DNA from: an uncultured Planctomycetia bacterium
Lineage (GTDB): Bacteria > Omnitrophota > Gorgyraeia > 1-14-0-20-64-10
Direction of reading: 5' to 3'
DNA: 64,000 bases
Assembly (NCBI GenBank): GCA_964597545.1
Contig: CAZQXN010000002.1
Location: 88,234-152,233, forward strand
Shown here: in pieces, positions 1 through 64,000 of the stretch
Layout of the letters: the number at the start of each line of letters is the position of its first letter
Position numbering within the stretch: the first letter of the stretch is position 1
Position numbers and translations under genes: made by a program
The notes under the pieces: model-generated
The model's database searches: none
What the model was told of the DNA's origin: nothing
What the model saw: only the letters and a program-made list of their open reading frames with translations

Positions 1-7
1 CAACACG

Positions 8-3000
8 GTGGATCCTCAAACCCTGGTGGCCGAGTGGGACGTCATCGATCCTGAGACGGGCACTTGGCTGCGGGCCGATGGGCAGGTGGAGATCTCCCTG
101 ATTCCGGATGAAAAGAAGCGCAAGGTCGACGGTTCGCTGGCCGCCTACCGACACTTCGGTTTCAAGGATCCGGTTTCCGCCTATCCGGGTTTGGTGGAGG
201 CGATACGGAATCAACTCAAGCCCGGCGGTGTGGTGTACTACGGTTTCTCCAGCGCGGTGGTCAGCCGCTCTCCGCAGGTGATGATTCGGGCAGTGGCCGA
301 AGCCCTTGCCCGGGAGGATGTGGCGAAGGTGTGGCTCGGCAATGTCACCTGGAACAACGAGACTGCCTTCATGGAGTGGACCGATGAGGCAGACTTCCAT
401 GAGATGGCCACCGGCCTGCCCTTGGCCGAAACCATGGACTACATGGTGGTCAACAGTGAATGGCCGCACGAAGCCGCGCTTGGCGAAGCGCGAGGATTGG
501 CAGAAGCGCTTGAAGGCAGCTATCCGGAGGCCTTGGAGGCGGCGGATCAAGCCATTCAAGAGACCGGAGGTGACAGGGCCGATTTAGCTCAGGAAGCGAT
601 CAAGCGACTCTCAGGGGTTGCGGGCATCAAGAATCCTGTCCGCCAACTCCTGCTGGGCATTTTGCTGTCTGACTGGGGAGACAATTCAACCGGCTGGAAG
701 TTTCGCGGGGGGCGCCCTCTCGGCAAATCGCAGAGCACCGCTCTTCAAAAACGCGGGCTCACCCTGTTGGAGCTTCCCTTTCTCCGGTTGGGGAGATCAC
801 CCATGCGGTTGGGCTACGGCGCGGACCGGAGAGACGTTAATCTGCCCTTGCCGATAGTGGATCCTGCGCAGTTTCGGTTGATTGATAAGATGGTCCGCGG
901 CCACTTTGCCCAGAAGAGCGGGCTGGAGGAGGGCACCCTGGGCAATCCGGATCTGGAGCGTGCGATGATCGAAAGCCCGACTTCGAACCAATGGCACCAG
1001 GCCTTTTTTGAGACGATGCCTACAGGGGCTGATTTCTTCTGGTGGTTTCCAGCGGCGCGCACCTTCATCAAGGACCATCCGCAGGTGATCACGGAAGATT
1101 TCCTGACCCTGCTGTGTGAGTCGGTTTCCAATCCGGGATTCAGCCGCTTCCACCGGCACGCGGCCTTCTGGCTCCTTTCCTCCCTGGCCTCCGAGCCGAT
1201 GGAGCTGCCCCCTGTCGGCGTCATACGGCCGGAGTATGAGTTGATCGTAAGCAACGCCTCACTCCGGCTCGCATGGAAGGATGACGCGCAGGATCAACCC
1301 CTCATTCGGGAGCTTCTTTCGGATGAGGGCATCACGGTGCACTCTCTTGCGATGCTGCCCCGGCAGGGCGCCAATGCGGGAACCTACCGGGCAGAGGTTG
1401 CCATGAGTCCCGGGGCACCCTCCGCAACAGTGGCGGTTAAGATCATCTATCCGATTCGATCCTATCGAGACCGCTTTCCAACCTTCTTCGGGACATTCGC
1501 CGATCTGGATCGCGAGGATCTGGAAGCAGGGCAGGCCAAGCGGCTTGTCTATCAGGAGCTTGCGGGAGATTGGATGGCCCGGCTTTTAAAGACGACCACA
1601 AAGTACCTTGCGTATCAGCACCCCGTGGCCCCTGGGGTGTCGTATCAGGAGGATCCTCCCTACTCTGGGCCAGGACTGGCGGCGACGTTCCCAGAGATCC
1701 ATACCGTTGCTTTAACGCCGCATGTACTCGTTGAGGAGTTTGTGGAGGGGGAGGATCTTGGCTACCTTGTGGAGCGAGGGGAGCACGAACTGCTGCCAGA
1801 TGCTACTCGGGCTGCGCGCTACGCCTATGAGCAGATCTGGGCCCATACGCAGGGTTTTGCCGCAAGCGATCCCAAGCCGACCAACGTGGTGGTTTGGCAG
1901 GAGGCCGGACAATGGCGCGCCAAAGTGGTGGACCTGATCGAGTTTGACCGCAAAACCGATGCAGAACTGCGCAAGCAGCTGGATCACTCTCTCCCGCTTG
2001 CCCTAGCCCGGGTTCCCGGCGGACAGGAGGAGATCCATCAGACGTTCCGGAGGCTGGAGAGCGAGCCCTGGCTGGCGGCTTGGAATGAGGCCTTCCAAGG
2101 TTTTGCCGAGATGGCGTCAGAGCGCCCGGAGCTGTTTGATTCCTTTGGGCTGCTGATTGACCAGAGCGCTGACGGTTTGGGCCAGCATCGGCTTGAGGTC
2201 GTCATCCCTCATCCTGAGCGCCTCAATGACGATGAGCGCGGAATGACGGTGCGCTATCTGGGAGCGATCCTGAACAACGCGGCCTGGCTTTCCATGAAGC
2301 AGCCGAAGGATACCGCCAAATCTCACGCGGTGATTTCTCTTTCCGGCGCATGGGCTCAGCGCGTCAATGACTGGCTGAAGAATGAAACCCGGCTGATTGA
2401 ATCCTTAAGCCCCACCATGCTCTATGGCCCGGTCTCTGTGGAGGTTGTTGGCGCCCTGCCGCCGGCCACCACCACGGCCGCCACCACGCCGGTCGCCTAT
2501 GCCCAGGTCAATGGGAAGAGTTTCAATCCAAGGGCAGGGGTCCCCATTGTGGGGGTGGATCTGGGCGGCACAAACCTCAAGATCAGCATACTTCAGGGCG
2601 GCCGAATGGTTCATGGAGAGGTTATTGCCGATTGGCGTGCCCAGGAGGCCGAGGTTGCCAGAGTAGGGCTGGCTCGATTCCTGGTTGACCAGATTCGCAA
2701 GAGACTCAGCGACGCCGACATTCAAGAGCTGCCCCAGGTGATCGGCATGTCCTGGCCAGGGCCGGTCCGCACCCCCAAGATCCTGGGCTCGGTTTCCATA
2801 GAGACCTTTCTGGCGGGGCTGATTGACAAGGTAAACCAAGGAGAGCTCTCCGGAGATGAGAGCAGGCTTCGCGCAGAGCTTGAGATGATGGAAGCAGGGC
2901 GCTTTATGGCGGCTTTGGGAAGCGCCTTGGACGAGACGGAGATGGAAGAAGTGATCCTCCTGCCTTACCGGGACGCCTTTGCCGAGGCCTTTGGGGTGGC

Positions 3001-4141
3001 GGTGGCCAGCTACCATCCGGCGTTTACGGGCAAAGCCCGCAGCGCCGTGCCCGCTCCAAGGATTGTCATCGTCACCTCCACCCTTGGAACCGGTGTCGCG
3101 ATCTATCTCGTTGAGCCTGACGGTCGGATTGCCCGGGATACACTCCTGTATGAGTTGGGGCGGCTTGTCATCAGCATGGACCCCTCGCAGACCAAGCCCA
3201 ACCGCTCCACGGGGTTGTACGGAACGCTGCGCCAGTTTTTCAGCAACGACGCGGTGCGCCTGGACGATGCCGAACACACCTCGCAAGCCGGTGAGGCGCT
3301 TGCAATGACGGCCCTCGTGCTCGAAGATGCGTTGGGGGCCGGCCGCATGACCCTTTCCGGGGGCAATGCCCGGCTGGAGATCGTCACGGCGGCCGAGGAG
3401 GCGCTGAAATGGATAAACACCTCCACCGAACAACCGACCAGCATGCACATTGAACTCAGCCCTGTTGCTGGGTTGACGGGAGCCGAGCCTATCTACACCC
3501 CCTCGATTGGTGCTGGCTGGGCGGCGTTGGCCGACAGCTTTGCTCCGGTTGAAGAGGAAGCTACTCCGGCAGAGCAGAAGGCCTCTGCGGGTTTGGAGGA
3601 GCTCATCACCATCGCCGAGGACACCATCAACGAGCCCGGCTTTGCCGACGCCTTGGCCTCCGGCCGCGGCACCGTACGCCTTCCCACAGCAGAGGCCAAC
3701 CGCCTCTTCGGCGCCCCCATTGCCCTCATCACCCAAGTCTCGGAGACCACAACCTCCTTCGGCCCTGAGGGCCTGGTCTTCATCGACGACGACCTGATAG
3801 TCAACACCGATGCCTTTGACCCCTTCCCCACGATCTCAACCGGCCCCACCGGAACCGGCACCCTCGCTGTCTTTCCTGAGATCCGCGAAGAGGATTTGGT
3901 TGTTGCCCAGACTGACGACCTCACCCAACTGCAGATCACCACCGCCCTAAACAACACCTTTGCTCCGGGTCAAGCCCCCCGAGTCATCATGGCCGGCTTA
4001 GAAGACGTTCAGACCCTCACCGCCAAGGCCATCGTCACCCTGTGGACCGACCCGAACCTGCCGGATGTGGTGATGATCGGCATTGTTGTGCAGATCAAGA
4101 ATCAGGCTGGAGAGACCTTCCAGCTCATCGTTGCGGCGTAA
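8..4141 (+). CDS. Large multidomain protein (1377 aa within the window; the ORF may continue upstream of position 1). It carries an internal ROK/ASKHA sugar-kinase-like domain at ~nt 2537-3190. Its C-terminal ~180 aa domain is shared with the next ORF.
   Basis: Long uninterrupted ORF. The phosphate-1 motif 'VGVDLGGTNLKISIL', the later 'LGTGVAIYLVEPDG' and 'ELGRLVI' match the ROK glucokinase pattern. An 'AGLEEL' linker precedes a C-terminal domain that is ~85% identical to the C-terminus of ORF 4229..7537. Confidence 0.6.
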   Translation: MDPQTLVAEWDVIDPETGTWLRADGQVEISLIPDEKKRKVDGSLAAYRHFGFKDPVSAYPGLVEAIRNQLKPGGVVYYGFSSAVVSRSPQVMIRAVAEALAREDVAKVWLGNVTWNNETAFMEWTDEADFHEMATGLPLAETMDYMVVNSEWPHEAALGEARGLAEALEGSYPEALEAADQAIQETGGDRADLAQEAIKRLSGVAGIKNPVRQLLLGILLSDWGDNSTGWKFRGGRPLGKSQSTALQKRGLTLLELPFLRLGRSPMRLGYGADRRDVNLPLPIVDPAQFRLIDKMVRGHFAQKSGLEEGTLGNPDLERAMIESPTSNQWHQAFFETMPTGADFFWWFPAARTFIKDHPQVITEDFLTLLCESVSNPGFSRFHRHAAFWLLSSLASEPMELPPVGVIRPEYELIVSNASLRLAWKDDAQDQPLIRELLSDEGITVHSLAMLPRQGANAGTYRAEVAMSPGAPSATVAVKIIYPIRSYRDRFPTFFGTFADLDREDLEAGQAKRLVYQELAGDWMARLLKTTTKYLAYQHPVAPGVSYQEDPPYSGPGLAATFPEIHTVALTPHVLVEEFVEGEDLGYLVERGEHELLPDATRAARYAYEQIWAHTQGFAASDPKPTNVVVWQEAGQWRAKVVDLIEFDRKTDAELRKQLDHSLPLALARVPGGQEEIHQTFRRLESEPWLAAWNEAFQGFAEMASERPELFDSFGLLIDQSADGLGQHRLEVVIPHPERLNDDERGMTVRYLGAILNNAAWLSMKQPKDTAKSHAVISLSGAWAQRVNDWLKNETRLIESLSPTMLYGPVSVEVVGALPPATTTAATTPVAYAQVNGKSFNPRAGVPIVGVDLGGTNLKISILQGGRMVHGEVIADWRAQEAEVARVGLARFLVDQIRKRLSDADIQELPQVIGMSWPGPVRTPKILGSVSIETFLAGLIDKVNQGELSGDESRLRAELEMMEAGRFMAALGSALDETEMEEVILLPYRDAFAEAFGVAVASYHPAFTGKARSAVPAPRIVIVTSTLGTGVAIYLVEPDGRIARDTLLYELGRLVISMDPSQTKPNRSTGLYGTLRQFFSNDAVRLDDAEHTSQAGEALAMTALVLEDALGAGRMTLSGGNARLEIVTAAEEALKWINTSTEQPTSMHIELSPVAGLTGAEPIYTPSIGAGWAALADSFAPVEEEATPAEQKASAGLEELITIAEDTINEPGFADALASGRGTVRLPTAEANRLFGAPIALITQVSETTTSFGPEGLVFIDDDLIVNTDAFDPFPTISTGPTGTGTLAVFPEIREEDLVVAQTDDLTQLQITTALNNTFAPGQAPRVIMAGLEDVQTLTAKAIVTLWTDPNLPDVVMIGIVVQIKNQAGETFQLIVAA
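2537..3190 (+). other. ROK-family (ASKHA fold) sugar-kinase-like domain embedded in the large protein
   Basis: DxGGT-type 'GVDLGGTN', 'MSWPGPV' (cf. ROK 'GIGvPGpv'), 'LGTGVAIY..PDGRI', 'ELGRLVI' (cf. ROK 'EiGH'). Confidence 0.5.
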
Positions 4142-4228
4142 CGTCATCCCCGACTTGATCGGGGATCAGATCCTCGCTTTGACGAGGGTGACAAAAGGAG
4201 TAGCGGGAATGACAGTAAAGGGATTAAA

Positions 4229-7200
4229 TTGAAACGGCTGACAGCGGCATTCCTTGGTTTCTCTTTTGCCCTCTTTCCACAGGTTTTGCCAAAGGTTTGG
4301 GCGGCCGGGACCGACTTGCAAAAGGGGTCAGACCCCTTTACCCCCCGAAGGGGTCAGACCCCTACACTCAGACCTGCTCAGTCTGCAGATCAGAAGGAGA
4401 CCGAAGCCCGCCGGAAAAACCCTGTTTTGGCAGGACTGGAAGAGAGATTAACCGCTCCCTCCGGATTTGACAGACGGGAGTTTCTAAAACGGGGAATAGC
4501 GGGAATGGGGGCTGCAGGCTTGGGGTTGGCCCCTCTCCGGCATCTTCTGGCCCAGGCCGAGCGCGATCCGGAAAAAGCCGCACTGGTAGCGCGCGTTCGC
4601 CGGATGCTGAACCCCGACGATTACAAGGATTCGGTCCGGTTCATCGACAGGCAGCGGATTACAGGGCAGCCCCCTGTGATGCCGATCAACATTCCGGCCG
4701 AGGCCTTAGAGAGGTACCGCCGAGTGCGGGGCAGAGATTTTCGCGGGTTTAATTTCAACGGGCTTCACCGGAGTTACCGATCAGATCCCGATAACCCACA
4801 CTGGGCAGGGCCGGAAGGCTCTGCTCAGATGGCGAAATTCGGGAGGGTTTGGATTTATGATTCAGCCTTGGGTATCAAGGCCGAAGTGGGAGCCGCGCAG
4901 GCAGCCCTGGCCGATGGGCGAAGAGATGACGCCCTTGAACGGTTTAATCTCCTCTGGCGATCATCCCGTGCTTTGGTGGAATTGGGCAAGGACGAGGAGG
5001 CCCTTGGATTCTCCGGCGGCTGGCACTTTTCCTACAACACCGATGGCGACAGCTGGATTGACCCTCGTGCGCCCATGGGCGGGGTCTTGTGGGGCATCAA
5101 CGCTCTGTATGACGCCATCGGTTTTGTATTGACTGCCGACGATCCGGCCATCCGTTCGCATCGACAGGAGGCGCTGGAGCTGTTGGTCTGGGTCGACATG
5201 CTGGTTAAGCGGTTGGTCTTTTTCATGCAGGTGATGGACCCGGACGATCCCAGAGACGGCCTTATCCGGAACATGGTGTACAACAGCTTGATAGATGCAG
5301 GTCTTTCCATGGACGATGCCGGTTACCGCGTTTATGAGGGGCAGCCCAACCGAGCCGGTCAGTTTGTGATCTTTGAACACAATGCCGATTTGGCCGATGT
5401 TCTCCGCAACGCCGCTAAGGTCAATGCCGCAGCCGCCCTGATCGACGCCCGATTCCAGTCTCCGAAATTCCAGAAAGGGTTTATGGACGAGCTGCCGGTG
5501 CGGCACGAGCGGTTGCTCAATGCCCTGTGGGATAAGGCTTGGGTCGGGGACCACTTTGTCACCGCTATGGAGGCGGATGGAACCATCAACACTTCGGTAG
5601 CGCTTGACAACCAGACATGGGTTGCCGGGGTGTTTCTGCCGTACAGCGAGGATCGGGTCTGGCGAGCGCTCGACTATGCCTGGGAGGAATTCCGGACCAA
5701 GGGGCGCGATGGACGGATTGCCACCCGGTTGGGGGACTTGGTGCTGGAGGATGTTCCGGCTGCCGGCAGAAGGTGGGTTCAACAGCTTGCCGACGAGGAA
5801 ATTGCCGCTGTCCACTTCTTTGATTGGAATTTTAAGGACCCGTATGTGGTGGTGCCCGCTGCCCGCCGCCACAAGTTGATCGAGATGGTTCAACCCGAGG
5901 CGAACGAAGGCATTCGGGATCTGCTCATCCGGGTGGCGCTCGTGACGCGAGATCCTCAACGCCGAGAGGCGGCCCTCCGGCGGGCGGAGCTCATCACCAA
6001 GACCCTCTCCATGATCCGGAAGATCTACGGGGGGCTGCCCTATGCCACCAACTATATTCCGGATCTGATGAGCACGCTGCAGGCGATGGCGCCGGAGGCG
6101 AGTTTTGCGACCGTCTCGACCCGCTTGATGGGGGCGCCGGTCGCCCTGATCGGCACAGCTGCGCCGGATCACTTCACCTTCCAGGGGCGCAGGCCCGGCG
6201 AAGCTCCTGCGACGGTTACGCCCATGCGCGAGCCCGCGGTTGAGCCTGCTGTGCCCGCGGTTGAGCCTGCTGTGCCCGCGGTTGAGCCTGCTGTGCCCGC
6301 GGTCCCTGGCAAGCTGTCGGCAAAGGTGCTCGAGCTCAAGCCTGCCTACATGACACTCCAGCTTACAGTCCCCGAGCGCCTCAAGGGCAAGCAGTTCTTC
6401 GCCGTCGCCTTCATCAAGACCGACCAATGGTATCCCCAGCCTTCTATGAGAAAGAGCGAATTGATGAAGCGGGTGCGCTCGAGCGGCGAGGTCACCCTCA
6501 CGACCGTGGTTCCCCGTTCTCCCTTTGTCGGGGGCGGGATCCGCGGCCGGGCGGTTGCCCTCTTTGATAGCGAGGAGGCGTTCGACGCTTTCCTCAAAGA
6601 TTTTTCGAGGGCGGGCGATCGAGCGACCGCGCAGCACGCAGTCCAAATCTTTTTGATCAGCGAAGAGAAACAGGTAACGCCCACCGATCGACTGAGTTTC
6701 CATCACCCATCGATCAACAGCCCTTTGCTCAGCCGCAGCACCTTCCGTGGCCCTGCAGTTGAAGTGGGGCCTGGTTCAGCAGCGTTGGCCGCTGCCCAGC
6801 AGCCTCTCTCGGATACTTTGTTGGCCGAGGTTCTCTCGCCGGCGCCGGCCGGTTCTATGGGGAATCTGCCTCTGGCGATGGGGACCTCGGCCCGACTCTC
6901 TGAAGCGCTCCTCTCGGGCTTGGAAGAAGCCGTTGGTTTCAGCCACACCATTCAGAAGAACCATCTCAGCTTGTCGCAATTGACCGGAAGATTGGAGGAG
7001 CTCATCACCATCGCCGAGGACACCATCAACCAGTCCGGCTTTGCCGACGCCTTGGCCTCCGGCCACGGCACCGTGGTCCTCCCGCCGGCTGAAGCCGGCC
7101 GCCTCTTCGGCGCCCCCATTGCCCTCATCACCCAGGCCGGAGCACCCACCTCAGCCCCTGAGGCGCTGATCTTTGCCGACACCGACCTGATAGGAGTCAA

Positions 7201-7537
7201 CACCACTGCCTTTAGCCCCTTTGCTACTATTCCGGTGGGCTCCACAGGAGACGACATCCTCTCTGCCCTCCCTGAAGTCCGCAAAGGGGATTTGGTTGTT
7301 GCCCAGACTGACGACCTCACCCAACCGCAGATCACCGCCGCCCTAAACAACACCTTTGCTCCGGGCCAAGCCCCCCGAGTGATCATGGCCGGCTTAGAAG
7401 ACGTTCAGACCCTCACCGTCAAGGCCATCGTCACCCTCTGGACCGACCCGAACCTGCCGGATGTCATGGTGATCGGCGTGGTCCTCGAGCTCAAATCCAG
7501 AGCCGGCAACACCTACCTGCTCATCGTTGCGGCGTAA
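4229..7537 (+). CDS. Large secreted protein (1102 aa from the track's TTG start). It has a Sec-like N-terminus, or alternatively a Tat-type signal if translation starts at TTG 4427. It contains an (AVEPAVP)n tandem repeat and a C-terminal ~180 aa domain paralogous to the C-terminus of the first ORF.
   Basis: N-terminus 'MKRLTAAFLGFSFALFPQVLPKVWAAG'. Internal 'SGFDRREFLKRGIAGMGAAGLGLAPLRHLLAQA' looks like a Tat signal. C-terminus 'RLEELITIAEDTINQSGFADALASG...LLIVAA'. Confidence 0.6.
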   Translation: MKRLTAAFLGFSFALFPQVLPKVWAAGTDLQKGSDPFTPRRGQTPTLRPAQSADQKETEARRKNPVLAGLEERLTAPSGFDRREFLKRGIAGMGAAGLGLAPLRHLLAQAERDPEKAALVARVRRMLNPDDYKDSVRFIDRQRITGQPPVMPINIPAEALERYRRVRGRDFRGFNFNGLHRSYRSDPDNPHWAGPEGSAQMAKFGRVWIYDSALGIKAEVGAAQAALADGRRDDALERFNLLWRSSRALVELGKDEEALGFSGGWHFSYNTDGDSWIDPRAPMGGVLWGINALYDAIGFVLTADDPAIRSHRQEALELLVWVDMLVKRLVFFMQVMDPDDPRDGLIRNMVYNSLIDAGLSMDDAGYRVYEGQPNRAGQFVIFEHNADLADVLRNAAKVNAAAALIDARFQSPKFQKGFMDELPVRHERLLNALWDKAWVGDHFVTAMEADGTINTSVALDNQTWVAGVFLPYSEDRVWRALDYAWEEFRTKGRDGRIATRLGDLVLEDVPAAGRRWVQQLADEEIAAVHFFDWNFKDPYVVVPAARRHKLIEMVQPEANEGIRDLLIRVALVTRDPQRREAALRRAELITKTLSMIRKIYGGLPYATNYIPDLMSTLQAMAPEASFATVSTRLMGAPVALIGTAAPDHFTFQGRRPGEAPATVTPMREPAVEPAVPAVEPAVPAVEPAVPAVPGKLSAKVLELKPAYMTLQLTVPERLKGKQFFAVAFIKTDQWYPQPSMRKSELMKRVRSSGEVTLTTVVPRSPFVGGGIRGRAVALFDSEEAFDAFLKDFSRAGDRATAQHAVQIFLISEEKQVTPTDRLSFHHPSINSPLLSRSTFRGPAVEVGPGSAALAAAQQPLSDTLLAEVLSPAPAGSMGNLPLAMGTSARLSEALLSGLEEAVGFSHTIQKNHLSLSQLTGRLEELITIAEDTINQSGFADALASGHGTVVLPPAEAGRLFGAPIALITQAGAPTSAPEALIFADTDLIGVNTTAFSPFATIPVGSTGDDILSALPEVRKGDLVVAQTDDLTQPQITAALNNTFAPGQAPRVIMAGLEDVQTLTVKAIVTLWTDPNLPDVMVIGVVLELKSRAGNTYLLIVAA
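6236..6306 (+). repeat. 21-bp tandem repeat (gcggttgagcctgctgtgccc), ~3.3 copies, in frame, encoding (AVEPAVP)n
   Basis: Direct reading of the sequence: 'PAVEPAVPAVEPAVPAVEPAVPAVPG'. Confidence 0.9.
6992..7537 (+). repeat. ~545-bp direct repeat of 3596..4141 (roughly 85-90% nt identity; includes an exact 37-mer ggaggagctcatcaccatcgccgaggacaccatcaac). It encodes the shared C-terminal domain of the two large ORFs.
   Basis: The nt and aa alignments of the two 3' ends were read directly. Confidence 0.85.
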
Positions 7538-7559
7538 GAGACGAAGTTGCGATAAAATA

Positions 7560-10019
7560 ATGGCTATGCTCCCTGCAAAAGGGTTTAAGCGGTGCGGTTT
7601 ACTGCTGGCCCTCCTCCTGCTTGTTCTTTTGGGATTGCGGATTTCAGGCCCGCAGTCGGATACAGACATGGAGAAACATCCCTCCTTTGTTGAGCCCTCA
7701 GGGGCACCAGCCATTGCTCCCTCCCTGCCTGAGCCCTGCAGGGAGAAGGGCAAGGAGTTGCCCGATCCGATCCTGGTGGATGATTTCGAGACCGGCCAGA
7801 CCCACGGCCTCTTTGCCCAGCGCAAGAACCGCCTGGATGCCTTCCAGGGAACCTGGGCCAGGCGCCCATCCTATACAGTGATCACCAAGGTGCTGGACAG
7901 CCGGCCAGGTTCGGTGGGTAATGCCCTGCGCCTGGAGTACAACAAGGTGGGCGGCTGGTGCGGCTGGTACACCCTCTTAAACGGCATTGACATCTCCTGC
8001 CACAATGCCTTGACCTTCTGGGTTAAGGGAGAGGAAGGGGGGGAGCGCTTTGATATCGGCCTGGCCGATGACACGATGCAGGATTTGCAGATTGACGCCG
8101 TCTACGTCGGATCCATCAAATCTTTTCTGCCGGAGGGCATCACCACCCAATGGCAGCAGGTCAAGATCCCGCTGCAGTCCTTAAGATCGGAGTTGAATCT
8201 GACCCGGATGGGCTCTTTGGTTCTTTGGTTTAGGTACGAAGGCAAGGGGGCGATTGAGGTGGACGACCTTGTCTTTGCCTTTGATGAGGAGATAGAACGG
8301 ATCTTGGAGGAGAATATGCCCCGGGCCCAGCTGGATATCCGCTCTCCCCGGGCCATGTGGGTTTGGAAGTATGATCCGATCAACAATCTGGATGTGCGCG
8401 AGGAGCTCTTAGCCTTCTCTGAGCGCACAGCGATCCAGCGCTTCTATCTCTATCTGGGCGAGGAGCCCATTCCCCAGACGCCTGAAAATTACCAGCAAGG
8501 GTTGGCTGAGTTCCTCCGGCAGTGCCACGCACAGGGGATTGAGGTCCAGGCCCTTCAGGGCAACCCCGTTTGGGCCCTCAAGCGCCACCACTCCAAGGTG
8601 TTGAAGTGGATTGGGGGATTCTTGACTTACAACCGGACGCGCCCCCCCGAGGAATGGATTGACGGGGTGCACATGGACATTGAGCCGTATCTGACCTCTG
8701 AGTGGGAGACCGGCGATCAGAAGAAGCTTAAAGAAGAGTTTTTGGAGCTGATGGCCTCCTGCCGGGAGTTGATCGATGAGGAGAATGGACGCACCGGCGC
8801 TCGCGCCTCGACAGGCTCAGCGCGGACGGAAGATGCCGCGCTGCGGCCGTGGGCTGTGGGGCCGACGGCAGCAATCCCCTTTGTGATGGGGTTGGCGATC
8901 CCGCTTTTCTACGACCGGGAGCCGGAGATGGAGCGTAAACTTCTCGCCTTTCTCGATTACGCTGCCCTCATGGATTACTACGATACCGCCCGGGATATCA
9001 TTGATGCCGGTTGGTCCCATGTTGAGATGGCAAGGGAATTGGGCGTTGCGATGGTGATCGGCATTGAGACCCAGGATTTGATCCAGATGTCGCAGGGCAA
9101 GCGCCGCAACACCTTCATTGAAGAGGGATGGAACGATATGGAGGCGGAGCTGGCCGAAGTCACCAACGCCTTTGCGGGTAACCCCGCCTTTGACGGGTTG
9201 GCGATCCACTGTTATTACGCCTATAAGATTCTTCAGCGGGGGCGAAATGTCCCCACCCGGGAGCGGACCGGTAAGCTCCCCGGATTCACCGCCGCGGAGT
9301 TGCCTTTAGCCGCTCAGATTGACGGGGATCTCTCGGAATGGAACCAAGCCCAGTGGACGCGCATCTTCTTGCGCAAGCAGGCGGTCTATGGCGTCGGGGC
9401 GTGGGAGGGACCGAACGACTATTCCTTCAAGGTCGCTGCCGGCTGGGAGCCGGAGGCCCTCCTGCTGGCCTTTGATGTGACCGACAACACCCACATTCAA
9501 GAAAAACAGAAGGCCGACATGTGGGAGGGGGACCACCTTGAGCTTTGGCTGGATACCGATCTGGAGGGGGACTACGCCGAGGCCGTCAACTCCTCCGACG
9601 ATTTTCAGCTTGGGCTCTCCCCCGGGAATTTCAGCACCTTGCCGCCGGAGGCGCATGTGTGGGTTCCGTCGGTGGATCCCGATGCCTTGGCGGGCATCCA
9701 GGTGGCTGCCCGTAACACCGAAGCCGGATATGCCTTAGAGGTGCGCCTCCCCACAGATTTTCTATTTCAGAATGTTCGAAAGCGCGTAGGGGTGGGACCG
9801 GTGCACTCGGAGATGCCTAAACGGATTACCCCGGAGATGTTCGCCCTGCAGGAGGGGGTGCTCCAGTCGCATCAGCTTACGGCAGGGTTTCGGATGGGGA
9901 TCATGGTGGACGGCTCAGATTCGGATCTGGCCCGGCACCCTCAGAAATGCGTCCTCTCCACCTCAGAGGAACGGCAGTGGGGGGATCCGACCACCTTCAA
10001 TATCTTGGAGTTGCGATGA
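7560..10019 (+). CDS. Membrane-anchored or secreted multidomain glycan-active protein. It contains a 'WCGWYTLL' CBM-like beta-sandwich (~nt 7900-8290), a TIM-barrel glycoside-hydrolase-like domain (~8340-9200) and a CBM9/DOMON-like C-terminal domain (~9300-9800).
   Basis: ATG at 7560 gives 'MAMLPAKGFKRCGLLLALLLLVLLGL' (signal/TM). Motifs 'GGWCGWYTLL...FWVKGEEGGERFDIG...TQWQQVKIPL'. 'GIEVQALQGNPVWA...GVHMDIEPY' is paralogous to ORF 12607..13602. The track start at 7527 overlaps the preceding gene and is less likely. Confidence 0.55.
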   Translation: MAMLPAKGFKRCGLLLALLLLVLLGLRISGPQSDTDMEKHPSFVEPSGAPAIAPSLPEPCREKGKELPDPILVDDFETGQTHGLFAQRKNRLDAFQGTWARRPSYTVITKVLDSRPGSVGNALRLEYNKVGGWCGWYTLLNGIDISCHNALTFWVKGEEGGERFDIGLADDTMQDLQIDAVYVGSIKSFLPEGITTQWQQVKIPLQSLRSELNLTRMGSLVLWFRYEGKGAIEVDDLVFAFDEEIERILEENMPRAQLDIRSPRAMWVWKYDPINNLDVREELLAFSERTAIQRFYLYLGEEPIPQTPENYQQGLAEFLRQCHAQGIEVQALQGNPVWALKRHHSKVLKWIGGFLTYNRTRPPEEWIDGVHMDIEPYLTSEWETGDQKKLKEEFLELMASCRELIDEENGRTGARASTGSARTEDAALRPWAVGPTAAIPFVMGLAIPLFYDREPEMERKLLAFLDYAALMDYYDTARDIIDAGWSHVEMARELGVAMVIGIETQDLIQMSQGKRRNTFIEEGWNDMEAELAEVTNAFAGNPAFDGLAIHCYYAYKILQRGRNVPTRERTGKLPGFTAAELPLAAQIDGDLSEWNQAQWTRIFLRKQAVYGVGAWEGPNDYSFKVAAGWEPEALLLAFDVTDNTHIQEKQKADMWEGDHLELWLDTDLEGDYAEAVNSSDDFQLGLSPGNFSTLPPEAHVWVPSVDPDALAGIQVAARNTEAGYALEVRLPTDFLFQNVRKRVGVGPVHSEMPKRITPEMFALQEGVLQSHQLTAGFRMGIMVDGSDSDLARHPQKCVLSTSEERQWGDPTTFNILELR

Positions 10020-11251
10020 ATCTTTCTATCGCACGATGCATCTTAAGGGTGGGACTAACAGCTTCCCTTGTGGTCACGGGCCCTCAGCGGTCAGCAGCCC
10101 GTGCTGAGGAAGGGGTGCCTGCTGCCGAATCCCCGGCTTTTGCGGGCACTCCATTGGGAGAGATACCCCCCTTTCCGGAGGGGACCCAACTGATTCCCAG
10201 GGTTGCCCGAGTGGCCGAACGGGGCCGGATCGGGGGATATGCGATGCGGCCGTCGAAATATGGTGTATACTATGACGAGCGTAACCACCGACCCGGTTCC
10301 AAGGAAGGGATCTACGTCCGCTACCGCAAGAAACCTTACCCCTCCTTCTGCGGCGCCTATTTGGTCATTGCGGGGGATCTCTCTGCCCATGCCACCATGA
10401 CCTTTTGGGTCAAGGGGGCCAAAGGCGGGGAGGCCTTTGAGATCGGCATGAATGATGTCGTCTCCAACCAGCGGGAGGATGCGGTGATGGTCGGCTCCAT
10501 CTATCGGTACCTTCCGCAAGGGGTGACCACTCAGTGGCAGCAGGTTAAGATTCCGTTGGAGGATTTTTTCGGTGCGGACCTACGCCGGGTCTTCAGCGTG
10601 GTCTTCAACTTCAACGAGACCGGAGAAGGGATCTTCTGGATCGATGAAGTCGCCTTTCATGAGGAGCAGTTGGTCTTCCGGGAGGATGAGATCCTAAGCC
10701 AAGGCCATCTCCTCGTGGACAATTTTGACCACGCCGATGTGAATCTCTTGGGACGCAAGGCCAATGCCTACAAGCGGCTGCCCTCGGTATGCCGCTTTGA
10801 TCGGGTGGAGTCGCCGCGGGTAGGGGACCATGGCCGGAGCTTGCGCTTAAGCTTCGAGAAGAAGTCGACCGGTTGGTGCGGCTATTACACGCTGCTCAAC
10901 CAGATTGACGGCAGCTACTATGACCTGACCCTCTACAAGGAGGTTGCTTTTCAGGTGCGCGGGGGCAAGGGCGGCGAGACCTTCGAGGTCGGAATGGCGG
11001 ATCGATCCTGGCAGACGATCGGCGATTCCGTCAAGGCCGACGCCATCGAGAAATACCTCCCTGCGGGGGTGACCACCCAATGGCAGGAGGCGGTCATACC
11101 GCTGGATGATTTCGGCAAATTGGATTGGACGCAGATGGGTTCCGTGGTCTTTAACTTCCATCGTCCCAGCGCCGGAGAGCTGTACATTGATGATCTGCGT
11201 TTGATCCGCAAAAGCGAGGAGGATCTTCTGGAAGCATGGGACGAAGAATGA
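10016..11251 (+). CDS. Secreted protein with two tandem CBM-like 'WCGYYTLL' beta-sandwich domains
   Basis: ATGA overlap with the upstream stop. Signal 'MNLSIARCILRVGLTASLVVTG'. Two copies of 'FWVKG/FQVRGGKGGE.FE.GM.D...TTQWQ(Q/E)..IPL(E/D)DF'. Confidence 0.6.
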   Translation: MNLSIARCILRVGLTASLVVTGPQRSAARAEEGVPAAESPAFAGTPLGEIPPFPEGTQLIPRVARVAERGRIGGYAMRPSKYGVYYDERNHRPGSKEGIYVRYRKKPYPSFCGAYLVIAGDLSAHATMTFWVKGAKGGEAFEIGMNDVVSNQREDAVMVGSIYRYLPQGVTTQWQQVKIPLEDFFGADLRRVFSVVFNFNETGEGIFWIDEVAFHEEQLVFREDEILSQGHLLVDNFDHADVNLLGRKANAYKRLPSVCRFDRVESPRVGDHGRSLRLSFEKKSTGWCGYYTLLNQIDGSYYDLTLYKEVAFQVRGGKGGETFEVGMADRSWQTIGDSVKADAIEKYLPAGVTTQWQEAVIPLDDFGKLDWTQMGSVVFNFHRPSAGELYIDDLRLIRKSEEDLLEAWDEE

Positions 11252-11862
11252 TGAGACAGGCGGCCGGTATCGGCCTGTGTACCATCGCAGTGGCCCTCTC
11301 GTGCGCTCTTGCCTTGGCGGCAGAGCCGCTTCTCATTGATGACTATGAGGCCGGTGCTGCCAATCGTTTGGGGGGCCGCTCCAACACCTACGTCTCCGCC
11401 CCTTCCCGGGCGTTGGCGATGAAGACCGACAAAGAGGCGCACGCCGGAAAGAGCGCCTTGATGATCAAATACGACAAGAAGAACCAGGGGGGCCCTTATG
11501 GCCAGGGGGGGTGGTGCGGCTACTATACCCTCTTGAAGGTGGGGTCGCGCTACTTTGACGCCACCGAATACAGGGCTTTGACCTTCTGGATCAAGGGGAG
11601 CAGGGGGGGTGAGAATTTCGTGCTGGGGGCTGCCGATCGCCACTGGGAGCAGGTGGGCGATTCGGTGAAGTCCGAGCCGATCGGCAAATATCTGGCCGAA
11701 GGCAAAATCACCGCCGACTGGCAAAAGGCAGTGATTCCCCTGGATACCTTCATGATCGACATGCAGGAGCTTTCCTCCGTTTCCTTTTGTTTTGAGGGTT
11801 CGGTCTTCCCGGCCGGGGCAGGCAAGGGGACCCTCTTTGTGGATGATCTCACACTGGAATAA
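11248..11862 (+). CDS. Secreted single-domain CBM-like ('GGWCGYYTLL') protein
   Basis: ATGA overlap. Signal 'MMRQAAGIGLCTIAVALSCALALAAEP'. Domain motifs 'FWIKGSRGGENFVLG..DRHWEQVGDSVKSEPIGKYL'. Confidence 0.6.
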   Translation: MMRQAAGIGLCTIAVALSCALALAAEPLLIDDYEAGAANRLGGRSNTYVSAPSRALAMKTDKEAHAGKSALMIKYDKKNQGGPYGQGGWCGYYTLLKVGSRYFDATEYRALTFWIKGSRGGENFVLGAADRHWEQVGDSVKSEPIGKYLAEGKITADWQKAVIPLDTFMIDMQELSSVSFCFEGSVFPAGAGKGTLFVDDLTLE

Positions 11863-11891
11863 TAAGCGGAATAATGTTAGGAGGTGTACGA

Positions 11892-12599
11892 ATGAGAAGG
11901 TTGAACGATGCATTAAAACGATGGAGCGCCCTCTCCGTCAAGCTGGCTGCGGCCGGTTTGGCGGTCGGGCTGCTTGCCCTCTCTGCCCGGGCGGCGGCTT
12001 CTCCGCTGCTGGTGGATGATTTTGAGGGGGAAGAAGTGATCAAGAATATGCTTGGCAATCGAGCCAACGTTTTCCTCAAGGCGCCCTCCAAGGCGATGGT
12101 CAGCCGTCGCTCGGAGCAGGTGAACGGCCAGGAAAGCCAGGTCTTGATGCTTCGTTATGACAAGCGCAACTCCGGCGGTCCGTATGACGGCGGGGGGTGG
12201 TGCGGCTATTACACGCTGCTCAAGTCCCCGGGTGCCTTGGTGGCGCCCACCGACGAGAACCCCAATCCCGAACCCCTGGGAGAACAGTACCTTGACGGCA
12301 GCGAGTTGACTCAGGTTTCCTTCTGGGTGCGCGGTGAGAAGGGGGATGAGAATTTTGTCTTAGGGATGTCTGACCGGCACTGGGACAAGATCGGAGATTC
12401 CGTCAAGTCCGAGGAGATCGGCAAGTATCTGCCGCAGGGACGCATCACCACCGAGTGGCAGAAGGCCGTGGTGCCGCTGGACGAGTTCTTCATTGACTAC
12501 GCCCAGTTGGCGGCCGTCTCCGTTGTCTTCGAGGGAGATCTCTTCCCGGAGACCGGCCACGCAGGGACCCTCTACATCGACAACATCACACTTGAATAG
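11892..12599 (+). CDS. Secreted single-domain CBM-like ('GGWCGYYTLL') protein, paralog of the previous ORF
   Basis: AGGAGG Shine-Dalgarno sequence 9 nt upstream of ATG 11892. Signal 'MRRLNDALKRWSALSVKLAAAGLAVGLLALSARAAASP'. 'FWVRGEKGDENFVLGMSDRHWDKIGDSVKSEEIGKYL'. Confidence 0.6.
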   Translation: MRRLNDALKRWSALSVKLAAAGLAVGLLALSARAAASPLLVDDFEGEEVIKNMLGNRANVFLKAPSKAMVSRRSEQVNGQESQVLMLRYDKRNSGGPYDGGGWCGYYTLLKSPGALVAPTDENPNPEPLGEQYLDGSELTQVSFWVRGEKGDENFVLGMSDRHWDKIGDSVKSEEIGKYLPQGRITTEWQKAVVPLDEFFIDYAQLAAVSVVFEGDLFPETGHAGTLYIDNITLE

Positions 12600-12606
12600 G
12601 TCCTGA

Positions 12607-13602
12607 GTGAAGCCAATCTCACCGACTGTCCGTCCCTTCGGGCGGGCTTGCTGCGGGCGGAGGTGGAGGGGGGCAATTGCGCTGGTTTTGGCCGGCTGCC
12701 TCCTCTTGCCCTCCGCCCTGTCAGCTTCTGGGGTTTCTGCCGCGGGCACAGCCTCCAAGGAGCAGGGCGCAGAGCGGCTTGCCCTGTGGGTGTGGGATGC
12801 GCGTGTGGTGACAGAGCCCCGCGCCCAGCATCGCCTGCTCAATTTCTGCAGGCGAGGCGGAGTGGGCATCCTGTATCTGTCTGCCTATGATCTGCGCGCT
12901 CCCATGGATAAGGCTTACCGGTCCTTTAACCGGCGGGCCCATGAGGCCGGGTTGGAGGTCCACGCCTTGGCCGGAGATCCCCGCTGGGCCAAGAGCCGAT
13001 ATCATCACATCCCCTTGAGATGGGCCGACTCGGTTCGCGCCCTCAATCAGAAGGCTCGCCCTGAAGAACGGTTTGACGGACTGCACACCGACATTGAGGC
13101 GTACCTGCTCTCCAAAAGCTGGCGGGAACGCCCCGAGGTGCTCTTGGGCAGCTACCTGGAGTTGACCCGCAAGCTCGCCGGCAAGGCGTGGGAAGCCCCG
13201 CATCCCATCGCCTATGGCGTGGATATCCCCTTCTGGTTTGACGACGACATCTCCTATCGGATTCTTTGGAACGGAAGCATTAAGCCTCCCTCGCATCACG
13301 TGATGGATTTCTCGGACTTTGTCACGGTCATGGCCTATCGGAATTTTGCCGAGGGCCCGGACGGCACCATCCATCTGGTGCGCCTTGAGATGGACTATGG
13401 CGATAAGATCGGCAAGAAGGTCTTTGTGGGACAGGAGACCCAGGAAGACCTTTTCCCCACCTACATTACCTTCGGCGGCACTTCTTGCCGAGTTCTCAAG
13501 CGCGAGATGGGGAAGGTCCGAAGCGCCTACCGGGATCGGACCAGTTTCGGGGGCTTTGCCATCCATCATTATGACAGCTATCGGAAGCTGTGCAGCCAAT
13601 GA
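12607..13602 (+). CDS. Secreted TIM-barrel glycoside-hydrolase-like protein. It is paralogous to the central domain of ORF 7560..10019.
   Basis: Signal 'GAIALVLAGCLLLPSALSASG'. 'GLEVHALAGDPRWA' and 'GLHTDIEAYL' match 'GIEVQALQGNPVWA' and 'GVHMDIEPYL' in the ORF 7560..10019 paralog. The start codon is uncertain. Confidence 0.45.
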   Translation: MKPISPTVRPFGRACCGRRWRGAIALVLAGCLLLPSALSASGVSAAGTASKEQGAERLALWVWDARVVTEPRAQHRLLNFCRRGGVGILYLSAYDLRAPMDKAYRSFNRRAHEAGLEVHALAGDPRWAKSRYHHIPLRWADSVRALNQKARPEERFDGLHTDIEAYLLSKSWRERPEVLLGSYLELTRKLAGKAWEAPHPIAYGVDIPFWFDDDISYRILWNGSIKPPSHHVMDFSDFVTVMAYRNFAEGPDGTIHLVRLEMDYGDKIGKKVFVGQETQEDLFPTYITFGGTSCRVLKREMGKVRSAYRDRTSFGGFAIHHYDSYRKLCSQ

Positions 13603-14513
13603 GTGAGCAGAAGGCAGAAGACAGAAGGCAGAAGGCAAGGGGCCGGGCGGCTGTGGCGTGCTGCTTGCTGTTCGCTGCTTGTTGCTTACCGGTTTTTGCG
13701 GATGTGATCTATGACCTGGAGGGGGGTACCCTCCGAGGTTTGGTGGTGGAAGAGCATTGGGACCGGATCGTGGTGAGCACCGAATGGGGTGAGCAGACGA
13801 TCTTGCGCGAGACGATCGAGGAGATCTTTTTTGACGAGCCTGAGCGCAACCAGCTCTACCTGGGCAACCAAGCCTTAGGGGCGGGGGAGTTCAGCCTTGC
13901 CCAGGGCTTCTTCCGCAAGGCCTTGCGGCTCAACCCCAACTTCCAGGAGGCCAACGATGCCCTCGGCCGCCTTGAGGATCAAGAGGCCAAATTGGCAGCC
14001 CAATTTGACCTTACCCAACCTGTGCCGGTATTGCTCAACCGAATCGGAATGACGGTGGGGTTGACGGATCAGTTTTCCCAGATTCGAATGATCCGCGCAG
14101 ATTCTCCGGCAGATCGGGCGGGCTTGAGCATTGGGGATCTCTTGATAAGTTATTGGGGAGAGTCTCTGGGCTTTCTTCCGGTCGAGGAGATTGCGCGCAG
14201 AATCCTAGGCCCCCCCAGAACCGCCGTTACGCTCACCGTGCAGCGCGAGGTGATGCTCCCCTCTGCTTTGCCCTTTGAGAGGGACTGGCCGGCCATGCAG
14301 ATGGGGATGTCTCGATCCGGGCTTACGGTTCTGGAGGTGACCCCCAAAGGGATGGCTGCCCTGACCGGCTTGCGCTTGGGGGATCGCATTGTCCGGCTCG
14401 ACAAGCAGCCTACCCGCTACATGCCCCTCTCCAAGGCCCGGCGGGTTATGGCAGAGGCCAAGGAAACAGGCGTGACACTGGTCATTCAGCGCGATATAAC
14501 GCTTCAGCGTTAG
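13590..14513 (+). CDS. Secreted protein with an N-terminal TPR-like helix pair and two PDZ domains
   Basis: Signal 'AAVACCLLFAACCLPVFA'. 'FFRKALRLNPNFQEANDALGRL' (TPR-like). 'GLSIGDLLISYWGESLGFLPVEEIARRILGPPRTAVTLTVQRE' and 'GLRLGDRIVRLDKQPTRYMPLSKARRVM' (PDZ-like). Confidence 0.5.
   Translation: MQPMSEQKAEDRRQKARGRAAVACCLLFAACCLPVFADVIYDLEGGTLRGLVVEEHWDRIVVSTEWGEQTILRETIEEIFFDEPERNQLYLGNQALGAGEFSLAQGFFRKALRLNPNFQEANDALGRLEDQEAKLAAQFDLTQPVPVLLNRIGMTVGLTDQFSQIRMIRADSPADRAGLSIGDLLISYWGESLGFLPVEEIARRILGPPRTAVTLTVQREVMLPSALPFERDWPAMQMGMSRSGLTVLEVTPKGMAALTGLRLGDRIVRLDKQPTRYMPLSKARRVMAEAKETGVTLVIQRDITLQR
13608..13640 (+). repeat. Heptanucleotide SSR (cagaagg/cagaaga) x4 in the 5' end of the PDZ-protein gene. 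It lies in the signal-peptide n-region.
   Basis: 'cagaaggcagaagacagaaggcagaaggcaagg'. The unit length is not a multiple of 3. Confidence 0.7.
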
Positions 14514-14562
14514 GAATCGGATTCCATTATTCTATCGATGTCATACAAGGAGGGTTACAGCC

Positions 14563-15132
14563 ATGGCGGAGAAGTTCCGACGAACCCATTACTTAACTGA
14601 TAAGTCTTTACAGATGCGGTATATGGTTTTGACCTTGTTGATGTTGGCGGCCTTCTTCGCTGTCTCCGTAGGGGTCGTCTATGTCACCGGATGGTCGCAC
14701 TTGGTCGAGAAGCTCTCCCAGATTTACCCGCAGGGGCGCTTGGTGGAGATCTTGCGATTGATTTATCTCAGACTCTCCCTGGGTTTCTTGGCCCTGCTTC
14801 CGGTGGCTTTGTTCTTGACCCTTTTCTTCTCGCACACCGTGGCGGGGCCCTTGGTCAGGATCAAGCGCTACCTTCGGCTCATGGCCAAAGGGGAGTTTGA
14901 CTTGGCCCCCTTGGTGCTGAGGCGCTTCGATGAGCTCAAGGATGTGGCGGACTTGATCAACGAAATGACCTCGAAGCTGGGACCCCGCTCTCATGAGCGC
15001 AAACGCCTGATCGACTCCCTTCAGGGGACGGTTCAGGCCCTCCGGCAGGATGTTCAGCGGCTCCCTTCAGCGGGGCAGGAGATTCACCGCAAGGTGAACT
15101 ACCTGGCCGACACCCTGCGCATTTTGGAGTGA
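14563..15132 (+). CDS. Small membrane protein with two TM helices followed by a HAMP-like amphipathic region
   Basis: AAGGAGGG Shine-Dalgarno sequence upstream. Hydrophobic segments 'YMVLTLLMLAAFFAVSVGVVYV' and 'LGFLALLPVALFLTLFF'. HAMP-like 'AGPLVRIKRYLRLMAKGEFDL...DELKDVADLINEMTSKLG'. Confidence 0.45.
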   Translation: MAEKFRRTHYLTDKSLQMRYMVLTLLMLAAFFAVSVGVVYVTGWSHLVEKLSQIYPQGRLVEILRLIYLRLSLGFLALLPVALFLTLFFSHTVAGPLVRIKRYLRLMAKGEFDLAPLVLRRFDELKDVADLINEMTSKLGPRSHERKRLIDSLQGTVQALRQDVQRLPSAGQEIHRKVNYLADTLRILE

Positions 15133-15707
15133 CGATGAAGCGACTACTCATTGCGGCACTGGCGGTTGGGGTGGCTTTTACCCCCCTGGTGCAGGCTCAG
15201 GAGGCGTTGCAGAGGGAGGGGCGGGACAGCGACGAAGACGGCACCCCGGATGAATGGTGGTATTACGGCCCGCTGACACCGGTGCCCGATGAAGATCCGG
15301 AGCTGACCAAGAAGCGAGCCCTGGTTCGGATTGAGCGGGACCGCGACGCCGACGGCAAGCCCGAGGTGTGGATCCATTTTGAAGCCGGCACCCACCTGCG
15401 CTCCGAGGTGGACCGCGATGCCGACGGCTCCCCGGACCTGGTGCGCTTCATGAAGGACGGGCGCCCCGAGCGGGAACAGGCCGACCTCAACTTCGACGGC
15501 ACCCTGGATGCCTGGGTCTTCTATAAGGAAGGGATCAAGGACCTGATGATCATGGACAAGAACTACGACGGCCGCCCCGATGCCTGGTTCTACTACGGGC
15601 AGGGGGGGTGGAAGCTGGTTTCCGGCAAGGTGGATGAGGATTTTGACGGCACCGTAGACCGCGTCTTCGGCCCGCCCCCCGAGGAGGAGACCCGCCAGCC
15701 CTGGTAG
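15129..15707 (+). CDS. Secreted protein with ~6 DxDxDG-type (calcium-binding-like) repeats
   Basis: Signal 'MKRLLIAALAVGVAFTPLVQAQE'. Repeats 'DEDGTPDEWWYY', 'DRDADGKPEVWIHF', 'DRDADGSPDLVRFM', 'DLNFDGTLDAWVFY', 'DKNYDGRPDAWFYY', 'DEDFDGTVDRVF'. Confidence 0.5.
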   Translation: MTMKRLLIAALAVGVAFTPLVQAQEALQREGRDSDEDGTPDEWWYYGPLTPVPDEDPELTKKRALVRIERDRDADGKPEVWIHFEAGTHLRSEVDRDADGSPDLVRFMKDGRPEREQADLNFDGTLDAWVFYKEGIKDLMIMDKNYDGRPDAWFYYGQGGWKLVSGKVDEDFDGTVDRVFGPPPEEETRQPW

Positions 15708-15713
15708 CTCCCC

Positions 15714-15742
15714 TTGACGGGGGTATTCCGCCGTGGTATAAA
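15714..15742 (+). promoter_or_regulatory. Sigma70-like promoter candidate upstream of nagB (TTGACG-N17-TATAAA)
   Basis: -35 TTGACG at 15714-15719, a 17-nt spacer, -10 TATAAA at 15737-15742. An AAGGAGG Shine-Dalgarno sequence sits at ~15841 before ATG 15860. Confidence 0.4.
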
Positions 15743-15859
15743 GTAGATTCTATTTGATGGCCCCATGCAGCGCCAGGGGGCCTTCCGCGTGCCAAGGATT
15801 GTTCCATCTTCTTTGCGCCTACCGAGTTCCAAAGCAAACATAAGGAGGAGTGTTTCAGC

Positions 15860-16627
15860 ATGGAAGTTGTTATCAGAGATACCATTGACGAAGTTTCAAA
15901 GCTGTCCGCAGAGATCATTGCCGACATCATTCGGCGCAAGCCTCGCGCCATCTTGGGGCTGGCTACCGGATCTACGCCGGTTGGAACCTACAAGGAGCTC
16001 ATCCGGCTCCACAAAGAGGAAGGGCTCGATTTCTCTCGGGTCATTACCTTCAACCTCGATGAGTACGTCGGTTTGACGCACGATCATCCCCAGAGCTACC
16101 ACTACTTCATGTGGGATAACCTCTTCAAGCACATCAACGTCAACGCCAAGAATGTCCACATCCCCGATGGAACCGCCAAGGATGTCCCCGGCTTCTGCCG
16201 CGAGTACGAGGAGCAGATTGTCAAGGCCGGCGGATTGGACGCGCAGCTTCTGGGCATCGGCTCCAACGGGCACATCGCCTTCAACGAGCCCGGCTCCTCT
16301 CTGGGGTCCCGCACTCGCGTCAAGACCCTGGATGACCGCACGCGCCAAGACAACGCTCGGTTCTTCAGCAACCTCAACGAGGTTCCCAAGTATGCCATCA
16401 CCATGGGGATCGGCACCATCATGGAAGCTCGTCAGTTGATCTTGCTCGCCAACGGCGCCGGCAAGGCAGAGGCGATCGCCCAGACCTGCGAGGGCCCGAT
16501 TACCGCCATGGTTCCGGCGACCATCGTTCAGCTGCATCCCAAGGCGACCATTGTGGTGGACAAGGCTGCCGGTACGAAGCTCACCCGGGAATATCCCGCA
16601 GAGCCGCACGTACTGGTGCTCCACTAA
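15860..16627 (+). CDS. nagB: Glucosamine-6-phosphate deaminase (isomerase)
   Basis: 'LGLATGSTPVGTYKELI', 'ITFNLDEYVGL', 'LLGIGSNGHIAFNEPGSSLGSRTRVKTL', 'VPKYAITMGIGTIM', 'VQLHPKATIVVD'. These are collinear with E. coli NagB motifs. Confidence 0.9.
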   Translation: MEVVIRDTIDEVSKLSAEIIADIIRRKPRAILGLATGSTPVGTYKELIRLHKEEGLDFSRVITFNLDEYVGLTHDHPQSYHYFMWDNLFKHINVNAKNVHIPDGTAKDVPGFCREYEEQIVKAGGLDAQLLGIGSNGHIAFNEPGSSLGSRTRVKTLDDRTRQDNARFFSNLNEVPKYAITMGIGTIMEARQLILLANGAGKAEAIAQTCEGPITAMVPATIVQLHPKATIVVDKAAGTKLTREYPAEPHVLVLH

Positions 16628-16660
16628 ACGACCCGACAGAAAACGAAACGGATATCAGCG

Positions 16661-18622
16661 ATGAGCCTTCCCAAGTTTGACATCGTAAAGGCCTTGGAGG
16701 AGGCATCCTCCAGTTCAGAGCTTGTCTGTGGCGTCAGATCCGCCAAGAAGCGGACGGCACTGTTAGGCGCCAAGCCGGCCGCTTTACGCAAGGCAGGCTT
16801 TAAACCCCTGACCCCAGCCCAGATCAAAACCCTCAAAGCCCAGGGCAACGCAGCCCAGGACTGGAAGGAGATCTGGGTCGGCTCCGGTTTTGACCCGAAG
16901 CGTGTTCGGCGCTCATCCTTTGCGGGGCCGGTTCTCTTGGAGGCGGCCTCCGGGACCGTCAAGGTCGAGGGGGTAACCTTTCCCAGGGGGCTGTCCCATG
17001 CGACCCTCTCCCACTGCGTGGTGGGCAAGAATGCCCTCATCCAAAATGTCCGGCTTTTAAACCGGACCGTGGTTGAGGAGGGGGCAGTGCTCTTTGATGT
17101 GGGGACGGTCACCAAGGGCAAGCGTGATACCTTTGCCAACGGCCTGGAGGTGTTGGTTGCCGTAGAGACCGGCGGGCGTGAAGTTCCCCTCTTTGCGGAG
17201 CTGACCGTTGACGGGGCTGAGGTGCTCTCTCGCTCCCGCGCAGACAAGGCCCTTTTGGCCGGTTACCAGGAACGGCTGGACAGCTACGTCAAGAGCGTCA
17301 CCTTGCCCTTCAATGTGATCGGCAAGGGGGCTTGCGTGCTTCATACCCCTCGCCTGCAAGATGTCTTCTTGGGAACGGCCGCTGTCATTGACTCTGCCCA
17401 GCAGGTGGAGGATGTGACGGTCTTAAGCAACGAGGAAGAGGCGACCGAGATCTCTCAAGGGGCAATTGTGAAGTCCTCCATCCTCCAGTGGGGTTCTGAA
17501 GTGACCTCCGCTGCTTTGGTGGATTCCTCCCTCTTAACCGAGCACTCCCATGTGGAGCGCAAGGGGTTGGTGACCCATGCGATTTTGGGTCCCAACACCG
17601 GTGTGGCCGAAGGAGAGGTGACCTCAGCCCTATTGGGTCCCTTTGTGGGTTTCCATCACCAGTCCCTCTTGATTGCGGCTCTCTGGCCTGAGGGCAAGGG
17701 CAACGTCGGCTACGGCGCCAACATCGGCTCCAACCACACCGCCAAGGCTCCGGACCAGGAGATCTGGCCCGGGGAGGGAACCTTCTTCGGGCTGGGGGTG
17801 AACATCAAGTTCCCCTCGGACCTGACAGGATCTCCCTACACCATCATCGCCAGCGGGGTGAGCATGCTGCCGCAGAAGGTGGAGTTTCCCTTCTCCCTCA
17901 TCAACACGCCTGCGGTGACGCAGCCTAAGCTCTCTCCGGCCTACAATGAGATCATGCCGGGCTGGGTCCTCTCGGACAACATCTACATGGTCAAAAGGAA
18001 CGAGGGCAAGTATCAGAAGCGCAACAAGGCCCGCCGCTCCAAGTTTGTCTTTGAGGTTTTCCGCCCCGAGGTTGTGGATCTGATGAAGGATGCCCGAAAG
18101 CGCCTTGAGGTCAAAGAGCCCCAAGAGGCGTATACCGGAAAGCAGATTGCTGGTCTTGGCAAGAATTACATGTCAGAGCGCAGCCGCCAGAAGGGGATCG
18201 AGACCTACACCTTCTACATCGGTTGCTATGCCCTCTTGGGACTCAAGCGGCAGTTGGAGGCATTCGTCCACAAGGGTGAGACTTCCCAGATTCCGGGGAT
18301 TCTCGAGCGCAAGAGCGACTGCGCCCGCTGGGAGCATGAGCGGTTGATCCTGGCCGAGGAATTCTCTGGCAAGGATCTCAAAACCCTGCTCATGGATCTG
18401 GTGGAGCGACAGGAGAAGATTGCCGAGCAAGTGCAAAGCTCCAAGGAAAAGGACGACCGCAGGGGCGCTGAAGTGATCTCCGATTACACCGAGGCGCATC
18501 CCCCCGCATCCGAGGACGGCTTTGTCCAGGAAACCCGAAAGGCCACCGACACCCTCAAGCAGGAGGTCCAGCGCCTAGAGGGCATCATTCAAGACCTCTC
18601 CGCACAAGCAACAACCACCTAA
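16661..18622 (+). CDS. 653-aa protein with left-handed beta-helix (hexapeptide-repeat-like) segments and a C-terminal coiled coil. Function unknown.
   Basis: Repeating short beta-strand periodicity ('GKNALIQNVRLLNRTVVEEGAVLFDVGTVT', 'GVAEGEVTSALLGPFVGFHH'). C-terminus 'LKQEVQRLEGIIQDLSAQ'. No catalytic assignment is possible from the sequence alone. Confidence 0.35.
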   Translation: MSLPKFDIVKALEEASSSSELVCGVRSAKKRTALLGAKPAALRKAGFKPLTPAQIKTLKAQGNAAQDWKEIWVGSGFDPKRVRRSSFAGPVLLEAASGTVKVEGVTFPRGLSHATLSHCVVGKNALIQNVRLLNRTVVEEGAVLFDVGTVTKGKRDTFANGLEVLVAVETGGREVPLFAELTVDGAEVLSRSRADKALLAGYQERLDSYVKSVTLPFNVIGKGACVLHTPRLQDVFLGTAAVIDSAQQVEDVTVLSNEEEATEISQGAIVKSSILQWGSEVTSAALVDSSLLTEHSHVERKGLVTHAILGPNTGVAEGEVTSALLGPFVGFHHQSLLIAALWPEGKGNVGYGANIGSNHTAKAPDQEIWPGEGTFFGLGVNIKFPSDLTGSPYTIIASGVSMLPQKVEFPFSLINTPAVTQPKLSPAYNEIMPGWVLSDNIYMVKRNEGKYQKRNKARRSKFVFEVFRPEVVDLMKDARKRLEVKEPQEAYTGKQIAGLGKNYMSERSRQKGIETYTFYIGCYALLGLKRQLEAFVHKGETSQIPGILERKSDCARWEHERLILAEEFSGKDLKTLLMDLVERQEKIAEQVQSSKEKDDRRGAEVISDYTEAHPPASEDGFVQETRKATDTLKQEVQRLEGIIQDLSAQATTT

Positions 18623-18626
18623 GCCT

Positions 18627-18675
18627 GGTACCGGGTACAAATGCTCTTTTTGAGTGTACCCGGTACCGGTTTTTT
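18627..18675 (+). terminator. Perfect 13-bp-stem hairpin (ggtaccgggtaca-N15-tgtacccggtacc) followed by a T7 run. It is a Rho-independent terminator for the upstream gene and also the left REP-like element flanking the RAYT gene.
   Basis: Arms 18627-18639 and 18655-18667 are exact reverse complements. 'ggttttttt' follows immediately, 5 nt after the stop at 18622. Confidence 0.75.
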
Positions 18676-18708
18676 TAGTGCATAGATTGCATTATTAGCA
18701 TACAATTT

Positions 18709-19281
18709 ATGGATATGGGAAGGCAACATCGAATAGTAAGCGAGACTGGCTGCTACCATGTTGTCGCGCGCGGCAATAGCCAAAAAGCGGTCTTCCGGCA
18801 GAAGCAAGATTACTGGGCGTATCGCCATCTCTTAGGGGAATATGGGAGGCGCCATGCCGCACAGATCTACCACTATTGTTTAATGAGTAATCATATCCAC
18901 CTGGCGCTGCGCATTGAGAGCCTGAAGCAGCTTAGTCAGATGATGCATGACGTGCAACGTGCATATTCCCGGCATCGCCAGATGCAGGATCAAGTAACCG
19001 GACAATTGTGGCAGGGGCGGTTCCAAAGCTACCCCATCAATGATGAAAACTATTTTTTGGCATGCGGGCGCTATATTGAACGTAACCCCATAGAAGGTGG
19101 ACTAACAGCCGACCCAGGAAATTATCCTTGGTCAAGCTATCGGTTTTATGCGTATGGCGTAAAGGACTGGATTGTAGTTGCTTCGCCGCTCTATGCAAGT
19201 ATGGGCAGGGTGCCCCAGGAGCGTCAGAGTGCCTATCGCACCTTCATTGACAATGGTACCGGGTACAAATGCCCTTTTTGA
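18709..19281 (+). CDS. IS200-like / REP-associated tyrosine (Y1, HuH) transposase
   Basis: 'YHVVARGNSQKAVF', HuH motif 'CLMSNHIHLAL', 'YIERNPIEGGL...YPWSSY' (catalytic Tyr region). The annotated 3' end reads into the right hairpin, so the true stop may lie slightly upstream or the hairpin is translated. Confidence 0.7.
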   Translation: MDMGRQHRIVSETGCYHVVARGNSQKAVFRQKQDYWAYRHLLGEYGRRHAAQIYHYCLMSNHIHLALRIESLKQLSQMMHDVQRAYSRHRQMQDQVTGQLWQGRFQSYPINDENYFLACGRYIERNPIEGGLTADPGNYPWSSYRFYAYGVKDWIVVASPLYASMGRVPQERQSAYRTFIDNGTGYKCPF

Positions 19282-19305
19282 GTGTACCCGGTACCGGTTT
19301 AGGGG

Positions 19306-21378
19306 TTATTTCCAGTGGGAGGACCAGAGCAGCCAGATCCGGGAGTCTTGGGTCCGGACGTGGTCGTTGTCCCGGTCCTTGTCGTAACGGTATTCGCCGT
19401 TGAGCTCCAGGCGCCACTCGTCAAAGACGTCGTAGCCTAAGCTCAAGCGGGTTGCCAGCAGGGGGCGCTGGGCCAGGTCCGAGTCAAAGTCAGCCAGGTG
19501 CAGATAGACCGAAGGGGTGGCCGACCACTTCCGGCGCTTGTCGCGGCTCAGCTTCCGGTAGGGCCAGATGAAGTTGGCCCCGAAGGAGTGGCCCGTGGCA
19601 TGGCGCAGGTTGCTCTCGGTGGCCGGGACCGGGTCGATGAGCTTGCCGTCCTGAAAGGTGTAGTTAAGCCCGGCAGAGGCGTTGGACCAGAGCCTCAAGG
19701 AGCCCGACGCATTGACCTCGTGCTGCAGGCCGTGGTGCCGGGTCTCATTGAACAGCTCATCGAAGAATTCATAGCGGTACCGGGCGGAGAGGAGCGCCCG
19801 CTTGAATAAGGGCAGGGCCAGGCGGGAGCCGACGGTCCAACGGATCTCATCCTCGAAGGCGGTGCCGTTTTCATGCCGTTCCTCTTTGAGAGGGTGCTCC
19901 CACCAGTACGTTCCAAAGGCCGACCACTGCAGGTGCCCCAGATGATGGGCCAACTCTGCCCGCAAGTTGGTGGTGCGCACCTTGGAGGGGCGCGTGGCCG
20001 GACCCGGAGAGGAGGTGGTGTCGGTCATGCTTGCCCTCATGCGCGGTTTTGGCCAGCCGGCGGGCACCTTGATCCCGAGGTCTGCGTGATACCATGCCTG
20101 CCGGGTCTGCTCTACGTTGTCCTCATCGTCCAAGTCGTTGCGGTACCAACTGGCAGCCAAGTCCAGATCAAAGGGTCCCAGCGGCGCGAAATTGAACTTG
20201 TGGTGCGTGAACTGCCGGCCGGCGCTTAAGCCCTTGACGTTGTTGACGGCACCCGAGGGCAGGTCTGCCAGGAGCAGGTAGTCGGGTCCGGTGCGCTCAA
20301 CGACGGCGTCCCACTTGATCCACGGCTGGATGAAGGTGGACTGCACCAGGAAGGCAAGGTCCTTGAGTTTCTCGTTGTTGCCGAAGCGGTCTTCCTTCAA
20401 GTTGTCATCGGTCTCGCTGTAGCTCTCGTATGCCTTGACGAACCAGGTGTCGGGGATGAAGGTGATCTCCTGGTTTAAGTTGTAGACGGTGTTGTCGCGG
20501 CGCTTATTGGCGATGTTGACCGCATGGATTCTCCCGGTGTCCCGCGTCTTGACGACACTGGCCCCCAGCCGCACGCGGTCTTCAATGATCTTCCAGCGGC
20601 TGCGCACCCCCATGACGCTCCTGGGGTAGATGTATTCGTCGCGGTCCTCCAGCCAGTAAGGATACCCTCCGTAGAGGGCCTGGAAGTCATGCCGCTCGCC
20701 GGTCAAGAGCAGGTTGATCCCCCTCAGGCGCGAGCTCCTCAAGAAATAATAGCTGGGGAAGGTGGCGGTATCTCCCAACCCCAGATGGGAAGCGCCCTCG
20801 GCGCCGTATTCACCGGGTTTCTCGAAGAAATCGGCCAGGAGGGTCCGGTAGCGCAGGTCGTTGTGGCCGTTCCTAAAGCCCTCCAGGTCCAGGCGGATGT
20901 GCGCGTCGATGCCGTCGCGGCCCTCCATGAAGGCTTCCAGGCGCTGGTTGATCTGCCAGCCATGGCTGTCAAAATCTTGGTCGGACTGTCTGTCGGCGTC
21001 GCGGCGCTGTCGAAGGACCCTCAGGCGCTCATGGATGTGGTGCTTGCGGCGCAGAGCGCGCTCAATCACAAACTCCCTCTCTTGAGGGTTCTGGACTCCG
21101 GCCATGGCACGCTCCACGTACTCCTGGAAGAGGGACTGGCTTTGAGTTTCTTTGGAGAGCTTGCCCAGCTCAGCCAGCGCCTGCTCGAACCGCCCCCTGC
21201 GCATCATGTGATCCACCCGCGCCAAGAGAAGGGTCTCTTGCGAGGTCAGGGGCTTTGCGTAAGCAGGCGGAAGGTTGAGGGTGAAAGAGGAAAGGAGCAG
21301 CAGGCAGCAGGCAGCAGGCAGCAGGCAGGCAATCGCTCCTGCTTTCTGCTTGCCGCTTTCTGCCTCCCGGATTTTCAC
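19306..21378 (-). CDS. Outer-membrane protein with an N-terminal helical (TPR-like) periplasmic region and a C-terminal beta-barrel (PgaA/BcsC/Slam-like architecture)
   Basis: Likely GTG start at 21378 giving the signal 'VKIREAESGKQKAGAIACLLPAACCLLLLSSFTLNLPPAYA'. Helical region 'ETLLLARVDHMMRRGRFEQALAELGKL'. The C-terminal half is rich in alternating aromatic residues and ends '...RIWLLWSSHWK'. The track start at 21651 overlaps the upstream gene and is rejected. Confidence 0.45.
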   Translation of the reverse strand: MKIREAESGKQKAGAIACLLPAACCLLLLSSFTLNLPPAYAKPLTSQETLLLARVDHMMRRGRFEQALAELGKLSKETQSQSLFQEYVERAMAGVQNPQEREFVIERALRRKHHIHERLRVLRQRRDADRQSDQDFDSHGWQINQRLEAFMEGRDGIDAHIRLDLEGFRNGHNDLRYRTLLADFFEKPGEYGAEGASHLGLGDTATFPSYYFLRSSRLRGINLLLTGERHDFQALYGGYPYWLEDRDEYIYPRSVMGVRSRWKIIEDRVRLGASVVKTRDTGRIHAVNIANKRRDNTVYNLNQEITFIPDTWFVKAYESYSETDDNLKEDRFGNNEKLKDLAFLVQSTFIQPWIKWDAVVERTGPDYLLLADLPSGAVNNVKGLSAGRQFTHHKFNFAPLGPFDLDLAASWYRNDLDDEDNVEQTRQAWYHADLGIKVPAGWPKPRMRASMTDTTSSPGPATRPSKVRTTNLRAELAHHLGHLQWSAFGTYWWEHPLKEERHENGTAFEDEIRWTVGSRLALPLFKRALLSARYRYEFFDELFNETRHHGLQHEVNASGSLRLWSNASAGLNYTFQDGKLIDPVPATESNLRHATGHSFGANFIWPYRKLSRDKRRKWSATPSVYLHLADFDSDLAQRPLLATRLSLGYDVFDEWRLELNGEYRYDKDRDNDHVRTQDSRIWLLWSSHWK
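21296..21330 (-). repeat. Heptanucleotide SSR (gcagcag)x4.5 on the plus strand (ctgctgc on the coding strand) inside the signal-peptide-coding region of the outer-membrane protein gene
   Basis: 'gcagcaggcagcaggcagcaggcagcaggcaggc'. It encodes 'LLPAACCLLLL'. The unit is 7 nt, so a copy-number change would frameshift. Confidence 0.7.
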
Positions 21379-22409
21379 GGGTTCCACAGCTCCACGATCA
21401 GATTGGCCGAGTAAGAGCCCTCCACGGCGGTGGCGCCGGCATCGGTGGCCATGTAGACCGTGAAGGGGCTGTTGAGGGTGAAGTCGCCGGTCACGTTGGC
21501 GTCGGCCACAAAGCGGCTGTCGGTGGAGTCTTGCCCGATGAGCCGCCGCCAACTGACGGGGTCTCCGGTCATGTCCACCAGATCCGGCAGGCGGACCCAG
21601 CTGGCGGTCATGACACTGCGCCTGTCCTCCAAGAGCTCGGGGCCGATCCAATAGTCATCATCGTCCACCGAAGGGGGGCCGGCCAGCTGGCCGTCCCAGC
21701 CGGTATCCTGGATGTCGGGCCCGTAGTTGAGCATCCAGAGCTTCATGGGGATGAAGAAACGTCCATCCAGAGAAACCAGGCCTGCCGGTGAGAGGCGATG
21801 CAGGGCGTCCCGAACACCATGAAAGCGGGCGGCGTTGTCGGTGTAGATGCGCACGACAAAGGGCTGATCGGTTCTGATCCGGTTGAAGCGGTAGAAGCTC
21901 CACCGGATTTCAATCGGGGTCGGATGCATGAATCGGCCCGGGGGTAAGGTGCCGAGGTTGAGCGCTTCCGGGAAGACCCTCAAGCTCTCTGTTTCGGTGC
22001 CGATGTGCAGGGGGTATTCTCCGGAGAGCCGGTCTGAGACATCGCCGTTACCGTCATACAAGGGAAAGGTCACCGTATAGTTGCCGGCCGCTACGACATA
22101 GCTGTCGGTCAGGACCCGGGTTTCACCGGCCGGGATTGTGGCGGTCAAAACCGGGGTCAGGGTGCTCTCGACCTCGGTGTCGATGTTGGTCAGGGTGATG
22201 TCCACCTCGGCGAACTGAGCGGTCGACTCATTGTTTCTGACGGTGACGTCAAAGCGGATCGTGTCGGTCGGATGATGATGTTGGTCATAGGAATAGGAGA
22301 CGATCTCCAGGTCAAACTGGGCCAGGGCCGGCGTTGCCAAGAGTCCGATGCAGAGCGCTGCCGCGAAGATCTCCGGCAAGCGGGAGCAGTATGATCGAAA
22401 CCGGCTCAT
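21375..22409 (-). CDS. Secreted protein (344 aa), paralog of ORF 23275..23976. Candidate fibre/subunit protein.
   Basis: Signal 'MSRFRSYCSRLPEIFAAALCIGLLATPALAQ'. 'RIYTDNAARFHGVRDAL..LVSLDGRFFIPMKL' aligns with 'RCYTDNLAFGGVLGAV..LISEDGRFSIPLEI' in the paralog. The C-termini 'SYSANLIVELWNP' and 'TYDTVLYIEIIAAP' also match. Confidence 0.45.
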   Translation of the reverse strand: MSRFRSYCSRLPEIFAAALCIGLLATPALAQFDLEIVSYSYDQHHHPTDTIRFDVTVRNNESTAQFAEVDITLTNIDTEVESTLTPVLTATIPAGETRVLTDSYVVAAGNYTVTFPLYDGNGDVSDRLSGEYPLHIGTETESLRVFPEALNLGTLPPGRFMHPTPIEIRWSFYRFNRIRTDQPFVVRIYTDNAARFHGVRDALHRLSPAGLVSLDGRFFIPMKLWMLNYGPDIQDTGWDGQLAGPPSVDDDDYWIGPELLEDRRSVMTASWVRLPDLVDMTGDPVSWRRLIGQDSTDSRFVADANVTGDFTLNSPFTVYMATDAGATAVEGSYSANLIVELWNP

Positions 22410-23278
22410 GGCGTCACCACCACGGTTTCCTCCTTGGTCACCTCAAAGACAAGCTCCTTTTGGAGCAGCTGAGCCTGGTCTGCCTCGGCTGTGATGACCG
22501 CCTTGTACTGACCGGCATCGGGCAGGGGCAGCACGGTTGGGATTTGGAGCGCGGCCTTGGGCAGAATCGGCATCGATCTACCCAGGGCGGTCACCCGCAC
22601 GACATTGCCCTCAGCGTCAAAGAGGGCCACCGTCCCGGAGGGGCGGACGTGCACGCTGCCCCGGTTGCGCAGGGTGGTTGTCAGCCACAGCAGGGTGGGG
22701 GCCTCTTCGGAGAACTCGTCAAATTCACCGACCTGTTCTCGGTGTTGAGCGGTGAGCCCCTCGATTGAAAGCTCGATCCGCTGGCGCCCCTCGATCATCA
22801 CATAGACCGGAAGGGCCAAGCGGGGAACGATGGAGATGACGCCCTGGGGGCGGTCTTTCTTGTCTGCGGCCGATTGGATCGGCAGCTCATCCACCAGGAT
22901 GGCGGCGACATACTCGGCGGCGGTGTCGCGCGCAATGTTGGCCGGCGGGGTCACGGTGTAGGTGACCTCTGCGGCGGATTCCGGCGCCAGCGTGAAGTCC
23001 GAAGGTTCAAAGGCAATCCACGCTTCTGCCGAGGGCAGGGTGATCCCCGTTTGCAGAAAGCGGTAAGGTCCGGTCCTGATCCGTGCGTTGACGGCAACAT
23101 CTTTTGAATTGGTGATGGAGAGCGTTCCGGTGACCGGTTGATCCGGGGCGAGGACCACTTCCAGGCGGGCGGGCTCAACATCGAGCGCCCAAGCTGCCGG
23201 GGCGCAGAGGAGCAGGGCAATGCCGCAGGTCCCTGCGGCCATGAGAGAGCACCAGCGGGTCGCAAGAGGTTTTTTCAT
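22406..23278 (-). CDS. Periplasmic PapD-like (pilus-assembly chaperone-like / MSP-fold) candidate
   Basis: Signal 'MKKPLATRWCSLMAAGTCGIALLLCAPAAWA'. 'LEVVLAPDQPVTGTLSITNSKDVAVNARIRT' and 'IAFEPSDFTLAPESAAEVTYTV' resemble the two conserved strands of the PapD N-domain. The gene is overlap-coupled to its neighbours. Confidence 0.35.
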   Translation of the reverse strand: MKKPLATRWCSLMAAGTCGIALLLCAPAAWALDVEPARLEVVLAPDQPVTGTLSITNSKDVAVNARIRTGPYRFLQTGITLPSAEAWIAFEPSDFTLAPESAAEVTYTVTPPANIARDTAAEYVAAILVDELPIQSAADKKDRPQGVISIVPRLALPVYVMIEGRQRIELSIEGLTAQHREQVGEFDEFSEEAPTLLWLTTTLRNRGSVHVRPSGTVALFDAEGNVVRVTALGRSMPILPKAALQIPTVLPLPDAGQYKAVITAEADQAQLLQKELVFEVTKEETVVVTP

Positions 23279-23976
23279 GGGGCCGCGATGATCTCGATGT
23301 AGAGCACGGTGTCGTAGGTCCCCCGGACAGCCGATTCAGAGACATCGGTGCGAAGGATGAGGGGGAAGGGGGTTCCAATCGTGATGTCCCCCAACGGATT
23401 GTCGTCCGAGGTGTAGAGCACCTCATCCGGGCCGGCAACCCAGAGAGTATTCCTGGGATCAATCCCCATGAGGATCACATCGCTGTACTCCGCCTCTTGG
23501 GTTTCGTTATTCAGCCGGTACGGGATGTAGCCGGGCTCATTGATGTCGGGGATTCGCCTGAAGACATTAACACCGAAATTCGGGGATTGGATCTCCAGGG
23601 GGATCGAGAAGCGCCCGTCCTCTGAGATCAGACCCGAGGGGTTGGGCGTCCGGACGGCCCCCAAGACGCCGCCAAAGGCCAAGTTATCGGTGTAGCAGCG
23701 CATGATCCAGGGATAGGGGCCGTTGTAGAGCCCCTCCACGATGATCTCCCCGATCTGCTGGCGGCCCGGCTCTGTGACGGTAAAGCCCACCGCTTCGGTG
23801 AAGGTGTAGCCGCCGAAGGATTCCACCGCGGCGGTGATGTACACCTCCTGCTGAACGGTTGCCTCGGCCTCCTGAGGGCAGGGCCTCAGGCCCCAGGCGC
23901 CCAGCGCGATGCCGGCAATCAACAGGAGTTTCACAATGGGTGCGGGACGGTTCACGATGAATGATTTCATAGCCAT
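23275..23976 (-). CDS. Secreted protein (233 aa), paralog of ORF 21375..22409
   Basis: Signal 'MAMKSFIVNRPAPIVKLLLIAGIALGAWG'. The paralogy was read directly. Its stop overlaps the chaperone-like gene start by 4 nt. Confidence 0.45.
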   Translation of the reverse strand: MAMKSFIVNRPAPIVKLLLIAGIALGAWGLRPCPQEAEATVQQEVYITAAVESFGGYTFTEAVGFTVTEPGRQQIGEIIVEGLYNGPYPWIMRCYTDNLAFGGVLGAVRTPNPSGLISEDGRFSIPLEIQSPNFGVNVFRRIPDINEPGYIPYRLNNETQEAEYSDVILMGIDPRNTLWVAGPDEVLYTSDDNPLGDITIGTPFPLILRTDVSESAVRGTYDTVLYIEIIAAP

Positions 23977-24629
23977 CCTTTCGCCTGCATGGTTTTCTCA
24001 ATGTCCTCAAAGGTTTCAAAGGGAAGGGTGGTAATGCCCTCCTCCTTACACCAACAGCTCAGCTCATCCTTGGCAAAGGTGTGGGTCGCTGCTTTTGCGG
24101 GGCAGCGGTCGGTGACGCCGTTGCCCACGAAGAGGGTGGTATAACCCTGGTTGTTCCAGGTGCGGATGGGGTCGGCCTTGCAGTGCCCGCAGTCGTGGCA
24201 ACTTTGAGACGGATACGGAAACTCCACCTGCCAGGTGCCGTTGACGCGCGCAATCTTATTGGCCAGGTACGGTACCGGCCACAGGCCGGATGCGCGCATG
24301 ACCGCCTCCACGCAGAGATTGAAGCCGCCGCTTAAGAGCACCACCGGAATGCCTTTGGTCTGCATCCGCTTGAAAAAGGCTGGGAAGGCAGGGTCAAGCT
24401 GCACATCTTCCTTGAGCAGCGCCTCAAGCTCTGCTTGGTTTGCGCGAACTGTCGCCATCTCCTGCTTGAGACCCTCCCGAATGGACAGCGCTCCGGAAAC
24501 AACGCGTCCTTGGATCTCTTTCCAGCCTGGTGCCCCGTAGCGGTTTAAGATCTCCACCAGGGTGTCTTGCCGAGTGACCGTTCCATCAAAGTCACAGGCA
24601 ACCAGTATGCCAGATTCCATCCCTGACAT
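23967..24629 (-). CDS. HAD-superfamily phosphatase of the MtnX type (2-hydroxy-3-keto-5-methylthiopentenyl-1-phosphate phosphatase family)
   Basis: 'ILVACDFDGTVT' (DxDGT nucleophile motif), 'LSIREGLK', 'VLLSGGFNLCVEAV', the Cys cluster 'SCHDCGHCKADP' and 'FVGNGVTDRCPAKAATHTFAKDEL' are collinear with B. subtilis MtnX ('ICDFDGTIT', 'LSIKEG', 'ISGGMDFFV', 'HSCKGTC..CGCCK', 'IGDSVTDVEAAK..FARD'). Confidence 0.6.
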   Translation of the reverse strand: MSGMESGILVACDFDGTVTRQDTLVEILNRYGAPGWKEIQGRVVSGALSIREGLKQEMATVRANQAELEALLKEDVQLDPAFPAFFKRMQTKGIPVVLLSGGFNLCVEAVMRASGLWPVPYLANKIARVNGTWQVEFPYPSQSCHDCGHCKADPIRTWNNQGYTTLFVGNGVTDRCPAKAATHTFAKDELSCWCKEEGITTLPFETFEDIEKTMQAKGWL

Positions 24630-24718
24630 TATCCTGGACTTTTCAAAGCCTTGTCAATCTTTTCAACTCAATGGTAGACTAGGATTTTCGTGAGAAGGCC
24701 GGAAAAATAACCTGATCC

Positions 24719-26974
24719 GTGAAACCTAAATTTCCCTTCCGTTTCGCCAGCCTTCGCTCCTGGGTCCTTCCTTGGATTCTGGGGGCGGTGGGTGCTTTGT
24801 GCCTTGCCCAGCCGATCCAGGCAGCTCGCCAAGAAGTCATAACCCTTAATTTCTGGGAATTGGCGGTCGGCGAGGACCTGATGCGCTCTCTCTTGGACAA
24901 GTTTGAGCGGCAGAATCCCGGCATCCGGGTCCGTTTCCAGCAGCTCTCCTGGGATTATGGGCTGGATAAGATCATTACCGCCGTTGCCGCCGACAACGCG
25001 CCGGATGTTGTGGAGCTGGGGACCGACTGGGTACCGCAGTTTGCCGCCTCCGGGGTGCTGCGAGATCTGACCGAGCCCCTTACCCCCATCAAAGAGCAGT
25101 ATTTCCTCTGGGATCCGGTCACCTACGAGGGAAGGCTCTACGGGATGCCGTGGTTGGCCGGAATCCGGCTCCTCTTTTACAACCGGGAGCTTTTTGCCGA
25201 GGCCGGACTGAATCCGGATCGTCCGCCAACGACCTGGGGAGAGCTCAGCCGCGCTGCCCAGGCGGTGAGCGCCTTAGGGCCGGACATCTACGGCATCGGG
25301 CTCCATGTCGGGGAGGCCTACGCCCCCTGGCAGCAGTTCCTTCCTTTTGTCTGGGGCAACGGCGGCCAGGTCTTAAGTGACGATTGGAGCCGGTGCCTGC
25401 TGGACCAGCCGCCGGCAGTTAACGCCATGCAGTTCTATCATTCCCTCAAGCCCTCTGCCTTGGTAGAGCGCCAGCCCCAGGTCAACCAGCTCTTTGCCGA
25501 GGGCAAGGTGGGAGTTCAGCTCTCAGGCTCCTGGAACTTTGCGGTGATTCCCCGGATGAATCCGACCCTCAACTACGGCGTGGGACTGCTGCCCAGGCCT
25601 GCGCCGCACCGGGGCACCCCTGCCTCTTTTGTGGGGGGCGAAGTTCTCGTCTGCACCAAAAGCTCCCGCCACCCAGAAGCAGCACTCAAACTCATTCGTT
25701 TCCTGGCTGAGCCGGAGCAGGCAATGGCCATTGTGGAGGCCCAGCAGAATATTGTTCCCACAGCCAAGTCGACCATGCGCGATCCCTATTACCAGGCCCA
25801 CCCCGAGCAGAGGCTTTTCTTTGAGCAGGTCCGCTTTGCTGTGGCCCCGCCGGCGCATCCCCGCTGGGTTCGGATGCAGGAGCGGATCACCCGGGCAATC
25901 GAAGAGGTGATCTTCAAGGATGCCGACCCGGCCGAGGTGCTGGGCAGAACCACCGCCGAGATCGACCGGATCTTGGCGCGACCCGAGGTGGAGGACCGGG
26001 TCAGCGATGCCATTGCCTTTGGCACCTTCCTCTTCTTCTTGGCAGGATTGGCCCTGGTGGCCTGGGTGGTGAAGCGCCGCCGGGGGATTCGAGGAAAGGA
26101 GTGGAGCTTGGGGAGCCTGGGGACGAGCGCAGTCTTTATCGGGCCGTGGCTGGCGATCTTCCTGGGATTCAGCTTGATTCCGCTGTTGCACTCTTTTCTG
26201 TTGAGCTTCTCCCGCTACAATCTGCTGACCTCTGAGATCGGTTTTGTGGGGTTGCGCAACTTCACGGAGGTGCTCAGAGAGCCCGAGTTCCTCAAGGCCC
26301 TCTGGCACACCATCTTCTTTGCGATAGGCACCATCCCCCCCACCATGGCGCTGGCCCTCTTTGCGGCGGTTTTGATCAACACCAAGATTCCCTTTAAGCG
26401 CCTCTACCAGGCCGGGATGTTTTTGCCGGTGGCCACCTCGGTGATCGTCATCGCGACCATCTTTACCTATCTCTACGCGCAGGACGGTCTGATCAACCGC
26501 GTTCTGGAGTGGCTGCATCTGCCCAGCCCCTCTCCGGCGTGGCTGCTCAACACGAAGTGGGCGCTGCCGGCGATCATGTTCATGAATGTGTGGGCCAGCT
26601 TCGGCTATTACATGATTCTTTTTTTGGCGGGGCTGCAGACGATCTCCTCCGAGCTCTACGAGGCCGCCTCCATTGACGGAGCCAACGAATGGCAGAAGTT
26701 CTGTTATGTCACCCTGCCGCAGTTAAAACCCATACTTCTCTTGGCGGTGGTCATCAACACCATCCGGGCCCTCCAGGTCTTCCCTGAGATCTTTGCCATG
26801 ACCCAGGGCGGTCCCCTGGGTTCCACCACGACGGTGGTGTACTACCTCTACGAGACCGGGTTCCACCGCTTTGACATGGGCCATGCCGCGGCCGTCGGCT
26901 ACATCCTCTTCTTCATCACGATGGGCTTCTCCTGGCTGCAGATCAGGGCTTTTAAGGTGGAGGAGAACGCCTGA
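24719..26974 (+). CDS. ABC sugar transporter: a family-1 extracellular solute-binding domain (N-terminal ~430 aa) fused in one ORF to a MalF/UgpA-type permease (C-terminal ~320 aa)
   Basis: Signal 'FASLRSWVLPWILGAVGALCLAQPIQA'. SBP-like 'ITLNFWELAVGE...GIRVRFQQLSWDYGLDKI'. Then TM segments and the permease EAA loop 'EAASIDGANEWQKFCYVTLPQLKP'. One continuous 751-aa frame. Confidence 0.7.
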   Translation: MKPKFPFRFASLRSWVLPWILGAVGALCLAQPIQAARQEVITLNFWELAVGEDLMRSLLDKFERQNPGIRVRFQQLSWDYGLDKIITAVAADNAPDVVELGTDWVPQFAASGVLRDLTEPLTPIKEQYFLWDPVTYEGRLYGMPWLAGIRLLFYNRELFAEAGLNPDRPPTTWGELSRAAQAVSALGPDIYGIGLHVGEAYAPWQQFLPFVWGNGGQVLSDDWSRCLLDQPPAVNAMQFYHSLKPSALVERQPQVNQLFAEGKVGVQLSGSWNFAVIPRMNPTLNYGVGLLPRPAPHRGTPASFVGGEVLVCTKSSRHPEAALKLIRFLAEPEQAMAIVEAQQNIVPTAKSTMRDPYYQAHPEQRLFFEQVRFAVAPPAHPRWVRMQERITRAIEEVIFKDADPAEVLGRTTAEIDRILARPEVEDRVSDAIAFGTFLFFLAGLALVAWVVKRRRGIRGKEWSLGSLGTSAVFIGPWLAIFLGFSLIPLLHSFLLSFSRYNLLTSEIGFVGLRNFTEVLREPEFLKALWHTIFFAIGTIPPTMALALFAAVLINTKIPFKRLYQAGMFLPVATSVIVIATIFTYLYAQDGLINRVLEWLHLPSPSPAWLLNTKWALPAIMFMNVWASFGYYMILFLAGLQTISSELYEAASIDGANEWQKFCYVTLPQLKPILLLAVVINTIRALQVFPEIFAMTQGGPLGSTTTVVYYLYETGFHRFDMGHAAAVGYILFFITMGFSWLQIRAFKVEENA

Positions 26975-28266
26975 TGCGCGAGCGGATGCTGATTACCACG
27001 GCGGTCTCGGTGCTGACGGTCATGCTGGTCTTGACCCTCATGCCCCTTTTGATGATGTTCTACACCTCGGTCAAGCCGACCGGCACCCTCTTTGAACGGG
27101 CGCAGGAGGTTCTGGTGGCCGACTTTCAAATCGGAGCCCTCAACTCCATCGGCGGGCCGATTGCCGTCGAAGGGGCCGAGACCTCTGAGATTGAGATGGC
27201 CTTTGTGCCTGCCGTGCCGCAGGCCAGAAGCAATCGGGCGATGGAGATCCGTTTTAATGCCCAGGGGGAGCCGGTGCGCTGGGTCACCCGGGTCGGCCAG
27301 GACATGCGGAAATTCTCCTGGCTGGAGTTCCGGATCAAGGGGGCGGCCGGCGGAGAGAGCTTTACCGTGGATCTGGTGGACCTTAAAGGAAGGCGCACCA
27401 GCCTCGGCATCCAGGAGTTCAAGCGCGGGGGCCTCACCTCCAACTGGGAGACGATCCGCATCCCGATGGAGGCCTTTCACCTGACGCTGCTCACCCCGCG
27501 GCTGGTGGAGCGCCGCGCCCAGGATTTGGCGCTGACCTTCAACCAGGGGGCCGGCACGGTTTACCTGGATGACATCAAGCTCATCTTCAAGGAGTGGACC
27601 CTCAACAACTATTGGGATGTGTTGATCAGCGGTCCCTTTGGCCGCTATGCCGCCAACTCCATGGGGATCTCCCTGGTGGTGACCTTCGGCAACCTCCTTT
27701 TTGCCACCATGGTCGGTTACGCCTTTGCCCGCCGGGACTTTCCCTTTAAGAAGACCCTCTTTTTCATGATCATCGGCTCCATCGCTATCCCTCCGCAGGT
27801 GCTGATGGTGCCGGTCTTTATCCTGATGAAGCACATCGGCTGGCTCAACACCTACTGGGCTTTGACCATCCCGAGCTTGGTCCTGCCCTTCAATGTCTTC
27901 TTCATGCGCCAGTACATCTCCAAATTGCCGACGGCGGTTGAGGAGGCGGCCCGGATTGACGGCGCCAGCGAGTGGCAGATCTTCTGGCGGGTCATCACCC
28001 CCTTGTCTCAGCCGGCGCTGGCGGTGGTGGGGATCAATACCTTTATGGGTTCCTGGAACACCTTTCTCTATCCCTTCCTTTTGACCAATACCGTGGAGAT
28101 GCGCACCCTGCCGGTCGGTCTGGCCCTTTACAAATCCCTCCACGGGGTCGACTGGGTGCATCTGATGGCCGGATCGGCCATTACCGCCATTCCGGTGATC
28201 ATTGCCTTCCTGGTTTTCCAGCGCTACATCATCGAGGGTTTGACGCGAGGTTCGACCGTTGGCTAA
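26974..28266 (+). CDS. ABC transporter permease (MalG/UgpE-type) with a ~115-aa CBM-like beta-sandwich inserted in the first periplasmic loop (~nt 27241-27590)
   Basis: ATGA start overlap. TM1 'LITTAVSVLTVMLVLTLMPLLMM'. Insert 'FRIKGAAGGESFTVDLVD...TSNWETIRIPMEAF...TVYLDDIKLIF' resembles the 'FWVKG..GGE.F..G...TQWQ..IPL..F...LYIDDL' domain of ORFs 7560-12599. EAA loop 'EEAARIDGASEWQIFWRVITPLSQPA'. Confidence 0.65.
   Translation: MRERMLITTAVSVLTVMLVLTLMPLLMMFYTSVKPTGTLFERAQEVLVADFQIGALNSIGGPIAVEGAETSEIEMAFVPAVPQARSNRAMEIRFNAQGEPVRWVTRVGQDMRKFSWLEFRIKGAAGGESFTVDLVDLKGRRTSLGIQEFKRGGLTSNWETIRIPMEAFHLTLLTPRLVERRAQDLALTFNQGAGTVYLDDIKLIFKEWTLNNYWDVLISGPFGRYAANSMGISLVVTFGNLLFATMVGYAFARRDFPFKKTLFFMIIGSIAIPPQVLMVPVFILMKHIGWLNTYWALTIPSLVLPFNVFFMRQYISKLPTAVEEAARIDGASEWQIFWRVITPLSQPALAVVGINTFMGSWNTFLYPFLLTNTVEMRTLPVGLALYKSLHGVDWVHLMAGSAITAIPVIIAFLVFQRYIIEGLTRGSTVG
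27241..27590 (+). other. CBM-like beta-sandwich insert in the periplasmic loop of the MalG-type permease
   Basis: See the CDS 26974..28266 evidence. Confidence 0.5.
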
Positions 28267-28304
28267 GAGTCTGACGCTTTGGTACCGGCAAGAGACCCAT
28301 TGCT

Positions 28305-28331
28305 GTACCAAAGGGTCAGACCCTTTGGTAC
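28305..28331 (+). repeat. 27-bp near-perfect palindrome gtaccaaagggtcagaccctttggtac in the permease-nagA spacer (REP-like; a related half-copy lies at 34553-34579 after the GH94 gene)
   Basis: Self-complementary except at the central base. It shares GTACC ends and a 'gggtcagaccc' core with the 4324-4362 repeats. Confidence 0.75.
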
Positions 28332-28343
28332 AAGTGAGGATGG

Positions 28344-29546
28344 ATGATGCGTAGGCGGGAGTGGTTTCTAGGCAAGGTGGCCACCCCCCTTGATCTTTTC
28401 GAGCAGGGTGCGGTGGGTATCGAAGGGGACCGGATTTTCTATGTCGGCGAGGCTCAGACCGCACCCAGGAGCCCCCAAGAGCCTGCGCGCACTTTCAACG
28501 GTTGGATCACCCCGGGCATGGTTGACGTCCATGTCCACGGCGGCGGCGGCGGTTCCATCCTGGAAGGAACTCCAGAGGCGGTTATCCAAGCCAGCCGCGC
28601 TTTAGTCGCACACGGGGTCACCAGCTTCCTGGCTACGACCGTCACCGGTGAGGATCTCAGCCGCTGCCGGCACCTTGAGGTGGCCGCTGAGACAGCGCAA
28701 CGCCCACCCGACGATGGGGCAAAGATCCTGGGGATCCATGTCGAGGGGCCCTATGTCAACATGGCTCGCCACAATATGATTCATCCAAGCCGGGTGTGGC
28801 CGCCGGAGCGAAAAAGCTTCGAGGGGCTGCTCAAACTCATGCAGGGAAAGCTCAAGATGATGACCATTGCCCCCGAGCTACCGGGCGCCCTGGATTTGAT
28901 CCAGCACTTGAAGGAGAATGGTGTCGTGGCCTCTCTGGGTCACACCGAGGCAACCCTGGAAGAGGCCCGGGCCGGTTTTGCCGCAGGCATTCAACACGTC
29001 ACTCATCTCTACAACGCCATGCAGGGTCTCAGCCACCGTGAGCCCGGCGCGCTGGGAGCTGTCTTGATGGATCACGCGGTGACCGCGCAGATCATCGCGG
29101 ACGGGGTTCATGTGCACCCGGATCTTTTGCGCTGGACTTGCCGGGTTTTGTCTCCGGAACGCCTGGTCTTGATGACCGATGGCCTGCCCTCCTCAGGGTT
29201 GCCGCAAGGGGAAGGGGAGTATGAGGGGGAGCCTTACACCGTGGTTGATGGTGCTGCTTGGTCCAAAGGGGGGGCGGCCAAGGGCAAGTTGATCGGCACC
29301 ACCTTGGCTCTAGATCAGATGGTTGTGCGTGCCATGCGCTTCATGGGGGTTGATTTCCCTCAGGCGGTCGCCATGGCGTCGCTGTACCCGGCCCGCGCGC
29401 TGGGAATGACACATGAGGTCGGCTCCCTGGCCGCAGGCTGCAAGGCCGACTTGACCCTCTGGAGTGAGGATTATCAACTGCAGGAGACCCTTTTGAGCGG
29501 TAGGACGGTCTGGCAGAGAAAGGAAGCACACTGCAATGTCTCTTGA
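28344..29546 (+). CDS. nagA: N-acetylglucosamine-6-phosphate deacetylase
   Basis: 'GMVDVHVHGGGGGS', 'ILGIHVEGPYVN', 'MTIAPELPGA', 'SLGHTEATLEEARAGFAAGIQHVTHLYNAM', 'REPGALGAVL', 'IADGVHVHPD', 'LMTDG', 'SLYPARALGM'. These are collinear with E. coli NagA. Confidence 0.9.
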   Translation: MMRRREWFLGKVATPLDLFEQGAVGIEGDRIFYVGEAQTAPRSPQEPARTFNGWITPGMVDVHVHGGGGGSILEGTPEAVIQASRALVAHGVTSFLATTVTGEDLSRCRHLEVAAETAQRPPDDGAKILGIHVEGPYVNMARHNMIHPSRVWPPERKSFEGLLKLMQGKLKMMTIAPELPGALDLIQHLKENGVVASLGHTEATLEEARAGFAAGIQHVTHLYNAMQGLSHREPGALGAVLMDHAVTAQIIADGVHVHPDLLRWTCRVLSPERLVLMTDGLPSSGLPQGEGEYEGEPYTVVDGAAWSKGGAAKGKLIGTTLALDQMVVRAMRFMGVDFPQAVAMASLYPARALGMTHEVGSLAAGCKADLTLWSEDYQLQETLLSGRTVWQRKEAHCNVS

Positions 29547-30534
29547 GCTGGGTATCAGCTACTACGGAAACCGTATCCCTTGGCGCGTTCAGGAAGACCT
29601 CAGGGCCATTCAAGAGAGTGGGTGCACCTATGTGCTCCATACCTTCAGCGAAGAGGATGTGGAGTTTTACCAGGGGGCAGTGGCCGAGATTGCGGAGCTG
29701 ACCCGCAAAGCGGGCCTTAAGGTCTGGCTGGATCCCTGGGGGGTAGGGCAGATCTTTGGGGGGGAGACCTACTCCAATCTGATTGCCACCAACTTGTCGG
29801 TCCGGCAGATGAGTTCAGAGGGACAATCCCTTCCGATTGCCTGCATCAACCACCCGGCACTCAAGGAGTATCTCCACCACTGGATTACCGCTGCTGCCCG
29901 CGCAAAACCTGATGTTCTCTTTTGGGATGAGCCGCACTTTAAGATCTACCCCGAGCCTGGGGGGGCACCCCCCAAGACATGGGCCTGCCGCTGTCCCATT
30001 TGTGAGGCCCGATTTAAGAAGCTGACCGGCAGCGCCATGCCCAAGGAGTTTGACCCTCAGGTGCAGGCCTTTAAGGAAGACTCCCTGGTGGAGTTGACCC
30101 GGTGGCTGTGCGATGAGACCCGGGCGCGCGGCATCCGCCCGGCAGTGTGCCTGCTTCCTTTTGAGAACTCCTCTACCGTCAACGATTGGGAAAAAATAGC
30201 TGCCATTGACTCCCTGGAGATCATCGGCACCGACCCCTACTGGAAGCCGCATCAGCCTGAGGTGGACAAGCATGTGGGGCGTTTTTCCAAGCGGATTGCA
30301 GAGCTGGCCCGCCGGCATAAAAAGGAAGGACAGATCTGGATCTTGAACTTCAATATCCCCAAGGGAGAGGAGGGGACGATCCGCACCGCGATTGACGCTG
30401 CCTATCAAGAGGGGATCCGCAACTTCGCCGCCTGGAGCTATTATGGGGCCAGCTACATCCGGCTGCGGGCCGAAGATCCACCGGCAGTTTGGAAAACTCT
30501 GTCGGACTGCTACCACCAACTTAAGAAGCAATAG
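29536..30534 (+). CDS. Hypothetical protein (332 aa), possibly a TIM-barrel glycosidase-like fold. Function unknown.
   Basis: It sits in an operon-like position between nagA and the terminator hairpin. 'GLKVWLDPWGVGQIFGG', 'CRCPICEARF'. I recognise no diagnostic motif. Confidence 0.3.
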   Translation: MSLELGISYYGNRIPWRVQEDLRAIQESGCTYVLHTFSEEDVEFYQGAVAEIAELTRKAGLKVWLDPWGVGQIFGGETYSNLIATNLSVRQMSSEGQSLPIACINHPALKEYLHHWITAAARAKPDVLFWDEPHFKIYPEPGGAPPKTWACRCPICEARFKKLTGSAMPKEFDPQVQAFKEDSLVELTRWLCDETRARGIRPAVCLLPFENSSTVNDWEKIAAIDSLEIIGTDPYWKPHQPEVDKHVGRFSKRIAELARRHKKEGQIWILNFNIPKGEEGTIRTAIDAAYQEGIRNFAAWSYYGASYIRLRAEDPPAVWKTLSDCYHQLKKQ

Positions 30535-30601
30535 GGGACGGTCCATTTTGGGACAGTCTGGCTATGGTGTGTCCCCAAATGGAGCGTCCCCAGTCCTTTT
30601 T
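30534..30601 (+). terminator. Long imperfect hairpin (ggggacggtccattttgggaca / loop / gtgtccccaaatggagcgtcccc) followed by a T-run. Rho-independent terminator candidate.
   Basis: Arms 30534-30555 and 30569-30591 are near reverse complements. 'cctttttcc' follows. It starts at the stop codon of the upstream gene. Confidence 0.6.
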
Positions 30602-30603
30602 CC

Positions 30604-30633
30604 TTGACAGGGCAGGATAACTCAGGGTATTTA
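30604..30633 (+). promoter_or_regulatory. Promoter candidate (TTGACA-N18-TATTTA) in an AT-rich leader upstream of the ROK regulator gene
   Basis: TTGACA at 30604-30609 and 'tattta' at 30628-30633. The 30600-30700 interval is markedly AT-rich relative to the window. Confidence 0.3.
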
Positions 30634-30717
30634 TAACTGTTTGAATACATTACAATTCGGTATCAGGGGCTGCAGCCTACAGCGCCTGATGCTGCAACCT
30701 AAAGGGACTTCCCACAC

Positions 30718-31920
30718 ATGAGGACGACTGAATTGGAAGCACACTCCCTGACAGAACGCGAACGCAAAAACGTATCCATCCTTGAAGCCATCAAGCGCTA
30801 CGGCCCTATTTCCCGAACAGACATTTCGAAGCTGACCAAGCTCAACATCGTCACGGTCTCCAACTACGTCAACAACTTCATCGAGCAGGGGATTGTCATT
30901 GAAAAGGGTTTGGACATCTCCTCCGGCGGTCGGCGCCCCACCATCGTGGTCCTCAACCCCAAGGCGGTCTATGTGGTGGGGGTGGATCTGGGTGTCTTTG
31001 TGGTGCGCACGGTCTTGGCCGACCTGGAGGGCAACGTCATTGCCCAGGCCGAGGCCCCCCGCCCCCGGGATACCGCAGATTCGGTGGTCCGGGTCTTGAC
31101 CGGCGAGATCGAGCGCGTCATTGCCCAGGCCGAGATCGACACCAAGAAGCTTAAAGGCATTCAGATCGGAGCTTCCGGGGTGATTGATCGTGAGGTCGGC
31201 ACCATCCGCTGCACCGAAGGGGTCGCCTCCATCTACGTTCCGATCACCGCCCTGCTCCAGGAGAAGTTCAAGCTGCCGGTCAAGCTCGAGCACGACGTCA
31301 CCACCGCTGCCTACGGGGAATGGTCCCTGGGGGCCGGCACCGATGTGGACATCATGCTCTTTATGTACTCCGGGGTAGGCTGCGGGATGATCATCAACGG
31401 AGAGATCTACCACGGCATCAGCGGAACGGCCGGAGAGGTGTCGATTCGAGATCAGCTGGATATCGGCGACGTCTGGATCGGCAACATCGCCGCCCTCAAG
31501 CCCTGGGCGGCCCATCTCGGGATTCCGGATGATGCCCGCGAGGCCCTGGAGAAGGGCGCGGTTTCCAAGATCTCGGAGCTGATTCAAGGGGATTTGGATA
31601 AGATCACGATCGAGACCGTCTTTGAGGCGGTCAAGGCCGGAGACAAAATCGCCACCGAAATCGTGCAGAAGGCCGGAGAGCGGCTGGGGGTGAGGATCTC
31701 CTTCTTGGTCAACCTCTTAAACCCCGGCGCCGTTGTGATCGGCGGCGGAGTCGAGGCCGCGGGTCCGGCTCTGATTGAGTCGGTCAAGAAGATGATCCGC
31801 CTGTGCGCCTTTGAAGAGATGGCCAATGCAGTCAAGGTAGTGCCCGCCCGCTTAGGCAACAACTGCGTTGCCCTGGGCGCTGCCAGCCTTGTGATTCGGG
31901 ACGTCTTCGCTTCGGTGTAA
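30718..31920 (+). CDS. ROK-family transcriptional regulator (NagC/Mlc-like: N-terminal wHTH plus ROK sugar-kinase-like domain)
   Basis: HTH 'ERERKNVSILEAIKRYGPISRTDISKLTKLNIVTVSNYVNNFIEQGIV'. ROK motifs 'VGVDLGVFVVRTVLADLEGNVI', 'IGASGVIDREVGTIR', 'GAGTDVDIMLFMYSGVGCGMIINGEIYHGISGTAGEVS', 'LGAASL'. Confidence 0.8.
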   Translation: MRTTELEAHSLTERERKNVSILEAIKRYGPISRTDISKLTKLNIVTVSNYVNNFIEQGIVIEKGLDISSGGRRPTIVVLNPKAVYVVGVDLGVFVVRTVLADLEGNVIAQAEAPRPRDTADSVVRVLTGEIERVIAQAEIDTKKLKGIQIGASGVIDREVGTIRCTEGVASIYVPITALLQEKFKLPVKLEHDVTTAAYGEWSLGAGTDVDIMLFMYSGVGCGMIINGEIYHGISGTAGEVSIRDQLDIGDVWIGNIAALKPWAAHLGIPDDAREALEKGAVSKISELIQGDLDKITIETVFEAVKAGDKIATEIVQKAGERLGVRISFLVNLLNPGAVVIGGGVEAAGPALIESVKKMIRLCAFEEMANAVKVVPARLGNNCVALGAASLVIRDVFASV

Positions 31921-32070
31921 GGGGTTACCCGCCTGCGCGTATTCCCTTAAGGTGCGGGGTCGCACCATCCGCGGTTGACGAATGGGTTAAAGGCGCTTGA
32001 GGCGCCAAAGACAAGAGCGGTACCATGTAGTCCGCAACTTCTTCTAAGACAACTCGTTACAACAACATCC

Positions 32071-32102
32071 GGTACCTGGTACCAATTACAGGTACCGATT
32101 TT
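32071..32102 (+). promoter_or_regulatory. Palindromic GGTACC-core motif (ggtacctggtacc ... ggtaccgattt) 15-45 nt upstream of the GH94 start codon. Candidate operator, or a REP-family element.
   Basis: The same 'aaatcggtacc(a/t)ggtacc' unit recurs at 45785, 45927 and 45954 in this window. Confidence 0.35.
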
Positions 32103-32117
32103 AACGTTGGAGGCTTC

Positions 32118-34568
32118 ATGCAGTACGGACATTTCAGCTCAGATGGGCGCGAATACATCGTAACCCGCCCCAACACCCCCCGCCCATGGTTCAACTACCT
32201 CTTTAACGACGTCTACCACTGTTTGATCTCCCAGACCGGCGGCGGTTTTTCCTATTACCGGGATCCCAAGTACTATCGGGTCCATCGCTACGACCACATC
32301 AGCTCAGACCGACCCGGCCGCTACCTCTTCCTCAAGGATGTGACCAAGGGCTCGGCTGCGAAGGAGCCGATCTGGTCGCTCAACTGGCAGCCGTCCTGCA
32401 AGAAGCTGGACCGCTGGGAAGCGCGGCACGGCCTGGGTTACACCAAAATTTCCTCGACCCACAACGGCATCCAGGGAGAGATCACCTACTTTGTGGCCAA
32501 GGAGGCCCCGGTAGAGCTGTGGCTGGTCTCCTTGAAGAATGCCTCCAAGCGCAAGCGCACCCTCTCGGTCTATCCCTTTGTGGAGTTTGTCAGCGGCGAC
32601 GTGGCCCTGGAAACCCATTACCGGAACATCCTCTGCCTCTACAACGAGGCCGCTTTTGATCCCAAGTCCAAGGCGATTATCTCCTTCAAGCATCCCTTCA
32701 AGAAGGAGCACAAGCCGGGCTTCGCTTTCTTTTCAACCACGCTTCCCGTTGACAGCTGGGAGGCCCACCAGGAGCACTTCCTGGGTCCCTACGGCCACCG
32801 CTCTACTCCGAAGGGGTTGACCCAGACGCGCCTGGGCCGCCATGCCGTGCGCGGCGAGGACATGGTGGGTGTCTTCCAGAGCACCGTGACCTTGAAGCCC
32901 GGAGAGTCCAAGGAGTTCGCCGTGGTCTTAGGAATGACCGAGATGCGGGATGAGATCTCCAAGCACCTCAAGCATTTTCGCTCGGTGGAGCAGGTGCGCC
33001 GGGAGCTCGACTGCGTCCGGGAATACTGGAGAGAATCCTTGGAGTCGATCTGGGTTGACACACCGGACAAGGATTTCAATCTCATGGTCAATCTCTGGGG
33101 GAAATATCAACTCTTTGCCATTACCCACTGGCGGGGCACCTCCCATTACCACGGGGCCGAAGGGGGCCAGGGGTACCGCGACACCTGCCAGGATGTGGAG
33201 GGGCTCTTAAGCCTGGACACTCCCACCTCCCTGGAGAAGCTGGAGCGGCTGCTTTACTATCAGTACAAATCCGGCCATGCGGTCTCGGGGTTCTCCGAGG
33301 TCGAAGGCACTTGGGAGAACACCGGAGCAGCCGGGGTCATCAAGAAGGCAGATGTGGCGGTCTGGCTGCCCTACAGCGTCGTTGCCTACATCAAGGAGAC
33401 CGGGGACACCGATTTCCTTAAGAAAGAGATTCCTTTCCACGACACCGGATCAGCCACCGTCTATGAGCATGTGCTTCGCGCTGTGCGCTACCTCTACAGC
33501 GCCCGCGGCAAGCACGGCCTGCCCCTGATCGGTCACGCCGACTGGAACGATGCCTACGACCATGTGGGCGTCAAGGGCAAGGGTGAGAGCATCTGGCTTG
33601 GGATGGCGCTGGTTCGGGCCTGCAAGCAGGTGGCCGAGCTTGCCGAATTCATCAAGGATGAGAAGGTGGCCCAAGAGATGAAGGAAAAGGCCGAGGCCTT
33701 GACCCGCATTGTCAACCGGGAGGGATGGGAGGATTCCTGGTACCTGGCTGCCTTCAATGACGAAGGCCGAAAGATCGGCTCCAAGCAGAACAAAGAGGGC
33801 AAGGTACCCTTGAACTCCCAAACCTGGGCGATCCTCTCCGGGGTGGTGTCGCAGGAACGGCTGCCCAAGATCCTAGACCGGATTGACCGGACGCTGGGCA
33901 CCCCTTATGGGCCGGCTCTCTTCCTGCCCAGCTATACCGCCTTCAATCCCGGGATCGGGCGGGTGACCGCCTTTGCCGCCGGCACCAAGGAGAATGCAGC
34001 GGTCTTTTCTCATGCCTGCGCTTTCAAGGTGGTGGCTGACTGCACCATTGACCGCGGCGAGCAGGCGTACGACACCTTCGCGAAACTCATGCCCACTTCC
34101 AAGGCCAAACGGGACCACGACCGGTACAAGGTTGAGCCCTTTGTCTGGTCTGAGTATGTGATCGGCCCGGGCTCGGCAGATCGTTTCGGGGAAGGGGCCT
34201 TCACCTGGAACACCGGGACCACCCCCTGGATGTACAACGCCGCCACCGAGTGGATGCTGGGGGCCCGGCGGGAATTCAAGGGCCTCTTGATTGACCCCTG
34301 TTTGCCGAAGCGGTGGAAGTGGGCCAAGATCAAGCGTCCGTTCCGGGGGGCGACCTACGAGATCACCATACGCAATCCCGAAGGGGTGACCTCCGGGGTC
34401 AAGAAGCTTACCGTCGACGGTGTCGAGCAGGAGGATTGCCTGATCGAACCGCACGGAGACGGAGAGACCCATGAGGTTCAAGTGGTTTTAGGTCGCGCAG
34501 GCGGGAAAAACCGCCGCAAGAGGAATACCTCGACAGCTCGACAATCCGGTTTGTACCAAAGGGTCTGA
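32118..34568 (+). CDS. GH94-family glycoside phosphorylase (cellobiose / N,N'-diacetylchitobiose phosphorylase-like)
   Basis: N-terminus 'MQYGHFSSDGREYIVTRPNTPRPWFNYLFNDVYHCLISQTGGGFSYYRDPKYYRVHRY...GRYLFLKD' closely parallels the cellobiose phosphorylase N-terminus ('MRYGHFDD..REYVITTPHTPYPWINYLG...LSHQAGGYSFYRDAK..RLTRY...GRYLYV'). Its ~800-aa length fits. Substrate assignment to chitobiose is only suggested by the nag context. Confidence 0.8.
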   Translation: MQYGHFSSDGREYIVTRPNTPRPWFNYLFNDVYHCLISQTGGGFSYYRDPKYYRVHRYDHISSDRPGRYLFLKDVTKGSAAKEPIWSLNWQPSCKKLDRWEARHGLGYTKISSTHNGIQGEITYFVAKEAPVELWLVSLKNASKRKRTLSVYPFVEFVSGDVALETHYRNILCLYNEAAFDPKSKAIISFKHPFKKEHKPGFAFFSTTLPVDSWEAHQEHFLGPYGHRSTPKGLTQTRLGRHAVRGEDMVGVFQSTVTLKPGESKEFAVVLGMTEMRDEISKHLKHFRSVEQVRRELDCVREYWRESLESIWVDTPDKDFNLMVNLWGKYQLFAITHWRGTSHYHGAEGGQGYRDTCQDVEGLLSLDTPTSLEKLERLLYYQYKSGHAVSGFSEVEGTWENTGAAGVIKKADVAVWLPYSVVAYIKETGDTDFLKKEIPFHDTGSATVYEHVLRAVRYLYSARGKHGLPLIGHADWNDAYDHVGVKGKGESIWLGMALVRACKQVAELAEFIKDEKVAQEMKEKAEALTRIVNREGWEDSWYLAAFNDEGRKIGSKQNKEGKVPLNSQTWAILSGVVSQERLPKILDRIDRTLGTPYGPALFLPSYTAFNPGIGRVTAFAAGTKENAAVFSHACAFKVVADCTIDRGEQAYDTFAKLMPTSKAKRDHDRYKVEPFVWSEYVIGPGSADRFGEGAFTWNTGTTPWMYNAATEWMLGARREFKGLLIDPCLPKRWKWAKIKRPFRGATYEITIRNPEGVTSGVKKLTVDGVEQEDCLIEPHGDGETHEVQVVLGRAGGKNRRKRNTSTARQSGLYQRV

Positions 34569-34687
34569 CCCCTACGTACAAGAAGGTAACCCGTTACCCC
34601 TTTCGGGGTAAGAGAAAATGTTAGGTATAATTAAATCTAGTTCACACCCTTGACTTTTAACGGGTTAGAGGGTATATTTTAACTACA

Positions 34688-36475
34688 ATGGTTGCTCATC
34701 CCAAACCCATACATCCCCGAGTGGGTTGTAGCCGAGCGGCTGCCGGGCTTGCGCTTCTTCTTGCCGGAGCATCCCTTGCTCTGGCAGCCCCCGAAGAGCC
34801 CCCCGCCACCTTCTGGGAGCGGCACGGCAAGGTTGAGGAAGAAAAACCCGCTTCCACCACCGCCACCGATTACCGCCCCCAGGGCCCGATTGAGCAGATC
34901 CCCTTAACCTTAGCCACCTTACGCATCCCCACCCAGCACGGCTCCTTAAAGCGTGACCATTCCGCACGGGAGCCGATCATCGTTCACATCCAGGATGCCC
35001 ATGCCAACTATGAAGCCCAGAAGCACCTGGCCGCGATCTTAGAGCACCTGATCCTCTCGCATGGCCTCTCCCTGGTTTTGGTGGAGGGGGGTTCCCGCAA
35101 CGACTCTCTTTCCTACATGCGCACCTATGCGCCTTTGCAGAAGCGGCGCGAGGTGGCAGAGGAGTTCTTAAAGGCCGGCAAGATCTCCGGCGAAAATTAC
35201 CTGGATTTGACCAGCGACTACGATTTCACCGTCTACGGCATCGAGCGGCCTGAGCTTTACGACGAGAACATGGAGGCCTTCTTCAATGTGGAGCGGGTCC
35301 AGAAGAGCGCTTTGGCGGCCATCTCAGGGTTCCGAGAGGCGGTCGCCACCCTCAAGACCCAGCTTTACCCCCAAGCGGTGCTGGATCTGGAGGCCAAGGA
35401 GCAGGAGGTCAAGGACGGCCTCATCCCCCTGGCCCACCATTACGAACAGCTTTCCAATGAGGCCAAAGGGGCAGGGGTGAAGGTGGATGAGGAGGAGCTT
35501 CCCAACTTCATGCGCTTCTTGAATGCCAGCCGCCTGGAGCGGGAGATGGACTTCAAGGCCGTGGAGGCGGAGCGGACCAAATTCCTGGAATCGCTCACCC
35601 GAACCTTACCCAAAGCAGAGATGGATTCCCTCCTGGATCAGAGCCTGGAGCTCAAGCGCGGCCTCATCACCCCCGCCTCGTTCTACGGGCACTTAAAGAG
35701 CTATTTCAAGCCCGAGGCGGAGGGGGACTACCCGGTCTTGACCCGCTACATCCGGTACCTGGAGCTTTTCGATGGGATCGACCACGCCGCCCTCTTCACC
35801 GAGGTTGAAACCCTGAGTGACAAGATCAAGATGAGCTACCTGAACAACCGTTCCCAGAAAAAGCTTTTCCAGGTGGCCAAGGATGTGGGGGTATTGGGAG
35901 ACCTGCTGGACCTGAAGCTGACCCCGGATGCCTATGAGTATTACCGCACCCACAAGCGGGAATTCAGGCCCGATCGCTGGGCCGACACCCTTCGGGGCCT
36001 GGGCAGGCGGCAGAAGCCCAAGCTCACCTTTGCCTTGACCCCGGGTCCCTTGAATGCCGCCATGCCGGCGATGTCGAGCTTCTACGAGGTGGCCCGCAAA
36101 AGGGACGAGGCGATGGTCGCCAACGCCTTAAAGCAGATCGAGGCCTTTGAGGTGCCCTTTGCCGTGCTGATCGCCGGAGGTTTCCACACCCCGGCCTTTG
36201 AGCGCCTCTTCAGAAAGAGCAAGGTTTCCTACGCGGTGGTGGCTCCCAAGGTGGGCAAGGTGACCGCCGCCGACACCGAGAAGTACCACCGGGTCTTAAA
36301 GGAGACCTATGTTCCGATGTCAGAGAAGTACCGCAAGAAGATGGGAGTTGCCCCTGTCGCCGCACCCCTGCGCGCTGCGCGTGAGACAGAGCCGATTTCC
36401 GGCGCAGGCGCAGTGACCTCAAGGCCGCCCACATCCTCGGAGGGCGTGGCAGTCGCCTTCGCCCCAGAGGAGTAA
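34688..36475 (+). CDS. Secreted hypothetical protein (595 aa) immediately upstream of the 3089-aa gene
   Basis: Signal 'AAAGLALLLAGASLALAAPEEP'. I recognise no catalytic motif. Confidence 0.35.
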   Translation: MVAHPKPIHPRVGCSRAAAGLALLLAGASLALAAPEEPPATFWERHGKVEEEKPASTTATDYRPQGPIEQIPLTLATLRIPTQHGSLKRDHSAREPIIVHIQDAHANYEAQKHLAAILEHLILSHGLSLVLVEGGSRNDSLSYMRTYAPLQKRREVAEEFLKAGKISGENYLDLTSDYDFTVYGIERPELYDENMEAFFNVERVQKSALAAISGFREAVATLKTQLYPQAVLDLEAKEQEVKDGLIPLAHHYEQLSNEAKGAGVKVDEEELPNFMRFLNASRLEREMDFKAVEAERTKFLESLTRTLPKAEMDSLLDQSLELKRGLITPASFYGHLKSYFKPEAEGDYPVLTRYIRYLELFDGIDHAALFTEVETLSDKIKMSYLNNRSQKKLFQVAKDVGVLGDLLDLKLTPDAYEYYRTHKREFRPDRWADTLRGLGRRQKPKLTFALTPGPLNAAMPAMSSFYEVARKRDEAMVANALKQIEAFEVPFAVLIAGGFHTPAFERLFRKSKVSYAVVAPKVGKVTAADTEKYHRVLKETYVPMSEKYRKKMGVAPVAAPLRAARETEPISGAGAVTSRPPTSSEGVAVAFAPEE

Positions 36476-36504
36476 CCGAGTCGACAACCCGGGAGGTTGA
36501 ATTC

Positions 36505-39500
36505 GTGAAACGACAACAGAGTGGTTGTGCGCGCCGATTGATTTCCGCACTTACAATCCTTTCCTTTATCTTTACACAAGCTGTTCCGGCGTGGGCACTG
36601 CGGCCGACGCAAGAGGAGGCCTCGCCACGCGCCTCTGCGCTGCGGGAGTCCCAGGAAGACAAGACCCTTCTTCAACTGCGCCAGGCCTTGTTTCAAGTAG
36701 GACGCTTTTTCCGACCGGCTTCAGCCTCCCCCGCGACAGGATTGGAGGAGACTCTAAGGGTCGCAGCCTCCATTCATCCACCCATTACCCTGCGAATCGG
36801 TGCGGATAGAATCTCCACCCTTCATGCCGGCCGCCACACCCGTGTTGAGCGTGGAGATTGCGGTTGTTTTGTCCGGGTGGGAAAGCCGCAGAGCCAGGGG
36901 GGGCTTGATCCCAATGAACTGGTTTTGACCGCGGCTCGGGCTTTGGAGCCCCGCGGCTATCAATCGGCCAGCGCCGGGGTCATTACGCTTGGAGATGATC
37001 CCAGCTTCGACGTTCGCAAGGTACTCGGAGGTGCGGATGAGTTGGAGCCGATCCTTAGCGGACATCCCCTGCCGGATGGCGGCGTGCAATTGGTCCACCT
37101 TCGGTGGCCGACAGAGGGAAAGCCTTCAGAGGATAACCAGCATCCCACCATCATTCGGCCGGATCAGACCAACCCGGCCGAGGTCGAGTTCATCTTTAAT
37201 GGGGACATCACGAACTTTCGGGAGATCGATGATTTTCTGGCGGAGCACGGTATTCACCGGCCCAGCGGCGTGGAGACCGATGCCTGGTCGGCAGCGGCGC
37301 TGATCTGGTACTACTTCCAGCTGCCCTCTGAAGAGCAGATTTCGGGCAGGGCCAAGGCAATCTACATGAGGGATCGGATCGAGGGCAGGGATAAAGAGAA
37401 TTGGGAACAGGCCGCAGAAGAGCTTAAGGCCGAAGGAGTTCACATGCCTTTGCTGGAGGCGGTTCATCTGGCCTATGGTCGCCTGGAAGGGGACTTCGCC
37501 CTGATCGCAGTTTCCGAGAAGGAGCCGGGCAAGGCCATCGGCGCTCTCAAGGGACAGAAGCCCCTTGTGGCGGGGCGGGGTCAAGATGCCGAAACCGGAA
37601 ACTTCCTTGCCTCAGAGGCCTCCACCTTCATTGATTATACCGACCAGAATCAAACCCTTCAGTCGGGAGACATCGTGGTGCTCACGCAGGATGAGGTGAC
37701 CTTTTATCGCCGGAGGGAGGAGGGTCACCCGGGCAGGTTGGCCTTGGAGGTGATCCCCCCCGAGGAGCGCCCCATTCAACCGCTTGATATTGAAGAGGTG
37801 AAGGTGAGCAAGGTGTTCCGGGGCAGGGAATTCTCAACCTTTACCGAGAAGGAGGTTGCTGAGGGAGGGGAAGCCATACGCAGAACCATAGAGCATCAGG
37901 GTCGACTCCCTGTCCTGCGGGACCGGATTGAGGGCCGCGCAGAGCCGATGCCCGGATTGAATCTTACGGATGAAGACTGGCGAAAGGCCCGCGGACTTCT
38001 TCTGGTTGCCATGGGAACGGCCAACTATGCTGCGGAAGCGGCTGCCCCTCACCTGTTCGGCGATCTGGCTCTGGGGGGGGATTCTCCGGAGCCTTTTTCC
38101 GTGCGCGTTGAAACCGGCACCACTCTCTTCGATGTCTTAAGGGCTCAGATTCTCACGCTTGTCCGCCGGTCCGATCCAAACGTGAGGCAGCCAACCGACT
38201 TAGACGGCTGGGTGGCACTGATTAAGCAGCACCAAGGCGGTGCGCTCAAGCCCCTGTTTGCTCAATACCAAGGATTCATCGGAATTGCCGTCAGCCAGTC
38301 CGGCAACACCATGGATACCAACCAGATTGTGATCTTGCTTCAGGCGCTCGGGGTTCGCTTCATTGGGGTGGTGAACAAGCCGATCGATACACCCCTGCCC
38401 CGGTTGACCAAGGAGGATGGAGGGCTCTTTAGAACCAAGGCCGGGGCAGAGATGGGTGTGGCCTCGACAAAGGCCTTTGTCGCGCAAGTGATTGCGCTCA
38501 GACTCATCTCTGTCTATGCGGGTCTGGTCCGGGAGACCCTCCCCCCGGATGAGGCCGCCATGCAATTGGGGGCAATCCACAACCTGCCCGGCATTGTTGA
38601 GAAGTGGCTTGCAGACCCGAGCAAGCAGGAAGCGATCCGGAGGATTGCCCGCTTGCTCGCCAATCAGCAGACCTTGATGTTTCTTTCCCGCGGAGTGCAG
38701 GTTCCCGTCTCCAAGGAGGGGGCGCTGAAGCTGCTTGAGCTGGCTTATCTGTTTACCGTGGGGATGGATGCCGCCTTGATGAAACACGGTTTTATCGCCT
38801 ATTTCCCTGAGTCCCGGGACCCAGCTTTCACTAAGTTTGCTGTGGCGATTTTGACGGACCGGGTCAGCTTAAAGGAAACCTTGACCAATCTGAGTGAGGC
38901 TCGGAGCCGTTATGGACATGTGGTGGGCATCGCCTTTGAGAGCGACCGCGCAGAAGTGCTTCCTCACGTCGATGATCTCATCACCATCCCCGATGTTCCC
39001 GATGAGTTGGCCGCCATCGTAGGCGTTTTGCCTCTTCAAGCTTTGGCTGTTGAAACCACCAAGCGGATCAACAGAACCGGGGAGAATCTTGCTGCTTGGG
39101 CGGAGATGCTCTATTGGAAGCTCCGACAGTTGGAAACCGGAGTCAGCGGGGTTACTCAGCAGGAGCTTTTCAAGACCGCAAAGAGTGTTTTAGAACATTA
39201 CAGCCGGTTTACAGATGACGGACGCCTCGAGCTGCTGCCCACCGCCAAGACGCGTCAGGTTTACTACCTGATCAAGGCCGCGGTTGAGGCGGGAGAGCAG
39301 GGAGAGTATTCACAGATGGAGGCGGGTGTCCGGGATGCAATCCGCGCCCTTCGAGGACAGAGCCTCTCTCTGATCATGTTTTTTGATCATGAACTGGCCC
39401 GTCTTGCAGCCCCTGATCAGGATGAGTCGGATGCCATTCTGACGGCGCAAGAGCGGGCACAGGTGGTCCGTATCATGGGAGATGTTTCCTTCGAGGAGGG

Positions 39501-42500
39501 GAATACCCCCTCCGAAGTGCTCAAGAAGCTTTCGGCAGATCTGGCTGTCTTCTACAGCCAGGCGGTCAGCCGGGGTAGCACCATGAAGGGGCGGTGGAGG
39601 GATTGGCGGTTTAACAAGGGGCTGGGTACATTCCTTGGACGGGATCTGGATAAGCCCCGAGGGCTGGCCAAGGAGGTGACCGTGGATCTGCTTGAAGCGG
39701 ATCTGCGGAGCCAATTGGCCAACCTGGGGGTTCCGGAGGATCAGCTGGATACCACATTCCTCGGTCTTCAGGAGTTGCTGCCGGGGGGACAGATTCATGA
39801 GCAGCCCGGGGTACTGAAGGTTGTTGCTCGGCTTTCAGGTGTCCCTGAGGGAACGCTGCGCCGCCGAGCCATGATGCATGAACAGGCCCACCAGATATTG
39901 CGCCGGGCCGCCCCATCGCAGGATCTGCTTTGGGCCGTGCATCAGGCGGTTGAGGCGGCCGATCTCAGGCGCGTCGAGGAAGATCCCCGCTCCTTCGTCC
40001 CTTTTCAAGCCGCCTTCGAAAAAAGGTTTCGCGGCGGCCACTTTCCCACACGGCAGAAGTTTCTTGAGGAGCTGGTGGCCAAGTACGCCCTTGCCCGACT
40101 GACCGGCACTGCAGAAACGCGCTATGCGCAGGTCGCCCCGGAGATGGAGCAGCTCTTCAACGGCACGAATCTTGATTGGCTGCCTGATGTGAAGGAGGCA
40201 TTGGCGGCTGATCTGGGCATTCCTGCGGAGCGGATGGATCAAGCGGGCATGATGCCCGGGACCTTTGGCCAGCTTTTTGATCCCAGCTTCCGCCCAGAGT
40301 GGGACCAGCGGGCTTCCACTGCCACCCCGGAGGTGATCAAGGCCAGGCAGATGAGCCGGCTGGGGCGAGCACTCGGTTTACAACCGGGGTTGGGGTGGGA
40401 CGCCAGAGAGATGCGGCTCCAGAGATCATTGGCCCGTTACGACCGCGCCCTGCGGACAGCGGCTCCGATTCCAAAGGTCGACCCCGCTGTTCAGGCGGGC
40501 CAGGAGGAGGGGGGGCTCGTTGTTTTCGAGGTGGGCGAGGTCGCCCTGGACAACGAGGTTCGCTACACCCCAGCGAAGCGTTACGCAGATCGACAGTACA
40601 GGCTGGACCGCGCTTTGATGGATATGGTCCGTCCTTGGTTGGAGGCGATTGGGGCGGAGATCAGCGTCAAGTATGGCGATTCTTTGGCCAGGAGCTGGAG
40701 ACACCCGCAGCCTTCCGGCTCTGATCAGAGGCGCTTCTTTAGACTGGAACGGGGAGATGCAGTTGCAACCATCGCTCCGGCCTATCGAGGCCCAATGGCA
40801 GCAACGGCTCATCGGATCTTGCTGGTTGCTGTCAAGGATTCCCCTCAGGAGCCAACGCGCTACTGGCTGCTGCCTTCGGACAGCCGCCTCCAGAACAGAT
40901 TGCAGCGGCTCGCAGGGCATTTCCTGAAGGGCGAGCCCATTCCGGGGCCCCTGCTGTCCGGCTTCCTCTCCCCAGAGCTTCGGTTCGCAACCGATGTTCT
41001 TGATGCCGCAGCGGAGCGTTTCATCCAGCTTCAGTGGGAGCATTCCGAGGAGGTGAGACTCACCTTTGGCGATGCGATCCCCGGGCCCCAAGCGAATCAG
41101 ACCACCCTTTTCATCATAGGACCGCGCCATTCGCACGGCATGCTTGATGCCTTGACGACACCATTGAATCCGGACCATGCGGATCTGAATATCTCAGCGT
41201 CTCGTTCGATCGATAACGTTGCCGCCTTTCCCTTTGATTTCTGCTACGTTGTTGTCGACGCACCCCCGGAGCAGTTGCGGCAGCCGCGCGACACCTTAGA
41301 CGGACAGAGCGTTCTGGGTGCGATTCGAGAACGGGTTGATACCTTGAACCGCTTACGAACCCCTCAAGCACTTCCTGTAAAGCCCGCCACTTCATCTCCG
41401 CCAGCCGTGACTGCCGGCGGCCTGGAGGAGCTGGTTGTAGGGCGGGACTATGCGGATGCTCGGCACGTTGCGGGAATCCAATTTTTGCAGGCTGTCCAGC
41501 TCAGCGGCCGCACGCGGCTTGGCAGCGGGATCTATCTGGATCCCACCCATGGAGGGCAATTTCCGGATGCGGTGATCACGATCGGCGAAGGAACGGTTCT
41601 CTTTGATAATGCCAAGCTCTACGGCCCCATGGTCATTGGCAGAAGTGCCGAGGTCGGCGGGATTCTGGCGGGGACCGCCGAGAGTCCCCTGATTGTCGGC
41701 GCGGGAGCCACGATTCACCGATCGAACGCCGACGTTAAACGAAGTGTTATCGGGCCGGAGGCCGTGGTGGATGGAGCCGACATCGCCGATTCGACTGTGG
41801 TGCCGTTTCTGCGGGGAGTTCGGATTATTGCTCCGGCCGCGGCGGACACCGGCGCTGTTCTGGAGGGAGGCGCAGTTGCCTTCGGAGGGACTGTCGGGAC
41901 CCACGTCAAGCTACGGCGCCATTCGGTGGTAGGCCCCTTTGCCGCATTGGGCAATGCATCAGAGCACAAAGGGGTGGTTTTCATCGGGGCGACCCCGGAT
42001 GCCAATATTGAATTCCCCCATGCCGGTTTTACCGCATCGCTCATGGCGACCGCATTTCTCCCTGAAGGAGATCCGGGTTCCAAGGCGTATTACGACTCTT
42101 ACCGGCAGACCCTTCGGGCGGTGATGTTTGGCGAGTTGGTTGATGCGCGAAAAGCCGACCTCCCATCCCGCTCACCGGTGTCTGGCTCGGGTGCCGCGTG
42201 GCAGTTGGTCTACGCGGTGGATGATTCGGACGTTTCCTTCATGGCGATCCGAGATAACTTCGGGGCTTTTACAGCCGTCAGTGACTACAATTCGTTCACC
42301 GGAGAGAAATCCGGCTCCACCGCCGAAGGGGGAACGGCAACCGGAGTCCACTCGGCTCTGAAGGCCCCAGTTGCGCTGCGCCACCTGATTGCCGTTGGCA
42401 ATCTAAGCCAGGCCACAGGGGATGTGGCCGCCGGGACGCTGACTGCGGGGACGGATCAATTCACCCTTCCGGAATACCGCAGCCTCGAGAGGCCCTTTGC

Positions 42501-45500
42501 CCTCGGCAGTCACTTTGACCAGGATGTGGCTGTTCAGATGGATTACTTCAGGCGGCTTCAAGTGATGGCCGAGGTATTCCTGGAGGGCGCTCAGCGGGCG
42601 CAGGATCCATTTACCTTGGCCGGTTTTACGGCCTCCCTTGAGGCGGTTCGAGGCCAATACCAGGAGCTGGGTCCGCGGTTTCGCAAGGCGCTGGAAGGGG
42701 GCCTGGACCGCACCATTGAAGCGGTTACCGCCAGGATTCAATCTGTCTCCTCTGACGAAGGGGAACGCCTCGGTGAGCGGCTGGATCGCTTCAAGCAGGT
42801 TGTTGAGGGCAGGCCTCAAGTCATTTCCGAGCTAGAGACCATCGGTGAGGCCATCGGCAGCGCTGCCGACGCTGTTGCGCCCGCCACCCAAGCGTCCATT
42901 GCCCAGGCGGTTGTCCAGCAGACCATTAATCCCGGCTCTGTCTGGGTCAATCCGCTGGCTGCCTCCGGTCTGGAGGAGGAGCCGCTGGATAAGGTGATTG
43001 AGCATCTGCTCGCCGTCCCGGCCGGACTCTCCATCCAGAACCCTCAGGCTTATTGGCTTGAGCAGATGGCGGCGGCTCAGGTGAGCGACCTTGATTCGCT
43101 GGAGGTTTTTTTGTCGGATAGGGCAGTTCCGAATGATGCCCTGGATTTCCAACAGCGGCAGCGTTTGCTGGATCTTCTGGACAACTACGACGCCCTCCAC
43201 CAGGTTTTCCGGGTGAACATGGAGATGAGCCGCCTAGAGACGGTCAATCTGATCCTGGCCCAGGCGCAAGCCAACGATTCAACGTTCGCGCAGGAGGTCC
43301 GGGGCGTTCTGGATGTTCCGGATTCCGCGCTGCCCACCGGCGGCGAGCTTGAGGAGATCATCCGTTTGGCCGAGGTGCTGATTGAAGCCGGCGGCAACAG
43401 CGCCCGGGCAGTCCGGGAGATGGCCCGGGCGGCCCAACGGGTTGCCATCAGCGAAACCCCGGTCCATGACGACGGCGGCAACTACGGCAAGTGGCGCTTC
43501 TTGCTGGAGGAGCTCTTTGGCCGGTTTCTGGTTTCATTGGGAGGGGACCTTGCCAACCACCGGACCGTGGAGCCGACACATTTGATTCGGCAGGTCATGG
43601 CCGACCGGCTCCCGCAGAAGGGAACGGAGGCCTGGACCGATGCCGATACCCCTCGATCCCTTCTGATCAAGGAGATCGCCACCGCCTTTGCTTCTTACCG
43701 GCTTCAGCACGGTGAGCCGGATTTTTCAGAGGAAGCGTTCCTGGTGCGGACGCTGGCCAGCTTGATCTCCGCGCACCGGATCTTAAGCAGCGCCTTCCCT
43801 GACATCCTGGAAACCAAAGTCCTCTCCAAGGCAAGCAGCCAGAATGTAGCCGGTGTGGCGGTCGCGCTGCGCTCCGGCTTCCTGGTTCCGCAGACGCAGA
43901 CGGTCAACCCCGAGCAGCTTGCCAGAGCCCTTCTTCTCTGGAACCGTCTGTTGGGGTTGTCCAAGCGGGACGGGATGGTGCTGCCGGCGACCCTGGACGG
44001 GGCACGGCTCTATTTTGTCTACTCGGATCGCCTCGCGGCGGAGGAAGCGTCTCCAGAGGGTGTTGTAGAGTCCATTCGGCTGGGAGATGCCGAGATCGAT
44101 CCAAACGATTACTTCGTCCTTGCGCTGCCCGGCAAGAGCCTGGTCTTGACCGATGGATTGGGCCGGCGGCTGCAGTACGAGGCGGGTGAGCGCGCCTATG
44201 TCGCTCGAGAAGACGGCGAAATAGTCAACCGCTTCGAGGCGTTTCCCGCCCAGATCAGCAAGGCGATCCACCAGCGGCTCAGAACGGTCGATGAGATCTC
44301 CCTGGTTCGCGGGGAGGACCACGCCAGCGAAGAAGACACCCTCTACAAAGATGCCCAGGTCATCGCCTGGGGGGCAGAGTTCCCCTACAGAGCTCTGCCT
44401 CAGGCAAGCCCTGTTTCGCAGCGGCTGTATCAGGCGATTCTGGACGGTGAAACGCAAATGGAGACCATCGTCTTTGGACCCGGCTCTGAGGGTACCTCCA
44501 TCGCACCCCTCTTCTGGCGTCGAGAAACAGTGGAGTTTCTCCGGCAGCTTGCTAAGCGCAGGAGGGATGGCAGGCGGGTACCCAGGGCGGTCTTCATCTT
44601 CAATCCAACCGAGACCAACGACTCCTTTGGCCTGGGGGTTGAAGGGCAGATCCGCAACCACGAGATGATCATGCGCGAGGTCCTCAAGGATGAGACAGTT
44701 CAGTTTGAGGAGCTCTTTCCGGAGATCCTGCTCTTTGACCACACCGATCCCTGGGTGACCGCACCGAACCCGGCGGTGGCCAAGGAGATGGAGCAGATCA
44801 CAGGCAAACCGGTTGCGCCTGAGGATGTGGATTATGCTCGGATTCTCGGCCCTTCAGCGGATGAGGAGGCGGCCGGAGTGATGCACGGCCGCGTCAAGAA
44901 AAACCGCCGGCCGCTCCCTGTTGACGATGCGCTCATCCAACGACTCAGAGATCGGTTCGAGGCGGCCGGAGGAAAAGTCCATCTGGCTCCCTTTGCCGAT
45001 GTTCGGGCAACGGTGGAGTCCAGCCGGGGCAAGATCTCCATTGAGGCACGCGTGCAGGCCATCACCCACCGAGCGGCTCCCATACTCTTTCCAAAGAGCA
45101 GGGACCTTCTGCTTCAGGCCGCTGTCCGGCAAGAGGGCCGGATCTACGAGCAGAAGCACGGAACGCTCCCAGCCCCGCAGCAGCTGGCAGAGTTCCTCAA
45201 CAAGTTCGGGTATGAGACAAATGCCGACGAGGTTGCTGCCATCGCCGCCGGCCAGGAGGAGGCGGATCTGCTTGTCAGTGAAGCCATCGCCTCGGGCCAG
45301 CTTGCCGCCCAAGATTTCTACGCCAAGCCCAGTTCCGCGGGGGGGACCACCTACGTGGTCCCGGTTCCGGCCCGGCAGGAACCAGCCCCCATGGAGCTGT
45401 GGTGGCAGGCCGGCCTTGAGGAGCCCAAGACAGTACCCCCTCACACACGGAAGATCCTCTACGCTGCCACCCTCGCCGCAGCCATAGCTCAGCGCAACGA

Positions 45501-45774
45501 TCAGCCCCCCGCAGAGAACGCCCGATTTGTCCTCAATGAAGCTGTTGCCGGGGGCAACCCGGCCCTCTGGCTGCCGAGCCGGCATCCTCTGCCACCCTCC
45601 ATCACCCTGACCGAGGAGCTTTCCATTCAACTGGTGGCCTCTGCGCAGGAGTTTCCCCGGACCATTGCCCTTTTGCTGGATTTGGCCGAGAAGGCCGGCA
45701 TGACGCTTCGGATCAACGCGCTCCGTTTCTTCACGGTGGAGAATCAGGTCTATGCCATCGTGACAGCGACGTAA
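36505..45774 (+). CDS. Giant secreted multidomain protein (3089 aa). It has a signal peptide and the conserved post-signal module. It embeds a full-length diverged GlmS-like region (GATase-II-like plus two SIS domains) at ~36859-39110 and a left-handed beta-helix at ~41521-42030. Recurrent G-L/Q-E-E linkers punctuate it.
   Basis: Single uninterrupted frame. N-terminus 'RRLISALTILSFIFTQAVPAWALRP..RASALRESQ'. See the domain features below. Confidence 0.7.
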   Translation: MKRQQSGCARRLISALTILSFIFTQAVPAWALRPTQEEASPRASALRESQEDKTLLQLRQALFQVGRFFRPASASPATGLEETLRVAASIHPPITLRIGADRISTLHAGRHTRVERGDCGCFVRVGKPQSQGGLDPNELVLTAARALEPRGYQSASAGVITLGDDPSFDVRKVLGGADELEPILSGHPLPDGGVQLVHLRWPTEGKPSEDNQHPTIIRPDQTNPAEVEFIFNGDITNFREIDDFLAEHGIHRPSGVETDAWSAAALIWYYFQLPSEEQISGRAKAIYMRDRIEGRDKENWEQAAEELKAEGVHMPLLEAVHLAYGRLEGDFALIAVSEKEPGKAIGALKGQKPLVAGRGQDAETGNFLASEASTFIDYTDQNQTLQSGDIVVLTQDEVTFYRRREEGHPGRLALEVIPPEERPIQPLDIEEVKVSKVFRGREFSTFTEKEVAEGGEAIRRTIEHQGRLPVLRDRIEGRAEPMPGLNLTDEDWRKARGLLLVAMGTANYAAEAAAPHLFGDLALGGDSPEPFSVRVETGTTLFDVLRAQILTLVRRSDPNVRQPTDLDGWVALIKQHQGGALKPLFAQYQGFIGIAVSQSGNTMDTNQIVILLQALGVRFIGVVNKPIDTPLPRLTKEDGGLFRTKAGAEMGVASTKAFVAQVIALRLISVYAGLVRETLPPDEAAMQLGAIHNLPGIVEKWLADPSKQEAIRRIARLLANQQTLMFLSRGVQVPVSKEGALKLLELAYLFTVGMDAALMKHGFIAYFPESRDPAFTKFAVAILTDRVSLKETLTNLSEARSRYGHVVGIAFESDRAEVLPHVDDLITIPDVPDELAAIVGVLPLQALAVETTKRINRTGENLAAWAEMLYWKLRQLETGVSGVTQQELFKTAKSVLEHYSRFTDDGRLELLPTAKTRQVYYLIKAAVEAGEQGEYSQMEAGVRDAIRALRGQSLSLIMFFDHELARLAAPDQDESDAILTAQERAQVVRIMGDVSFEEGNTPSEVLKKLSADLAVFYSQAVSRGSTMKGRWRDWRFNKGLGTFLGRDLDKPRGLAKEVTVDLLEADLRSQLANLGVPEDQLDTTFLGLQELLPGGQIHEQPGVLKVVARLSGVPEGTLRRRAMMHEQAHQILRRAAPSQDLLWAVHQAVEAADLRRVEEDPRSFVPFQAAFEKRFRGGHFPTRQKFLEELVAKYALARLTGTAETRYAQVAPEMEQLFNGTNLDWLPDVKEALAADLGIPAERMDQAGMMPGTFGQLFDPSFRPEWDQRASTATPEVIKARQMSRLGRALGLQPGLGWDAREMRLQRSLARYDRALRTAAPIPKVDPAVQAGQEEGGLVVFEVGEVALDNEVRYTPAKRYADRQYRLDRALMDMVRPWLEAIGAEISVKYGDSLARSWRHPQPSGSDQRRFFRLERGDAVATIAPAYRGPMAATAHRILLVAVKDSPQEPTRYWLLPSDSRLQNRLQRLAGHFLKGEPIPGPLLSGFLSPELRFATDVLDAAAERFIQLQWEHSEEVRLTFGDAIPGPQANQTTLFIIGPRHSHGMLDALTTPLNPDHADLNISASRSIDNVAAFPFDFCYVVVDAPPEQLRQPRDTLDGQSVLGAIRERVDTLNRLRTPQALPVKPATSSPPAVTAGGLEELVVGRDYADARHVAGIQFLQAVQLSGRTRLGSGIYLDPTHGGQFPDAVITIGEGTVLFDNAKLYGPMVIGRSAEVGGILAGTAESPLIVGAGATIHRSNADVKRSVIGPEAVVDGADIADSTVVPFLRGVRIIAPAAADTGAVLEGGAVAFGGTVGTHVKLRRHSVVGPFAALGNASEHKGVVFIGATPDANIEFPHAGFTASLMATAFLPEGDPGSKAYYDSYRQTLRAVMFGELVDARKADLPSRSPVSGSGAAWQLVYAVDDSDVSFMAIRDNFGAFTAVSDYNSFTGEKSGSTAEGGTATGVHSALKAPVALRHLIAVGNLSQATGDVAAGTLTAGTDQFTLPEYRSLERPFALGSHFDQDVAVQMDYFRRLQVMAEVFLEGAQRAQDPFTLAGFTASLEAVRGQYQELGPRFRKALEGGLDRTIEAVTARIQSVSSDEGERLGERLDRFKQVVEGRPQVISELETIGEAIGSAADAVAPATQASIAQAVVQQTINPGSVWVNPLAASGLEEEPLDKVIEHLLAVPAGLSIQNPQAYWLEQMAAAQVSDLDSLEVFLSDRAVPNDALDFQQRQRLLDLLDNYDALHQVFRVNMEMSRLETVNLILAQAQANDSTFAQEVRGVLDVPDSALPTGGELEEIIRLAEVLIEAGGNSARAVREMARAAQRVAISETPVHDDGGNYGKWRFLLEELFGRFLVSLGGDLANHRTVEPTHLIRQVMADRLPQKGTEAWTDADTPRSLLIKEIATAFASYRLQHGEPDFSEEAFLVRTLASLISAHRILSSAFPDILETKVLSKASSQNVAGVAVALRSGFLVPQTQTVNPEQLARALLLWNRLLGLSKRDGMVLPATLDGARLYFVYSDRLAAEEASPEGVVESIRLGDAEIDPNDYFVLALPGKSLVLTDGLGRRLQYEAGERAYVAREDGEIVNRFEAFPAQISKAIHQRLRTVDEISLVRGEDHASEEDTLYKDAQVIAWGAEFPYRALPQASPVSQRLYQAILDGETQMETIVFGPGSEGTSIAPLFWRRETVEFLRQLAKRRRDGRRVPRAVFIFNPTETNDSFGLGVEGQIRNHEMIMREVLKDETVQFEELFPEILLFDHTDPWVTAPNPAVAKEMEQITGKPVAPEDVDYARILGPSADEEAAGVMHGRVKKNRRPLPVDDALIQRLRDRFEAAGGKVHLAPFADVRATVESSRGKISIEARVQAITHRAAPILFPKSRDLLLQAAVRQEGRIYEQKHGTLPAPQQLAEFLNKFGYETNADEVAAIAAGQEEADLLVSEAIASGQLAAQDFYAKPSSAGGTTYVVPVPARQEPAPMELWWQAGLEEPKTVPPHTRKILYAATLAAAIAQRNDQPPAENARFVLNEAVAGGNPALWLPSRHPLPPSITLTEELSIQLVASAQEFPRTIALLLDLAEKAGMTLRINALRFFTVENQVYAIVTAT
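36859..39110 (+). other. GlmS-like (glutamine--fructose-6-phosphate aminotransferase-like) region inside the giant protein: a degenerate class-II glutaminase-like domain followed by two SIS domains
   Basis: 'CGCFVRVG' (cf. N-terminal CGIVG), 'LEPRGYQSASAGVI' (cf. 'LEYRGYDSAGLAV'), 'LVHLRWPTEGKPSEDNQHP' (cf. 'IAHTRWATHGEPSEANAHP'), 'IFNGDITNF' (cf. 'VHNGIIENH'), 'IAVSQSGNTMDT' (cf. 'SQSGETADT'), 'GVASTKAFVAQV' (cf. 'GVASTKAFTTQL'), 'KEGALKLLELAYL' (cf. 'LEGALKLKEISYI'), 'PLQALAV' (cf. 'PLQLLAY'). Several catalytic positions are substituted (T to E in 'WPTEG', E to N in 'SQSGNT'). Confidence 0.65.
41521..42030 (+). other. Left-handed parallel beta-helix (hexapeptide-repeat, acyltransferase-like) domain inside the giant protein
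   Basis: 'VITIGEGTVLFDNAKLYGPMVIGRSAEVGGILAGTAESPLIVGAGATIHRSNADVKRSVIGPEAVVDGADIADSTVV' shows the [LIV]-G-x-x-x-x periodicity. Confidence 0.5.
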
Positions 45775-45784
45775 CCTTAAAATC

Positions 45785-45797
45785 GGTACCAGGTACC
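45785..45797 (+). repeat. ggtaccaggtacc palindrome in the 46-nt spacer between the two largest genes. It is the first of three closely spaced copies; the others are at 45927 and 45954.
   Basis: 'aaatcggtaccaggtaccaaag' in the intergenic spacer. Confidence 0.8.
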
Positions 45798-45820
45798 AAA
45801 GAAAAAGACACGACGAGATT

Positions 45821-48800
45821 ATGAATGGTTTAGACAACAGAAAAATCTGGATTCGACTCAGCGCCTGGGTGGTGATCCAGGCGCTGGTTGTTACCCATCT
45901 TTCCCCGGCCTTTGCTGAACCCAAAATCGGTACCAGGTACCAAGATCAGAAATCGGTACCTGGTACCAAGACCTTGCGGGCAAGCCAACGGGAGTCCAAG
46001 GGGGGCCTTGAGGAACTCAGAGAGGCCCTCACCGAAGACGCTCCTCAGGCGCCTACCGAAACTTCCCCTGCTTCCGGTTTGGAAGAGACGATGGTGGATG
46101 CAGGGGGAGTTCATGGCCCCGGTTTCGGGCTTCTGCTTGAAGCGGATGAGGCGGCGTTGGGGCGTTATGGGACGGAAGCGGCCAAGGAGTTTGCGAAAAC
46201 AGGAGTTCCGGTTCCCAAGCTGGGCGAGGGCGAACGGGTCGGACGCTCCAGTTTGTCTTTTTCCGGAAGGGCGAACGGAATCTTCGGCCGCGCCAAGATC
46301 GGGCAGTTTCAGCTGAATGCAGAGGAGCGCCACCGCCGGCCGCAGGCGGCAGCGACCCGAAACCGGCTTCAAGCGGGCTTGAACTTCTTAGCCGGTCAGC
46401 AGCGGCGCGAGAGAGCCCAAAGTGAACTCGTCCTTGAACTGCTCCCCTTAATCACCCCCCTGGTTCGCCTTAACGCCTCTGCGGCGGCGCTGAGGAGCGC
46501 TGAGCGCCGGATGGATGAGCTCATTGATCGGTTGGATGCTCTCGGGGAGGGCAGGGGAGTCCGCGCTGAGGTTGCCCGTCAGCTTCAGGCACATCTTGAG
46601 GCGTGGAGAGGCGGCGCCGGGGAAAATCAACTCATGACTCAGGCGCAGAGAGTTCTGCTCGCCCAGCGCGTGGATGCCTTAATCCTGGAGGGTCAGCTCT
46701 CTGCTGGGGCGTTGCAGCAAGCAGAGCGGCTCCAAGAACAGCTGGAGCAGGAGCGCTACGGGGTCTATGAAGATCAAGCGCCAGAGAAGCAAAAAGGGAT
46801 TTCTTTCAACGGAGTCTCTTTGATCGCGCATCTGATCTCTTTTGCCCGGATTCCGACCCAGCGCTTAGCCCAGCGCCTTGCCCAGAGCAGCGCCAAAGGG
46901 AGAATCCCCTTGGAGCTGTGGGTAGATCACGATCGCCTGCTGGACATTCCGCCGTTGTCTGATTTGCGGTACCGGGGCGAGGAGCGGGTGATGCGCCTGG
47001 ATTTGACCACTCCTCACAGGGTCAACGGTTTTGATGCTGGCGGGCAGTTGTATGGTTTGGCCCTCTTTAATCAACTTCAGGCTGTGGTTCAAGCCGCTGA
47101 GCCGGCCGGACCCACTCCTCCCTGGTTGGACCCGGTGGAGTTGGGCGCCAAGGAGAATCTCTTAACGAGCTTTACCTGCTATGAGACCTGGGCCCCTCAA
47201 GCTCAGCAGGCCCTTGCTCAGACCTTGAAGGATCGCCACATCGACAGCGGCCACCATTTCAGATGGTTCCTGACCAGCGGCGCTTATGGGACGCCGCTGG
47301 AGAAGGAGTTGGCGGCCGAGCGGCTCATGGGCCGGACACGGCTTGTCCTGGAATATGACCAGGGTGATCCGGATGATCCCGAGTCGATCATCTCCATACT
47401 CGAATCCGAAACCGATCTGGAGGTTTTGAGCGATCGGATCGCACCCCTACTCACAGGCAGCGCCAGTCCGGCAATGGCCGCGGCCAATGCCGCACGAGTA
47501 GGGCGCTGGGCGCAGAGCACCGGCCGACTGCTGGTGGGCACCCGAGCGGGACTTGCCTCCTTTGTGGAGGCGATTGCGATGGCCGGAGCCCGCCAGCTTT
47601 CCGTGAAGGAGTTGGAAGCCCAAGTCCGGGGCTTGGTGGCTTGGCTGGATGAAACCCGGGTGGATCTCCAGACTCCGGAGCTTGGGGCGGTTAGAGATTT
47701 CAGTGCGGTCAGAGGGGTTGCGATGGAGTTGGTGAACCTCGCCGGCCAGAAGACCGTCTTTGATGCCCAGCTTCAGGGGGCGATTCAGCGCTTTGACGCG
47801 CGGCTTGGAGAATTCCATGCCTCGGTAGTGAAGGAGCTGCGCTCCTTAAGAACAGAACAGGCCGGGGTCATAGCGCGAGAGAAGGCGGCGAGCGGCCGCT
47901 CCAGGCGCGAGAGCCGTTTGGCCCGGGATCTTGCCGTGATCCAAAAGAAGGTGGACCAGCTGGATGGCATCATGAGCGCTCTTAAAGAGGCGCGGGCTCA
48001 AGCTCCCAAGGGAGAGCCCGTCCAGGTCATCATCTTCCAGCGGCCTTCGGCCAGAGGGGTGCGCAACATTGCCGTGGGCGCTACCGGCAAGGACATCTAC
48101 TTCTCTACCGATCCCAAGCTGAATGCTCTCTTAGCGAAAGGCGCCCACAACGCCCACTTCACCCCATTTGAGCGGGTTTATATTGCCGTGGTGGATGTCC
48201 TGGTCGAACCCCTTCCGGCATACGCCAATTTCTTCATGCTTGAGCTGAAGGGCGGCCGGAATGAGCTGGTTCCCTTTGTGGACCGCAAGGCGATGCTCGC
48301 GATGTTTTCCAACTCATCCGACAGCATGCGCCAGAACATCCGGCACCGGTTTGAGTCGTGGTGGATCGGCATGGCCCAGCGGATTGTGGCGCGCCAGATG
48401 CAGGCAGAGGACGAAGTGGAGCGGATCCAGCGAGAGCACGGGGTGGATGAGGCCGATGCGCTCCGTTGGCTCATCTGGGAAAGGGGTTGGGAGCCGCTGG
48501 TGGGGCAGGTGGCGGCGGTTGCGGAGCGGACGCGCGATAATCTTCTAGAGCAGGTTTTTTCCCTCAAGGGAAAGTACCTGATCGATGAGCGGGATGCCTT
48601 GGAATTGGCGGTTCGGGATGATAGCTCAACCCAGAATCTCTTAGGCCGCCTGCGGGATCAGGCGGAGGCGGCCGATGAGCCGTTTGACCAGTTTCTGGAC
48701 ACCTTTACCAGGAGGCACCGCCTGATTCAGCGGGGCAGGGTACTGGCTCAGCGCGCCCTGGAGAGACCCCAAGGCATGTTCCAGGTCCATAATCTCACCA

Positions 48801-51800
48801 CCATGGGTCCTTTTGAGACCGCGACCAGCAACCGGGAGGTGCTGGAACGATCTTTCGCGGCCGGCAATGTGGTGGATCATTACCGGCTGGACGGCAAAGT
48901 CCGAGCCATCTTAAGACATTGGAATGACCGGACGACCGCCGTCGCTGAAACTGTAGTCCGGGAGTTGGATTACAGCGGCTATCTGGATGAGGCGATTGAA
49001 GAGTTTCGCGGCAGCCCCTCCAATCCGAAAGATCGGGCACGCGGATTGCGCTCCATCATGGACAGCTACCCTGAGGTGGGGGATGAGGTGATCAAGATCG
49101 TCCTGCTCCTTGAAGCGCAGGAAAAGCGGCGCTGGGAGGGGCGGCTGGTTGAAGCGGCCGGAACACTCATGGAAAGCGCCCCCTACCAGAAAGAAGCAGA
49201 GGATCTTGAAGCTGTTGCCGGGGAGAACGGCTGGGATCTCCAGACCCCGGAGGGGCGTTTCCGGGCCACCTTTGAGGTATTAAAGCGTTCCTCTCCCTTG
49301 CGCGAGGCGGCAATCTCCCAAGCTGGACCGATTCGCTCGGCTGCAGGGGATCTTGTGGAGATTGAGGCGGTCGAGGAGAGGGTCAGGTTTCATACCGAGA
49401 GTCCGACCCAACAAGAAGACTGGCGGCTTCGGGCTGCGCGGGCAGTGCTGGATGACTTCGGGGTGGAGCCTGCTTCCGGAAAGAACCCTCTTGAAACCGT
49501 TGAGGCAAACCCCGATTACCAGAGGGCCTACCGCGCCTCTCTCTATTCCTGGGCCAGGGATGAAGTGATCGAGACACTTGGTTTGGCAGAGGCGCAGGAG
49601 GATTTTCTCTATCTTCGCAATGCCGGCTCCACCGGAATGGGGCTTTTGACCGCTCGCGAGCAGGCGATCTGGGAGACGGGCTTAAGTCACGAGCTGGACA
49701 ATCCCCGCTTTCAGTATAACGCCACCGGACCCGCCCAAGGTTTTCTCCAGGGAGCTTCCATGAGCCAGATCGACACCGGAAGGGATCAAGTTCCCTCGGT
49801 GATTGGGCTCAGGAAGATGGTGGCCGGTCTGGACGTCAGGGCGACAGCCGAGGCAGCGCGCGTCTATGAGACCTTTAACCTGGCTGGGGTTACCCGGATG
49901 AATGATCCCAGGATAGAGGAGATCTTGAAGGTTGTCGCCAACTTGCTCTGGGGAGCCCATCACTACCTCACAGAGGGGATCCACGTCAATATCCAGGCAG
50001 TGGGCGGGGACACGATGCCGATGGCGCATGAGCAGGCGGTGGCTGAGAACATGGCCGCTGACCTGGGGGCAGCGATCAGGCGGCACGCGCCCGCCGGCTT
50101 TAACTGGACCCTGGAGCGGTTTGTGAGGGAGTGGAACCTTCGCTTGGACCGGCTGATCAAGAACGGGCTTTGGTTCTACGGGGGTTTTTGCATCTTAAAG
50201 GAGCCCAACCTCCTTTTTGCGGCGATCAAGGCAACACTGCATCCGGAAACGCGCAATCAGATGCTGGAGGCCTTTGGGGTGCCTCCCCAACTGCGGCCGG
50301 AGGTGCTGGCGGATCTTCGGCGCGCCATGCGGATGCGTCAGGCCTTTGAGAGCGAGGAGGAGTGGACCGAGCATGCCCACCGCTTCTTGATGAGCCGACA
50401 AAAGGTCTATTTTGAGAAGCTTCTTCCGGTCGCAGAAACCCAAGGGCCGGGCACCACCCTTTCAACCACCCTGCATCTTCCGCGGCTTCCGGCCCTGCTA
50501 AAGTATCTGCAGCTTCGGGGGATCATTGCGGAGTCGGGGAGGCGCCAGGATGAGCGGACCCTTCAGTTCCGGTTGGCCGATTGGGTCAACAAAATGCTGG
50601 CGCAGGCCAGCATCGTCAACCGGATGGGGCTGGTGCGCAAAATTCATGAGACCCGCCGGGTCCTGGAGGAGCTGGGGGTTCCAATGTCTGAGGCGGTCAT
50701 CGTCAGGGGCGCTCCTTATAAGGCCGGCTCTGAGCTGGAGTACGACGCTTTTCTTAAAGCCATTTTTGCGATCACCGATGTGCGGGGTTCCCCGGGCATT
50801 TACATCCTTTTGATCGACAGTTTGCTTGGCAAGGATGGATTTTTCGATGAGTTTGATCGCGAGGGGAAGGAGCTGGTGCGGGAGCTTCTAGGCGGAGATG
50901 CCGGGTTCATTCCGCCGGCGGATGTCCGGTTTGTCGGACCGGGTAGCATCGGAGATGCCTACGATTTTGTTCCCCGGAACATACAGCAGAAGCATTATGG
51001 CGGAATGGATCTCAACACCATTCACAAGGAGGCGGTTGAACTGCTTGGACGGCACGGGATCAGCAGGGAGCAGATCCGCGCCGCCGCGCAAGAGCATGGG
51101 GCTGATCTGACCAAGTGGAGCGTCTTGAACGACCTTGATGCAGGGGACCGGGAGGAGGTGCTTCAGGCATTGGCCGGTTGGCGGTTGATCCTAGCCAACG
51201 GAGAGCGAGGTCTTTTCCGCAGCTACGCCCAGGCGATCCAGGGAGCCCATGTCATTGATCTGGGCATTCCAGAGCCGGAGCTGCTGGATTTGCTGGATGA
51301 GCCAACTCGGCTTCTAGGCCTGGCGCGCCAGGGCCGGGGACCGGACGCGCCGGTGGCCTTGATTGACGCGACCGCCGGATCCGCTGACTCTGCCTTAGGG
51401 ATCCGGCAGCCGATTTGGCCCAAGCTCAAGGAGCTCCTCGCCCTGGGGAGGAGGGTGGATGTCGAGGGTAAACCCTATTACACGGTGGGCTACGGAGGCT
51501 CTATCGATGAGACAGTTCAGCAGGCCCGGATAGAGCAGGAGGCCCAGGGCACCTTCGGGGAGGATCTGGAGGCGGCCCTCCTTGCCGGTGATTATGAAAC
51601 AGCGGATCGGCTCTTCACGAACTTTCAGGGCTGGGTCCGCAACAACAACAAGCACAATGAGGCGCAGGACGATCTAAGCTGGGTTATCGGAAAGCGCATG
51701 GGCGGGCAGGATGCCAGGACTGAGCCGACCCTTCCTGGGGAGAAGGGCCTCCGTACCGTCCGCAGGTTTGACATCCAGGCGCGCGTGATGAGCCGGCTGG

Positions 51801-54800
51801 CCGCCGAGGATTTTTCCCTGGCGCAGGCGAATACGGCGGATCTGGTGATGGCAGGGTTGTTTTATCGGTTGAACGGCCGGCTCAGCCGAGAGGAGCTGGA
51901 TGCACGCCTCTCAAGGCTGGCCCAGGCGCTTGAGGATTACCGGACCCATACCGGAGGAGATCCAACCAGGAAACCGGCGATTGTCAATGTCAGCCAAGAC
52001 GACGTTGATTTTGTTGCCCAAAAGGTTCTCTTGACCCGCTATGAGCCGGATCGAGAGGAAGAGCAGGAGCGGGTTCTTGCTACTGGGCAGCGCGGTGCCG
52101 GAAAAGCGGTAGAACAGGGGGCCGAACGCGCAGTGCAGGCCAAACGCGCGGCTCGGGTTTCAAGCAGCCGGGTTGCGGCTCAGCGCACTCAGCAGAGGAA
52201 GGCTTTCCAGGCGGCCAGGGACGGGAAGGCCGGCAGCGGATTGGAAGAGGTGTCTGAGGGGGTGGATCAGGCCATGGAGGCAGTTTCAGCCCATGGCGTG
52301 CCGTTGGCTCAGATTACCCCTGAGGCCTTCGGGCGGTTTCTGGGGCATGCCCAAACAGCGGTGGAGGCGCTGGTGGATGCTGTGCTGCCGCCGGATACCT
52401 CCTTGACCGCTGAGCAGGCCGAACTCAGGCGCCAGGCCCTCGAGTTTTCGCACCAGTTCTTCAATGACGGAGGGGCAATTCGCCGGGAAGCGTATTACGA
52501 GAGGCAGGGGGGCGCCAATGTCGGTTTGGGTCCGGCGCTCGGAGAGCTGGCCTGGCAGGCCAGGGAGGATGAGGGGCTTCGCGAGACAGTGGCCCAGGTG
52601 GAAGTGCTCCTTCAAACTGCGATGTTTGTGGATGCCATGGTCGAGGTCGAAACCCCGGCCCGGTTCTATGAGCAGCTGGTGGAGATCTTTGAGATGACGC
52701 TTGACAGCCATCGCTTTTACGCCTTGCCTTACCTCTGGTCTGAGCGGGAGCGGGGGCTGGCCTTTTCCGGCTATTCCTACGATGAGAAGTTTGCCCTCTC
52801 TCGCCGTCTCTACGGATGGCTCTACCGGTATCTGCATGCCCAGTTCCTGGAAAGGACCGAATTCGGACAGATGCCGGCGGAATACGTTGATGCCGTGCTG
52901 GGCGATGCCACCCGGGGTGTCTGGCACATCGGGATTGGCCATCTAGAAAACGAAGACCTTCAGCACTGGATGAGTTTCAAGCGGTTCCGAGACCTGGCCT
53001 TCTGGAGGAATGAGCATTACATGCTTCCCTTTGTGCTGACGGGGGCCTCTCCGACTGTCTTTAAAATGGAGAGCCGAACCAACCTCATCTTTACCTACGG
53101 AATGGGGGATATGACGGTGGCCACCCACTTGACCCGCGCCCCTCTGCTGGAGAAGCACGATACCAATGTTTTTCAGACGGCCTATCCTGTCCATGCCGAA
53201 ACCGGTGATGACACGCACCCGCTGGAGCCCCAGATCCATGACGGGCTGACCTATGTTTCGCTGAGACGCCTTCACGAGATCTTGGCCGGCATCGGCACGC
53301 CGGGCGCTGAGATAGACAGAATTTCCGGCGGAATTGTCCGGCAATTTGAGGAGGAGATGCGGCGTCAGGGTTACAACGAGCGCCAGATAGAAGCTGTCAA
53401 GGCCAGTCCCCACGGGATTGCTGTGCCGATCCTCGTTCAATTCTCGCAGCCGGCGGCGGTTCACGGAGGATATGTCCATGATTTCCGGCGGGAGAGAGGC
53501 CCGTTTGATCGTGACGGAGGTCACTGGAACCAGACCACCTTGACCAACGCCTTTACCTTTGCCGAGAGATTCACCTGGGAGTCGCTGGCCGGAAGCGGTG
53601 TGATGCGCCCCTGGCAGATGAACATTCTTCACCAGGAATACAGGGATTGGGTGGAGGAGGGGCTCAGCACAGAGCAGATTGCCGATAAACTGCTGGCGCG
53701 CATCGTTGATTTCATGAACAGCACCCCGCGCTTAACCCATGAAGGGCGCTTGGTCACTCGGGCAGAGATGGAGTCGGGCGGGCGCCAGATGCTGATTGCG
53801 CTGTTGATGCAGGGCAGGGAGTTTGTCGAGAAGGATCTTGAGTTGGTTGTGCACCACGCCTTAGGTATATTGCGGGGACAGAATGCGGTCTTCAAGGAGT
53901 TCTTAGAGTCCTACGCGACCCAGTACTTGACGCGTGAAGCCCAAGAGATGATCGCCGAGTGGTTTTCCAGGGTGCGCGGCATCCCCGTCAGCCTCGACCA
54001 CTATCCGCTCACCGCCCTCTTTGATTACAGCAGGGCGATCATGGTGCTGGGACCTGACGGATACGAAGTCCCCTACCTCATTCTGGTCCTTGCCACGCAG
54101 GAGATCGCCAACTTCGGCATGCAGGGGGGGCTCTTTGTCTTAACCCCGGAGATGATCCGCCCCCACTATCGGGAAGCGTACATGGATGCTTTGGTGGGGG
54201 CTGCCGACGCCTCTATCAAATCCGAGAACCAATTCTTGGACGATGCGCAGCGCCGCGAAGAGATCCTAAGAGAGTTTGGCAGATTGTATGAGGTAGAGGA
54301 GCTTGACGACATCATCGCAACTCCCAGGAGAAATCTTGCCGGGGTGGCCGATTCCGACTCTCACTACCAGATGGTAGATGCGAAGCTCATGCTCACGGAT
54401 GATGCCGAGGGGAATCTGCGCTGGTATTGGGACGAGGTCGCCGAGCGCCGCCTCTTTCTCTTTGATCTGGAAGACAACCCCAATGCCGACGTTGCCATCT
54501 TTGATGAGAGCGGTTCGCCGGTCACATGGGATGCTGAGCATCCCATCCCGATGTGGGAGAAGCCCGATCCAGCGGATGAGAGCACCTGGAAGCCAATCCC
54601 TTATTATTACAAGGATGCTACCGGCCAACAGCATCAAATCCAGATCGCCTACGCGGCCAAGCTCGAGCGTAACCCCGGCCAAGGGCTGATGGGCCCTTAC
54701 GACAGGATGCTTCCGCTTCACCGAAAAGGAGAGGGGGCAGAGCGCTTGCTTGCCGCCATGGGGCAGATGGGCGCCCAGGTCATGGCAAACCGCGCCAGTA

Positions 54801-57800
54801 TCGCAGCCGCCCCTACGCCCGCGCCCAACGATCTCCAACCACAACTGTTGGTCAATCCCACCTACACGCCGATTCCCACGGGGGAGCGAATCTCCCTGGA
54901 GGCCGGTGAGACCGGTGAGGAGTGGGCGCAGTGGGCTTGGGAGAGGGCCAGTGCGGATCTGGGTCTGTCCGGGCTCGAGGAGGGTGACGCCATTGCACCG
55001 GCAAGCTTAAGCGTGGTGCTCACCCATTACCTGGTTGCCGGGGTCACTGCCCGCTACAACTCCTCACCTGCTGACCTTCAGGAGGCGCTGAGAAATCCCA
55101 CTCGCGCTGCCCACATGGCCCGCGCTGCAGAACGCTTCCTGGCTGACGCAGAGCTTGCAGGCCACCTGGAGGAGGCAGGTGTCCGGCTGACAGGGGATCA
55201 GCCGATCACCGCCACCCTACAGGATTCTTCGTACAGGAGCCGCGTTGTCCAATTGGCGATGGATTATCTTCAGTTGGAGGAACGGTTCACGCCGCTGGCG
55301 GTGGCACCCGAGCCCTTAAGCGCTGAAGAGCTTGAGACCCTCTTTACGGATCAGACCGTATACGCCGGAATCTTCTCTGTCAGCCCCTTGGCAGAGCAGT
55401 TGGAGCTGGCGACTCTGCAGAGGGATTTTGACCGATTCTCGCCAGACGGCAAGGCAGTCCGGGTGATCGGGGTCTCCAAGGAGGATCTCAATCGCGACGC
55501 TACCGCGAACCGCTTCCTGGTGGCGGACCCCTCTGGCCGGGTGAGAGAGGTTCGTTCGCTCGATTCCGTCAAGATCGACCGGGCGCATGTCTTAGAGCTG
55601 GACCATGCCAAGGAATTGGCTGACCACCGGGAGATCTGGGAGCTCCTCGACGCTCTTCTGGTGCCGGTAGTCAACCCCTGGGAGTCGGCGGCCAAGGCCG
55701 ACGACAAGTTCCAAACCCATGCAATCTTGCGCGACGCCGGTATCGCAACCCCCTTAGCCGAGAAGGCCGTCGGGATTATCTCTGCCCGTAAGAAGGTGGA
55801 GGAGGCGCTGACCTCACTGGTGAGGAGGCATCTTGAGCGGCAGGGAGCCCTTCAGCAGCCGGGAGTCCACCCCGTGAGCCTCTTTGCCCAGCCCAACATC
55901 GGAAGCCGCGGGGAGAATCTTGGCTTCGGCGCCTTTGAGGTTGTCGTCAGAGAAGGTGAGGCGCTGGAGATTCATCCGGAACAGCGCGGCTGGAGCGATC
56001 TACTGGAGCATGCCGACCGGCTCATTAAGAGACGTGATGCCGTGCTCACCGAGGAACGGGGAAGCGCAACCTACCAAGGCCGGAATGTGGTCTTGAAGCT
56101 CCTTGCCCTCTCTCCGGACGGGGGCCGGAGCTTCCAGGTGGAGTCGGGCGTGGCGCTGGTGGCCCGAGGCCCAGGGGAGTTCGCCTCTCCTGCACACGGG
56201 GCTGAGTTTGTTGAGATCAATGCCGCACTGCGGGATCTTAGATTTCCCGAGGGCCAGTCCCTTACACAGGGATCACTCAGCGCGATTCTTGGGACTGCTG
56301 CCGAAGCAGCCAGGGTCATTGGAGCCGGCCAGATCCTCGGCGTGGATCTCCTGCTGGAGTTTCAAGAGGATCGGATGGTTGCGGTGGTCAAAGAGGTTAA
56401 TGCCCGGCCCGGTGAGCTGTGGCGGTTCAATCGCATTGAGCCCCTCGATGAACCGGCCACAGGTCCTTCGACGCCGCTCAGGACAGGCCTGGAGGAAGGA
56501 GCCTCGGCTCCGCTCACCTCCTCCCTGCTGCCCCAAATGGCCGCTCCCGGCGTTACCGGAATTCGGAAGACCTACCCCCTCTGGCAATGGCAGAGGATGG
56601 TTTCTGATCCGGAGGGAAGTGGATTCAAAGCGATGCTGGCTGAGGAGTTTCATGCGGATCAGATTGATGAAGAGATTGTGCGCGTCAGAACGCTAATTGA
56701 TGCTGCGATGGGAAGAGAGGTCCAGATCAGAAGCCAAGAAGCCGAGCCCCTCTTTGATCCTGGCGCTCCGGTGGCGCTGAGCTTCGCCCCGGGGCGAGTC
56801 CGCTACAAGGGCGGCCACACCGATATTAAGGGGTCAGGAGAAAAGACCATCAACGCCGCCACCCATTTTGGCGTGTGGGCCCTGACCCAAGTCCTCCACG
56901 ACCCCAAGACCGCCGGCCGCGTGATCGCAGATAACCTTGCGCCCGAGCATGACCCATTCGCTTTTGGCCTCTTTGATGAGGGGATATTACCCCCTGTGGG
57001 GATTCGCCAGATTCGTCCGGATTGGCTTAATTTTGCTGAGACCCACGGCAGCCCCTACAAGTGGGAGGCCAACATCAAGGGGGTTCCGGCATTTATTCGG
57101 ACCGATTATCTGGATCCGACCGGAGACCGCCGCCGGGCCATGGAGGGGTGGGGAATCCGCCTGCTCTTGTCTGAGAGCACCATTCCGACCGGCAAGGGTC
57201 TGTCCACCTCCTCGGCATTACCGGCGGTCTTTGTTTGGGGGATTCAGCCCTTTTTGCCCCCCGAAGTCCGGCTGAGTCCGCAGCAGTTGAATGATGTGGA
57301 TTACGTCGCCTATTACGGCGGCGACCGAGCCGGAACCGCGGACATGACAACGATCAATCTGGGAGCGCTCGACACCATTCTGGTACTGGACTCTTTCCCT
57401 GAGGGTGTTGCCGCTACAGTAACACTACCCCCTGATTTTAGATACCTGATCGTTGACTCTGGAATTGAACGGTTAGACGCCGCTTCTCAGGAGATAAGGA
57501 CTCAAAACTTTGCCGCCTTCATTAAATCTATGACCGGAATGGGGCCGGCCTTTGCCACGATCTGGCTGAGGCATCTGTCCAGGAGCCGGCCGAGGGAGTA
57601 CAGACAGCTTGAGGAGCTTCTGCTGACCCACGAGGCAGGGCATCCCTTTGGCCTTTTGCGCGAGTTAAGCGAAACCGGCGCACTGACCGATCCCCGCTAT
57701 AACCCGATGGTAGACGGCGACACCGCTGATGCGCGGGAGGAATTTATTCGCAAGGTCATGGGAGAGATTCCAAATGGCATGACCGTTGAAGACATCCGGA

Positions 57801-60800
57801 CGGCCGTTGTCGAGGAGGACCTGCAGGGGTTGCTGGACGGTTTGCTGGCCGGTTTCACCCCTCTTCTGGGGGCGCATCAGGGTCAAGACGCAAAGGCTTT
57901 TCGGAGGCAAGAGCCGCAGGTTTTTAGCGCGCTTCAGATGCAGTCGGTCATCCCCATGCGCCAAATGGCGCTCTATCAATACGAAGAGGGTAGGCGTATT
58001 CAAGCCTATGTTGAGGCTGCCCGGCGAGGGGATGCCAAAACTCTTGTTGAGCTCTACCGTCAGGCCCATGACGGAGACCGGGCGCTCTGGAGTTTGGGGC
58101 CGGGCGGTGAGTTCGTCTTGACCCCTTGGGGTGAGAGCCAACCCAAAGAGGCCTTCTTCCGGAGCATCCCTGAGATGGATGAGCTTGCGGATCAATTCCG
58201 GGCGCACATGGAAGGCCTTTTTGCAGAGAGGATGGGCACCCCGGTCGCGGAGCTGCGCGTCTTGGCGGCCGGTTTGGGCGGGGCCTTTGCTCTGGGTGTT
58301 CGAGGGACAGATGAGGTACCTGTTGAGGAGGCGGTAGCTGCCGCGAAGAGGTGGTTTGACGAGCGCAAGCTGGAGGTCATTGAGGTCAGGCCCGGCGGGG
58401 GGGCAATGACCGTCGAGATGCCCACTTCACCCCCCACCTCCGCTTCTGCCACCGGCCAGGAGGAGATGTTGGGAGGGGTGCAAGAGCAGATTCGGCAGGC
58501 CAGCCCGCCAGGGGTGACGTTCGATCCCCGGCCTCGCGGCATCCAAGCGAATGGCAGGACGGCTTCTCAACAGGAGTTCAGCCTCCTCAGTTTTGTCTGG
58601 CAGCCATCTTCCGCGGTGGATGGTCTAAGCGCCGCAGAGCAGCTGCGGGCGGCCTGGCGCCAGGAAGGATTTCCTCCGGAGGCGCGGATACAAGGGGGCC
58701 CACATTTCCTCAATGTAGCCCTCCTGGATAAGCTCGATACGATGAAGAGTATTCTAAGGGAAGAGCTTCCAGACAGAGAGGTGGCTATCATTGCGGGGGA
58801 TGTCCCTGTCGTGGACTTCATCCGAGAGGATCAATTGGAGCAGTTTCCGCTTCAAGATTTTGTTCAGGTTTTGGTTCAGGGGCGGGGTGCGCCGGAACCA
58901 GAAGAGTACCCCCATGTTGCCCACGCCGGCAAAGGTGGCGACGGTGTAGATGATCTGCTTCGGGCCCTCACAGAGGCGATGGCAGAGGAGGGTGCGACGT
59001 ACGGAGACCTTCCCGAGTGGTTGTCCGGGTCCCTGCCGGATACGATGAAGCAAAAGCCCATCGACCCCCAGAAACTGGCGCTCTTTCTTGATGTGGACGG
59101 TACGGTGCTGGAACCGAAAGACACCTTTGATCCGGCGCAGGACGGTGTCCAAGGCCAGCATTTTCAAGGCGAGCGGGTGAAGCTGCTGACACAGCTTGCA
59201 GGCAAAGGGGTTGAGACCGCATTCCTCACAGCCAAGAATGCATTTGGCGATGTTGCTGCGGGGGGCGTTCATGACGATAGCCTGCGGCTGGTTGTTCCTC
59301 TGGGCAGTGCCCTGGAGGCGGCCGGTGTCCCTCAAGGGAGGATTCGATACGACGGGCTTTTTGGGCAGCAGCAAGCGCGGTACCAACCCGCCGGAGGGCT
59401 TCTCTGGAGTCGGGCAGAACTGCCGGAAGGCAGGCAACCCTTCACCCTCCGGGAAGCGGCAGCCATTCTTCGCAAACAGCTGGAGGTTGTCCAAGCCAAT
59501 CTTCAATCTGCCGGCTTGCAGGAGAATCCCCTTTCCCAGGTGGAAGGAGAGATCCGGGATGCAGGCAAACAGTTGGGATTGGACCTCTATCCGCAGTGGG
59601 GTGCCATCGATCCGGATGGCAGAGATGCTGCTCACAATCCGCTCTTTCTGGTCATCGAGTGGGACTCTGACCGATCCAACGCCGTTGATGCTGAGAAAGC
59701 TGGCGAGCAATTAAAGACCGATTTAAAAGCAATCCATCCCCTATTACCAGGCAGGGTGGTTCCGAGAGGCAACCTACTCAGCGTGGTTCTGCCATCAAAG
59801 CTGTGGAGTTTAAAGAGCATTGTAGAAACAGGATTTCCAAACAAACGAGTGGTGTTGGTCATTGGGGACCGGCTGAATACAGATTTCTACCATCCAGGGT
59901 TGGGTCACTCATTTCTGGACGCTCCTTACGCCTATGCGCAATTATTGCTGCGCAAGGTCGATCCAGCCTCGATACAACCTTATCCTAACCTTGTGATGAC
60001 CGAACAGGAAACAGAGGCAGGTTTCGATCAGGTCATGCAAGTGTTGCTCGATGCCATCGCCTCAAAGGGGCGCTATGAAACGCTGCCTTTCCTAGGTCCT
60101 GCCTTGAGCGCTCAGGGGGTGACAGGGCCGATCCAGCCGTCAGAGATCCTGATCTTTTCCGATGTGGATGGCACGATTTTGAGCTCCTTGGATACGTTTG
60201 TAGAGGCTGAGGATGGTGTGCAGGAGCAGACATTCCAGGCAGATCGGCTGGATCGAATGGTTCAGCTGGTTGGTCGCGGGGTTGGTTTCCAAACTTTGGG
60301 GGGGAAGGTGCTCCACGACCTCTCGGGGACCCGCGTTCGGACGGATGCCCAGCGGCTCATGGATCCCTTTGTGGCCACCCTATTGGATCGGAAGATCCCC
60401 TTGCGTGAAGTGGCCTACAATGGCGGTTTAGGGGTTCAGCGGGCTCAACCCATTGCCGCCGGTGAGTACAATTTCAGTAGGGGTGGTTTCCCAACGGAGT
60501 TGGAGGAGCTCACCGATCAGCAAGCGATTCAAGTTTTTCACCTGATGCTGGAGGCCATCCAGGCGAACATTCGTCCGGATGCCACCGGCCAAGAGGAGGT
60601 CATCCCGCTTCCTGCGGGGGCTGCCCAAGGGCACCTTGTTATTCTAACTCCCGATATGGTTGAACCTGCGATCGGGGCCTTGTCTATCTTGAAGCCTCCA
60701 CCCGGCGAAACCCTACAACTGGCCGCCATTGTTTCCAATGCACGTCAGGCAGCCGTGGTTACTGTCGGTTTGGAAGAGGCAGGGTTAACCCTTGCCCACC

Positions 60801-61009
60801 CGATGGTGAATCTCCAGGAAACCGGTTGGACCTTGGGAGAAGCGATCGTGGATATCCAAATTCGCGCCTGGGCCGATGCCATAGAGACTTTTGTGGTACA
60901 AACCTTCGGCCAGCTTAAAGGTTTGGGAGCTTACCTTAAGATCCCAGCTGCCTCCATTCGCACCTGGTTCAAGCGAGTCGAACGAGCCGTGCTGGGGATT
61001 CAAGCATAA
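45821..61009 (+). CDS. Giant secreted multidomain protein (5062 aa). It has a signal peptide and the conserved post-signal module. Embedded enzyme-like folds: an ATP-grasp (~55600-56415), a GHMP kinase (~56900-58420) and two HAD-like DxDGT modules (~59070-59330 and ~60140-60400). Recurrent G-L/Q-E-E linkers punctuate it.
   Basis: Single 15-kb frame with ATG start. N-terminus 'IWIRLSAWVVIQALVVTHLSPAFAEPK...LRASQRESKGGLEEL'. Confidence 0.7.
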   Translation: MNGLDNRKIWIRLSAWVVIQALVVTHLSPAFAEPKIGTRYQDQKSVPGTKTLRASQRESKGGLEELREALTEDAPQAPTETSPASGLEETMVDAGGVHGPGFGLLLEADEAALGRYGTEAAKEFAKTGVPVPKLGEGERVGRSSLSFSGRANGIFGRAKIGQFQLNAEERHRRPQAAATRNRLQAGLNFLAGQQRRERAQSELVLELLPLITPLVRLNASAAALRSAERRMDELIDRLDALGEGRGVRAEVARQLQAHLEAWRGGAGENQLMTQAQRVLLAQRVDALILEGQLSAGALQQAERLQEQLEQERYGVYEDQAPEKQKGISFNGVSLIAHLISFARIPTQRLAQRLAQSSAKGRIPLELWVDHDRLLDIPPLSDLRYRGEERVMRLDLTTPHRVNGFDAGGQLYGLALFNQLQAVVQAAEPAGPTPPWLDPVELGAKENLLTSFTCYETWAPQAQQALAQTLKDRHIDSGHHFRWFLTSGAYGTPLEKELAAERLMGRTRLVLEYDQGDPDDPESIISILESETDLEVLSDRIAPLLTGSASPAMAAANAARVGRWAQSTGRLLVGTRAGLASFVEAIAMAGARQLSVKELEAQVRGLVAWLDETRVDLQTPELGAVRDFSAVRGVAMELVNLAGQKTVFDAQLQGAIQRFDARLGEFHASVVKELRSLRTEQAGVIAREKAASGRSRRESRLARDLAVIQKKVDQLDGIMSALKEARAQAPKGEPVQVIIFQRPSARGVRNIAVGATGKDIYFSTDPKLNALLAKGAHNAHFTPFERVYIAVVDVLVEPLPAYANFFMLELKGGRNELVPFVDRKAMLAMFSNSSDSMRQNIRHRFESWWIGMAQRIVARQMQAEDEVERIQREHGVDEADALRWLIWERGWEPLVGQVAAVAERTRDNLLEQVFSLKGKYLIDERDALELAVRDDSSTQNLLGRLRDQAEAADEPFDQFLDTFTRRHRLIQRGRVLAQRALERPQGMFQVHNLTTMGPFETATSNREVLERSFAAGNVVDHYRLDGKVRAILRHWNDRTTAVAETVVRELDYSGYLDEAIEEFRGSPSNPKDRARGLRSIMDSYPEVGDEVIKIVLLLEAQEKRRWEGRLVEAAGTLMESAPYQKEAEDLEAVAGENGWDLQTPEGRFRATFEVLKRSSPLREAAISQAGPIRSAAGDLVEIEAVEERVRFHTESPTQQEDWRLRAARAVLDDFGVEPASGKNPLETVEANPDYQRAYRASLYSWARDEVIETLGLAEAQEDFLYLRNAGSTGMGLLTAREQAIWETGLSHELDNPRFQYNATGPAQGFLQGASMSQIDTGRDQVPSVIGLRKMVAGLDVRATAEAARVYETFNLAGVTRMNDPRIEEILKVVANLLWGAHHYLTEGIHVNIQAVGGDTMPMAHEQAVAENMAADLGAAIRRHAPAGFNWTLERFVREWNLRLDRLIKNGLWFYGGFCILKEPNLLFAAIKATLHPETRNQMLEAFGVPPQLRPEVLADLRRAMRMRQAFESEEEWTEHAHRFLMSRQKVYFEKLLPVAETQGPGTTLSTTLHLPRLPALLKYLQLRGIIAESGRRQDERTLQFRLADWVNKMLAQASIVNRMGLVRKIHETRRVLEELGVPMSEAVIVRGAPYKAGSELEYDAFLKAIFAITDVRGSPGIYILLIDSLLGKDGFFDEFDREGKELVRELLGGDAGFIPPADVRFVGPGSIGDAYDFVPRNIQQKHYGGMDLNTIHKEAVELLGRHGISREQIRAAAQEHGADLTKWSVLNDLDAGDREEVLQALAGWRLILANGERGLFRSYAQAIQGAHVIDLGIPEPELLDLLDEPTRLLGLARQGRGPDAPVALIDATAGSADSALGIRQPIWPKLKELLALGRRVDVEGKPYYTVGYGGSIDETVQQARIEQEAQGTFGEDLEAALLAGDYETADRLFTNFQGWVRNNNKHNEAQDDLSWVIGKRMGGQDARTEPTLPGEKGLRTVRRFDIQARVMSRLAAEDFSLAQANTADLVMAGLFYRLNGRLSREELDARLSRLAQALEDYRTHTGGDPTRKPAIVNVSQDDVDFVAQKVLLTRYEPDREEEQERVLATGQRGAGKAVEQGAERAVQAKRAARVSSSRVAAQRTQQRKAFQAARDGKAGSGLEEVSEGVDQAMEAVSAHGVPLAQITPEAFGRFLGHAQTAVEALVDAVLPPDTSLTAEQAELRRQALEFSHQFFNDGGAIRREAYYERQGGANVGLGPALGELAWQAREDEGLRETVAQVEVLLQTAMFVDAMVEVETPARFYEQLVEIFEMTLDSHRFYALPYLWSERERGLAFSGYSYDEKFALSRRLYGWLYRYLHAQFLERTEFGQMPAEYVDAVLGDATRGVWHIGIGHLENEDLQHWMSFKRFRDLAFWRNEHYMLPFVLTGASPTVFKMESRTNLIFTYGMGDMTVATHLTRAPLLEKHDTNVFQTAYPVHAETGDDTHPLEPQIHDGLTYVSLRRLHEILAGIGTPGAEIDRISGGIVRQFEEEMRRQGYNERQIEAVKASPHGIAVPILVQFSQPAAVHGGYVHDFRRERGPFDRDGGHWNQTTLTNAFTFAERFTWESLAGSGVMRPWQMNILHQEYRDWVEEGLSTEQIADKLLARIVDFMNSTPRLTHEGRLVTRAEMESGGRQMLIALLMQGREFVEKDLELVVHHALGILRGQNAVFKEFLESYATQYLTREAQEMIAEWFSRVRGIPVSLDHYPLTALFDYSRAIMVLGPDGYEVPYLILVLATQEIANFGMQGGLFVLTPEMIRPHYREAYMDALVGAADASIKSENQFLDDAQRREEILREFGRLYEVEELDDIIATPRRNLAGVADSDSHYQMVDAKLMLTDDAEGNLRWYWDEVAERRLFLFDLEDNPNADVAIFDESGSPVTWDAEHPIPMWEKPDPADESTWKPIPYYYKDATGQQHQIQIAYAAKLERNPGQGLMGPYDRMLPLHRKGEGAERLLAAMGQMGAQVMANRASIAAAPTPAPNDLQPQLLVNPTYTPIPTGERISLEAGETGEEWAQWAWERASADLGLSGLEEGDAIAPASLSVVLTHYLVAGVTARYNSSPADLQEALRNPTRAAHMARAAERFLADAELAGHLEEAGVRLTGDQPITATLQDSSYRSRVVQLAMDYLQLEERFTPLAVAPEPLSAEELETLFTDQTVYAGIFSVSPLAEQLELATLQRDFDRFSPDGKAVRVIGVSKEDLNRDATANRFLVADPSGRVREVRSLDSVKIDRAHVLELDHAKELADHREIWELLDALLVPVVNPWESAAKADDKFQTHAILRDAGIATPLAEKAVGIISARKKVEEALTSLVRRHLERQGALQQPGVHPVSLFAQPNIGSRGENLGFGAFEVVVREGEALEIHPEQRGWSDLLEHADRLIKRRDAVLTEERGSATYQGRNVVLKLLALSPDGGRSFQVESGVALVARGPGEFASPAHGAEFVEINAALRDLRFPEGQSLTQGSLSAILGTAAEAARVIGAGQILGVDLLLEFQEDRMVAVVKEVNARPGELWRFNRIEPLDEPATGPSTPLRTGLEEGASAPLTSSLLPQMAAPGVTGIRKTYPLWQWQRMVSDPEGSGFKAMLAEEFHADQIDEEIVRVRTLIDAAMGREVQIRSQEAEPLFDPGAPVALSFAPGRVRYKGGHTDIKGSGEKTINAATHFGVWALTQVLHDPKTAGRVIADNLAPEHDPFAFGLFDEGILPPVGIRQIRPDWLNFAETHGSPYKWEANIKGVPAFIRTDYLDPTGDRRRAMEGWGIRLLLSESTIPTGKGLSTSSALPAVFVWGIQPFLPPEVRLSPQQLNDVDYVAYYGGDRAGTADMTTINLGALDTILVLDSFPEGVAATVTLPPDFRYLIVDSGIERLDAASQEIRTQNFAAFIKSMTGMGPAFATIWLRHLSRSRPREYRQLEELLLTHEAGHPFGLLRELSETGALTDPRYNPMVDGDTADAREEFIRKVMGEIPNGMTVEDIRTAVVEEDLQGLLDGLLAGFTPLLGAHQGQDAKAFRRQEPQVFSALQMQSVIPMRQMALYQYEEGRRIQAYVEAARRGDAKTLVELYRQAHDGDRALWSLGPGGEFVLTPWGESQPKEAFFRSIPEMDELADQFRAHMEGLFAERMGTPVAELRVLAAGLGGAFALGVRGTDEVPVEEAVAAAKRWFDERKLEVIEVRPGGGAMTVEMPTSPPTSASATGQEEMLGGVQEQIRQASPPGVTFDPRPRGIQANGRTASQQEFSLLSFVWQPSSAVDGLSAAEQLRAAWRQEGFPPEARIQGGPHFLNVALLDKLDTMKSILREELPDREVAIIAGDVPVVDFIREDQLEQFPLQDFVQVLVQGRGAPEPEEYPHVAHAGKGGDGVDDLLRALTEAMAEEGATYGDLPEWLSGSLPDTMKQKPIDPQKLALFLDVDGTVLEPKDTFDPAQDGVQGQHFQGERVKLLTQLAGKGVETAFLTAKNAFGDVAAGGVHDDSLRLVVPLGSALEAAGVPQGRIRYDGLFGQQQARYQPAGGLLWSRAELPEGRQPFTLREAAAILRKQLEVVQANLQSAGLQENPLSQVEGEIRDAGKQLGLDLYPQWGAIDPDGRDAAHNPLFLVIEWDSDRSNAVDAEKAGEQLKTDLKAIHPLLPGRVVPRGNLLSVVLPSKLWSLKSIVETGFPNKRVVLVIGDRLNTDFYHPGLGHSFLDAPYAYAQLLLRKVDPASIQPYPNLVMTEQETEAGFDQVMQVLLDAIASKGRYETLPFLGPALSAQGVTGPIQPSEILIFSDVDGTILSSLDTFVEAEDGVQEQTFQADRLDRMVQLVGRGVGFQTLGGKVLHDLSGTRVRTDAQRLMDPFVATLLDRKIPLREVAYNGGLGVQRAQPIAAGEYNFSRGGFPTELEELTDQQAIQVFHLMLEAIQANIRPDATGQEEVIPLPAGAAQGHLVILTPDMVEPAIGALSILKPPPGETLQLAAIVSNARQAAVVTVGLEEAGLTLAHPMVNLQETGWTLGEAIVDIQIRAWADAIETFVVQTFGQLKGLGAYLKIPAASIRTWFKRVERAVLGIQA
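45923..45970 (+). repeat. Two tandem near-palindromic 19-nt units (atcggtaccaggtaccaag / atcggtacctggtaccaag) lying in frame in the post-signal-peptide linker of the 5062-aa gene
   Basis: They encode 'KIGTRYQDQKSVPGTK'. The units differ only at the central base, and each contains two KpnI-like GGTACC sites. Confidence 0.8.
55600..56415 (+). other. ATP-grasp-like domain
   Basis: 'VVNPWESAAKADDKFQTHAILRDAGIATPLAEKAV', 'LFAQPNIGSRGENLGF', 'ILGVDLLLEFQEDRMVAVVKEVNARPG' match the ATP-grasp B/C-subdomain pattern (K-loop, 'vvKP..Gs.G.Gv', 'GvD......g.yvlEvN..PG'). Confidence 0.5.
56900..58420 (+). other. GHMP-kinase-like domain (sugar / small-molecule kinase fold)
   Basis: Motif II 'IPTGKGLSTSSALPAV' (P-x-G-x-G-L-S-S-S-A) at ~57183-57221. 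C-terminal motif 'LRVLAAGLGGAFALGV' at ~58264-58299. Confidence 0.5.
59070..60400 (+). other. Two repeated HAD-like modules (DxDGT nucleophile motif) inside the 5062-aa protein
   Basis: 'LALFLDVDGTVLEPKDTFDPAQDGVQGQHFQGERVKLLTQLAGKGV' and 'ILIFSDVDGTILSSLDTFVEAEDGVQEQTFQADRLDRMVQLVGRGV' are internal paralogs ~1.1 kb apart. Confidence 0.45.
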
Positions 61010-61017
61010 AGCATAAT

Positions 61018-61039
61018 GGGGACGGTCCATTTTGGGACA
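61018..61039 (+). repeat. 22-nt exact repeat 'ggggacggtccattttgggaca', identical to the left arm of the terminator hairpin at 30534-30555. Here it has no right arm. It lies between the two giant genes and overlaps the start of the third giant gene.
   Basis: Direct comparison of the two loci. Confidence 0.85.
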
Positions 61040-64000
61040 CTCTAACATTCGCACAATACGTTGGATTCGCCTCAGCGCCTGGATTACTTTCCAGGCGCTG
61101 ATTGTTACCGGCCTTTCTTCTGCCTTTGCCGAACCAAAAGCCAGTATCGGGTACAAGCTTGTACCCGATACTGAAGCGCTGCGAGCGCCCCAGCGCCAAG
61201 AGGGCGGGCTTGAGGAGATCCAAACATCCCTGTCCGCCGGCCAGGAGGAGATGCCTACCCGGTCTGAAGGGGCGTTTGATGTTGTGGATGGCCCCACCAC
61301 GTTGGTGAAGAATTTGCCCTCAGATACTACCCCTGAACGGCCCTACCGGGGAGATGTGGCGAGTTCAGTCCTAGGATTGGCCGACAAGATTCTGCCGAGG
61401 CGGGTTGATACCCAGATTGCCTTTGTGGCGGTGTACAACGATGCGGGGATCGCTGATTCCTTTGTGTTCGACATCGCAGATCCCATCGCCAGTGTCCGCG
61501 ACTTTGCCGAGGCCAAGGGGATTGCGCTTGATCAGCTTATGGTTGCCATGGATGTGAGCTCTTCTGCGGTCAACACCGAATGGCTCCCCGATGCGCTGGT
61601 GGAGATCGGAATCCCCCGAGACAACATCATCGCTTTCCCCCAGATCCAGCAGGCGATCAACGTGGCCCTCAACAACAATCCCCGCCGGAAGCTGCATGAG
61701 CGCTCCCCGTGGTTTACCAAGTCGTTCGACATCTTGATTGGGAGTGTGGGGGCAACCGAAGTGTCCGGATGGATCAATGCCATTGCGCCCCTGCCCGGCG
61801 TGCACGCCCGCCTTTTCTTTGCACCATCTGCCGCCCGAAAGGGTCCTCGTCAAGCCCGAGATATGGACTCCCTTTACAGCATGCGGTTGACGAATCAGAG
61901 GAATGTTGCCGGCGAGCGAAGGACGACGTTCGAACTGGCGGATCTGGTTGACATGGGTGACCCCCACAAGATGTACGCCTCCACCCTGGTGACCGGCTAC
62001 ATGAATATTCCGGGAATAGAGTATGACACCATGGGGGTGACCACTTACACCAAGGTGTTTCAGCAGGGGTGCGATCCGGTCATCTTGGTGGATCGTTTCA
62101 ACTACGCGATCTCAAGGCAGGATGCCCGGGCGCAAGCCATCGCTGTCACTGAGGGTTTCGAGGGGCGGTATCCAGACGTTTACGAGTGGCTGCTGCATCA
62201 TGGGGGATCGATTCCGCCTCGTCCGGTCCAGCACGACGTCGTTAAAGCGGCTTCAGCTGCAGCGATCCCGACTCAGTGGGACAAATCCGGATGGCCGGAG
62301 GAGTTTTTGGGGCTGAGTCTGGTTTCCTCCCGGGGGTATGACCTTCAAGGCAATCCTGTAAAGACGCCGTTTCCCATCCGGGGCGACGGACACCGGGATA
62401 CCCAGGCCGCTGCCATTGCCTCCGGCTGGCTGCGCGGAATAGCAATCGGCGGCCAAGTGGATGCTGAGCAAGCCAAGCAGGCGGCCGACCGGCTTGCGCG
62501 GGATGCCATGGGCGAGAGGATAGCGTTGAACCCTGCCCCCCACCCAGTGACAGTGGGGGCCTTTGAGGGGGCCAGAGACGGTTCTGCTTCCTGGAAATAT
62601 GGGATGGTGCTGGACGCCGGCCAGGAGGAGCGCTCAGAGCTTCAGCAGAGGGTGGCCGAGGTGCCGAAAGGGAGCCTGTTTCTGCCCCTGGAGCTTGGCG
62701 GCACGACCCTAAGGGCTGCCCTGGCGGATGCGGGGACGAATGAGGTGCTTACATCGTTGGAGCGCGAATGGAAGTTTCTTCCCGGAAGCAAGCCGAGCGG
62801 CTCAGAGAATATAGCCCCCGTGAATGAACAGATCCGCGCTCTCGTTGAGGAGCTCACCCGTTTGGCGGGAATCGACATTCAGGATGTGAGCCGCTTGCCG
62901 ATCAGCGCCACAGGGGAGTTTAACGAAGGGACGACCGGGGGCACTTTTGAACGGCGGGCCGGGTATGTCCGGCTTCAGTTTTATTTGCCCTATACCAGGC
63001 TCAATATGCTGGCACACATTGCGGGCACTCTGGGTGTCGCAGAGGATCGGTTCAGTCTGTACAGCGATGTAAAAACCGCCCTCGTTGCTGAGGAGCGTTT
63101 CGGAGGGCACGGTTTAGGGCCGGGCAGGGCAGGGTATCTGACGGTCAGCACCGGCGTCGATTTGGCCCTGATGAGCACAGACGGCGAGCCCATTCCCATA
63201 GAGCTGGAGCAGTACCCTGTGAGCGGCGGTAAGAATGTCGGACACTTCGCCTCAGGAGCCCACTTGGCCGGCTTGGCAAGGGAGGAGATTGGACGCACCG
63301 GGGATAGCGTCATCATGGAGTTGGTGGGTGATGACCCCTCCCAGATCGACACTCAGGTCTTGGGTCAAGCATTTCGAGCAGGAAGCGCGCTTGCCATTCG
63401 GTTGTACCAGCAGGCGGCTCAAGTCATAGGAGAGGCCATTGTTCAGGCGGTCCAGAAAGAGGAAGACCACCTCGCAAGGGAAGGGGGCCTTCGAATCGTT
63501 GCCGGCGGCGGGGTCATAGAAGGGGTTAACAGTTTTATGCCGCTGAGCGGTTCTGAGCGGCGCACCATGGTCACAATGCTTCAGGATGCCGTGGATGGCG
63601 CTCGCTATTCTGCCGGCATGGAAAGAGAGATTGAGATCGCGCTTTCTCGGTTGAAGCCCAACCACCGCGGTTTGCTTGGAGCTGTGGCGCTGGCCAGCGC
63701 CGGCCTGGAGGAGACGCCCGCCGCTTCTCTGGCTCATAAGATTACCCAGAATCTCAGCGGCGACATCGCCTCTCTGCTGCCGGCCCTGCAGATTCAAAGC
63801 ATGGATTTTATGGAAAGCGGAATTCCCGGGTGGGAGCGGCTGGTTTATACCCTTGCCGACGGATCCCACTGGAGGGGCGGCATCGTGCATGAGGATGTCC
63901 CGCGCGATCAGATTCATAAGACCGCCGCTGTCAGCCCCGGCAGCATGGTAAGGGGGGCTGCTACCCGGCTGAAGGCAGGCGCCACGGTCCTCAATACCGC
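61032..64000 (+). CDS. Third giant-family gene (3'-partial, >980 aa, runs off the window). It has a signal peptide and the conserved post-signal module, and a ROK/BadF-type ASKHA kinase-like domain at ~62680-63530.
   Basis: The six-frame track omits it because it has no stop. The frame was verified by translating several stretches ('WIRLSAWITFQALIVTGLSSAFAEPK', 'LQQRVAEVPKGSLFLPLELGGTTLRAALADAG', 'LTVSTGVDLALM', 'IVAGGGVIEG'). Probable TTG start at 61032. Recurrent 'GGLEEI', 'AGQEE' and 'SAGLEET' motifs. Confidence 0.6.
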   Translation, partial: MGHSNIRTIRWIRLSAWITFQALIVTGLSSAFAEPKASIGYKLVPDTEALRAPQRQEGGLEEIQTSLSAGQEEMPTRSEGAFDVVDGPTTLVKNLPSDTTPERPYRGDVASSVLGLADKILPRRVDTQIAFVAVYNDAGIADSFVFDIADPIASVRDFAEAKGIALDQLMVAMDVSSSAVNTEWLPDALVEIGIPRDNIIAFPQIQQAINVALNNNPRRKLHERSPWFTKSFDILIGSVGATEVSGWINAIAPLPGVHARLFFAPSAARKGPRQARDMDSLYSMRLTNQRNVAGERRTTFELADLVDMGDPHKMYASTLVTGYMNIPGIEYDTMGVTTYTKVFQQGCDPVILVDRFNYAISRQDARAQAIAVTEGFEGRYPDVYEWLLHHGGSIPPRPVQHDVVKAASAAAIPTQWDKSGWPEEFLGLSLVSSRGYDLQGNPVKTPFPIRGDGHRDTQAAAIASGWLRGIAIGGQVDAEQAKQAADRLARDAMGERIALNPAPHPVTVGAFEGARDGSASWKYGMVLDAGQEERSELQQRVAEVPKGSLFLPLELGGTTLRAALADAGTNEVLTSLEREWKFLPGSKPSGSENIAPVNEQIRALVEELTRLAGIDIQDVSRLPISATGEFNEGTTGGTFERRAGYVRLQFYLPYTRLNMLAHIAGTLGVAEDRFSLYSDVKTALVAEERFGGHGLGPGRAGYLTVSTGVDLALMSTDGEPIPIELEQYPVSGGKNVGHFASGAHLAGLAREEIGRTGDSVIMELVGDDPSQIDTQVLGQAFRAGSALAIRLYQQAAQVIGEAIVQAVQKEEDHLAREGGLRIVAGGGVIEGVNSFMPLSGSERRTMVTMLQDAVDGARYSAGMEREIEIALSRLKPNHRGLLGAVALASAGLEETPAASLAHKITQNLSGDIASLLPALQIQSMDFMESGIPGWERLVYTLADGSHWRGGIVHEDVPRDQIHKTAAVSPGSMVRGAATRLKAGATVLNT
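61143..61172 (+). repeat. Perfect 30-bp palindrome agtatcgggtacaagcttgtacccgatact lying in frame in the post-signal linker of the third giant gene. Its arms (cgggtaca/tgtacccg) match the REP arms flanking the RAYT gene.
   Basis: The sequence is self-complementary. It encodes 'SIGYKLVPDT'. It occupies the same protein position as the GGTACC units in the 5062-aa gene. Confidence 0.85.

Follow-up and report, generated by a model that had tools for sequence, protein, structure and literature searches.

A shared and apparently exchangeable C-terminal domain at the ends of two adjacent large proteins from an Omnitrophota genome

Omnitrophota, a widespread group of uncultured nanobacteria that may be predators, are noted for their very large genes, and it is debated whether the giant proteins work intact or after cleavage. 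The 64,000-nt stretch of DNA analysed here (the window) begins with two large, otherwise different open reading frames whose C-terminal ~181 residues are homologous, which raises the question of what this shared C-terminal domain (CTD) is, how two neighbouring genes came to carry it, and what it may do. The host is assigned to the Omnitrophota because the window's GH94 shares 60–76% identity with genes from Candidatus Omnitrophota MAGs.

Two neighbouring genes ending in a direct repeat

The two ORFs are listed at positions 8–4141 and 4229–7537, both on the forward strand, as are the other coding features given below. The first is the 3' part of a gene cut by the window edge; the segment 2–4141 holds the last ~1379 codons of P0003, a leader-bearing multi-enzyme protein of 3827 aa, and the 1377-aa protein that the preliminary description treated as a whole is its C-terminal part. 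P0003 has cytidylate kinase, ARMT1-like phosphatase and CofD/YvcK-like domains, with weaker ABC1-kinase-like and ROK-like regions, and carries the first tail (CTD-1) at its end. ORF2 encodes P0002 (1102 aa; 4229–7537) and comprises, in order, a Sec-like signal (4229–4303), a leader of the form LRPxQ...AGLEE with its G-L-E-E (VLAGLEERL) at 4433–4444, a Tat-like RREFLKRG with a hydrophobic segment (4472–4558), the body, a PAVEPAV repeat, and the second tail (CTD-2). The 87-nt spacer between the ORFs (4142–4228) contains AAAGGAG ~30 nt ahead of the TTG start of ORF2, too distant for a canonical Shine-Dalgarno sequence. Because the spacer shows an ordinary RNA fold and no terminator or promoter signal that rises above background, co-transcription of ORF1 and ORF2 is plausible; tRNA and Rfam searches gave no matches. 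ORF3 (7527–10019) encodes a neighbouring secreted protein with CBM11/CBM30 and CBM9 modules, and its orthologues lie downstream of a CTD-bearing gene in L005 (86% identity) and L074 (58% identity).

The tails are encoded by a direct DNA repeat with a spacing of ~3.4 kb, copy 1 at 3593–4141 (CTD-1, 181 aa plus stop, with an alpha/beta model ending in a beta-hairpin, ...ETFQLIVAA) and copy 2 at 6992–7537 (CTD-2, 180 aa plus stop), homologous in both DNA and protein (BLASTP E 8e-74). The limits are sharp: homology sets in at the LEE codons within a G-L-E-E motif (3593/6992) and lasts up to the stop codon. In copy 1 this motif (SAGLEE; 3590–3601) forms the N-terminal boundary and homology begins at the Leu codon at 3593; the direct repeat had been described earlier at 3596–4141 and 6992–7537, and both its orientation and spacing hold, with the start of copy 1 moved to 3593. 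As had also been described, the translations show both tails beginning (G/R)LEELITIAEDTIN and finishing LIVAA. The protein identity, put earlier at ~85%, is 74% (135/183); the codon-aligned nucleotide identity is 83%, with gapless blocks of up to 85–90% and longest exact matches of 39, 38, 37 and 36 nt. With the copies 17% apart in DNA, the repeat is not an assembly duplication artefact. No third copy or distant relative was found in the window, either by tblastn or with an A2-profile HMM on its six-frame translation.

Fold and distribution of the tail

The AlphaFold model of the CTD, built with 15 sequences, is a 181-aa alpha/beta domain of seven helices and eight strands with a C-terminal beta-hairpin and a helix beginning at LEELITIAEDTI (pLDDT 89, pTM 0.85; with only three sequences the pLDDT is 36). 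The locus thus adds a confidently modelled new family of C-terminal modules. Searches with the two CTDs, with the whole proteins and with the 15 family members gave no Pfam or NCBIfam match for the CTD, and no PDB match for it was found. The best Foldseek resemblances, all weak, are to CheY-like receivers and to the N-terminal domain of CpaE (TM ≤0.45, probability ≤0.89) and are not significant (best E 0.013; receiver-like hits at E≥0.03 and TM≤0.45); no beta-sandwich matched the model in Foldseek searches of the PDB.

Several known types of C-terminal signal were considered, and the CTD matches none of them. A hydropathy scan of the CTD proteins found no C-terminal transmembrane helix or basic tail, and PEP-CTERM, LPXTG and GlyGly-CTERM signals are dismissed since there is no transmembrane segment and the ends sit in the predicted beta-hairpin. 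An outer-membrane beta-signal or autotransporter C-terminus does not fit a globular alpha/beta domain with no barrel and no terminal aromatic residue. As to T9SS sorting domains, the Por_Secre_tail, TIGR04183 and TIGR04131 profiles do not match. The CTD resembles T9SS CTDs in lying at the extreme C-terminus of unrelated proteins with putative signal peptides and in having several paralogues per lineage; it differs in sequence, in being a 181-aa alpha/beta domain rather than an all-beta Ig-like sandwich of ~80 aa (70–100), and in its host, Omnitrophota as opposed to Bacteroidota. One CTD protein, L072, lacks a signal peptide, its N-terminus being a GT2 of cytoplasmic type. The suggested likeness to T9SS or other known anchoring and sorting tails is therefore not borne out.

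The family is larger than the two genes. An exhaustive profile search of 1.84 billion representatives recovered 15 protein clusters, and in all 15 the CTD is at the extreme C-terminus, where it follows some ten distinct kinds of N-terminal body; an exhaustive search was required, as word-indexed protein searches are insensitive for this family (1 and 4 matches). The mutually unrelated bodies include the multi-enzyme giant, Tat-type, NDK, HEAT and truncated GT2 proteins, and a stand-alone ORF. The preliminary description of a discrete modular C-terminal domain on otherwise different proteins is thereby upheld, and the profile search shows that the domain is not confined to these two genes. Members are 22–30% identical; invariance is limited to residues of the types D, G, R, P, V and L, among them D64, G83 and R129, and the ends vary (...QLIVAA, ...TLILMA, ...LIVWTQA), with A, M, V or T as the last residue. 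Sec-like N-termini, judged by eye, are present in P0002, P0003, P0008, P0010, P0011 and P0014. Scans of the genome_contigs and metagenome_contigs collections, which lack the source genome and most relatives, gave no matches with the close-relative alignment A1, and the LIVWTQA-clade alignment found only three short contigs in the metagenome scan. By these searches the CTD is a previously undescribed domain family, seen so far only in Omnitrophota-like environmental sequences. Two tails with comparable endings were examined as possible relatives and showed no relation by hhalign: the C-terminus of a 3089-aa ORF (...YAIVTAT), and a second tail type (CTD-B, ...EALLISA).

Evidence for tail replacement and gene conversion

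The similarity of the two repeat copies, which the preliminary description judged sufficient for homologous recombination, reflects true homology but is not uniform, being a mosaic of 93–97% identical tracts and 65–80% identical patches. Codons 1–20 and 101–160 make up the former, with a proportion of synonymous differences (pS) of 0–0.14, and the remaining codons the latter, with pS of 0.3–0.54; against the orthologues, codons 1–20 and 101–160 have pS of 0.25–0.59. The main high-identity tract (3892–4068 in copy 1, 7288–7464 in copy 2; ~97% identity, pS 0–0.14) we read as a probable recent gene-conversion tract, and the repeat comparison gives a second at 3593–3655 and 6992–7054.

The two tails are also closer to each other (74%) than to those of their orthologues P0001 and P0004, whose orthology was set by synteny or the flanking body: CTD-1 is 68% identical to the P0001 tail and CTD-2 58% to that of P0004, and P0001 and P0004 are 63% identical in this region. 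The ORF2 body and tail are discordant. Compared with the L005 orthologue, the body has a dS of 0.21, a dN of 0.08 and 87% amino acid identity, whereas the tail has a dS of 0.79 and a dN of 0.30, a roughly fourfold rise in divergence that falls at the GLEE boundary. Beside it lies a junction insert that is missing from P0004. ORF2 has its own SGLEE boundary at 6917–6928, and boundary and insert together occupy 6917–6991; the junction, ~24 aa in all (AVGFSHTIQKNHLSLSQLTGRLEE), ends in a second R-LEE at 6992–7000, just past this feature. We interpret the insert as a likely scar of tail replacement. The orthologous junction in both L001 and L005 already bears both tails.

The mosaic, the closeness of the paralogues relative to the orthologues and the fourfold jump at the GLEE motif together indicate module replacement with patchy, non-reciprocal gene conversion between the tails. 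In this scenario the ORF2 tail would have been replaced or overwritten from the ORF1 tail at the GLEE boundary, with later patchwise exchange between the tandem copies while other patches diverged fast. Similarity of paralogues above that of orthologues, mosaic tracts of near-zero pS, tail/body discordance and sharp limits are also the marks of concerted evolution, as in tuf genes and rRNA operons. The recombination proposed earlier thus finds a place in this non-reciprocal form, and we found no evidence that the gene in between has been deleted or duplicated. Gene conversion across 3.4 kb can be neutral, so the similarity of the tails is by itself no proof of selection.

The CTD would on this account be an exchangeable cassette, carried by unrelated bodies and at times exchanged for another tail on orthologous ones. 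Bodies like those of ORF1 and ORF2 bear a CTD in distant relatives (P0008 and P0010), while P0017 and P0018, homologues of the ORF2 body, end in CTD-B; orphan or truncated cassettes occur elsewhere (P0009, L072). Cassette exchange and orphan copies recall the Rhs/CDI modules, although here the arrangement is reversed, the C-terminal part being constant and the N-terminal bodies variable, and the boundary is a four-residue peptide motif and not a long conserved DNA handle. The locus adds direct evidence that swapping and homogenisation of such modules take place at a definite boundary.

Possible roles of the tail and of the GLEE motif

The best explanation overall, in which we place about as much belief as doubt, is a new exchangeable C-terminal module, replaced at the GLEE boundary and subject to gene conversion, with a putative docking or targeting role. 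Because the type of tail covaries with the downstream gene, our best guess at its function is a shared partner-docking module. The CTD-A tail is followed by a CBM9/30 gene at three loci, despite unrelated upstream bodies, and CTD-B by a TonB-dependent receptor at two; the exceptions to this five-locus pattern are a PP2C-like gene after P0008 and the LIVWTQA-clade loci, which have unrelated neighbours. Between genomes the tail changes much faster than its neighbours (23–28% versus 58% identity in L074), although it is homogenised within a genome. The CTD would then dock or target different enzymes to a common partner, for which the CBM9/CBM30 protein of ORF3 is one candidate, and would belong to none of the known types of membrane-sorting signal. 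Counting against docking, the invariant D64, G83 and R129 and the flavodoxin-like topology would suit a ligand-binding or regulatory domain too. That the kind of tail goes with the adjacent gene is a testable link.

The nearest parallel to such docking is with dockerins, which bind cohesins on CBM-bearing scaffoldins. Shared features are a C-terminal module on diverse enzymes, genes for CBM proteins next door, covariation of module type with the neighbouring gene, and fast change between lineages with similarity within a genome. Unlike dockerins, the CTD has no dockerin Pfam match or duplicated Ca-binding segments, has another fold and is ~2.5 times larger, and ORF3–ORF6 lack cohesin repeats; it may still act in a dockerin-like way.

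A second explanation, that of the preliminary description and possible but rather unlikely in our view, takes the CTD for a sorting or secretion signal that, like T9SS CTDs, is read by an export or anchoring apparatus of its own; it would perhaps be clipped at or near GLEE. Its strictly C-terminal position on varied cargo is as expected of such a tail, as are the Sec-like signal and conserved leader at the start of every member, L072 apart, that is clearly full-length and has an intact N-terminus, the short motif just upstream as a possible processing site, and the homogenisation of paralogues within a genome, which matching to one receptor would produce; secretion-system genes are also reported to lie near Omnitrophota giant genes (10.1101/2023.11.21.568195). 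However, a globular 181-aa alpha/beta domain with no transmembrane segment, basic tail or terminal aromatic residue resembles no known sorting domain in sequence or fold, L072 lacks a signal peptide, a stand-alone CTD ORF exists, and many of the passengers are ATP- or NTP-dependent (Cmk, NDK, ROK-like kinase), a property not expected of cargo that leaves the cell. Candidate machinery is not encoded within the window, where no Por/Spr-like genes were found.

The GLEE motif itself admits a further reading. In four window proteins GLEE is ~86-fold enriched (16 observed versus 0.19 expected), and it is absent from 22 ordinary ORFs; [ASTG]GLEE is confined to leader-bearing large proteins of this lineage, in which it occurs in the N-terminal leaders and at the borders between modules. 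Sites fall between Pfam domains and where homology between proteins begins, and G[LM]EE lies 0–50 aa upstream of the CTD in every member with upstream sequence. Of 41 instances, 40 have a small residue at position −1, within variable flanks. The codons vary, which argues for selection on the peptide; a DNA-level role (a Shine-Dalgarno-like GGAGG with internal starts) was discarded on the same grounds and for want of a following start codon. A literature search on the motif found nothing relevant.

The leader-bearing giants might accordingly be polyproteins cut at [ASTG]G-LEE, with the CTD as a ~20-kDa product, C-terminal pro-domain or intramolecular chaperone that several precursors would encode at their 3' ends, which we think improbable. 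The enrichment and confinement of the motif, its protease-site-like context and its placement at domain gaps all point this way, as does the existence of a stand-alone CTD gene. Ntn amidotransferases require their catalytic cysteine at the N-terminus, and in the GlmS-like domain of the 3089-aa ORF it is at residue 119. Cleavage of Omnitrophota giants is an open question in the literature, and a 2023 survey of their genes knew of no cleavage points (10.1101/2023.11.21.568195). Against this, no protease was found in the window or in the CTD, whose few invariant residues include no other type than those listed above; three members have GLEE within the CTD itself, on the loop joining its two halves; and GLEE could be a helix cap or linker punctuation, the model helix starting at the motif. 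MARTX toxins and viral polyproteins are likewise very large, with enzyme-like modules and a short recurrent motif preceded by small residues, but here no protease domain was found, cleavage is hypothetical, and the modules are of metabolic and not toxin type. More speculatively, and rather improbably in our view, GLEE may be a processing (or ligation or recognition) site at which giants are cut into enzyme-sized modules, the CTD being released as a common docking subunit whose type would choose the envelope partner, a CBM protein or a TonB-dependent receptor. If GLEE processing is real, Omnitrophota giants would for the first time have concrete cleavage points and a module map. The locus in any event adds a compact, highly enriched five-residue motif marking module boundaries and N-terminal leaders, and motif and modules together yield specific peptides for proteome searches and a rational splitting of giants for structure prediction.

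Still less probable is a flavodoxin or pseudo-receiver type domain that binds ligands, regulates or oligomerises, and so modulates the fused nucleotide and sugar enzymes. The weak resemblance to CheY-like receivers and the CpaE N-terminal domain would fit, together with the invariant Asp closing the first strand of the C-terminal half (hhhhDxDL), the invariant G83 and R129, and fusion partners rich in Cmk, NDK, CofD/YvcK-like, NTP-transferase-like and GT2 enzymes. The resemblance, which covers the C-terminal ~120 residues and includes an acidic residue closing strand 1, is not significant by Foldseek, Pfam or hhalign, and the CTD has a beta-hairpin in place of helix 5 and an extra N-terminal sub-domain of ~50 aa. 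Evolution is unusually fast for a ligand-binding domain, and the CTD also occurs on non-enzymatic or uncharacterised bodies (the HEAT protein, ORF2). A CheY-like receiver proper is rejected, there being no Response_reg match at E≤1 and an hhalign probability below 1% against CheY and Spo0F; strand 3 ends in E, Q or M, and the phospho-acceptor Asp position is not conserved.

A recent simple tandem duplication of a gene end without particular function would explain why the copies are adjacent, on the same strand and mutually the closest of all known, but it is refuted by the distribution of the family (15 clusters and about ten bodies are no private duplication) and made most improbable by the age and spread of the CTD in the lineage (22–30% identity; P0008, P0010), its confident fold, its dN/dS below 1 and the presence of both tails at the L001 and L005 junction.

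The shared C-terminal domain and its predicted fold

The two large ORFs at the left end of the window, ORF1 (8..4141, + strand) and ORF2 (4229..7537, + strand), share a genuinely homologous C-terminal segment of ~180 residues, hereafter the CTD. The preliminary description had put the identity of the two segments at ~85% and the length of the first protein at 1377 aa; protein alignment of the C-terminal ~181 residues gives 74% (135/183 identical, E 8e-74), and ORF1 extends beyond the window, the full-length protein recovered in an exhaustive protein search (P0003) being 3827 aa long. In the same search ORF2 is identical to protein P0002, and P0002 and P0003 lie on the same 156-kb NCBI contig. 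Other features described earlier are borne out: both segments start at ...(G/R)LEELITIAEDTIN and have an LIVAA-type end (LIVAA in both), and the direct DNA repeat, reported as ~545 bp, lies at 3593-4141 and 6992-7537, with 83% identity over the codon alignment and 85-90% in gapless blocks. No third copy of the tail was found in the window by tblastn or by comparing the family HMM with the six-frame translation. The Pro-rich linker of ORF2 also contains a perfect 21-nt tandem repeat (6232-6303, ~3.4 units) that encodes PAVEPAV and is present in diverged form (EPRGKPAVEPRREPAVEPRGEPAVEPAV) in the orthologue on L005, a contig from another sample.

Neither single-sequence nor profile searches with the CTD gave a match in Pfam, NCBIfam or the PDB. 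A word-indexed protein search found one relative only, and an exhaustive profile search, run on 1.84 billion cluster representatives, gave 15 carriers of the domain at E<=1e-3, with the match ending 0-4 residues from the C-terminus in all 15. Six positions (D64, G83, R129, P156, V158 and L177) are invariant in the alignment of these 15 tails, whose identity to the window copy is 22-75%. AlphaFold modeling from three sequences yielded a pLDDT of 36, and with the full alignment it yielded a confident model (pLDDT 89.3, pTM 0.85). In this model residues 1-47 form a small N-terminal helix/strand sub-domain, followed by a variable loop and a ~120-residue alternating beta/alpha sub-domain with a long terminal beta-hairpin. 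Foldseek searches of the PDB and viral models returned nothing significant (best E 0.013, TM ≤0.45). Because the domain has no match in these databases, is modeled confidently, and lacks a significant fold match, we regard the CTD as a new domain family with a predicted generic three-layer alpha/beta architecture.

Tail exchange and the tandem pair

The N-terminal bodies of the CTD carriers are for the most part unrelated to each other. They include the multi-enzyme giants P0003 and its distant relative P0008, with cytidylate kinase, ARMT1-like phosphatase, CofD/YvcK-like and NTP-transferase-like regions among their domains; ORF2-like bodies (P0002, its orthologue P0004, and the distant P0010); the further bodies of P0011 (1654 aa), P0013 and P0014; P0016, with HEAT-like repeats; and P0020, with an NDK domain. 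Conversely, P0017 and P0018, homologues of the ORF2 body from other Omnitrophota (45-49% identical), have the same leader and a different C-terminal module, unrelated to the CTD by hhalign. Since unrelated bodies carry the CTD and like bodies carry other tails, the tail behaves as an exchangeable cassette and is not a private duplication. The simple tandem duplication limited to two genes that had been offered as the alternative is set aside by the search for further proteins ending in the domain, which places it at the C-terminus of 15 proteins with about ten different bodies.

Two carriers look like recombination by-products, or orphan cassettes. P0009, which occurs in two independent samples, is a stand-alone CTD ORF (L002 75-650, L003 116-691) that has an in-frame stop 17 codons before it, and homology to the pre-CTD linker extends above its Met. 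The L072 carrier (142-1242) has no signal peptide and starts with ~60 residues from the N-terminus of a GT2 glycosyltransferase, joined to GMEE and the CTD. In P0003, of which ORF1 is the end, weaker kinase-like and ROK-like regions are also present, all following a Sec-like N-terminus, and an export signal is unexpected ahead of a housekeeping-type cytidylate kinase.

The two window copies are homologous at the DNA level from the L-E-E codons (TTG-GAG-GAG), where homology sets in sharply, to the stop codon. Identity is 93-97% over codons 1-20 and 101-160, where the proportion of synonymous differences (pS) is 0-0.14, and 65-80% over codons 21-100 and 161-180, where pS is 0.3-0.54. The near-identity of the former tracts does not reflect general DNA constraint, since in the same codons comparison with the orthologous tails of L001 and L005, which come from other samples, gives pS of 0.25-0.59. 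Amino-acid identity is higher between the two copies (74%) than between the first copy and its syntenic orthologue (68%) or between the second and its orthologue (58%). Relative to the L005 orthologue, the ORF2 body is 87% identical (dS 0.21, dN 0.08) and the tail is far more diverged (dS 0.79, dN 0.30), the switch falling exactly at a Gly-Leu-Glu-Glu (GLEE) motif. At this point ORF2 has ~24 additional residues with a second R-LEE at their end; P0016 has a similar doubled LEE. The mosaic of pS values, the excess of paralogous over orthologous identity and the dS switch together indicate that the tail of ORF2 was replaced at the motif and that gene conversion later acted in patches on the tandem pair. 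The unconverted patches have diverged fast (dN/dS 0.55 overall and about 0.9 in codons 81-100). Recombination between the repeats, as proposed previously, is thus seen in the form of conversion and tail replacement, with no sign of deletion, although the exact matches of 36-39 nt would in principle permit a low-frequency deletion fusing ORF1 to the end of ORF2.

The GLEE motif and the N-terminal leader

Every family member with upstream sequence has G-[LM]-E-E 0-50 residues before the CTD, and the mutual homology of P0013, P0014 and P0016 starts exactly at this motif. In the four large leader-bearing proteins of the window [ASTG]GLEE occurs 16 times, compared to 0.19 expected from residue shuffles (~86-fold enrichment; maximum of 3 in 2000 shuffles), and it is absent from the 22 ordinary ORFs of the window. 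The first bases of the motifs are at 920, 3590, 4433, 6917, 36739, 41419, 42967, 45412, 46004, 46076, 52238, 54971, 56486, 60767, 61206 and 63702. Because the codons vary (GGN; TTG/CTG/CTT/CTC; GAG/GAA), it is the peptide that is conserved and not the DNA. In 40 of 41 non-redundant instances the residue at position -1 is A, S, T or G; the flanks are variable, and GQEE and GMEE variants are present. The sites lie between domains, at leader ends and at starts of homology.

GLEE also closes a conserved N-terminal leader, in which a Sec-like signal is followed by [AG][LM]RPxQ, a few residues and xGLEE. The window giants and CTD family members have this leader, as do nine syntenic Omnitrophota loci, and it is absent from Paenibacillus control loci. 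After it, ORF2, P0010 and P0017 have a second, Tat-like signal consisting of RR[EG]FL and a hydrophobic stretch. The ORF2 N-terminus (4229-4558) shows the Sec-like signal and LRPxQ...GLEE leader and then a complete Tat-like RREFLKRG with its hydrophobic stretch; double export-type signals, also seen in P0010, P0017 and L001 459-728, are conserved in arrangement at the amino-acid level.

We found no description of the GLEE motif in the literature searched, and the cleavage points of Omnitrophota giant proteins are reported as not known (10.1101/2023.11.21.568195). GLEE is a candidate for marking module boundaries or processing sites in these proteins and is a more consequential lead than the tail domain. 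Other C-terminal modules of ~180-215 aa follow (A)GLE(E) in L074 2-5920, L077 10001-14083 (P0017) and P0018, and are unrelated to the CTD by HMM or hhalign, which suggests that several families of GLEE-delimited tails exist. An M16 double peptidase is encoded a few genes downstream of both P0017 and P0018.

Putative function and genomic setting

The CTD is a genuine and previously undescribed module at the C-terminus of large Omnitrophota proteins, bounded by the lineage-specific GLEE motif; it is swapped between genes, and the tandem pair is held alike by gene conversion. We infer that its carriers share it as an interaction module, for docking or targeting, because it is strictly terminal and modular, because it is homogenised within a genome while diverging much faster than its neighbors between genomes, and because the type of tail varies together with the gene that follows. 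For L074, tail identity is 23-28%, compared to 58% for the adjacent CBM protein. In the window, L005 and L074 the CBM9/CBM30 gene comes next after genes with this tail (CTD-A) and unrelated bodies, and ORF2-like bodies with the alternative tail (CTD-B) precede a TonB-dependent receptor in two genomes; the sample is small, and the P0008 locus and LIVWTQA-clade loci are exceptions.

The sorting-tail reading made earlier finds partial support only: the module fails the sequence and fold tests for known sorting domains, but a targeting or docking role is the most plausible putative function. T9SS C-terminal domains are beta-sandwiches, whereas the predicted CTD fold is three-layer alpha/beta, and a hydropathy scan shows no C-terminal TM segment as needed for a signal of motif, TM helix and basic tail. 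That the CTD is a true secretion or anchoring tail is unlikely. Less likely again is that it is a product or pro-domain set free by cleavage at GLEE, although there is a hint of such cleavage in the 3089-aa ORF at 36505-45774. The GlmS-like region of this ORF is close to full length (NCBIfam E 2e-87), and its catalytic Cys119 (GDCGCFVRVG..., ~36859-36861) is 118 residues from the N-terminus, preceded by a signal/leader/GLEE segment. Ntn amidotransferases require the catalytic Cys at a free N-terminus, and without processing of the protein the glutaminase would therefore be inactive. The least probable of these three readings is that of a ligand-binding pseudo-receiver regulating the fused nucleotide or sugar enzymes; the one resemblance that recurs among Foldseek matches, to the CpaE N-terminal domain and to receiver domains of the CheY type, is weak, and hhalign against CheY and Spo0F gives a probability of <1%.

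Returning to the neighborhood of the putative docking module, four tandem secreted CBM11/CBM30/CBM9 proteins (7527-12599) follow ORF2. They are paralogous with CBM11/CBM30-like domains, the first also having CBM9, and their genes have short DNA repeats in common (families D3, D4 and D6); the first gene is kept downstream of CTD-bearing genes in L005 (86% identity) and L074 (58%). The window is 59.8% G+C, has no tRNA or Rfam matches, and encodes a GlcNAc/chitobiose utilisation set of NagB, NagA, a ROK regulator, an ABC transporter and a GH94 phosphorylase (32118-34565), the last being 60-76% identical to genes in many Candidatus Omnitrophota MAGs, with other matches much lower. Downstream of the 3089-aa ORF are another very large leader-bearing ORF (45821-61009) and a fourth very large ORF (60990-64000, start near 61.0 kb), which has a signal peptide and ALRAPQRQEGGLEE leader and runs past the right end of the window. 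The ABC sugar transporter (24719-28266) has unusual fusions, with a solute-binding protein fused to a permease domain in a 751-aa ORF and a CBM30-like insertion in the next permease (430 aa). An IS200/Y1-type transposase gene (18709-19281) lies between the sugar-utilisation genes and a minus-strand block of secreted-protein genes (19306-23976).

Follow-up and report, generated by a model that had tools for sequence, protein, structure and literature searches.

The question raised by this locus is what a small Y1 transposase gene, placed exactly between two convergent stop codons and framed by two almost identical hairpins, represents in a window of 64,000 nucleotides (64 kb; the whole stretch of DNA analysed here) in which related palindromes recur. 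It might be a self-mobile insertion sequence, a gene domesticated by its host, or part of a system that spreads short repeats. With a probability of about 0.7, we read the segment 18605–19300 as a REPtron-type cassette, i.e., a RAYT gene, present once in the 64 kb, located between two REPIN-like doublets of the 13-nt REP GGTACCGGGTACA, an assignment that draws on sequence comparison.

The cassette lies between a plus-strand gene (16661–18622) for a DUF4954 protein of 653 aa, for which PF16314 is recorded on a 91%-identical orthologue and whose best named homologues (64–67% identical) come from Candidatus Omnitrophica MAGs, and a convergent minus-strand gene (19306–21225) of 639 aa as called in relatives, where the mechanical ORF runs to 21651. 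Going by the DUF4954 homologues, the host is probably a member of Omnitrophota. The first-pass annotation had described two nearly identical 41-nt hairpins around the transposase ORF, and they are found at 18627–18667 and 19255–19295. Each has the form GGTACCGGGTACA-N15-TGTACCCGGTACC, with a 13-bp stem and a 15-nt loop, and is contained in a 47-nt plus-strand repeat (18626–18672 and 19254–19300; repeat family D13); the two copies are identical at 46 of 47 positions (98%) and lie in direct, not inverted, relative orientation. When folded as single-stranded DNA, the left hairpin reaches −17.3 kcal/mol (z = −6.6) and the right one −14.2 kcal/mol (z = −3.2). Their feet read ...GCCT/GGTACC and ...CAAT/GGTACC; neither foot carries the GT[AG]G tag that marks canonical REPs, and GGGGWSAS is absent from the RAYT cassette of the window.

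The two hairpins are positioned differently with respect to the neighbouring genes. The left stem begins 5 nt past the DUF4954 stop codon (TAA 18620–18622), and the hairpin is followed on the plus strand by GG and a run of seven T residues (18668–18676, T run 18670–18676); the tail ...GTACCYGGTACCRGTTTTTTT is also kept in the related locus L001. The arrangement had been taken to terminate the upstream gene, and it probably is a form of intrinsic terminator for DUF4954, judging by its layout. A terminator scan with a loop limit of 3–8 nt did not report this hairpin, whose loop is 15 nt, and an Rfam search of the whole window returned no known RNA family. The right hairpin lacks a T-run; it covers the last RAYT codons (...NGTGYKCPF*), holds the RAYT stop codon (TGA 19279–19281) in its loop and is separated by 10 nt from the stop of the convergent gene, on whose side the junction ...TTATTTCCAGTGGGAGGACCAGAGCAGCC is conserved. 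Between the left repeat and the gene lies an AT-rich leader (18677–18714, plus strand), with 25% GC over 18673–18708; such leaders are also present at homologous loci, the window leader has no Shine-Dalgarno sequence, and a promoter scan gave no match to the sigma-70 consensus. The low-GC pocket noticed earlier is not a property of the leader alone; it spans the 0.7-kb cassette (about 50% GC within vs about 60% outside). The RAYT gene itself has 51% GC vs 59–62% in the flanking genes, and RAYT genes stay at about 50% across hosts of 57–67% GC, below the host in every genome examined.

The transposase gene occupies 18715–19281 on the plus strand and encodes 188 aa; the 190-aa ORF reported in the first-pass annotation starts at an alternative ATG (18709–19281), whereas the NCBI call and the homologues begin at the second ATG, 18715 (MGRQ...). 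The predicted catalytic elements are where that annotation had seen them: the HuH signature lies in NHIHLAL (18889–18909), with the codons of H62 at 18892–18894 and H64 at 18898–18900 (HUH 18892–18900), and the catalytic Tyr122 (19072–19074) lies within GRYIERNP. The search with the Pfam profile Y1_Tnp (PF01797), proposed there as a check, gave 50.8 bits (E 2.2e-13, cutoff 23) over residues 16–126, and this is the sole Pfam domain found in the protein. H62, H64, Y122, N126 and P127 are invariant across homologues (H62/H64 in an alignment of 15 homologues).

The earlier label, RAYT of an IS200-like kind, holds in its first half. The best NCBIfam family is REP_Tyr_transpos (NF047646) at 67.7 bits, short of the 80 required for this curated equivalog, vs 18.2 bits for transpos_IS200. 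A phmmer search of PDB with the single protein gave no match; a profile built from 15 family sequences was needed, and with it 4ER8, the E. coli TnpAREP, ranks first (E 1e-6), H62/H64 being aligned with H59/H61, Y122 with Y115, and the Asn residue being aligned as well. An AlphaFold2 model (pLDDT 89.4, pTM 0.86) has the same top match in Foldseek (E 1e-9, TM 0.66/0.75; others about 1e-5); the top 30 PDB matches are all Y1 transposases, and TM against the IS608, ISDra2 and IS200 transposases is about 0.45. Because both profile and fold are closest to 4ER8 and the best NCBIfam family is REP_Tyr_transpos, the predicted protein is a RAYT-class Y1 transposase and not an IS200 TnpA, and its gene is bracketed by presumed cognate hairpins.

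The window contains one RAYT copy, and close homologues each occur on one or two contigs; no second copy was found in the window, nor among the 54 related metagenome stretches except on L158, which carries the syntenic RAYT locus. Longer members of the protein family exist (221–232 aa). Relatives at 28–38% identity are found on plasmids; viral contigs yielded only relatives of 23–37% identity, none with the motif, and phage records gave one weak match.

How far the hairpin sequence has spread is less simple than first proposed. Seven other sites with related palindromes had been listed (28305, 32071, 34553, 45785, 45927, 45954 and 61143). Four of them are copies of a sister motif, GGTACCWGGTACC, which differs from the RAYT's own arm and stands at 32071, 45785, 45929 and 45955, that is, at three loci, and a fifth, 61143, is a related hairpin; the other two, 28305 and 34553 (GTACCAAAGGGTCAGAC...), come from a separate, unrelated palindrome family. 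The intergenic sister REP at 32065–32101 consists of GGTACCTGGTACC and a truncated second arm (repeat family D10). A single sister REP, AAAATCGGTACCAGGTACCAA, fills 45779–45799 in a 46-nt gap between two giant ORFs and is identical to the 21-mer left of the RAYT gene in L001 and L120. The doublet at 45923–45969 forms a hairpin with a 13-bp stem (−14.5 kcal/mol, z = −5.8) inside an ORF of 5062 aa, and the hairpin AGTATCGGGTACA-AGCT-TGTACCCGATACT at 61143–61172 (repeat family D5) occupies the homologous position in a paralogous giant ORF; 45929/45955 and 61143 are in frame within their ORFs, directly past signal peptides.

The 13-nt arm with up to 2 mismatches is matched 15 times in the window vs 0.5 expected, and the motif 16 times (each site scored on both strands) vs 1.7 expected. 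The exact 13-nt arm and the 41-nt hairpin have no occurrence within the 64 kb besides the RAYT gene; what is dispersed is the GGTACCWGGTACC variant, which matches the RAYT flanks of relatives and, as a doublet, flanks the divergent RAYT alleles of L120 and L158. Within the window, the dispersal on which the proposed REP proliferation rested is that of the sister motif and not of the gene's own hairpin, and the palindromes as a family are not confined to one locus.

The same kind of sequence is abundant in metagenomes. The 19-mer AATCGGTACCWGGTACCAA, which flanks the RAYT of relatives, has 62 exact copies in 54 metagenome contig stretches, mostly as doublets, in roughly 30–40 distinct contexts on contigs of 62–66% GC. 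A stop codon immediately precedes many of the copies; sorting them into intergenic and intragenic by stop-to-stop ORFs and GC3 was unreliable, as it misclassified known sites of the window. One of these contigs (L158) is a syntenic RAYT locus flanked by the same REP; the dispersed metagenome REPs are linked to the organism of this locus only through the sample and the GC content that they have in common. In the metagenomes of relatives, RAYT genes are far fewer than solo hairpin doublets. The spacers between the 13-nt arms of doublets measure 15 nt at the RAYT, 13 nt at 45929 and about 12 nt in metagenome copies.

The motif GGTACCNGGTAC is found beside Y1 genes in at least five phyla (Omnitrophota, Bdellovibrionota, Acidobacteriota, Actinomycetota, Alphaproteobacteria), and the Y1 gene of L009 is flanked by it as twin direct doublets. 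The contig scan with the pattern GGTACCNGGTACN{1,31}GTACCNGGTACC was too permissive and diluted by GGTACCC-type tandem repeats; it shows Y1 adjacency among the matches listed. This REP is a near-palindrome built around a KpnI site; it lacks both the GTAG and the CGTC tag, and all six of its reading frames are free of stop codons. A search of the accessible literature gave no earlier description of GGTACCNGGTAC as a REP.

Comparison of the same locus in relatives separates the history of the cassette from that of its neighbours. A RAYT gene is present here in five related lineages, always adjoining the same convergent gene, the 3' end of which abuts the cassette at four of the five RAYT-bearing loci; at the fifth (L158) about 1 kb lies between. 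Three loci, L120, L002 and L158, share the window's order of elements, in which a hairpin with T-run is followed by an AT-rich leader and then by the RAYT gene, whose 3' codons overlap with a second hairpin, so that these loci are flanked on both sides, while L004 has the right hairpin only; hairpin plus T-run is clearest in the window and L120. In all close homologues the motif and the 3' codons of the RAYT overlap. The central stem pair is G-C in the window, A-T in L120 and L158, and T-A in L002. Comparison with RAYT-free relatives, which the first-pass annotation had suggested, revealed an empty site in three of them (L178, L176 and L179): their junctions carry neither hairpin nor motif, and the roughly 58 kb that the three loci provide, counted without redundancy, gave no motif either.

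The window and its closest relative share 87% DNA identity in the flanks (dS 0.47–0.59; pS of neighbouring genes 0.35–0.41), with 85–93% up to 18599 and from 19286 on, whereas the RAYT genes between them share 49% protein and 57% DNA identity and have saturated synonymous sites (pS 0.92). The borders of this change are sharp and coincide with the hairpins. Since the RAYT is both 49% identical and saturated between 87%-identical flanks with borders at the hairpins, the 0.7-kb cassette is, by this comparison, apparently replaced rather than inherited relative to the closest relative. Import of a long recombination tract was rejected, as flank identity shows no drop near the cassette, and fast divergence in place was rejected as the source of the 49% identity, given that the synonymous sites of the RAYT are saturated and those of the neighbours are not. 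Among the loci, RAYT identities are flat at 50–63% irrespective of host distance.

Several other explanations deserve to be weighed against a REPtron-type cassette. The unit might be an autonomous IS200-like insertion sequence, in which the twin hairpins are the left-end and right-end subterminal hairpins and a roughly 0.7-kb element with strong site preference moves itself by an active, selfish transposase that does not mobilise REPs. Its size of about 680–700 bp, the terminator-like left hairpin and the equal orientation of the two end hairpins, a trait of IS200/IS605, would suit such an element, as would the sharp cassette borders with an empty site and a replaced allele, GC below that of every host examined and the plasmid-borne relatives at 28–38% identity. 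We nevertheless regard it as unlikely: an element of this kind is poorly reconciled with one copy in 64 kb and one or two contigs per close homologue, with the same convergent gene adjoining the cassette in five lineages, with a Y motif of class 2 (YIERNP) instead of Y-x-x-x-Q, with a profile and fold clearly nearer to TnpAREP, or with solo doublets that far exceed RAYT genes in the metagenomes of relatives. A domesticated RAYT, inherited vertically and evolving very fast in place without replacement, would explain the conserved position in five lineages and agree with the description of RAYTs as single-copy, vertically inherited genes (PMC5581495). It appears very improbable in view of the saturated synonymous sites (pS 0.92 vs 0.35–0.41 in neighbouring genes), the RAYT identities that do not follow host distance, the steps in identity at the cassette edges and the lack of the gene in interleaved relatives; a cassette that is absent or replaced in relatives does not fit simple domestication and vertical descent.

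That the palindromes are nothing but host transcription terminators or protein-binding operators, adjacent to a transposase by coincidence, we hold to be scarcely plausible. The resemblance of the left hairpin and T7 run to an intrinsic terminator and the many dispersed copies just past stop codons are what such a role would produce, but Y1 genes of five or more phyla have the motif in their flanks, it overlaps with the 3' codons of the RAYT in all close homologues, no T-run follows the right copy, some of the copies are within ORFs, and the junction in RAYT-free relatives has neither hairpin nor motif. Least credible of all is an assembly artefact in which the 47-nt repeat mis-joined a foreign fragment into the contig. 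The repeat length is near assembly k-mer sizes and the source is a MAG, yet JGI (two samples), Logan (two runs) and ENA supply independent assemblies with the same gene order, and at their loci the left hairpin differs from the right one.

If the segment is a REPtron-type cassette, its working may be sketched by analogy with E. coli TnpAREP and the TnpA of IS200/IS605. The RAYT protein would bind the hairpins while the DNA is single-stranded and cleave beside them through Tyr122, with His62, His64 and Asn126 holding a metal ion; rejoining of the strands would then copy or move hairpin units. The left hairpin and T7 run probably end DUF4954 transcription and thereby shield the transposase from read-through, and the right hairpin would close both convergent genes. 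Judging from the aligned loci, the cassette is an accessory, exchangeable module, seemingly swapped hairpin to hairpin in a close relative, whose allele is roughly 50% identical. The simplest reading of these sequences is that the lineage, already containing an older REP population, gained a new RAYT allele together with the hairpin variant belonging to it. A wider proposal, which we advance tentatively and at somewhat less than even odds, is that the RAYT unit is a site-specific, horizontally exchanged cassette, divergent alleles of which, with their own hairpin variants, repeatedly enter or replace one another at a single convergent-gene gap in Omnitrophota, each leaving orphaned the REPs of its predecessor. 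The window would then represent a changeover, with a young GGTACCGGGTACA twin-hairpin cassette among dispersed GGTACCWGGTACC REPs.

RAYT/REP systems are already established, and in this respect the basic finding is ordinary. New here are the sequence type of the REP family, GGTACCNGGTAC, and a REP association for a TIRYT-like branch (nearest subclass 2.1) for which none was previously reported. Additionally, the locus offers a natural experiment, in which the site can be compared in its empty and occupied states and with its allele replaced, always with base-level borders at the hairpins; this comparison bears on whether RAYTs are strictly domesticated vertical genes or still-mobile cassettes, and the loci provide concrete substrates for a biochemical test. 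Should cassette exchange be true, RAYT/REPIN systems would be less strictly vertical than in the current picture, and TIRYT-class proteins, reported without REPs, would be tied to a cross-phylum REPIN-like family free of stop codons.

Among the known systems, IS200/IS605 elements (IS608, ISDra2) share with the window RAYT the HUH/Tyr core fold, same-orientation subterminal hairpins at both ends and a unit of about 0.7 kb, and IS200 also has a left-end hairpin that can block read-through. Unlike them, the window protein has the class 2 motif YIERNP and not Y[IV]ENQ or Y-x-x-x-Q, the criterion that separates Y-x-x-x-N-P (class 2) from IS200 (PMC6006769); it has 188–190 aa with a C-terminal extension, vs a core-only protein of about 150 aa; it matches the family weakly (18 bits to transpos_IS200, TM about 0.45); and it is a single copy in 64 kb at a fixed locus, with no tnpB gene. 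The REPINs of Pseudomonas fluorescens SBW25 (Bertels and Rainey 2011, PMC3116915) are similar in that a hairpin arises from two inverted REPs with a short spacer between them, the RAYT gene has the same sequence in its flanks, and the elements are over-represented and mostly located just downstream of genes. They differ in REP sequence and host phylum, and the REP described here, having no stop codon in six frames, also occurs in frame within genes.

The closest architectural counterpart is the REPtron, composed in E. coli of TnpAREP (RAYT; PDB 4ER8) and flanking REP/BIME (Nunvar 2010; Ton-Hoang 2012; Messing 2012, PMC3479197). In both systems a Y1 HUH enzyme with Y-x-x-x-N-P is encoded by one gene copy (for the window, one in 64 kb) between palindromes whose relatives are scattered; TnpAREP is the best profile and fold match of the window protein, and the window REPs are paired as hairpin-forming doublets (REPINs). 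Unlike TnpAREP, to which it is only 17% identical over the structural alignment, the window RAYT is associated with a REP without the 5' GT[AG]G tag, and the tag-reading residues E100, H101 and R104 are not conserved in it; the REP itself, GGTACCNGGTAC, is the KpnI-site-based near-palindrome and not the E. coli sequence. The flanking doublets are direct, whereas many described REPtrons have inverted units; the right doublet overlaps the RAYT stop codon, and the gene is not vertically inherited between close relatives, two further differences from the E. coli REPtron.

By protein signature, the nearest group is TnpAY1 subclass 2.1, which Quentin et al. 2018 suggest to be the TIRYT of the TIRtron (Di Nocera 2013, PMC3733652) and Bertels Group 1 (PMC6006769, PMC5581495). 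Its published signature comprises NHVH or NH[YF]H, W[EQ], YIELNP and an SS tail motif, and the window RAYT has N61-H62-I63-H64, WQ, YIERNP and a WSS tail; on that table the shared pattern is NH[VI]H, WQ, YIE[LR]NP and WSS, a tentative assignment made by signature. Two family members at 41–47% identity (L188 and L189) are TIRYT-like in being flanked, in place of REPs, by terminal inverted repeats of 32–34 nt, the right arm of which overlaps the stop codon, and one of them contains GGGGACAC, fitting GGGGWSAS. The patchy distribution, plasmid relatives and signs of horizontal transfer of the window RAYT family are likewise those of Bertels Group 1, and the vertical congruence with host genes that is a trait of Bertels Groups 2 and 3 is not seen for the window RAYT, as judged by pS, the flat identities and the RAYT-free relatives. 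The window protein is short (188–190 aa vs about 238 aa in TIRYT) and has no distal C-terminal helix-turn-helix, and its flanks are local hairpin doublets instead of the one long inverted-repeat pair of a TIRtron. Finally, while subclass 2.1 was reported without REP-like sequences, the doublets of the window belong to a dispersed family.

The gene at 18709–19281 (+) is a genuine member of the RAYT class (REP-associated tyrosine transposases, REP being a short palindromic repeat) with cognate flanking hairpins, and it is the only RAYT gene copy in the 64-kb window. The first-pass annotation had described a 190-aa ORF with an HuH signature and a C-terminal tyrosine region, and all of these are present: the NCBI gene call and the homologues start at the second ATG of the ORF (18715, MGRQ...), N-H-I-H-L-A-L contains H62 (18892–18894) and H64 (18898–18900), and G-R-Y-I-E-R-N-P contains Y122 (codon 19072–19074). 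The proposed Pfam search returned a Y1_Tnp match (E 2e-13). The top NCBIfam family was REP_Tyr_transpos, with 67.7 bits, which does not reach its curated cutoff of 80; the IS200 family scored 18 bits only. Comparison of a 15-homologue profile with solved structures placed E. coli TnpAREP (4ER8) at the top (E 1e-6), with ISDra2 TnpA behind, and H62/H64, Y122 and N126 align with the TnpAREP active-site residues H59/H61, Y115 and N119. The AlphaFold2 model (pLDDT 89.4) matches 4ER8 (E 1e-9, TM 0.66/0.75), while the IS608, ISDra2 and IS200 transposases give a TM of about 0.45; both the active-site residues and the fold are established.

The gene is framed by two 47-nt repeats in direct orientation, identical at 46 of 47 positions, each of which contains the near-identical hairpin GGTACCGGGTACA-N15-TGTACCCGGTACC reported earlier. 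As single-stranded DNA, the left repeat (18626–18672) folds at -17.3 kcal/mol (z = -6.6) and the right one (19254–19300) at -14.2 kcal/mol (z = -3.2). The left stem starts 5 nt past the DUF4954 stop codon (gene at 16661–18622, +), and GG plus seven Ts (18670–18676) lie directly 3' of this hairpin. The right hairpin takes in the final nine RAYT codons (NGTGYKCPF), carries the RAYT stop codon within its loop, and reaches to within 10 nt of the convergent gene's stop codon (gene at 19306–21225, −). No known RNA family was matched in a search of the whole window. The low-GC pocket is real, the leader having 25% GC, the RAYT gene 51% and the neighbouring genes 59–62%. A short ATGCAT-type palindrome occurs in each AT-rich RAYT leader, namely at 18680–18705 in the window (TGCAT, two times), at ~3140–3165 in the closest relative, L120 (TTATGCATAA), and at ~320–350 in the related locus L004 (ATTGCTAATATAGCAAT), and could be a common promoter or operator. 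A strong ribosome-binding site, AAGGAGG, is found in the L120 leader; the window leader is without one.

Seven related sites elsewhere in the window had also been claimed. Four carry a sister motif, AAATCGGTACCWGGTACCAA (32071, 45785, 45929, 45955), one (61143) is a related hairpin whose core is CGGGTACA, and two (28305, 34553) are members of another palindrome family. Within the window, the exact 13-nt arm of the RAYT hairpin occurs only at the RAYT, and the GGTACCNGGTAC core has 16 matches (each site counted on both strands) vs 1.7 expected. The earlier interpretation is right in outline, as a RAYT with cognate flanking hairpins, but the sites found do not show that the RAYT's own hairpin has proliferated. 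The doublet at 45923–45969 and the 61143 hairpin lie in frame at an equivalent position in two paralogous giant ORFs, just past the signal peptide, a placement made possible by the absence of stop codons from all six frames of the REP core.

Three giant ORFs stand in succession (36505–45774, 3089 aa; 45821–61009, 5062 aa; 61032 to the window end, incomplete), and the proteins of 3089 and 5062 aa are consistent with the very long ones reported from Omnitrophota; the top named homologues of the DUF4954 protein come from Candidatus Omnitrophica MAGs (64–67% identity). The host is accordingly a probable member of that phylum. The paralogous signal-peptide N-termini of the last two (77% identity over 93 nt) are followed, in frame and at the same position, by different palindromic hairpins (KIGTRYQDQKSVPGTK vs SIGYKLVPDT), the hairpin being preserved despite differing sequence. 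An 84-nt block (28268–28351; fold -20.4 kcal/mol), built of the second palindrome family (GTCTGACGCTTTGGTAC / GTACCAAAGGGTCAGAC / CCTTTGGTAC), is missing from the 87%-identical L120, where its flanks join directly, suggesting the recent gain or loss of another miniature palindromic element; a related copy (34552–34582) overlaps the end of ORF 32118–34568. Other repeats include a perfect 21-nt tandem repeat, GCCCGCGGTTGAGCCTGCTGT, in more than 3 copies (6232–6303, within ORF 4229–7537), segments of 143–300 nt with 85–90% identity common to the ends of ORFs 8–4141 and 4229–7537 (3593–4098 vs 6992–7494), and a ~70-nt module repeated in the four next ORFs (7953–12482). CBM30/CBM9-type domains occur in relatives in the neighbourhood of these ORFs.

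The nearest RAYT homologues are only 50–53% identical, and the close ones share the locus, each lying upstream of where the same convergent gene has its 3' end; those of L120, L002 and L158 additionally sit downstream of DUF4954. The hairpin is translated into their C-termini (...TGYK...VPGT) and their flanks carry GGTACCWGGTACC doublets, and stable hairpins at both ends are conserved alongside the RAYT across diverged alleles. Copies scattered in the window match exactly the 21-mer that precedes the L120 RAYT on its left side. Scanning metagenomes for AATCGGTACCWGGTACCAA gave 62 copies on 54 stretches, the majority being doublets (AATCGGTACCAGGTACCAA-N7-ATCGGTACCTGGTACCG) on contigs of 62–66% GC from few samples, frequently directly 3' of a stop codon. 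One such contig, L158, is itself a syntenic RAYT locus with the same REP on its flanks, and the cognate REP is dispersed in relatives, which for these relatives matches the classical REPtron/REPIN relationship. In L158 (5336–6276) ~0.9 kb separates the RAYT-side hairpins from the convergent gene, vs 10 nt in the window. Contigs with this 19-mer include a group at 35–41% GC. The 19-mer AATCGGTACCWGGTACCAA is also found on metagenome contigs of 29–41% GC (L122, L128, L141, L142, L144, L145, L147, L148, L153–L156, L164, L166, L169), at times mixed with GTACCCGGTACC-type arms, and is therefore common to organisms of very different base composition. Among the genome-scan matches listed, Y1 genes 26–36% identical to the RAYT adjoin GGTACCNGGTAC hairpins in Pseudobdellovibrio, there as twin direct doublets, and in a MAG labelled Deltaproteobacteria, Acidobacteriota, Acidimicrobiales and Geminicoccaceae.

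The most interesting feature, which lies outside the original finding, is cassette replacement at a fixed locus. Between the window and L120, the flanking genes are 86–96% identical in protein and 87% in DNA, vs 49% and 57% for the RAYT; pS is 0.35–0.41 vs 0.92, and dS is 0.47–0.59 vs saturated. Flank identity is 85–93% until 18599 and is regained from 19286, so the divergent block coincides with the hairpin-bounded unit. The five syntenic RAYT copies show a flat 50–63% identity to one another, regardless of host distance, and RAYT GC is about 50% with host GC at 57–67%. Three relatives (DUF4954 67–71% identical) lack the cassette; in one of them, L178, a gap of 4 nt separates the stop codons of the two convergent genes, and the three loci hold zero copies of the motif in roughly 58 kb of non-redundant sequence. 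The empty sites and the hairpin-bounded divergence indicate that the cassette is an accessory insertion between convergent genes, and this pattern of presence, absence and replacement is established. At least one RAYT allele has been replaced since the window and L120 lineages parted. This was probably in the window lineage, because the dispersed REPs of the window are of the L120/L158 type, and because its twin hairpins are perfect while L120 and L002 have a degraded arm within the coding sequence.

By analogy with TnpAREP and IS200/IS605 biochemistry, from which these steps are inferred, the protein would bind the hairpin on single-stranded DNA, Tyr122 would mediate cleavage and strand transfer, the hairpins may act as terminator and insulator, and the cassette would move at its hairpins. 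The residues E100, H101 and R104, which read the GTAG tag in TnpAREP, are not conserved, in keeping with hairpin feet that carry no GTAG.

By the motif table that Quentin et al. 2018 give (PMC6006769), NHIH, WQ, YIERNP and WSS place the protein in class 2, RAYT-like, with 2.1 as the nearest subclass as far as motifs go. Subclass 2.1 has been suggested to correspond to the TIRYT group, with terminal inverted repeats (Quentin et al. 2018, PMC6006769), and is reported to be without REP-like sequences. Two more distant family members, L188 (47% identity) and L189 (41%), are flanked by 32–34-nt terminal inverted repeats, the right arm overlapping the stop codon, and the L188 repeat includes GGGGACAC, matching the TIRYT motif GGGGWSAS (Di Nocera 2013), plus CGGTACCGGGT; the lineage thus seems TIRYT-like. 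L189 (1–12642, Omnitrophota MAG GCA_016209275.1; 34-nt repeats) has RHS/TcdB-type toxin, Gp49/HTH_3, HTH_17-Fic and PLDc_2 genes as neighbours, an island-like context in contrast to the DUF4954 locus. Plasmid-borne relatives (28–38% identity) are in keeping with the suggestion that genes of Bertels Group 1 are transferred horizontally more often. In contrast to the terminal inverted repeats of L188 and L189, the window clade has local hairpin doublets that are also present as a dispersed family. The system is of a known kind in a little-studied phylum, and its new part is the REP sequence type.

Follow-up and report, generated by a model that had tools for sequence, protein, structure and literature searches.

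The two adjoining permease genes of this locus raise the question of whether a sugar importer can carry both its solute-binding protein (SBP) and a carbohydrate-binding module (CBM) as covalent parts of its membrane channel, as an earlier note on this DNA proposed, and, if so, what the additional module would do there. With high confidence as regards its architecture and its assignment to sugar import, the gene pair encodes a real type-I ABC importer from the carbohydrate group CUT1 (TC 3.A.1.1), one that is conserved among Candidatus Omnitrophota. The entire explanation developed below, which includes a glycan-capture role for the module, is given slightly less than even odds (a probability of roughly 0.45). 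Coordinates refer to the window, that is, the whole 64-kb stretch of DNA that was analysed (Table 1).

Table 1. Features of the transporter locus and its surroundings, with the evidence for each.
Feature	Position	Strand	Evidence and remarks
Four secreted-protein genes, five CBM30-like module copies	7527..12599	+	Pfam CBM30, CBM_11, CBM9_1; BLASTP to insert
Module-bearing paralog ORFs	7527-10019; 9947-11251 (two copies); 11236-11862; 11874-12599		
NagB-like glucosamine-6-phosphate deaminase	15860..16627	+	Pfam Glucosamine_iso 3.9e-25
HAD-IB (MtnX-like) phosphatase, divergent	23967..24629	-	Pfam, NCBIfam; upstream of transporter in 12 related loci
TMD1 fusion gene, 751 aa: signal peptide, family-1 SBP, TM0, UgpA/MalF-type permease	24719..26974	+	ORF, Pfam, NCBIfam
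Sec-type signal peptide, aa 1-35 (...AQPIQA/ARQ)	24719..24823	+	Hydropathy
Periplasmic solute-binding domain, aa ~36-425	24824..25993	+	Pfam; PDB phmmer
TM0 extra helix (aa 431-451) and cytoplasmic KRRRGIRGKEW loop	26009..26107	+	Hydropathy
TMD1 six-TM permease core	26108..26971	+	Pfam, NCBIfam; EAA motif EAASIDGANEWQKFCYVTLPQLKP (26660-26731)
TMD2 gene, MalG/SugB-type permease with CBM-like P1-loop module, 430 aa	26974..28266	+	ORF, Pfam, NCBIfam, Foldseek
TM1 of TMD2, aa ~11-32	27004..27069	+	Hydropathy 2.43; AF2 helix aa 2-32
CBM30/CBM11-like beta-sandwich module, aa ~45-205, periplasmic loop P1 of TMD2	27106..27588	+	AF2, Foldseek, profile, BLASTP
P1 module motifs	27298-27315; 27337-27363; 27439-27465; 27559-27582		QDMRKF; KGAAGGESF; SNWETIRIP; VYLDDIKL
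TMD2 TM2-TM6 core	27619..28263	+	EAA loop 27943-28014; conserved P3 'scoop-loop' region MRTLPVGL 28099-28122
NagA, N-acetylglucosamine-6-phosphate deacetylase	28344..29546	+	TIGR00221 283.9 bits vs cutoff 225.65; syntenic in most loci
U332, conserved 332-aa protein	29536..30534	+	Adjoins transporter in nearly all related loci
ROK-family NagC/Mlc-like regulator, N-terminal wHTH	30718..31920	+	Pfam, NCBIfam; syntenic
GH94 disaccharide phosphorylase (cellobiose or chitobiose phosphorylase-like)	32118..34568	+	Pfam GH94 332 bits; syntenic

In the product of the first gene, Pfam places an SBP_bac_1 domain (aa 55-335, 6e-46) ahead of a BPD_transp_1 permease domain (aa 544-737, 2e-16). NCBIfam models match the binding part to GanS/UgpB and rank the permease part as UgpA over GlcT over MalF; furthermore, the top PDB phmmer matches of the solute-binding domain are sugar SBPs (5ci5, 3e-52; 3uor; 5ysb), and its dN/dS relative to L038 is 0.059. 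The leader contains four K/R residues followed by a hydrophobic segment (aa 15-33), hydrophobic N-terminal leaders are kept among the fusion homologs, and the presence of the signal peptide supports the GTG start. The NCBI gene call for the fusion is 725 aa long (P0121) and cuts into the signal peptide. Between the two parts, TM0 (hydropathy 2.32) and the loop that follows it, with six K/R residues within 13 aa, switch the topology from a periplasmic SBP to an N-in permease, and both elements are common to all fused homologs, those of Riflebacteria included. The earlier description of this permease as MalF-type applies to the UgpA/MalF-type family but not to its detailed build, which is a six-TM UgpA/LacF-like core without the two extra N-terminal helices and the P2 domain of MalF.

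The fusion is genuine. Approximately 95 independent protein clusters of fused homologs (716-766 aa, 36-100% identity), drawn from NCBI, ENA, JGI and Logan assemblies, are all collinear, with the linker, TM0 and KRRR junction conserved and with a dedicated TM0 whose sole role is to join the two parts. The notion that a frameshift or mis-assembly fused separate SBP and permease genes, with the insert in the second permease a functionless decaying or mis-assembled remnant, draws on a related metagenome-assembled genome, L023, where two overlapping ORFs stand in place of the single fusion gene. However, this break falls within the C-terminal helices of the SBP and is therefore itself a frameshift, and the artefact is refuted.

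The start codon of the second gene overlaps the stop codon of the first (TGATG), with GGAGGAG upstream, and through this overlap TMD2 is translationally coupled to TMD1. Its product contains BPD_transp_1 (aa 245-419) and CBM30 (PF21582, aa 114-203; 29.2 bits, above the gathering cutoff of 27), and by Foldseek its core matches SugB (8hps_B, 32% identity, E 9.5e-11) and MalG (3rlf_G, 28% identity, E 1.7e-10), in agreement with its earlier designation as MalG-type. An N-in topology is fixed by the EAA loop (aa 324-347) together with a K/R-rich loop after TM2, and the EAA loops, the positive-inside rule and the AF2 helices concur on it; the TM1-TM2 loop therefore faces outward, and the insert is periplasmic (loop P1) rather than cytoplasmic. 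Homologs of TMD2 form at least 120 permease clusters (375-463 aa, 47-94% identity); among the matches listed, 113 align with no less than 93% of the query, whereas three are evident fragments.

Pfam, AF2, Foldseek and the topology agree on a CBM-like beta-sandwich between TM1 and TM2. The AF2 model (pLDDT 91.4) contains 11 strands, and all ten top Foldseek matches are CBM11 or CBM30 structures with TM-scores of 0.57-0.68 (CBM11 1v0a/6r3m, E 1e-9; CBM30 1wzx/2c24, E 1e-7), in line with a profile search against the PDB (CBM30, E 1.6e-12; CBM11, E 1.2e-5). The module shares its fold, with detectable homology, with Clostridium thermocellum CBM30 (CelJ/Cel9D-Cel44A; 1wmx, 2c24) and CBM11 (Lic26A-Cel5E; 1v0a, 6r3m), together with the motifs F-x-[VI]-[KR]-G-x-x-G-G-E-x-F and T-x-W-[QE]-x-[VI]-x-I-P and a C-terminal [VI]-D-[DN]-[IL] strand. 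In contrast to this module in a membrane-protein loop, those domains are appended to secreted cellulases, and the identity to them is only 15-21%. As the earlier note had anticipated, the insert can be aligned to the secreted paralogs encoded upstream: BLASTP matches all five copies (E 2e-10 to 8e-5, 20-28% identity). The match spans the entire module, including the N-terminal 'LVADF..G..N.IGG' strand, so that the module is complete at ~160 aa and not the ~115 aa first suggested; likewise, the paralog cluster belongs to the same family as proposed, but begins at 7527, not 7560. In one secreted paralog a CBM9 is also present, as is a central domain without annotation, secreted CBM paralogs directly adjoin the transporter in L004/L020, L025 and L037, and elsewhere the family occurs in large multi-domain proteins with two to seven copies each, a CBM-like pattern. 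The insert is under purifying selection (dN/dS 0.18, versus 0.036 for the permease core) and is kept in the at least 120 permease clusters, which argues against a decaying remnant.

A location in loop P1 admits a second reading of the module. TMD2 is structurally homologous to MalG of E. coli MalFGK2-MalE and has EAA loops as well as the conserved 'scoop-loop' region of P3. In E. coli, too, a TMD bears a large periplasmic domain rich in beta structure, although there it is the Ig-like P2 loop of TMD1 (MalF) and here a CBM jelly-roll in loop P1 of TMD2. The E. coli system differs further from the present one, which has a covalently tethered SBP, 6+1 rather than eight TM helices in TMD1 and no ATPase in its operon. 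In MalFGK2-E, P1 of MalG and P2 of MalF both touch the MalE N-lobe throughout the cycle (PMC6906923), and the P1 module could therefore be a platform on which the tethered SBP docks or is positioned, instead of a sugar binder; it would then be a functional analogue of MalF P2, with a CBM fold taken over as the scaffold that orients the single fused SBP over the pore and may relay its open or closed state. Consistent with such a platform, TMD1 has no P2-type domain, and the best-conserved residues over all permease variants are permease-specific (D110, R112, K113, F114 and the LNPxLPEKxAE loop). These persist, as D-x-RKF and LNPxLPEKxAE, in 21 of the 68 aligned homologs, a sub-clade of short forms (375-398 aa) in which the N-terminal 45-70 aa of the module, about one third of it, are missing. 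They persist even in the member L023, where the GGE motif and the conserved Trp are gone as well; this shortening pattern suits contact between proteins better than it suits a sugar-binding cleft. However, the long form retains the full module with all motifs common to the secreted paralogs, and the fused relatives in Riflebacteria pair with a plain 271-aa permease, so a tethered SBP needs no platform of this kind. The non-synonymous rate of the insert, about five times that of the core, also argues weakly against docking, since such a rate is less usual at an obligate interface than in an exposed ligand-binding module. Docking is possible but rather unlikely.

The two genes remain adjacent across 21 species-level genomes, every one of which similarity and synteny assign to Omnitrophota (13 records are titled Omnitrophota/Omnitrophica and eight 'uncultured Planctomycetia'), and their usual company, in most loci, consists of NagA, which runs in the operon direction of the transporter, U332, the ROK regulator and GH94. 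U332 has no match in Pfam, NCBIfam or the PDB. In L021 and L037, the NagB-like gene directly precedes the fusion gene. The substrate cues diverge, GH94 being slightly nearer to cellobiose phosphorylase (3qde, 477 bits) than to chitobiose phosphorylase (1v7v, 447 bits) while NagA and NagB point to GlcNAc, and the choice between a cellobiose-like and a chitobiose-like substrate is ambiguous.

The same neighbourhood bears on the idea that the module serves placement rather than supply, anchoring or localising the transporter by binding a glycan either in the envelope of the cell itself (peptidoglycan or some other polymer of the periplasm) or on the surface of a host cell. NagA and NagB would be compatible with amino-sugar polymers such as peptidoglycan fragments, and Omnitrophota have been described as ultra-small, with surface adhesins and traits of predation or host dependence in many of them (PMC10066038). 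Yet the closest characterised relatives, CBM30 and CBM11, bind soluble or amorphous beta-glucan chains (according to their PDB titles), and the catabolic phosphorylase in the operon fits nutrient capture; anchoring is accordingly considered improbable.

As the earlier note stated, no ATPase gene is adjacent: neither Walker A nor LSGGQ motifs were found in the six frames of the window, and no ABC ATPase lies within 10 kb of the transporter in any Omnitrophota relative's locus. The completeness of the transporter is therefore an assumption. Streptomyces MsiK and Bacillus MsmX exemplify ATPases encoded apart from their importers. The Streptomyces NgcEFG and DasABC systems, CUT1 importers for GlcNAc and chitobiose, have operons without an ATPase and share MsiK; they resemble the present locus in this respect and in their NagA/NagB-type downstream catabolism and ROK/NagC-type regulatory context. 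In contrast, their SBP is a free lipoprotein and their permeases are plain, and the SBP described here shows no specific similarity to theirs, its best PDB matches being those given above.

The earlier note called this importer unusual, which is apt for the CBM in a permease loop, for which the literature and solved structures yielded no precedent, but not for the fusion. Substrate-binding domains are also covalently attached to the translocator in OpuA and GlnPQ, SBD-TMD fused importers reportedly treated by van der Heide and Poolman in 2002. Their families are those for osmoprotectants and polar amino acids, each complex has two or four SBDs, and most come from Gram-positives; none is known to carry a CBM. 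The mycobacterial trehalose importer LpqY-SugABC, whose SugB (8hps_B) is the closest solved TMD2, has its SBP tethered to the membrane as a lipoprotein, and thus by a lipid anchor in place of a polypeptide fusion, and SugB (264-273 aa) has a short P1 loop. Within the same transporter family, the fusion has a characterised precedent in the maltose/maltodextrin transporter of Bdellovibrio bacteriovorus, in which MalE is fused to MalF (Licht et al., 2019, Res Microbiol 170:1, as described in PMC6906923). Going by that description, it too is CUT1-type with a single SBP on the first permease and a 1:1 SBP-to-transporter ratio, while its partner MalG is not reported there with a CBM. The substrates also differ, maltodextrin in Bdellovibrio and here, from the GH94 context, probably a beta-linked disaccharide. 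Both hosts are diderm and small, with a predatory or host-dependent lifestyle. An ABC transporter with its own carbohydrate-binding domain is known in the O-antigen system Wzm-Wzt, where the domain recognises the glycan cargo (PMC9445017), but this is an exporter, and its domain, from an unrelated family, is on the cytoplasmic ATPase and not in an importer's periplasmic loop.

The signal peptide exports the SBP domain, and a linker of ~10-15 aa followed by TM0 returns the chain to the cytoplasm ahead of the N-in six-helix permease. As the SBP is covalently part of TMD1, there is exactly one tethered SBP per transporter. In the glycan-capture explanation, the TMD pair would be powered by an ATPase, present in two copies, whose gene lies at another place in the genome. 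At the transporter mouth, the P1 module would bind a glycan chain or oligosaccharide fragments, probably of the same glycan that the secreted paralogs encoded nearby recognise, and would thereby make more substrate available locally to the tethered SBP; docking of the SBP on the TMDs would then trigger ATP-driven import. The substrate, a putative beta-linked di- or oligosaccharide, would be split in the cytoplasm by the co-operonic GH94 and pass into NagA/NagB-type amino-sugar or glucose catabolism. We infer, in functional terms, that this importer has both its substrate capture and a carbohydrate-binding module tethered to the membrane channel.

Both open reading frames described in the earlier note were recovered on the forward strand, the first (24719-26974) encoding 751 residues from a GTG start codon and the second (26974-28266) encoding 430 residues. 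Together they specify a CUT1-type importer in which one solute-binding protein (SBP) is covalently tethered to the first permease (TMD1) and a domain with the fold of a carbohydrate-binding module (CBM) occupies loop P1 of the second permease (TMD2), both additions being predicted to be extracytoplasmic. In keeping with the Type-I ABC importers of this class (TC 3.A.1.1), there are two distinct permeases, both of which have a BPD_transp_1 domain as well as an EAA loop, and a cognate family-1 (cluster B/D-type) sugar SBP, while hydropathy, the positive-inside rule, the AlphaFold2 helices and the positions of the EAA loops agree in predicting an N-in layout of six transmembrane (TM) segments with periplasmic loops P1-P3. 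Counting back from the EAA loops therefore places the 200-residue loop of the second permease outside the cytoplasm, as the predicted counterpart of MalG loop P1. The insert between TM1 and TM2 is thus predicted to be extracytoplasmic, as had been proposed, and a cytoplasmic location is rejected on EAA-loop and positive-inside logic. By NCBIfam comparison, the permease portion of the fusion most resembles UgpA, GlcT and MalF, and the similarity of the second permease to UgpE, GlcU and MalG is confined to residues ~218 onward. Translational coupling is implied by the one-base overlap of the two genes (TGATG) and by an upstream Shine-Dalgarno sequence (GGAGGAG).

Features of the fusion protein, the partner permease and the neighbouring genes (gene positions are those of the window)
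Feature	Location	Basis or remark
Signal peptide	Fusion, aa 15-33	Hydropathy and positive-inside rule
SBP_bac_1	Fusion, aa 55-335	Pfam, 6e-46
SBP_bac_8	Fusion	Pfam, 5e-39
TM0	Fusion, aa 431-451	Hydropathy and positive-inside rule; SBP before TM0 placed outside
Cytoplasmic loop KRRRGIRGKEW	Fusion, after TM0, ahead of six helices	Hydropathy and positive-inside rule
BPD_transp_1 (PF00528)	Fusion, aa 544-737	Pfam
EAA loop, cytoplasmic	Fusion, aa 648-671	Motif
TM1	Permease, aa 11-32, MRER in front	Hydropathy, AlphaFold2 helices
200-aa loop	Permease, TM1 to TM2 (TM2 from ~aa 225)	
CBM30 (PF21582)	Permease, aa 114-203	Pfam, 29.2 bits against a gathering cutoff of 27, marginal
Loop with four K/R	Permease, directly past TM2	Positive-inside rule
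BPD_transp_1 (PF00528)	Permease, aa 245-419	Pfam
EAA loop	Permease, aa 324-347	Motif
NagB	15860-16627	Immediately upstream of the fusion gene in loci L021 and L037
HAD	23967-24629 (-)	Syntenic
NagA	28344-29546	TIGR00221, 284 bits
U332	29536-30534	CxCxxC motif; adjoins the transporter in nearly all Omnitrophota loci
ROK regulator, NagC-like	30718-31920	
GH94	32118-34568	
U595	34688-36475	

The SBP portion of the fusion matches 541 sugar-binding SBP entries in the PDB (top match 5ci5, 3e-52), and its nearest solved relatives bind various sugars. That binding protein and permease form one chain is borne out by the continuous reading frame, by the presence of TM0 and the KRRR loop, and by the retention of the arrangement in ~95 clusters from Omnitrophota and Riflebacteria. 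A whole-database search of NCBI, ENA, JGI and Logan assemblies yielded these clusters (716-766 aa, 36-100% identity), all of which have the SBP and permease domains fused, and an alignment of 26 fused homologs conserves the order of signal peptide, short post-SBP linker, hydrophobic TM0, K/R-rich loop and permease TM1. TM0 has no other purpose than to lead the chain out of the periplasm and back into the cytoplasm, which makes the fusion a designed feature and not a frameshift. The possibility of a sequencing or assembly artefact at the junction, which the earlier note had wished to see checked, is ruled out by the ~95 fused clusters with their conserved linker and TM0, and by the dN/dS ratios. 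A 100% identical NCBI protein record on a 156-kb contig (P0121) is annotated as 725 residues, without the signal peptide (window 24719-24796); the homolog alignment supports the upstream GTG at 24719 as the predicted start of the fusion.

In one related genome (locus L023), the fusion gene (7747-9965) carries a frameshift inside the C-terminal region of the SBP. This locus was considered as an ancestral, unfused pair of SBP and permease and rejected, as the split falls within the C-terminal helices of the SBP and is therefore itself a frameshift in that metagenome-assembled genome (MAG). Fused relatives at 36-40% identity also occur in Candidatus Riflebacteria/Ozemobacteraceae, where the partner permease is an ordinary protein of 271 residues; it follows that the insert and the fusion arose by separate events in evolution.

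The insert in the second permease belongs to the same family as the secreted paralogs encoded upstream, as the earlier note had recognised: residues 30-229 match all five module copies of the paralogs in BLASTP comparisons (E 2e-10 to 8e-5, 20-28% identity). The beta-sandwich between TM1 and TM2 was likewise correctly described, but its size of ~115 residues was an underestimate, because the domain alignment begins with the 'LVADF..G..N.IGG' strand at the N-terminus, ends with the 'VYLDDIKL' strand at the C-terminus and so encompasses a complete module of ~160 residues. Five columns (D110, G126, D136, W158 and P164) hold the same residue in permease inserts and secreted paralogs alike, and the conserved tryptophans at residues 73 and 158 have counterparts in the W-containing strands of CBM30. 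In addition to the marginal match to PF21582, a profile built from the insert-paralog alignment finds the Clostridium thermocellum CBM30 structures (1wmx and 2c24, 1.6e-12) and CBM11 (1v0a, 1.2e-5) in the PDB, a sequence match to the CBM30/CBM11 family models.

The predicted structure has the beta-jelly-roll sandwich of these families. An AlphaFold2 model of the isolated insert (pLDDT 91.4, pTM 0.87) contains 11 strands, and its top 10 Foldseek matches in the PDB are exclusively CBM11 or CBM30 (E 1e-9 to 5e-7, TM 0.57-0.68). In the model of the full permease (pLDDT 83), residues 45-205 form an all-beta domain that resembles CBM11/CBM30 separately from the helical core, which resembles SugB (32% identity) and MalG (28% identity); no solved permease covering both parts was found when this model was compared with the PDB. 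In CAZy terms a CBM is appended to a carbohydrate-active enzyme, and here the module sits inside a transporter permease loop, a possible enzyme context being seen only in the secreted paralog at 7527-10019. Comparison with the 94%-identical ortholog in locus L038 gives dN/dS ratios of 0.036 (permease core), 0.059 (SBP) and 0.18 (insert): purifying selection acts on the insert, too, but in a more relaxed form.

The role that we favour for the module, with a probability of roughly 0.45 and thus short of even odds, is the capture of glycans beside the channel, because its CBM30/11 ancestry is clear, the full module is kept in the main clade and it is genetically linked with the secreted paralogs. 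The main rival reading, which we consider less probable, is that the module would serve as a platform for SBP docking, by analogy with the MalF P2 loop: in Escherichia coli, MalG P1 and MalF P2 both contact the N-lobe of MalE (PMC6906923). Docking is also suggested by the truncated variants, in which permease-specific motifs persist; family members of 375-398 residues are without the N-terminal 45-70 residues of the module, and the D-x-RKF motif and the LNPxLPEKxAE loop, both permease-specific, are kept in all short and degenerate forms. The partner permease of locus L023 has a shortened, degenerate insert from which the GGE motif and the conserved Trp are gone.

Glycan capture can also be combined with the tethered SBP in a wider proposal, on balance doubtful, in which the embedded module is a functional CBM and the two would form a self-contained machine for capture, hand-over and import. 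Chains of glycan or pieces of them, freed from a polymer or a host cell surface by the co-encoded secreted CBM30/CBM9 proteins, would be kept at the channel mouth and then handed to the SBP. Such an arrangement could suit ultra-small, possibly host-dependent Omnitrophota whose periplasm would be too small for a pool of free SBP.

The fusion and permease genes are adjacent at every Omnitrophota locus (L008, on a short contig, is poorly resolved), usually in the order HAD(-), fusion, permease, NagA, U332, ROK, GH94, U595. Secreted CBM30-like paralogs, one of them with a CBM9 module, directly adjoin the transporter in L004/L020, L025 and L037. The 332-residue protein U332, for which no match was found in Pfam, NCBIfam or the PDB, is probably a missing step of the sugar pathway. 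The GH94 enzyme scores much the same against cellobiose phosphorylase (477 bits) as against chitobiose phosphorylase (447 bits). At the position aligned with Val631 of the Vibrio chitobiose phosphorylase, which we take, given the structure of that enzyme, to be an informative site, it has Phe (within window 33768-34370), the C. thermocellum cellobiose phosphorylase having Tyr, a hint that the +1 site may be cellobiose-like even though NagA and NagB are encoded nearby. The imported substrate would be a beta-linked di- or oligosaccharide destined for phosphorolysis by GH94.

No ATPase gene adjoins the transporter, as originally reported: a Walker A/LSGGQ pattern search in six frames of the window and 38 loci gave no match near any Omnitrophota transporter (within 10 kb), and no gene for a MalK/MsiK-type ATPase was thus found in the window or, at the related Omnitrophota loci, within 10 kb of the transporter. 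Operons without an ATPase are common among CUT1 importers, as with MsiK and MsmX, so that this is compatible with CUT1 membership; energy would be supplied by an ATPase encoded elsewhere in the genome, on the MsiK/MsmX pattern.

Several further proteins in the window are poorly annotated. Those at 8-4141 and 4229-7537 (1377 and 1102 residues) have almost no Pfam annotation and share a C-terminal domain of ~183 residues (74% identical) that could be a sorting or anchoring signal; the 1102-residue protein also carries a short EPAVPAV tandem repeat. The unannotated central domain of the 7527-10019 protein (residues 276-569), between its CBM30-like and CBM9 modules, is homologous to a separate secreted protein of 331 residues (12607-13602; 26% identity, E 2e-23), a homolog of which is encoded immediately ahead of the fusion gene in L004/L020; judged by sequence, this protein and the central domain are candidates for an uncharacterised extracellular glycan-active enzyme. 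Adjoining NagB is a DUF4954/GlmU-like hexapeptide-repeat protein (16661-18622) that is also found in synteny on the upstream side of the transporter at several loci, DUF4954 recurring in a giant protein of L002. Three consecutive genes for essentially unannotated signal-peptide proteins (21375-23976, minus strand; 344, 290 and 233 residues) show synteny with those for the HAD phosphatase and the transporter at many Omnitrophota loci; their products may make up a conserved module, secreted or in the envelope, that is tied to the transporter. Downstream of the operon lie two giant reading frames (36505-45774 and 45821-61009; 3089 and 5062 residues), a noted feature of Omnitrophota (PMC10066038); the former has GlmS-like GATase_6 and SIS domains near its N-terminus (Pfam), and the first 2500 residues of the latter gave no Pfam match.

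The insert-bearing permease is represented by at least 120 clusters (47-94% identity), every named one of which is Candidatus Omnitrophica or Omnitrophota. All 21 species-representative genomes that encode it are Omnitrophota by similarity and synteny; 13 were deposited as Omnitrophota/Omnitrophica and eight as 'uncultured Planctomycetia', a name that is probably a label from automated binning and not a true occurrence in Planctomycetia. An Omnitrophota-type locus was seen in MAGs deposited as 'uncultured Planctomycetia bacterium' at L005, L008, L014, L016, L017, L022 and L024. The next relatives among the species-representative genomes, permeases of Hungatella, Lacrimispora and Oscillospiraceae, align only from residue ~206 on and are therefore without the insert. 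An exhaustive phmmer search with the insert returned 284 representative proteins; among the best 150, most exceed the permease in length and contain 2-7 module copies, and none has a permease core outside the Omnitrophota permease family.

Fusions of an SBP with a transmembrane domain are well known in other ABC families. Within this transporter family, the studied example is MalE-MalF of Bdellovibrio (Licht et al., 2019, as cited in PMC6906923), and the present fusion is of the same type, a single polypeptide with a topology-correcting TM segment; the 33 confirmed genome loci include no Bdellovibrio records. A carbohydrate-binding domain is also carried by the ATPase of the Wzt exporter (PMC9445017), which differs from the Omnitrophota transporter in the family and location of the domain and in the direction of transport. 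Both proteins of the pair have entries in public databases already, with generic names. A literature search that covered few subscription journals found no paper on the Omnitrophota transporter or on an importer permease with a CBM fold in one of its loops, nor was a solved structure of this kind found.

The architecture is real and conserved. In textbook ABC importers, a separate binding protein recognises the substrate and the permeases are thought to provide only a pore together with loops for docking. In this lineage, which spans the phylum, one SBP is hard-wired to TMD1, and the loop of TMD2 at which the SBP docks has received a CBM fold. Should the role of the module be to dock the SBP, it would be an independent, convergent answer to the task of the MalF P2 loop and a natural experiment in the coupling of tethered SBPs to ATP hydrolysis. 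Whichever role applies, the compact, well-conserved two-gene pair is suited to structural and reconstitution work, and CBM-assisted uptake could serve as a design principle for engineered strains. If the capture and hand-over proposal is true, this would be the first ABC importer in which a polysaccharide is recognised by the membrane subunit itself. A module that binds glycan would mean that recognition of polysaccharides can sit directly in a transporter, and would provide a Gram-negative, inner-membrane counterpart to the Sus/TonB logic and a handle on the diet of the uncultured Omnitrophota.
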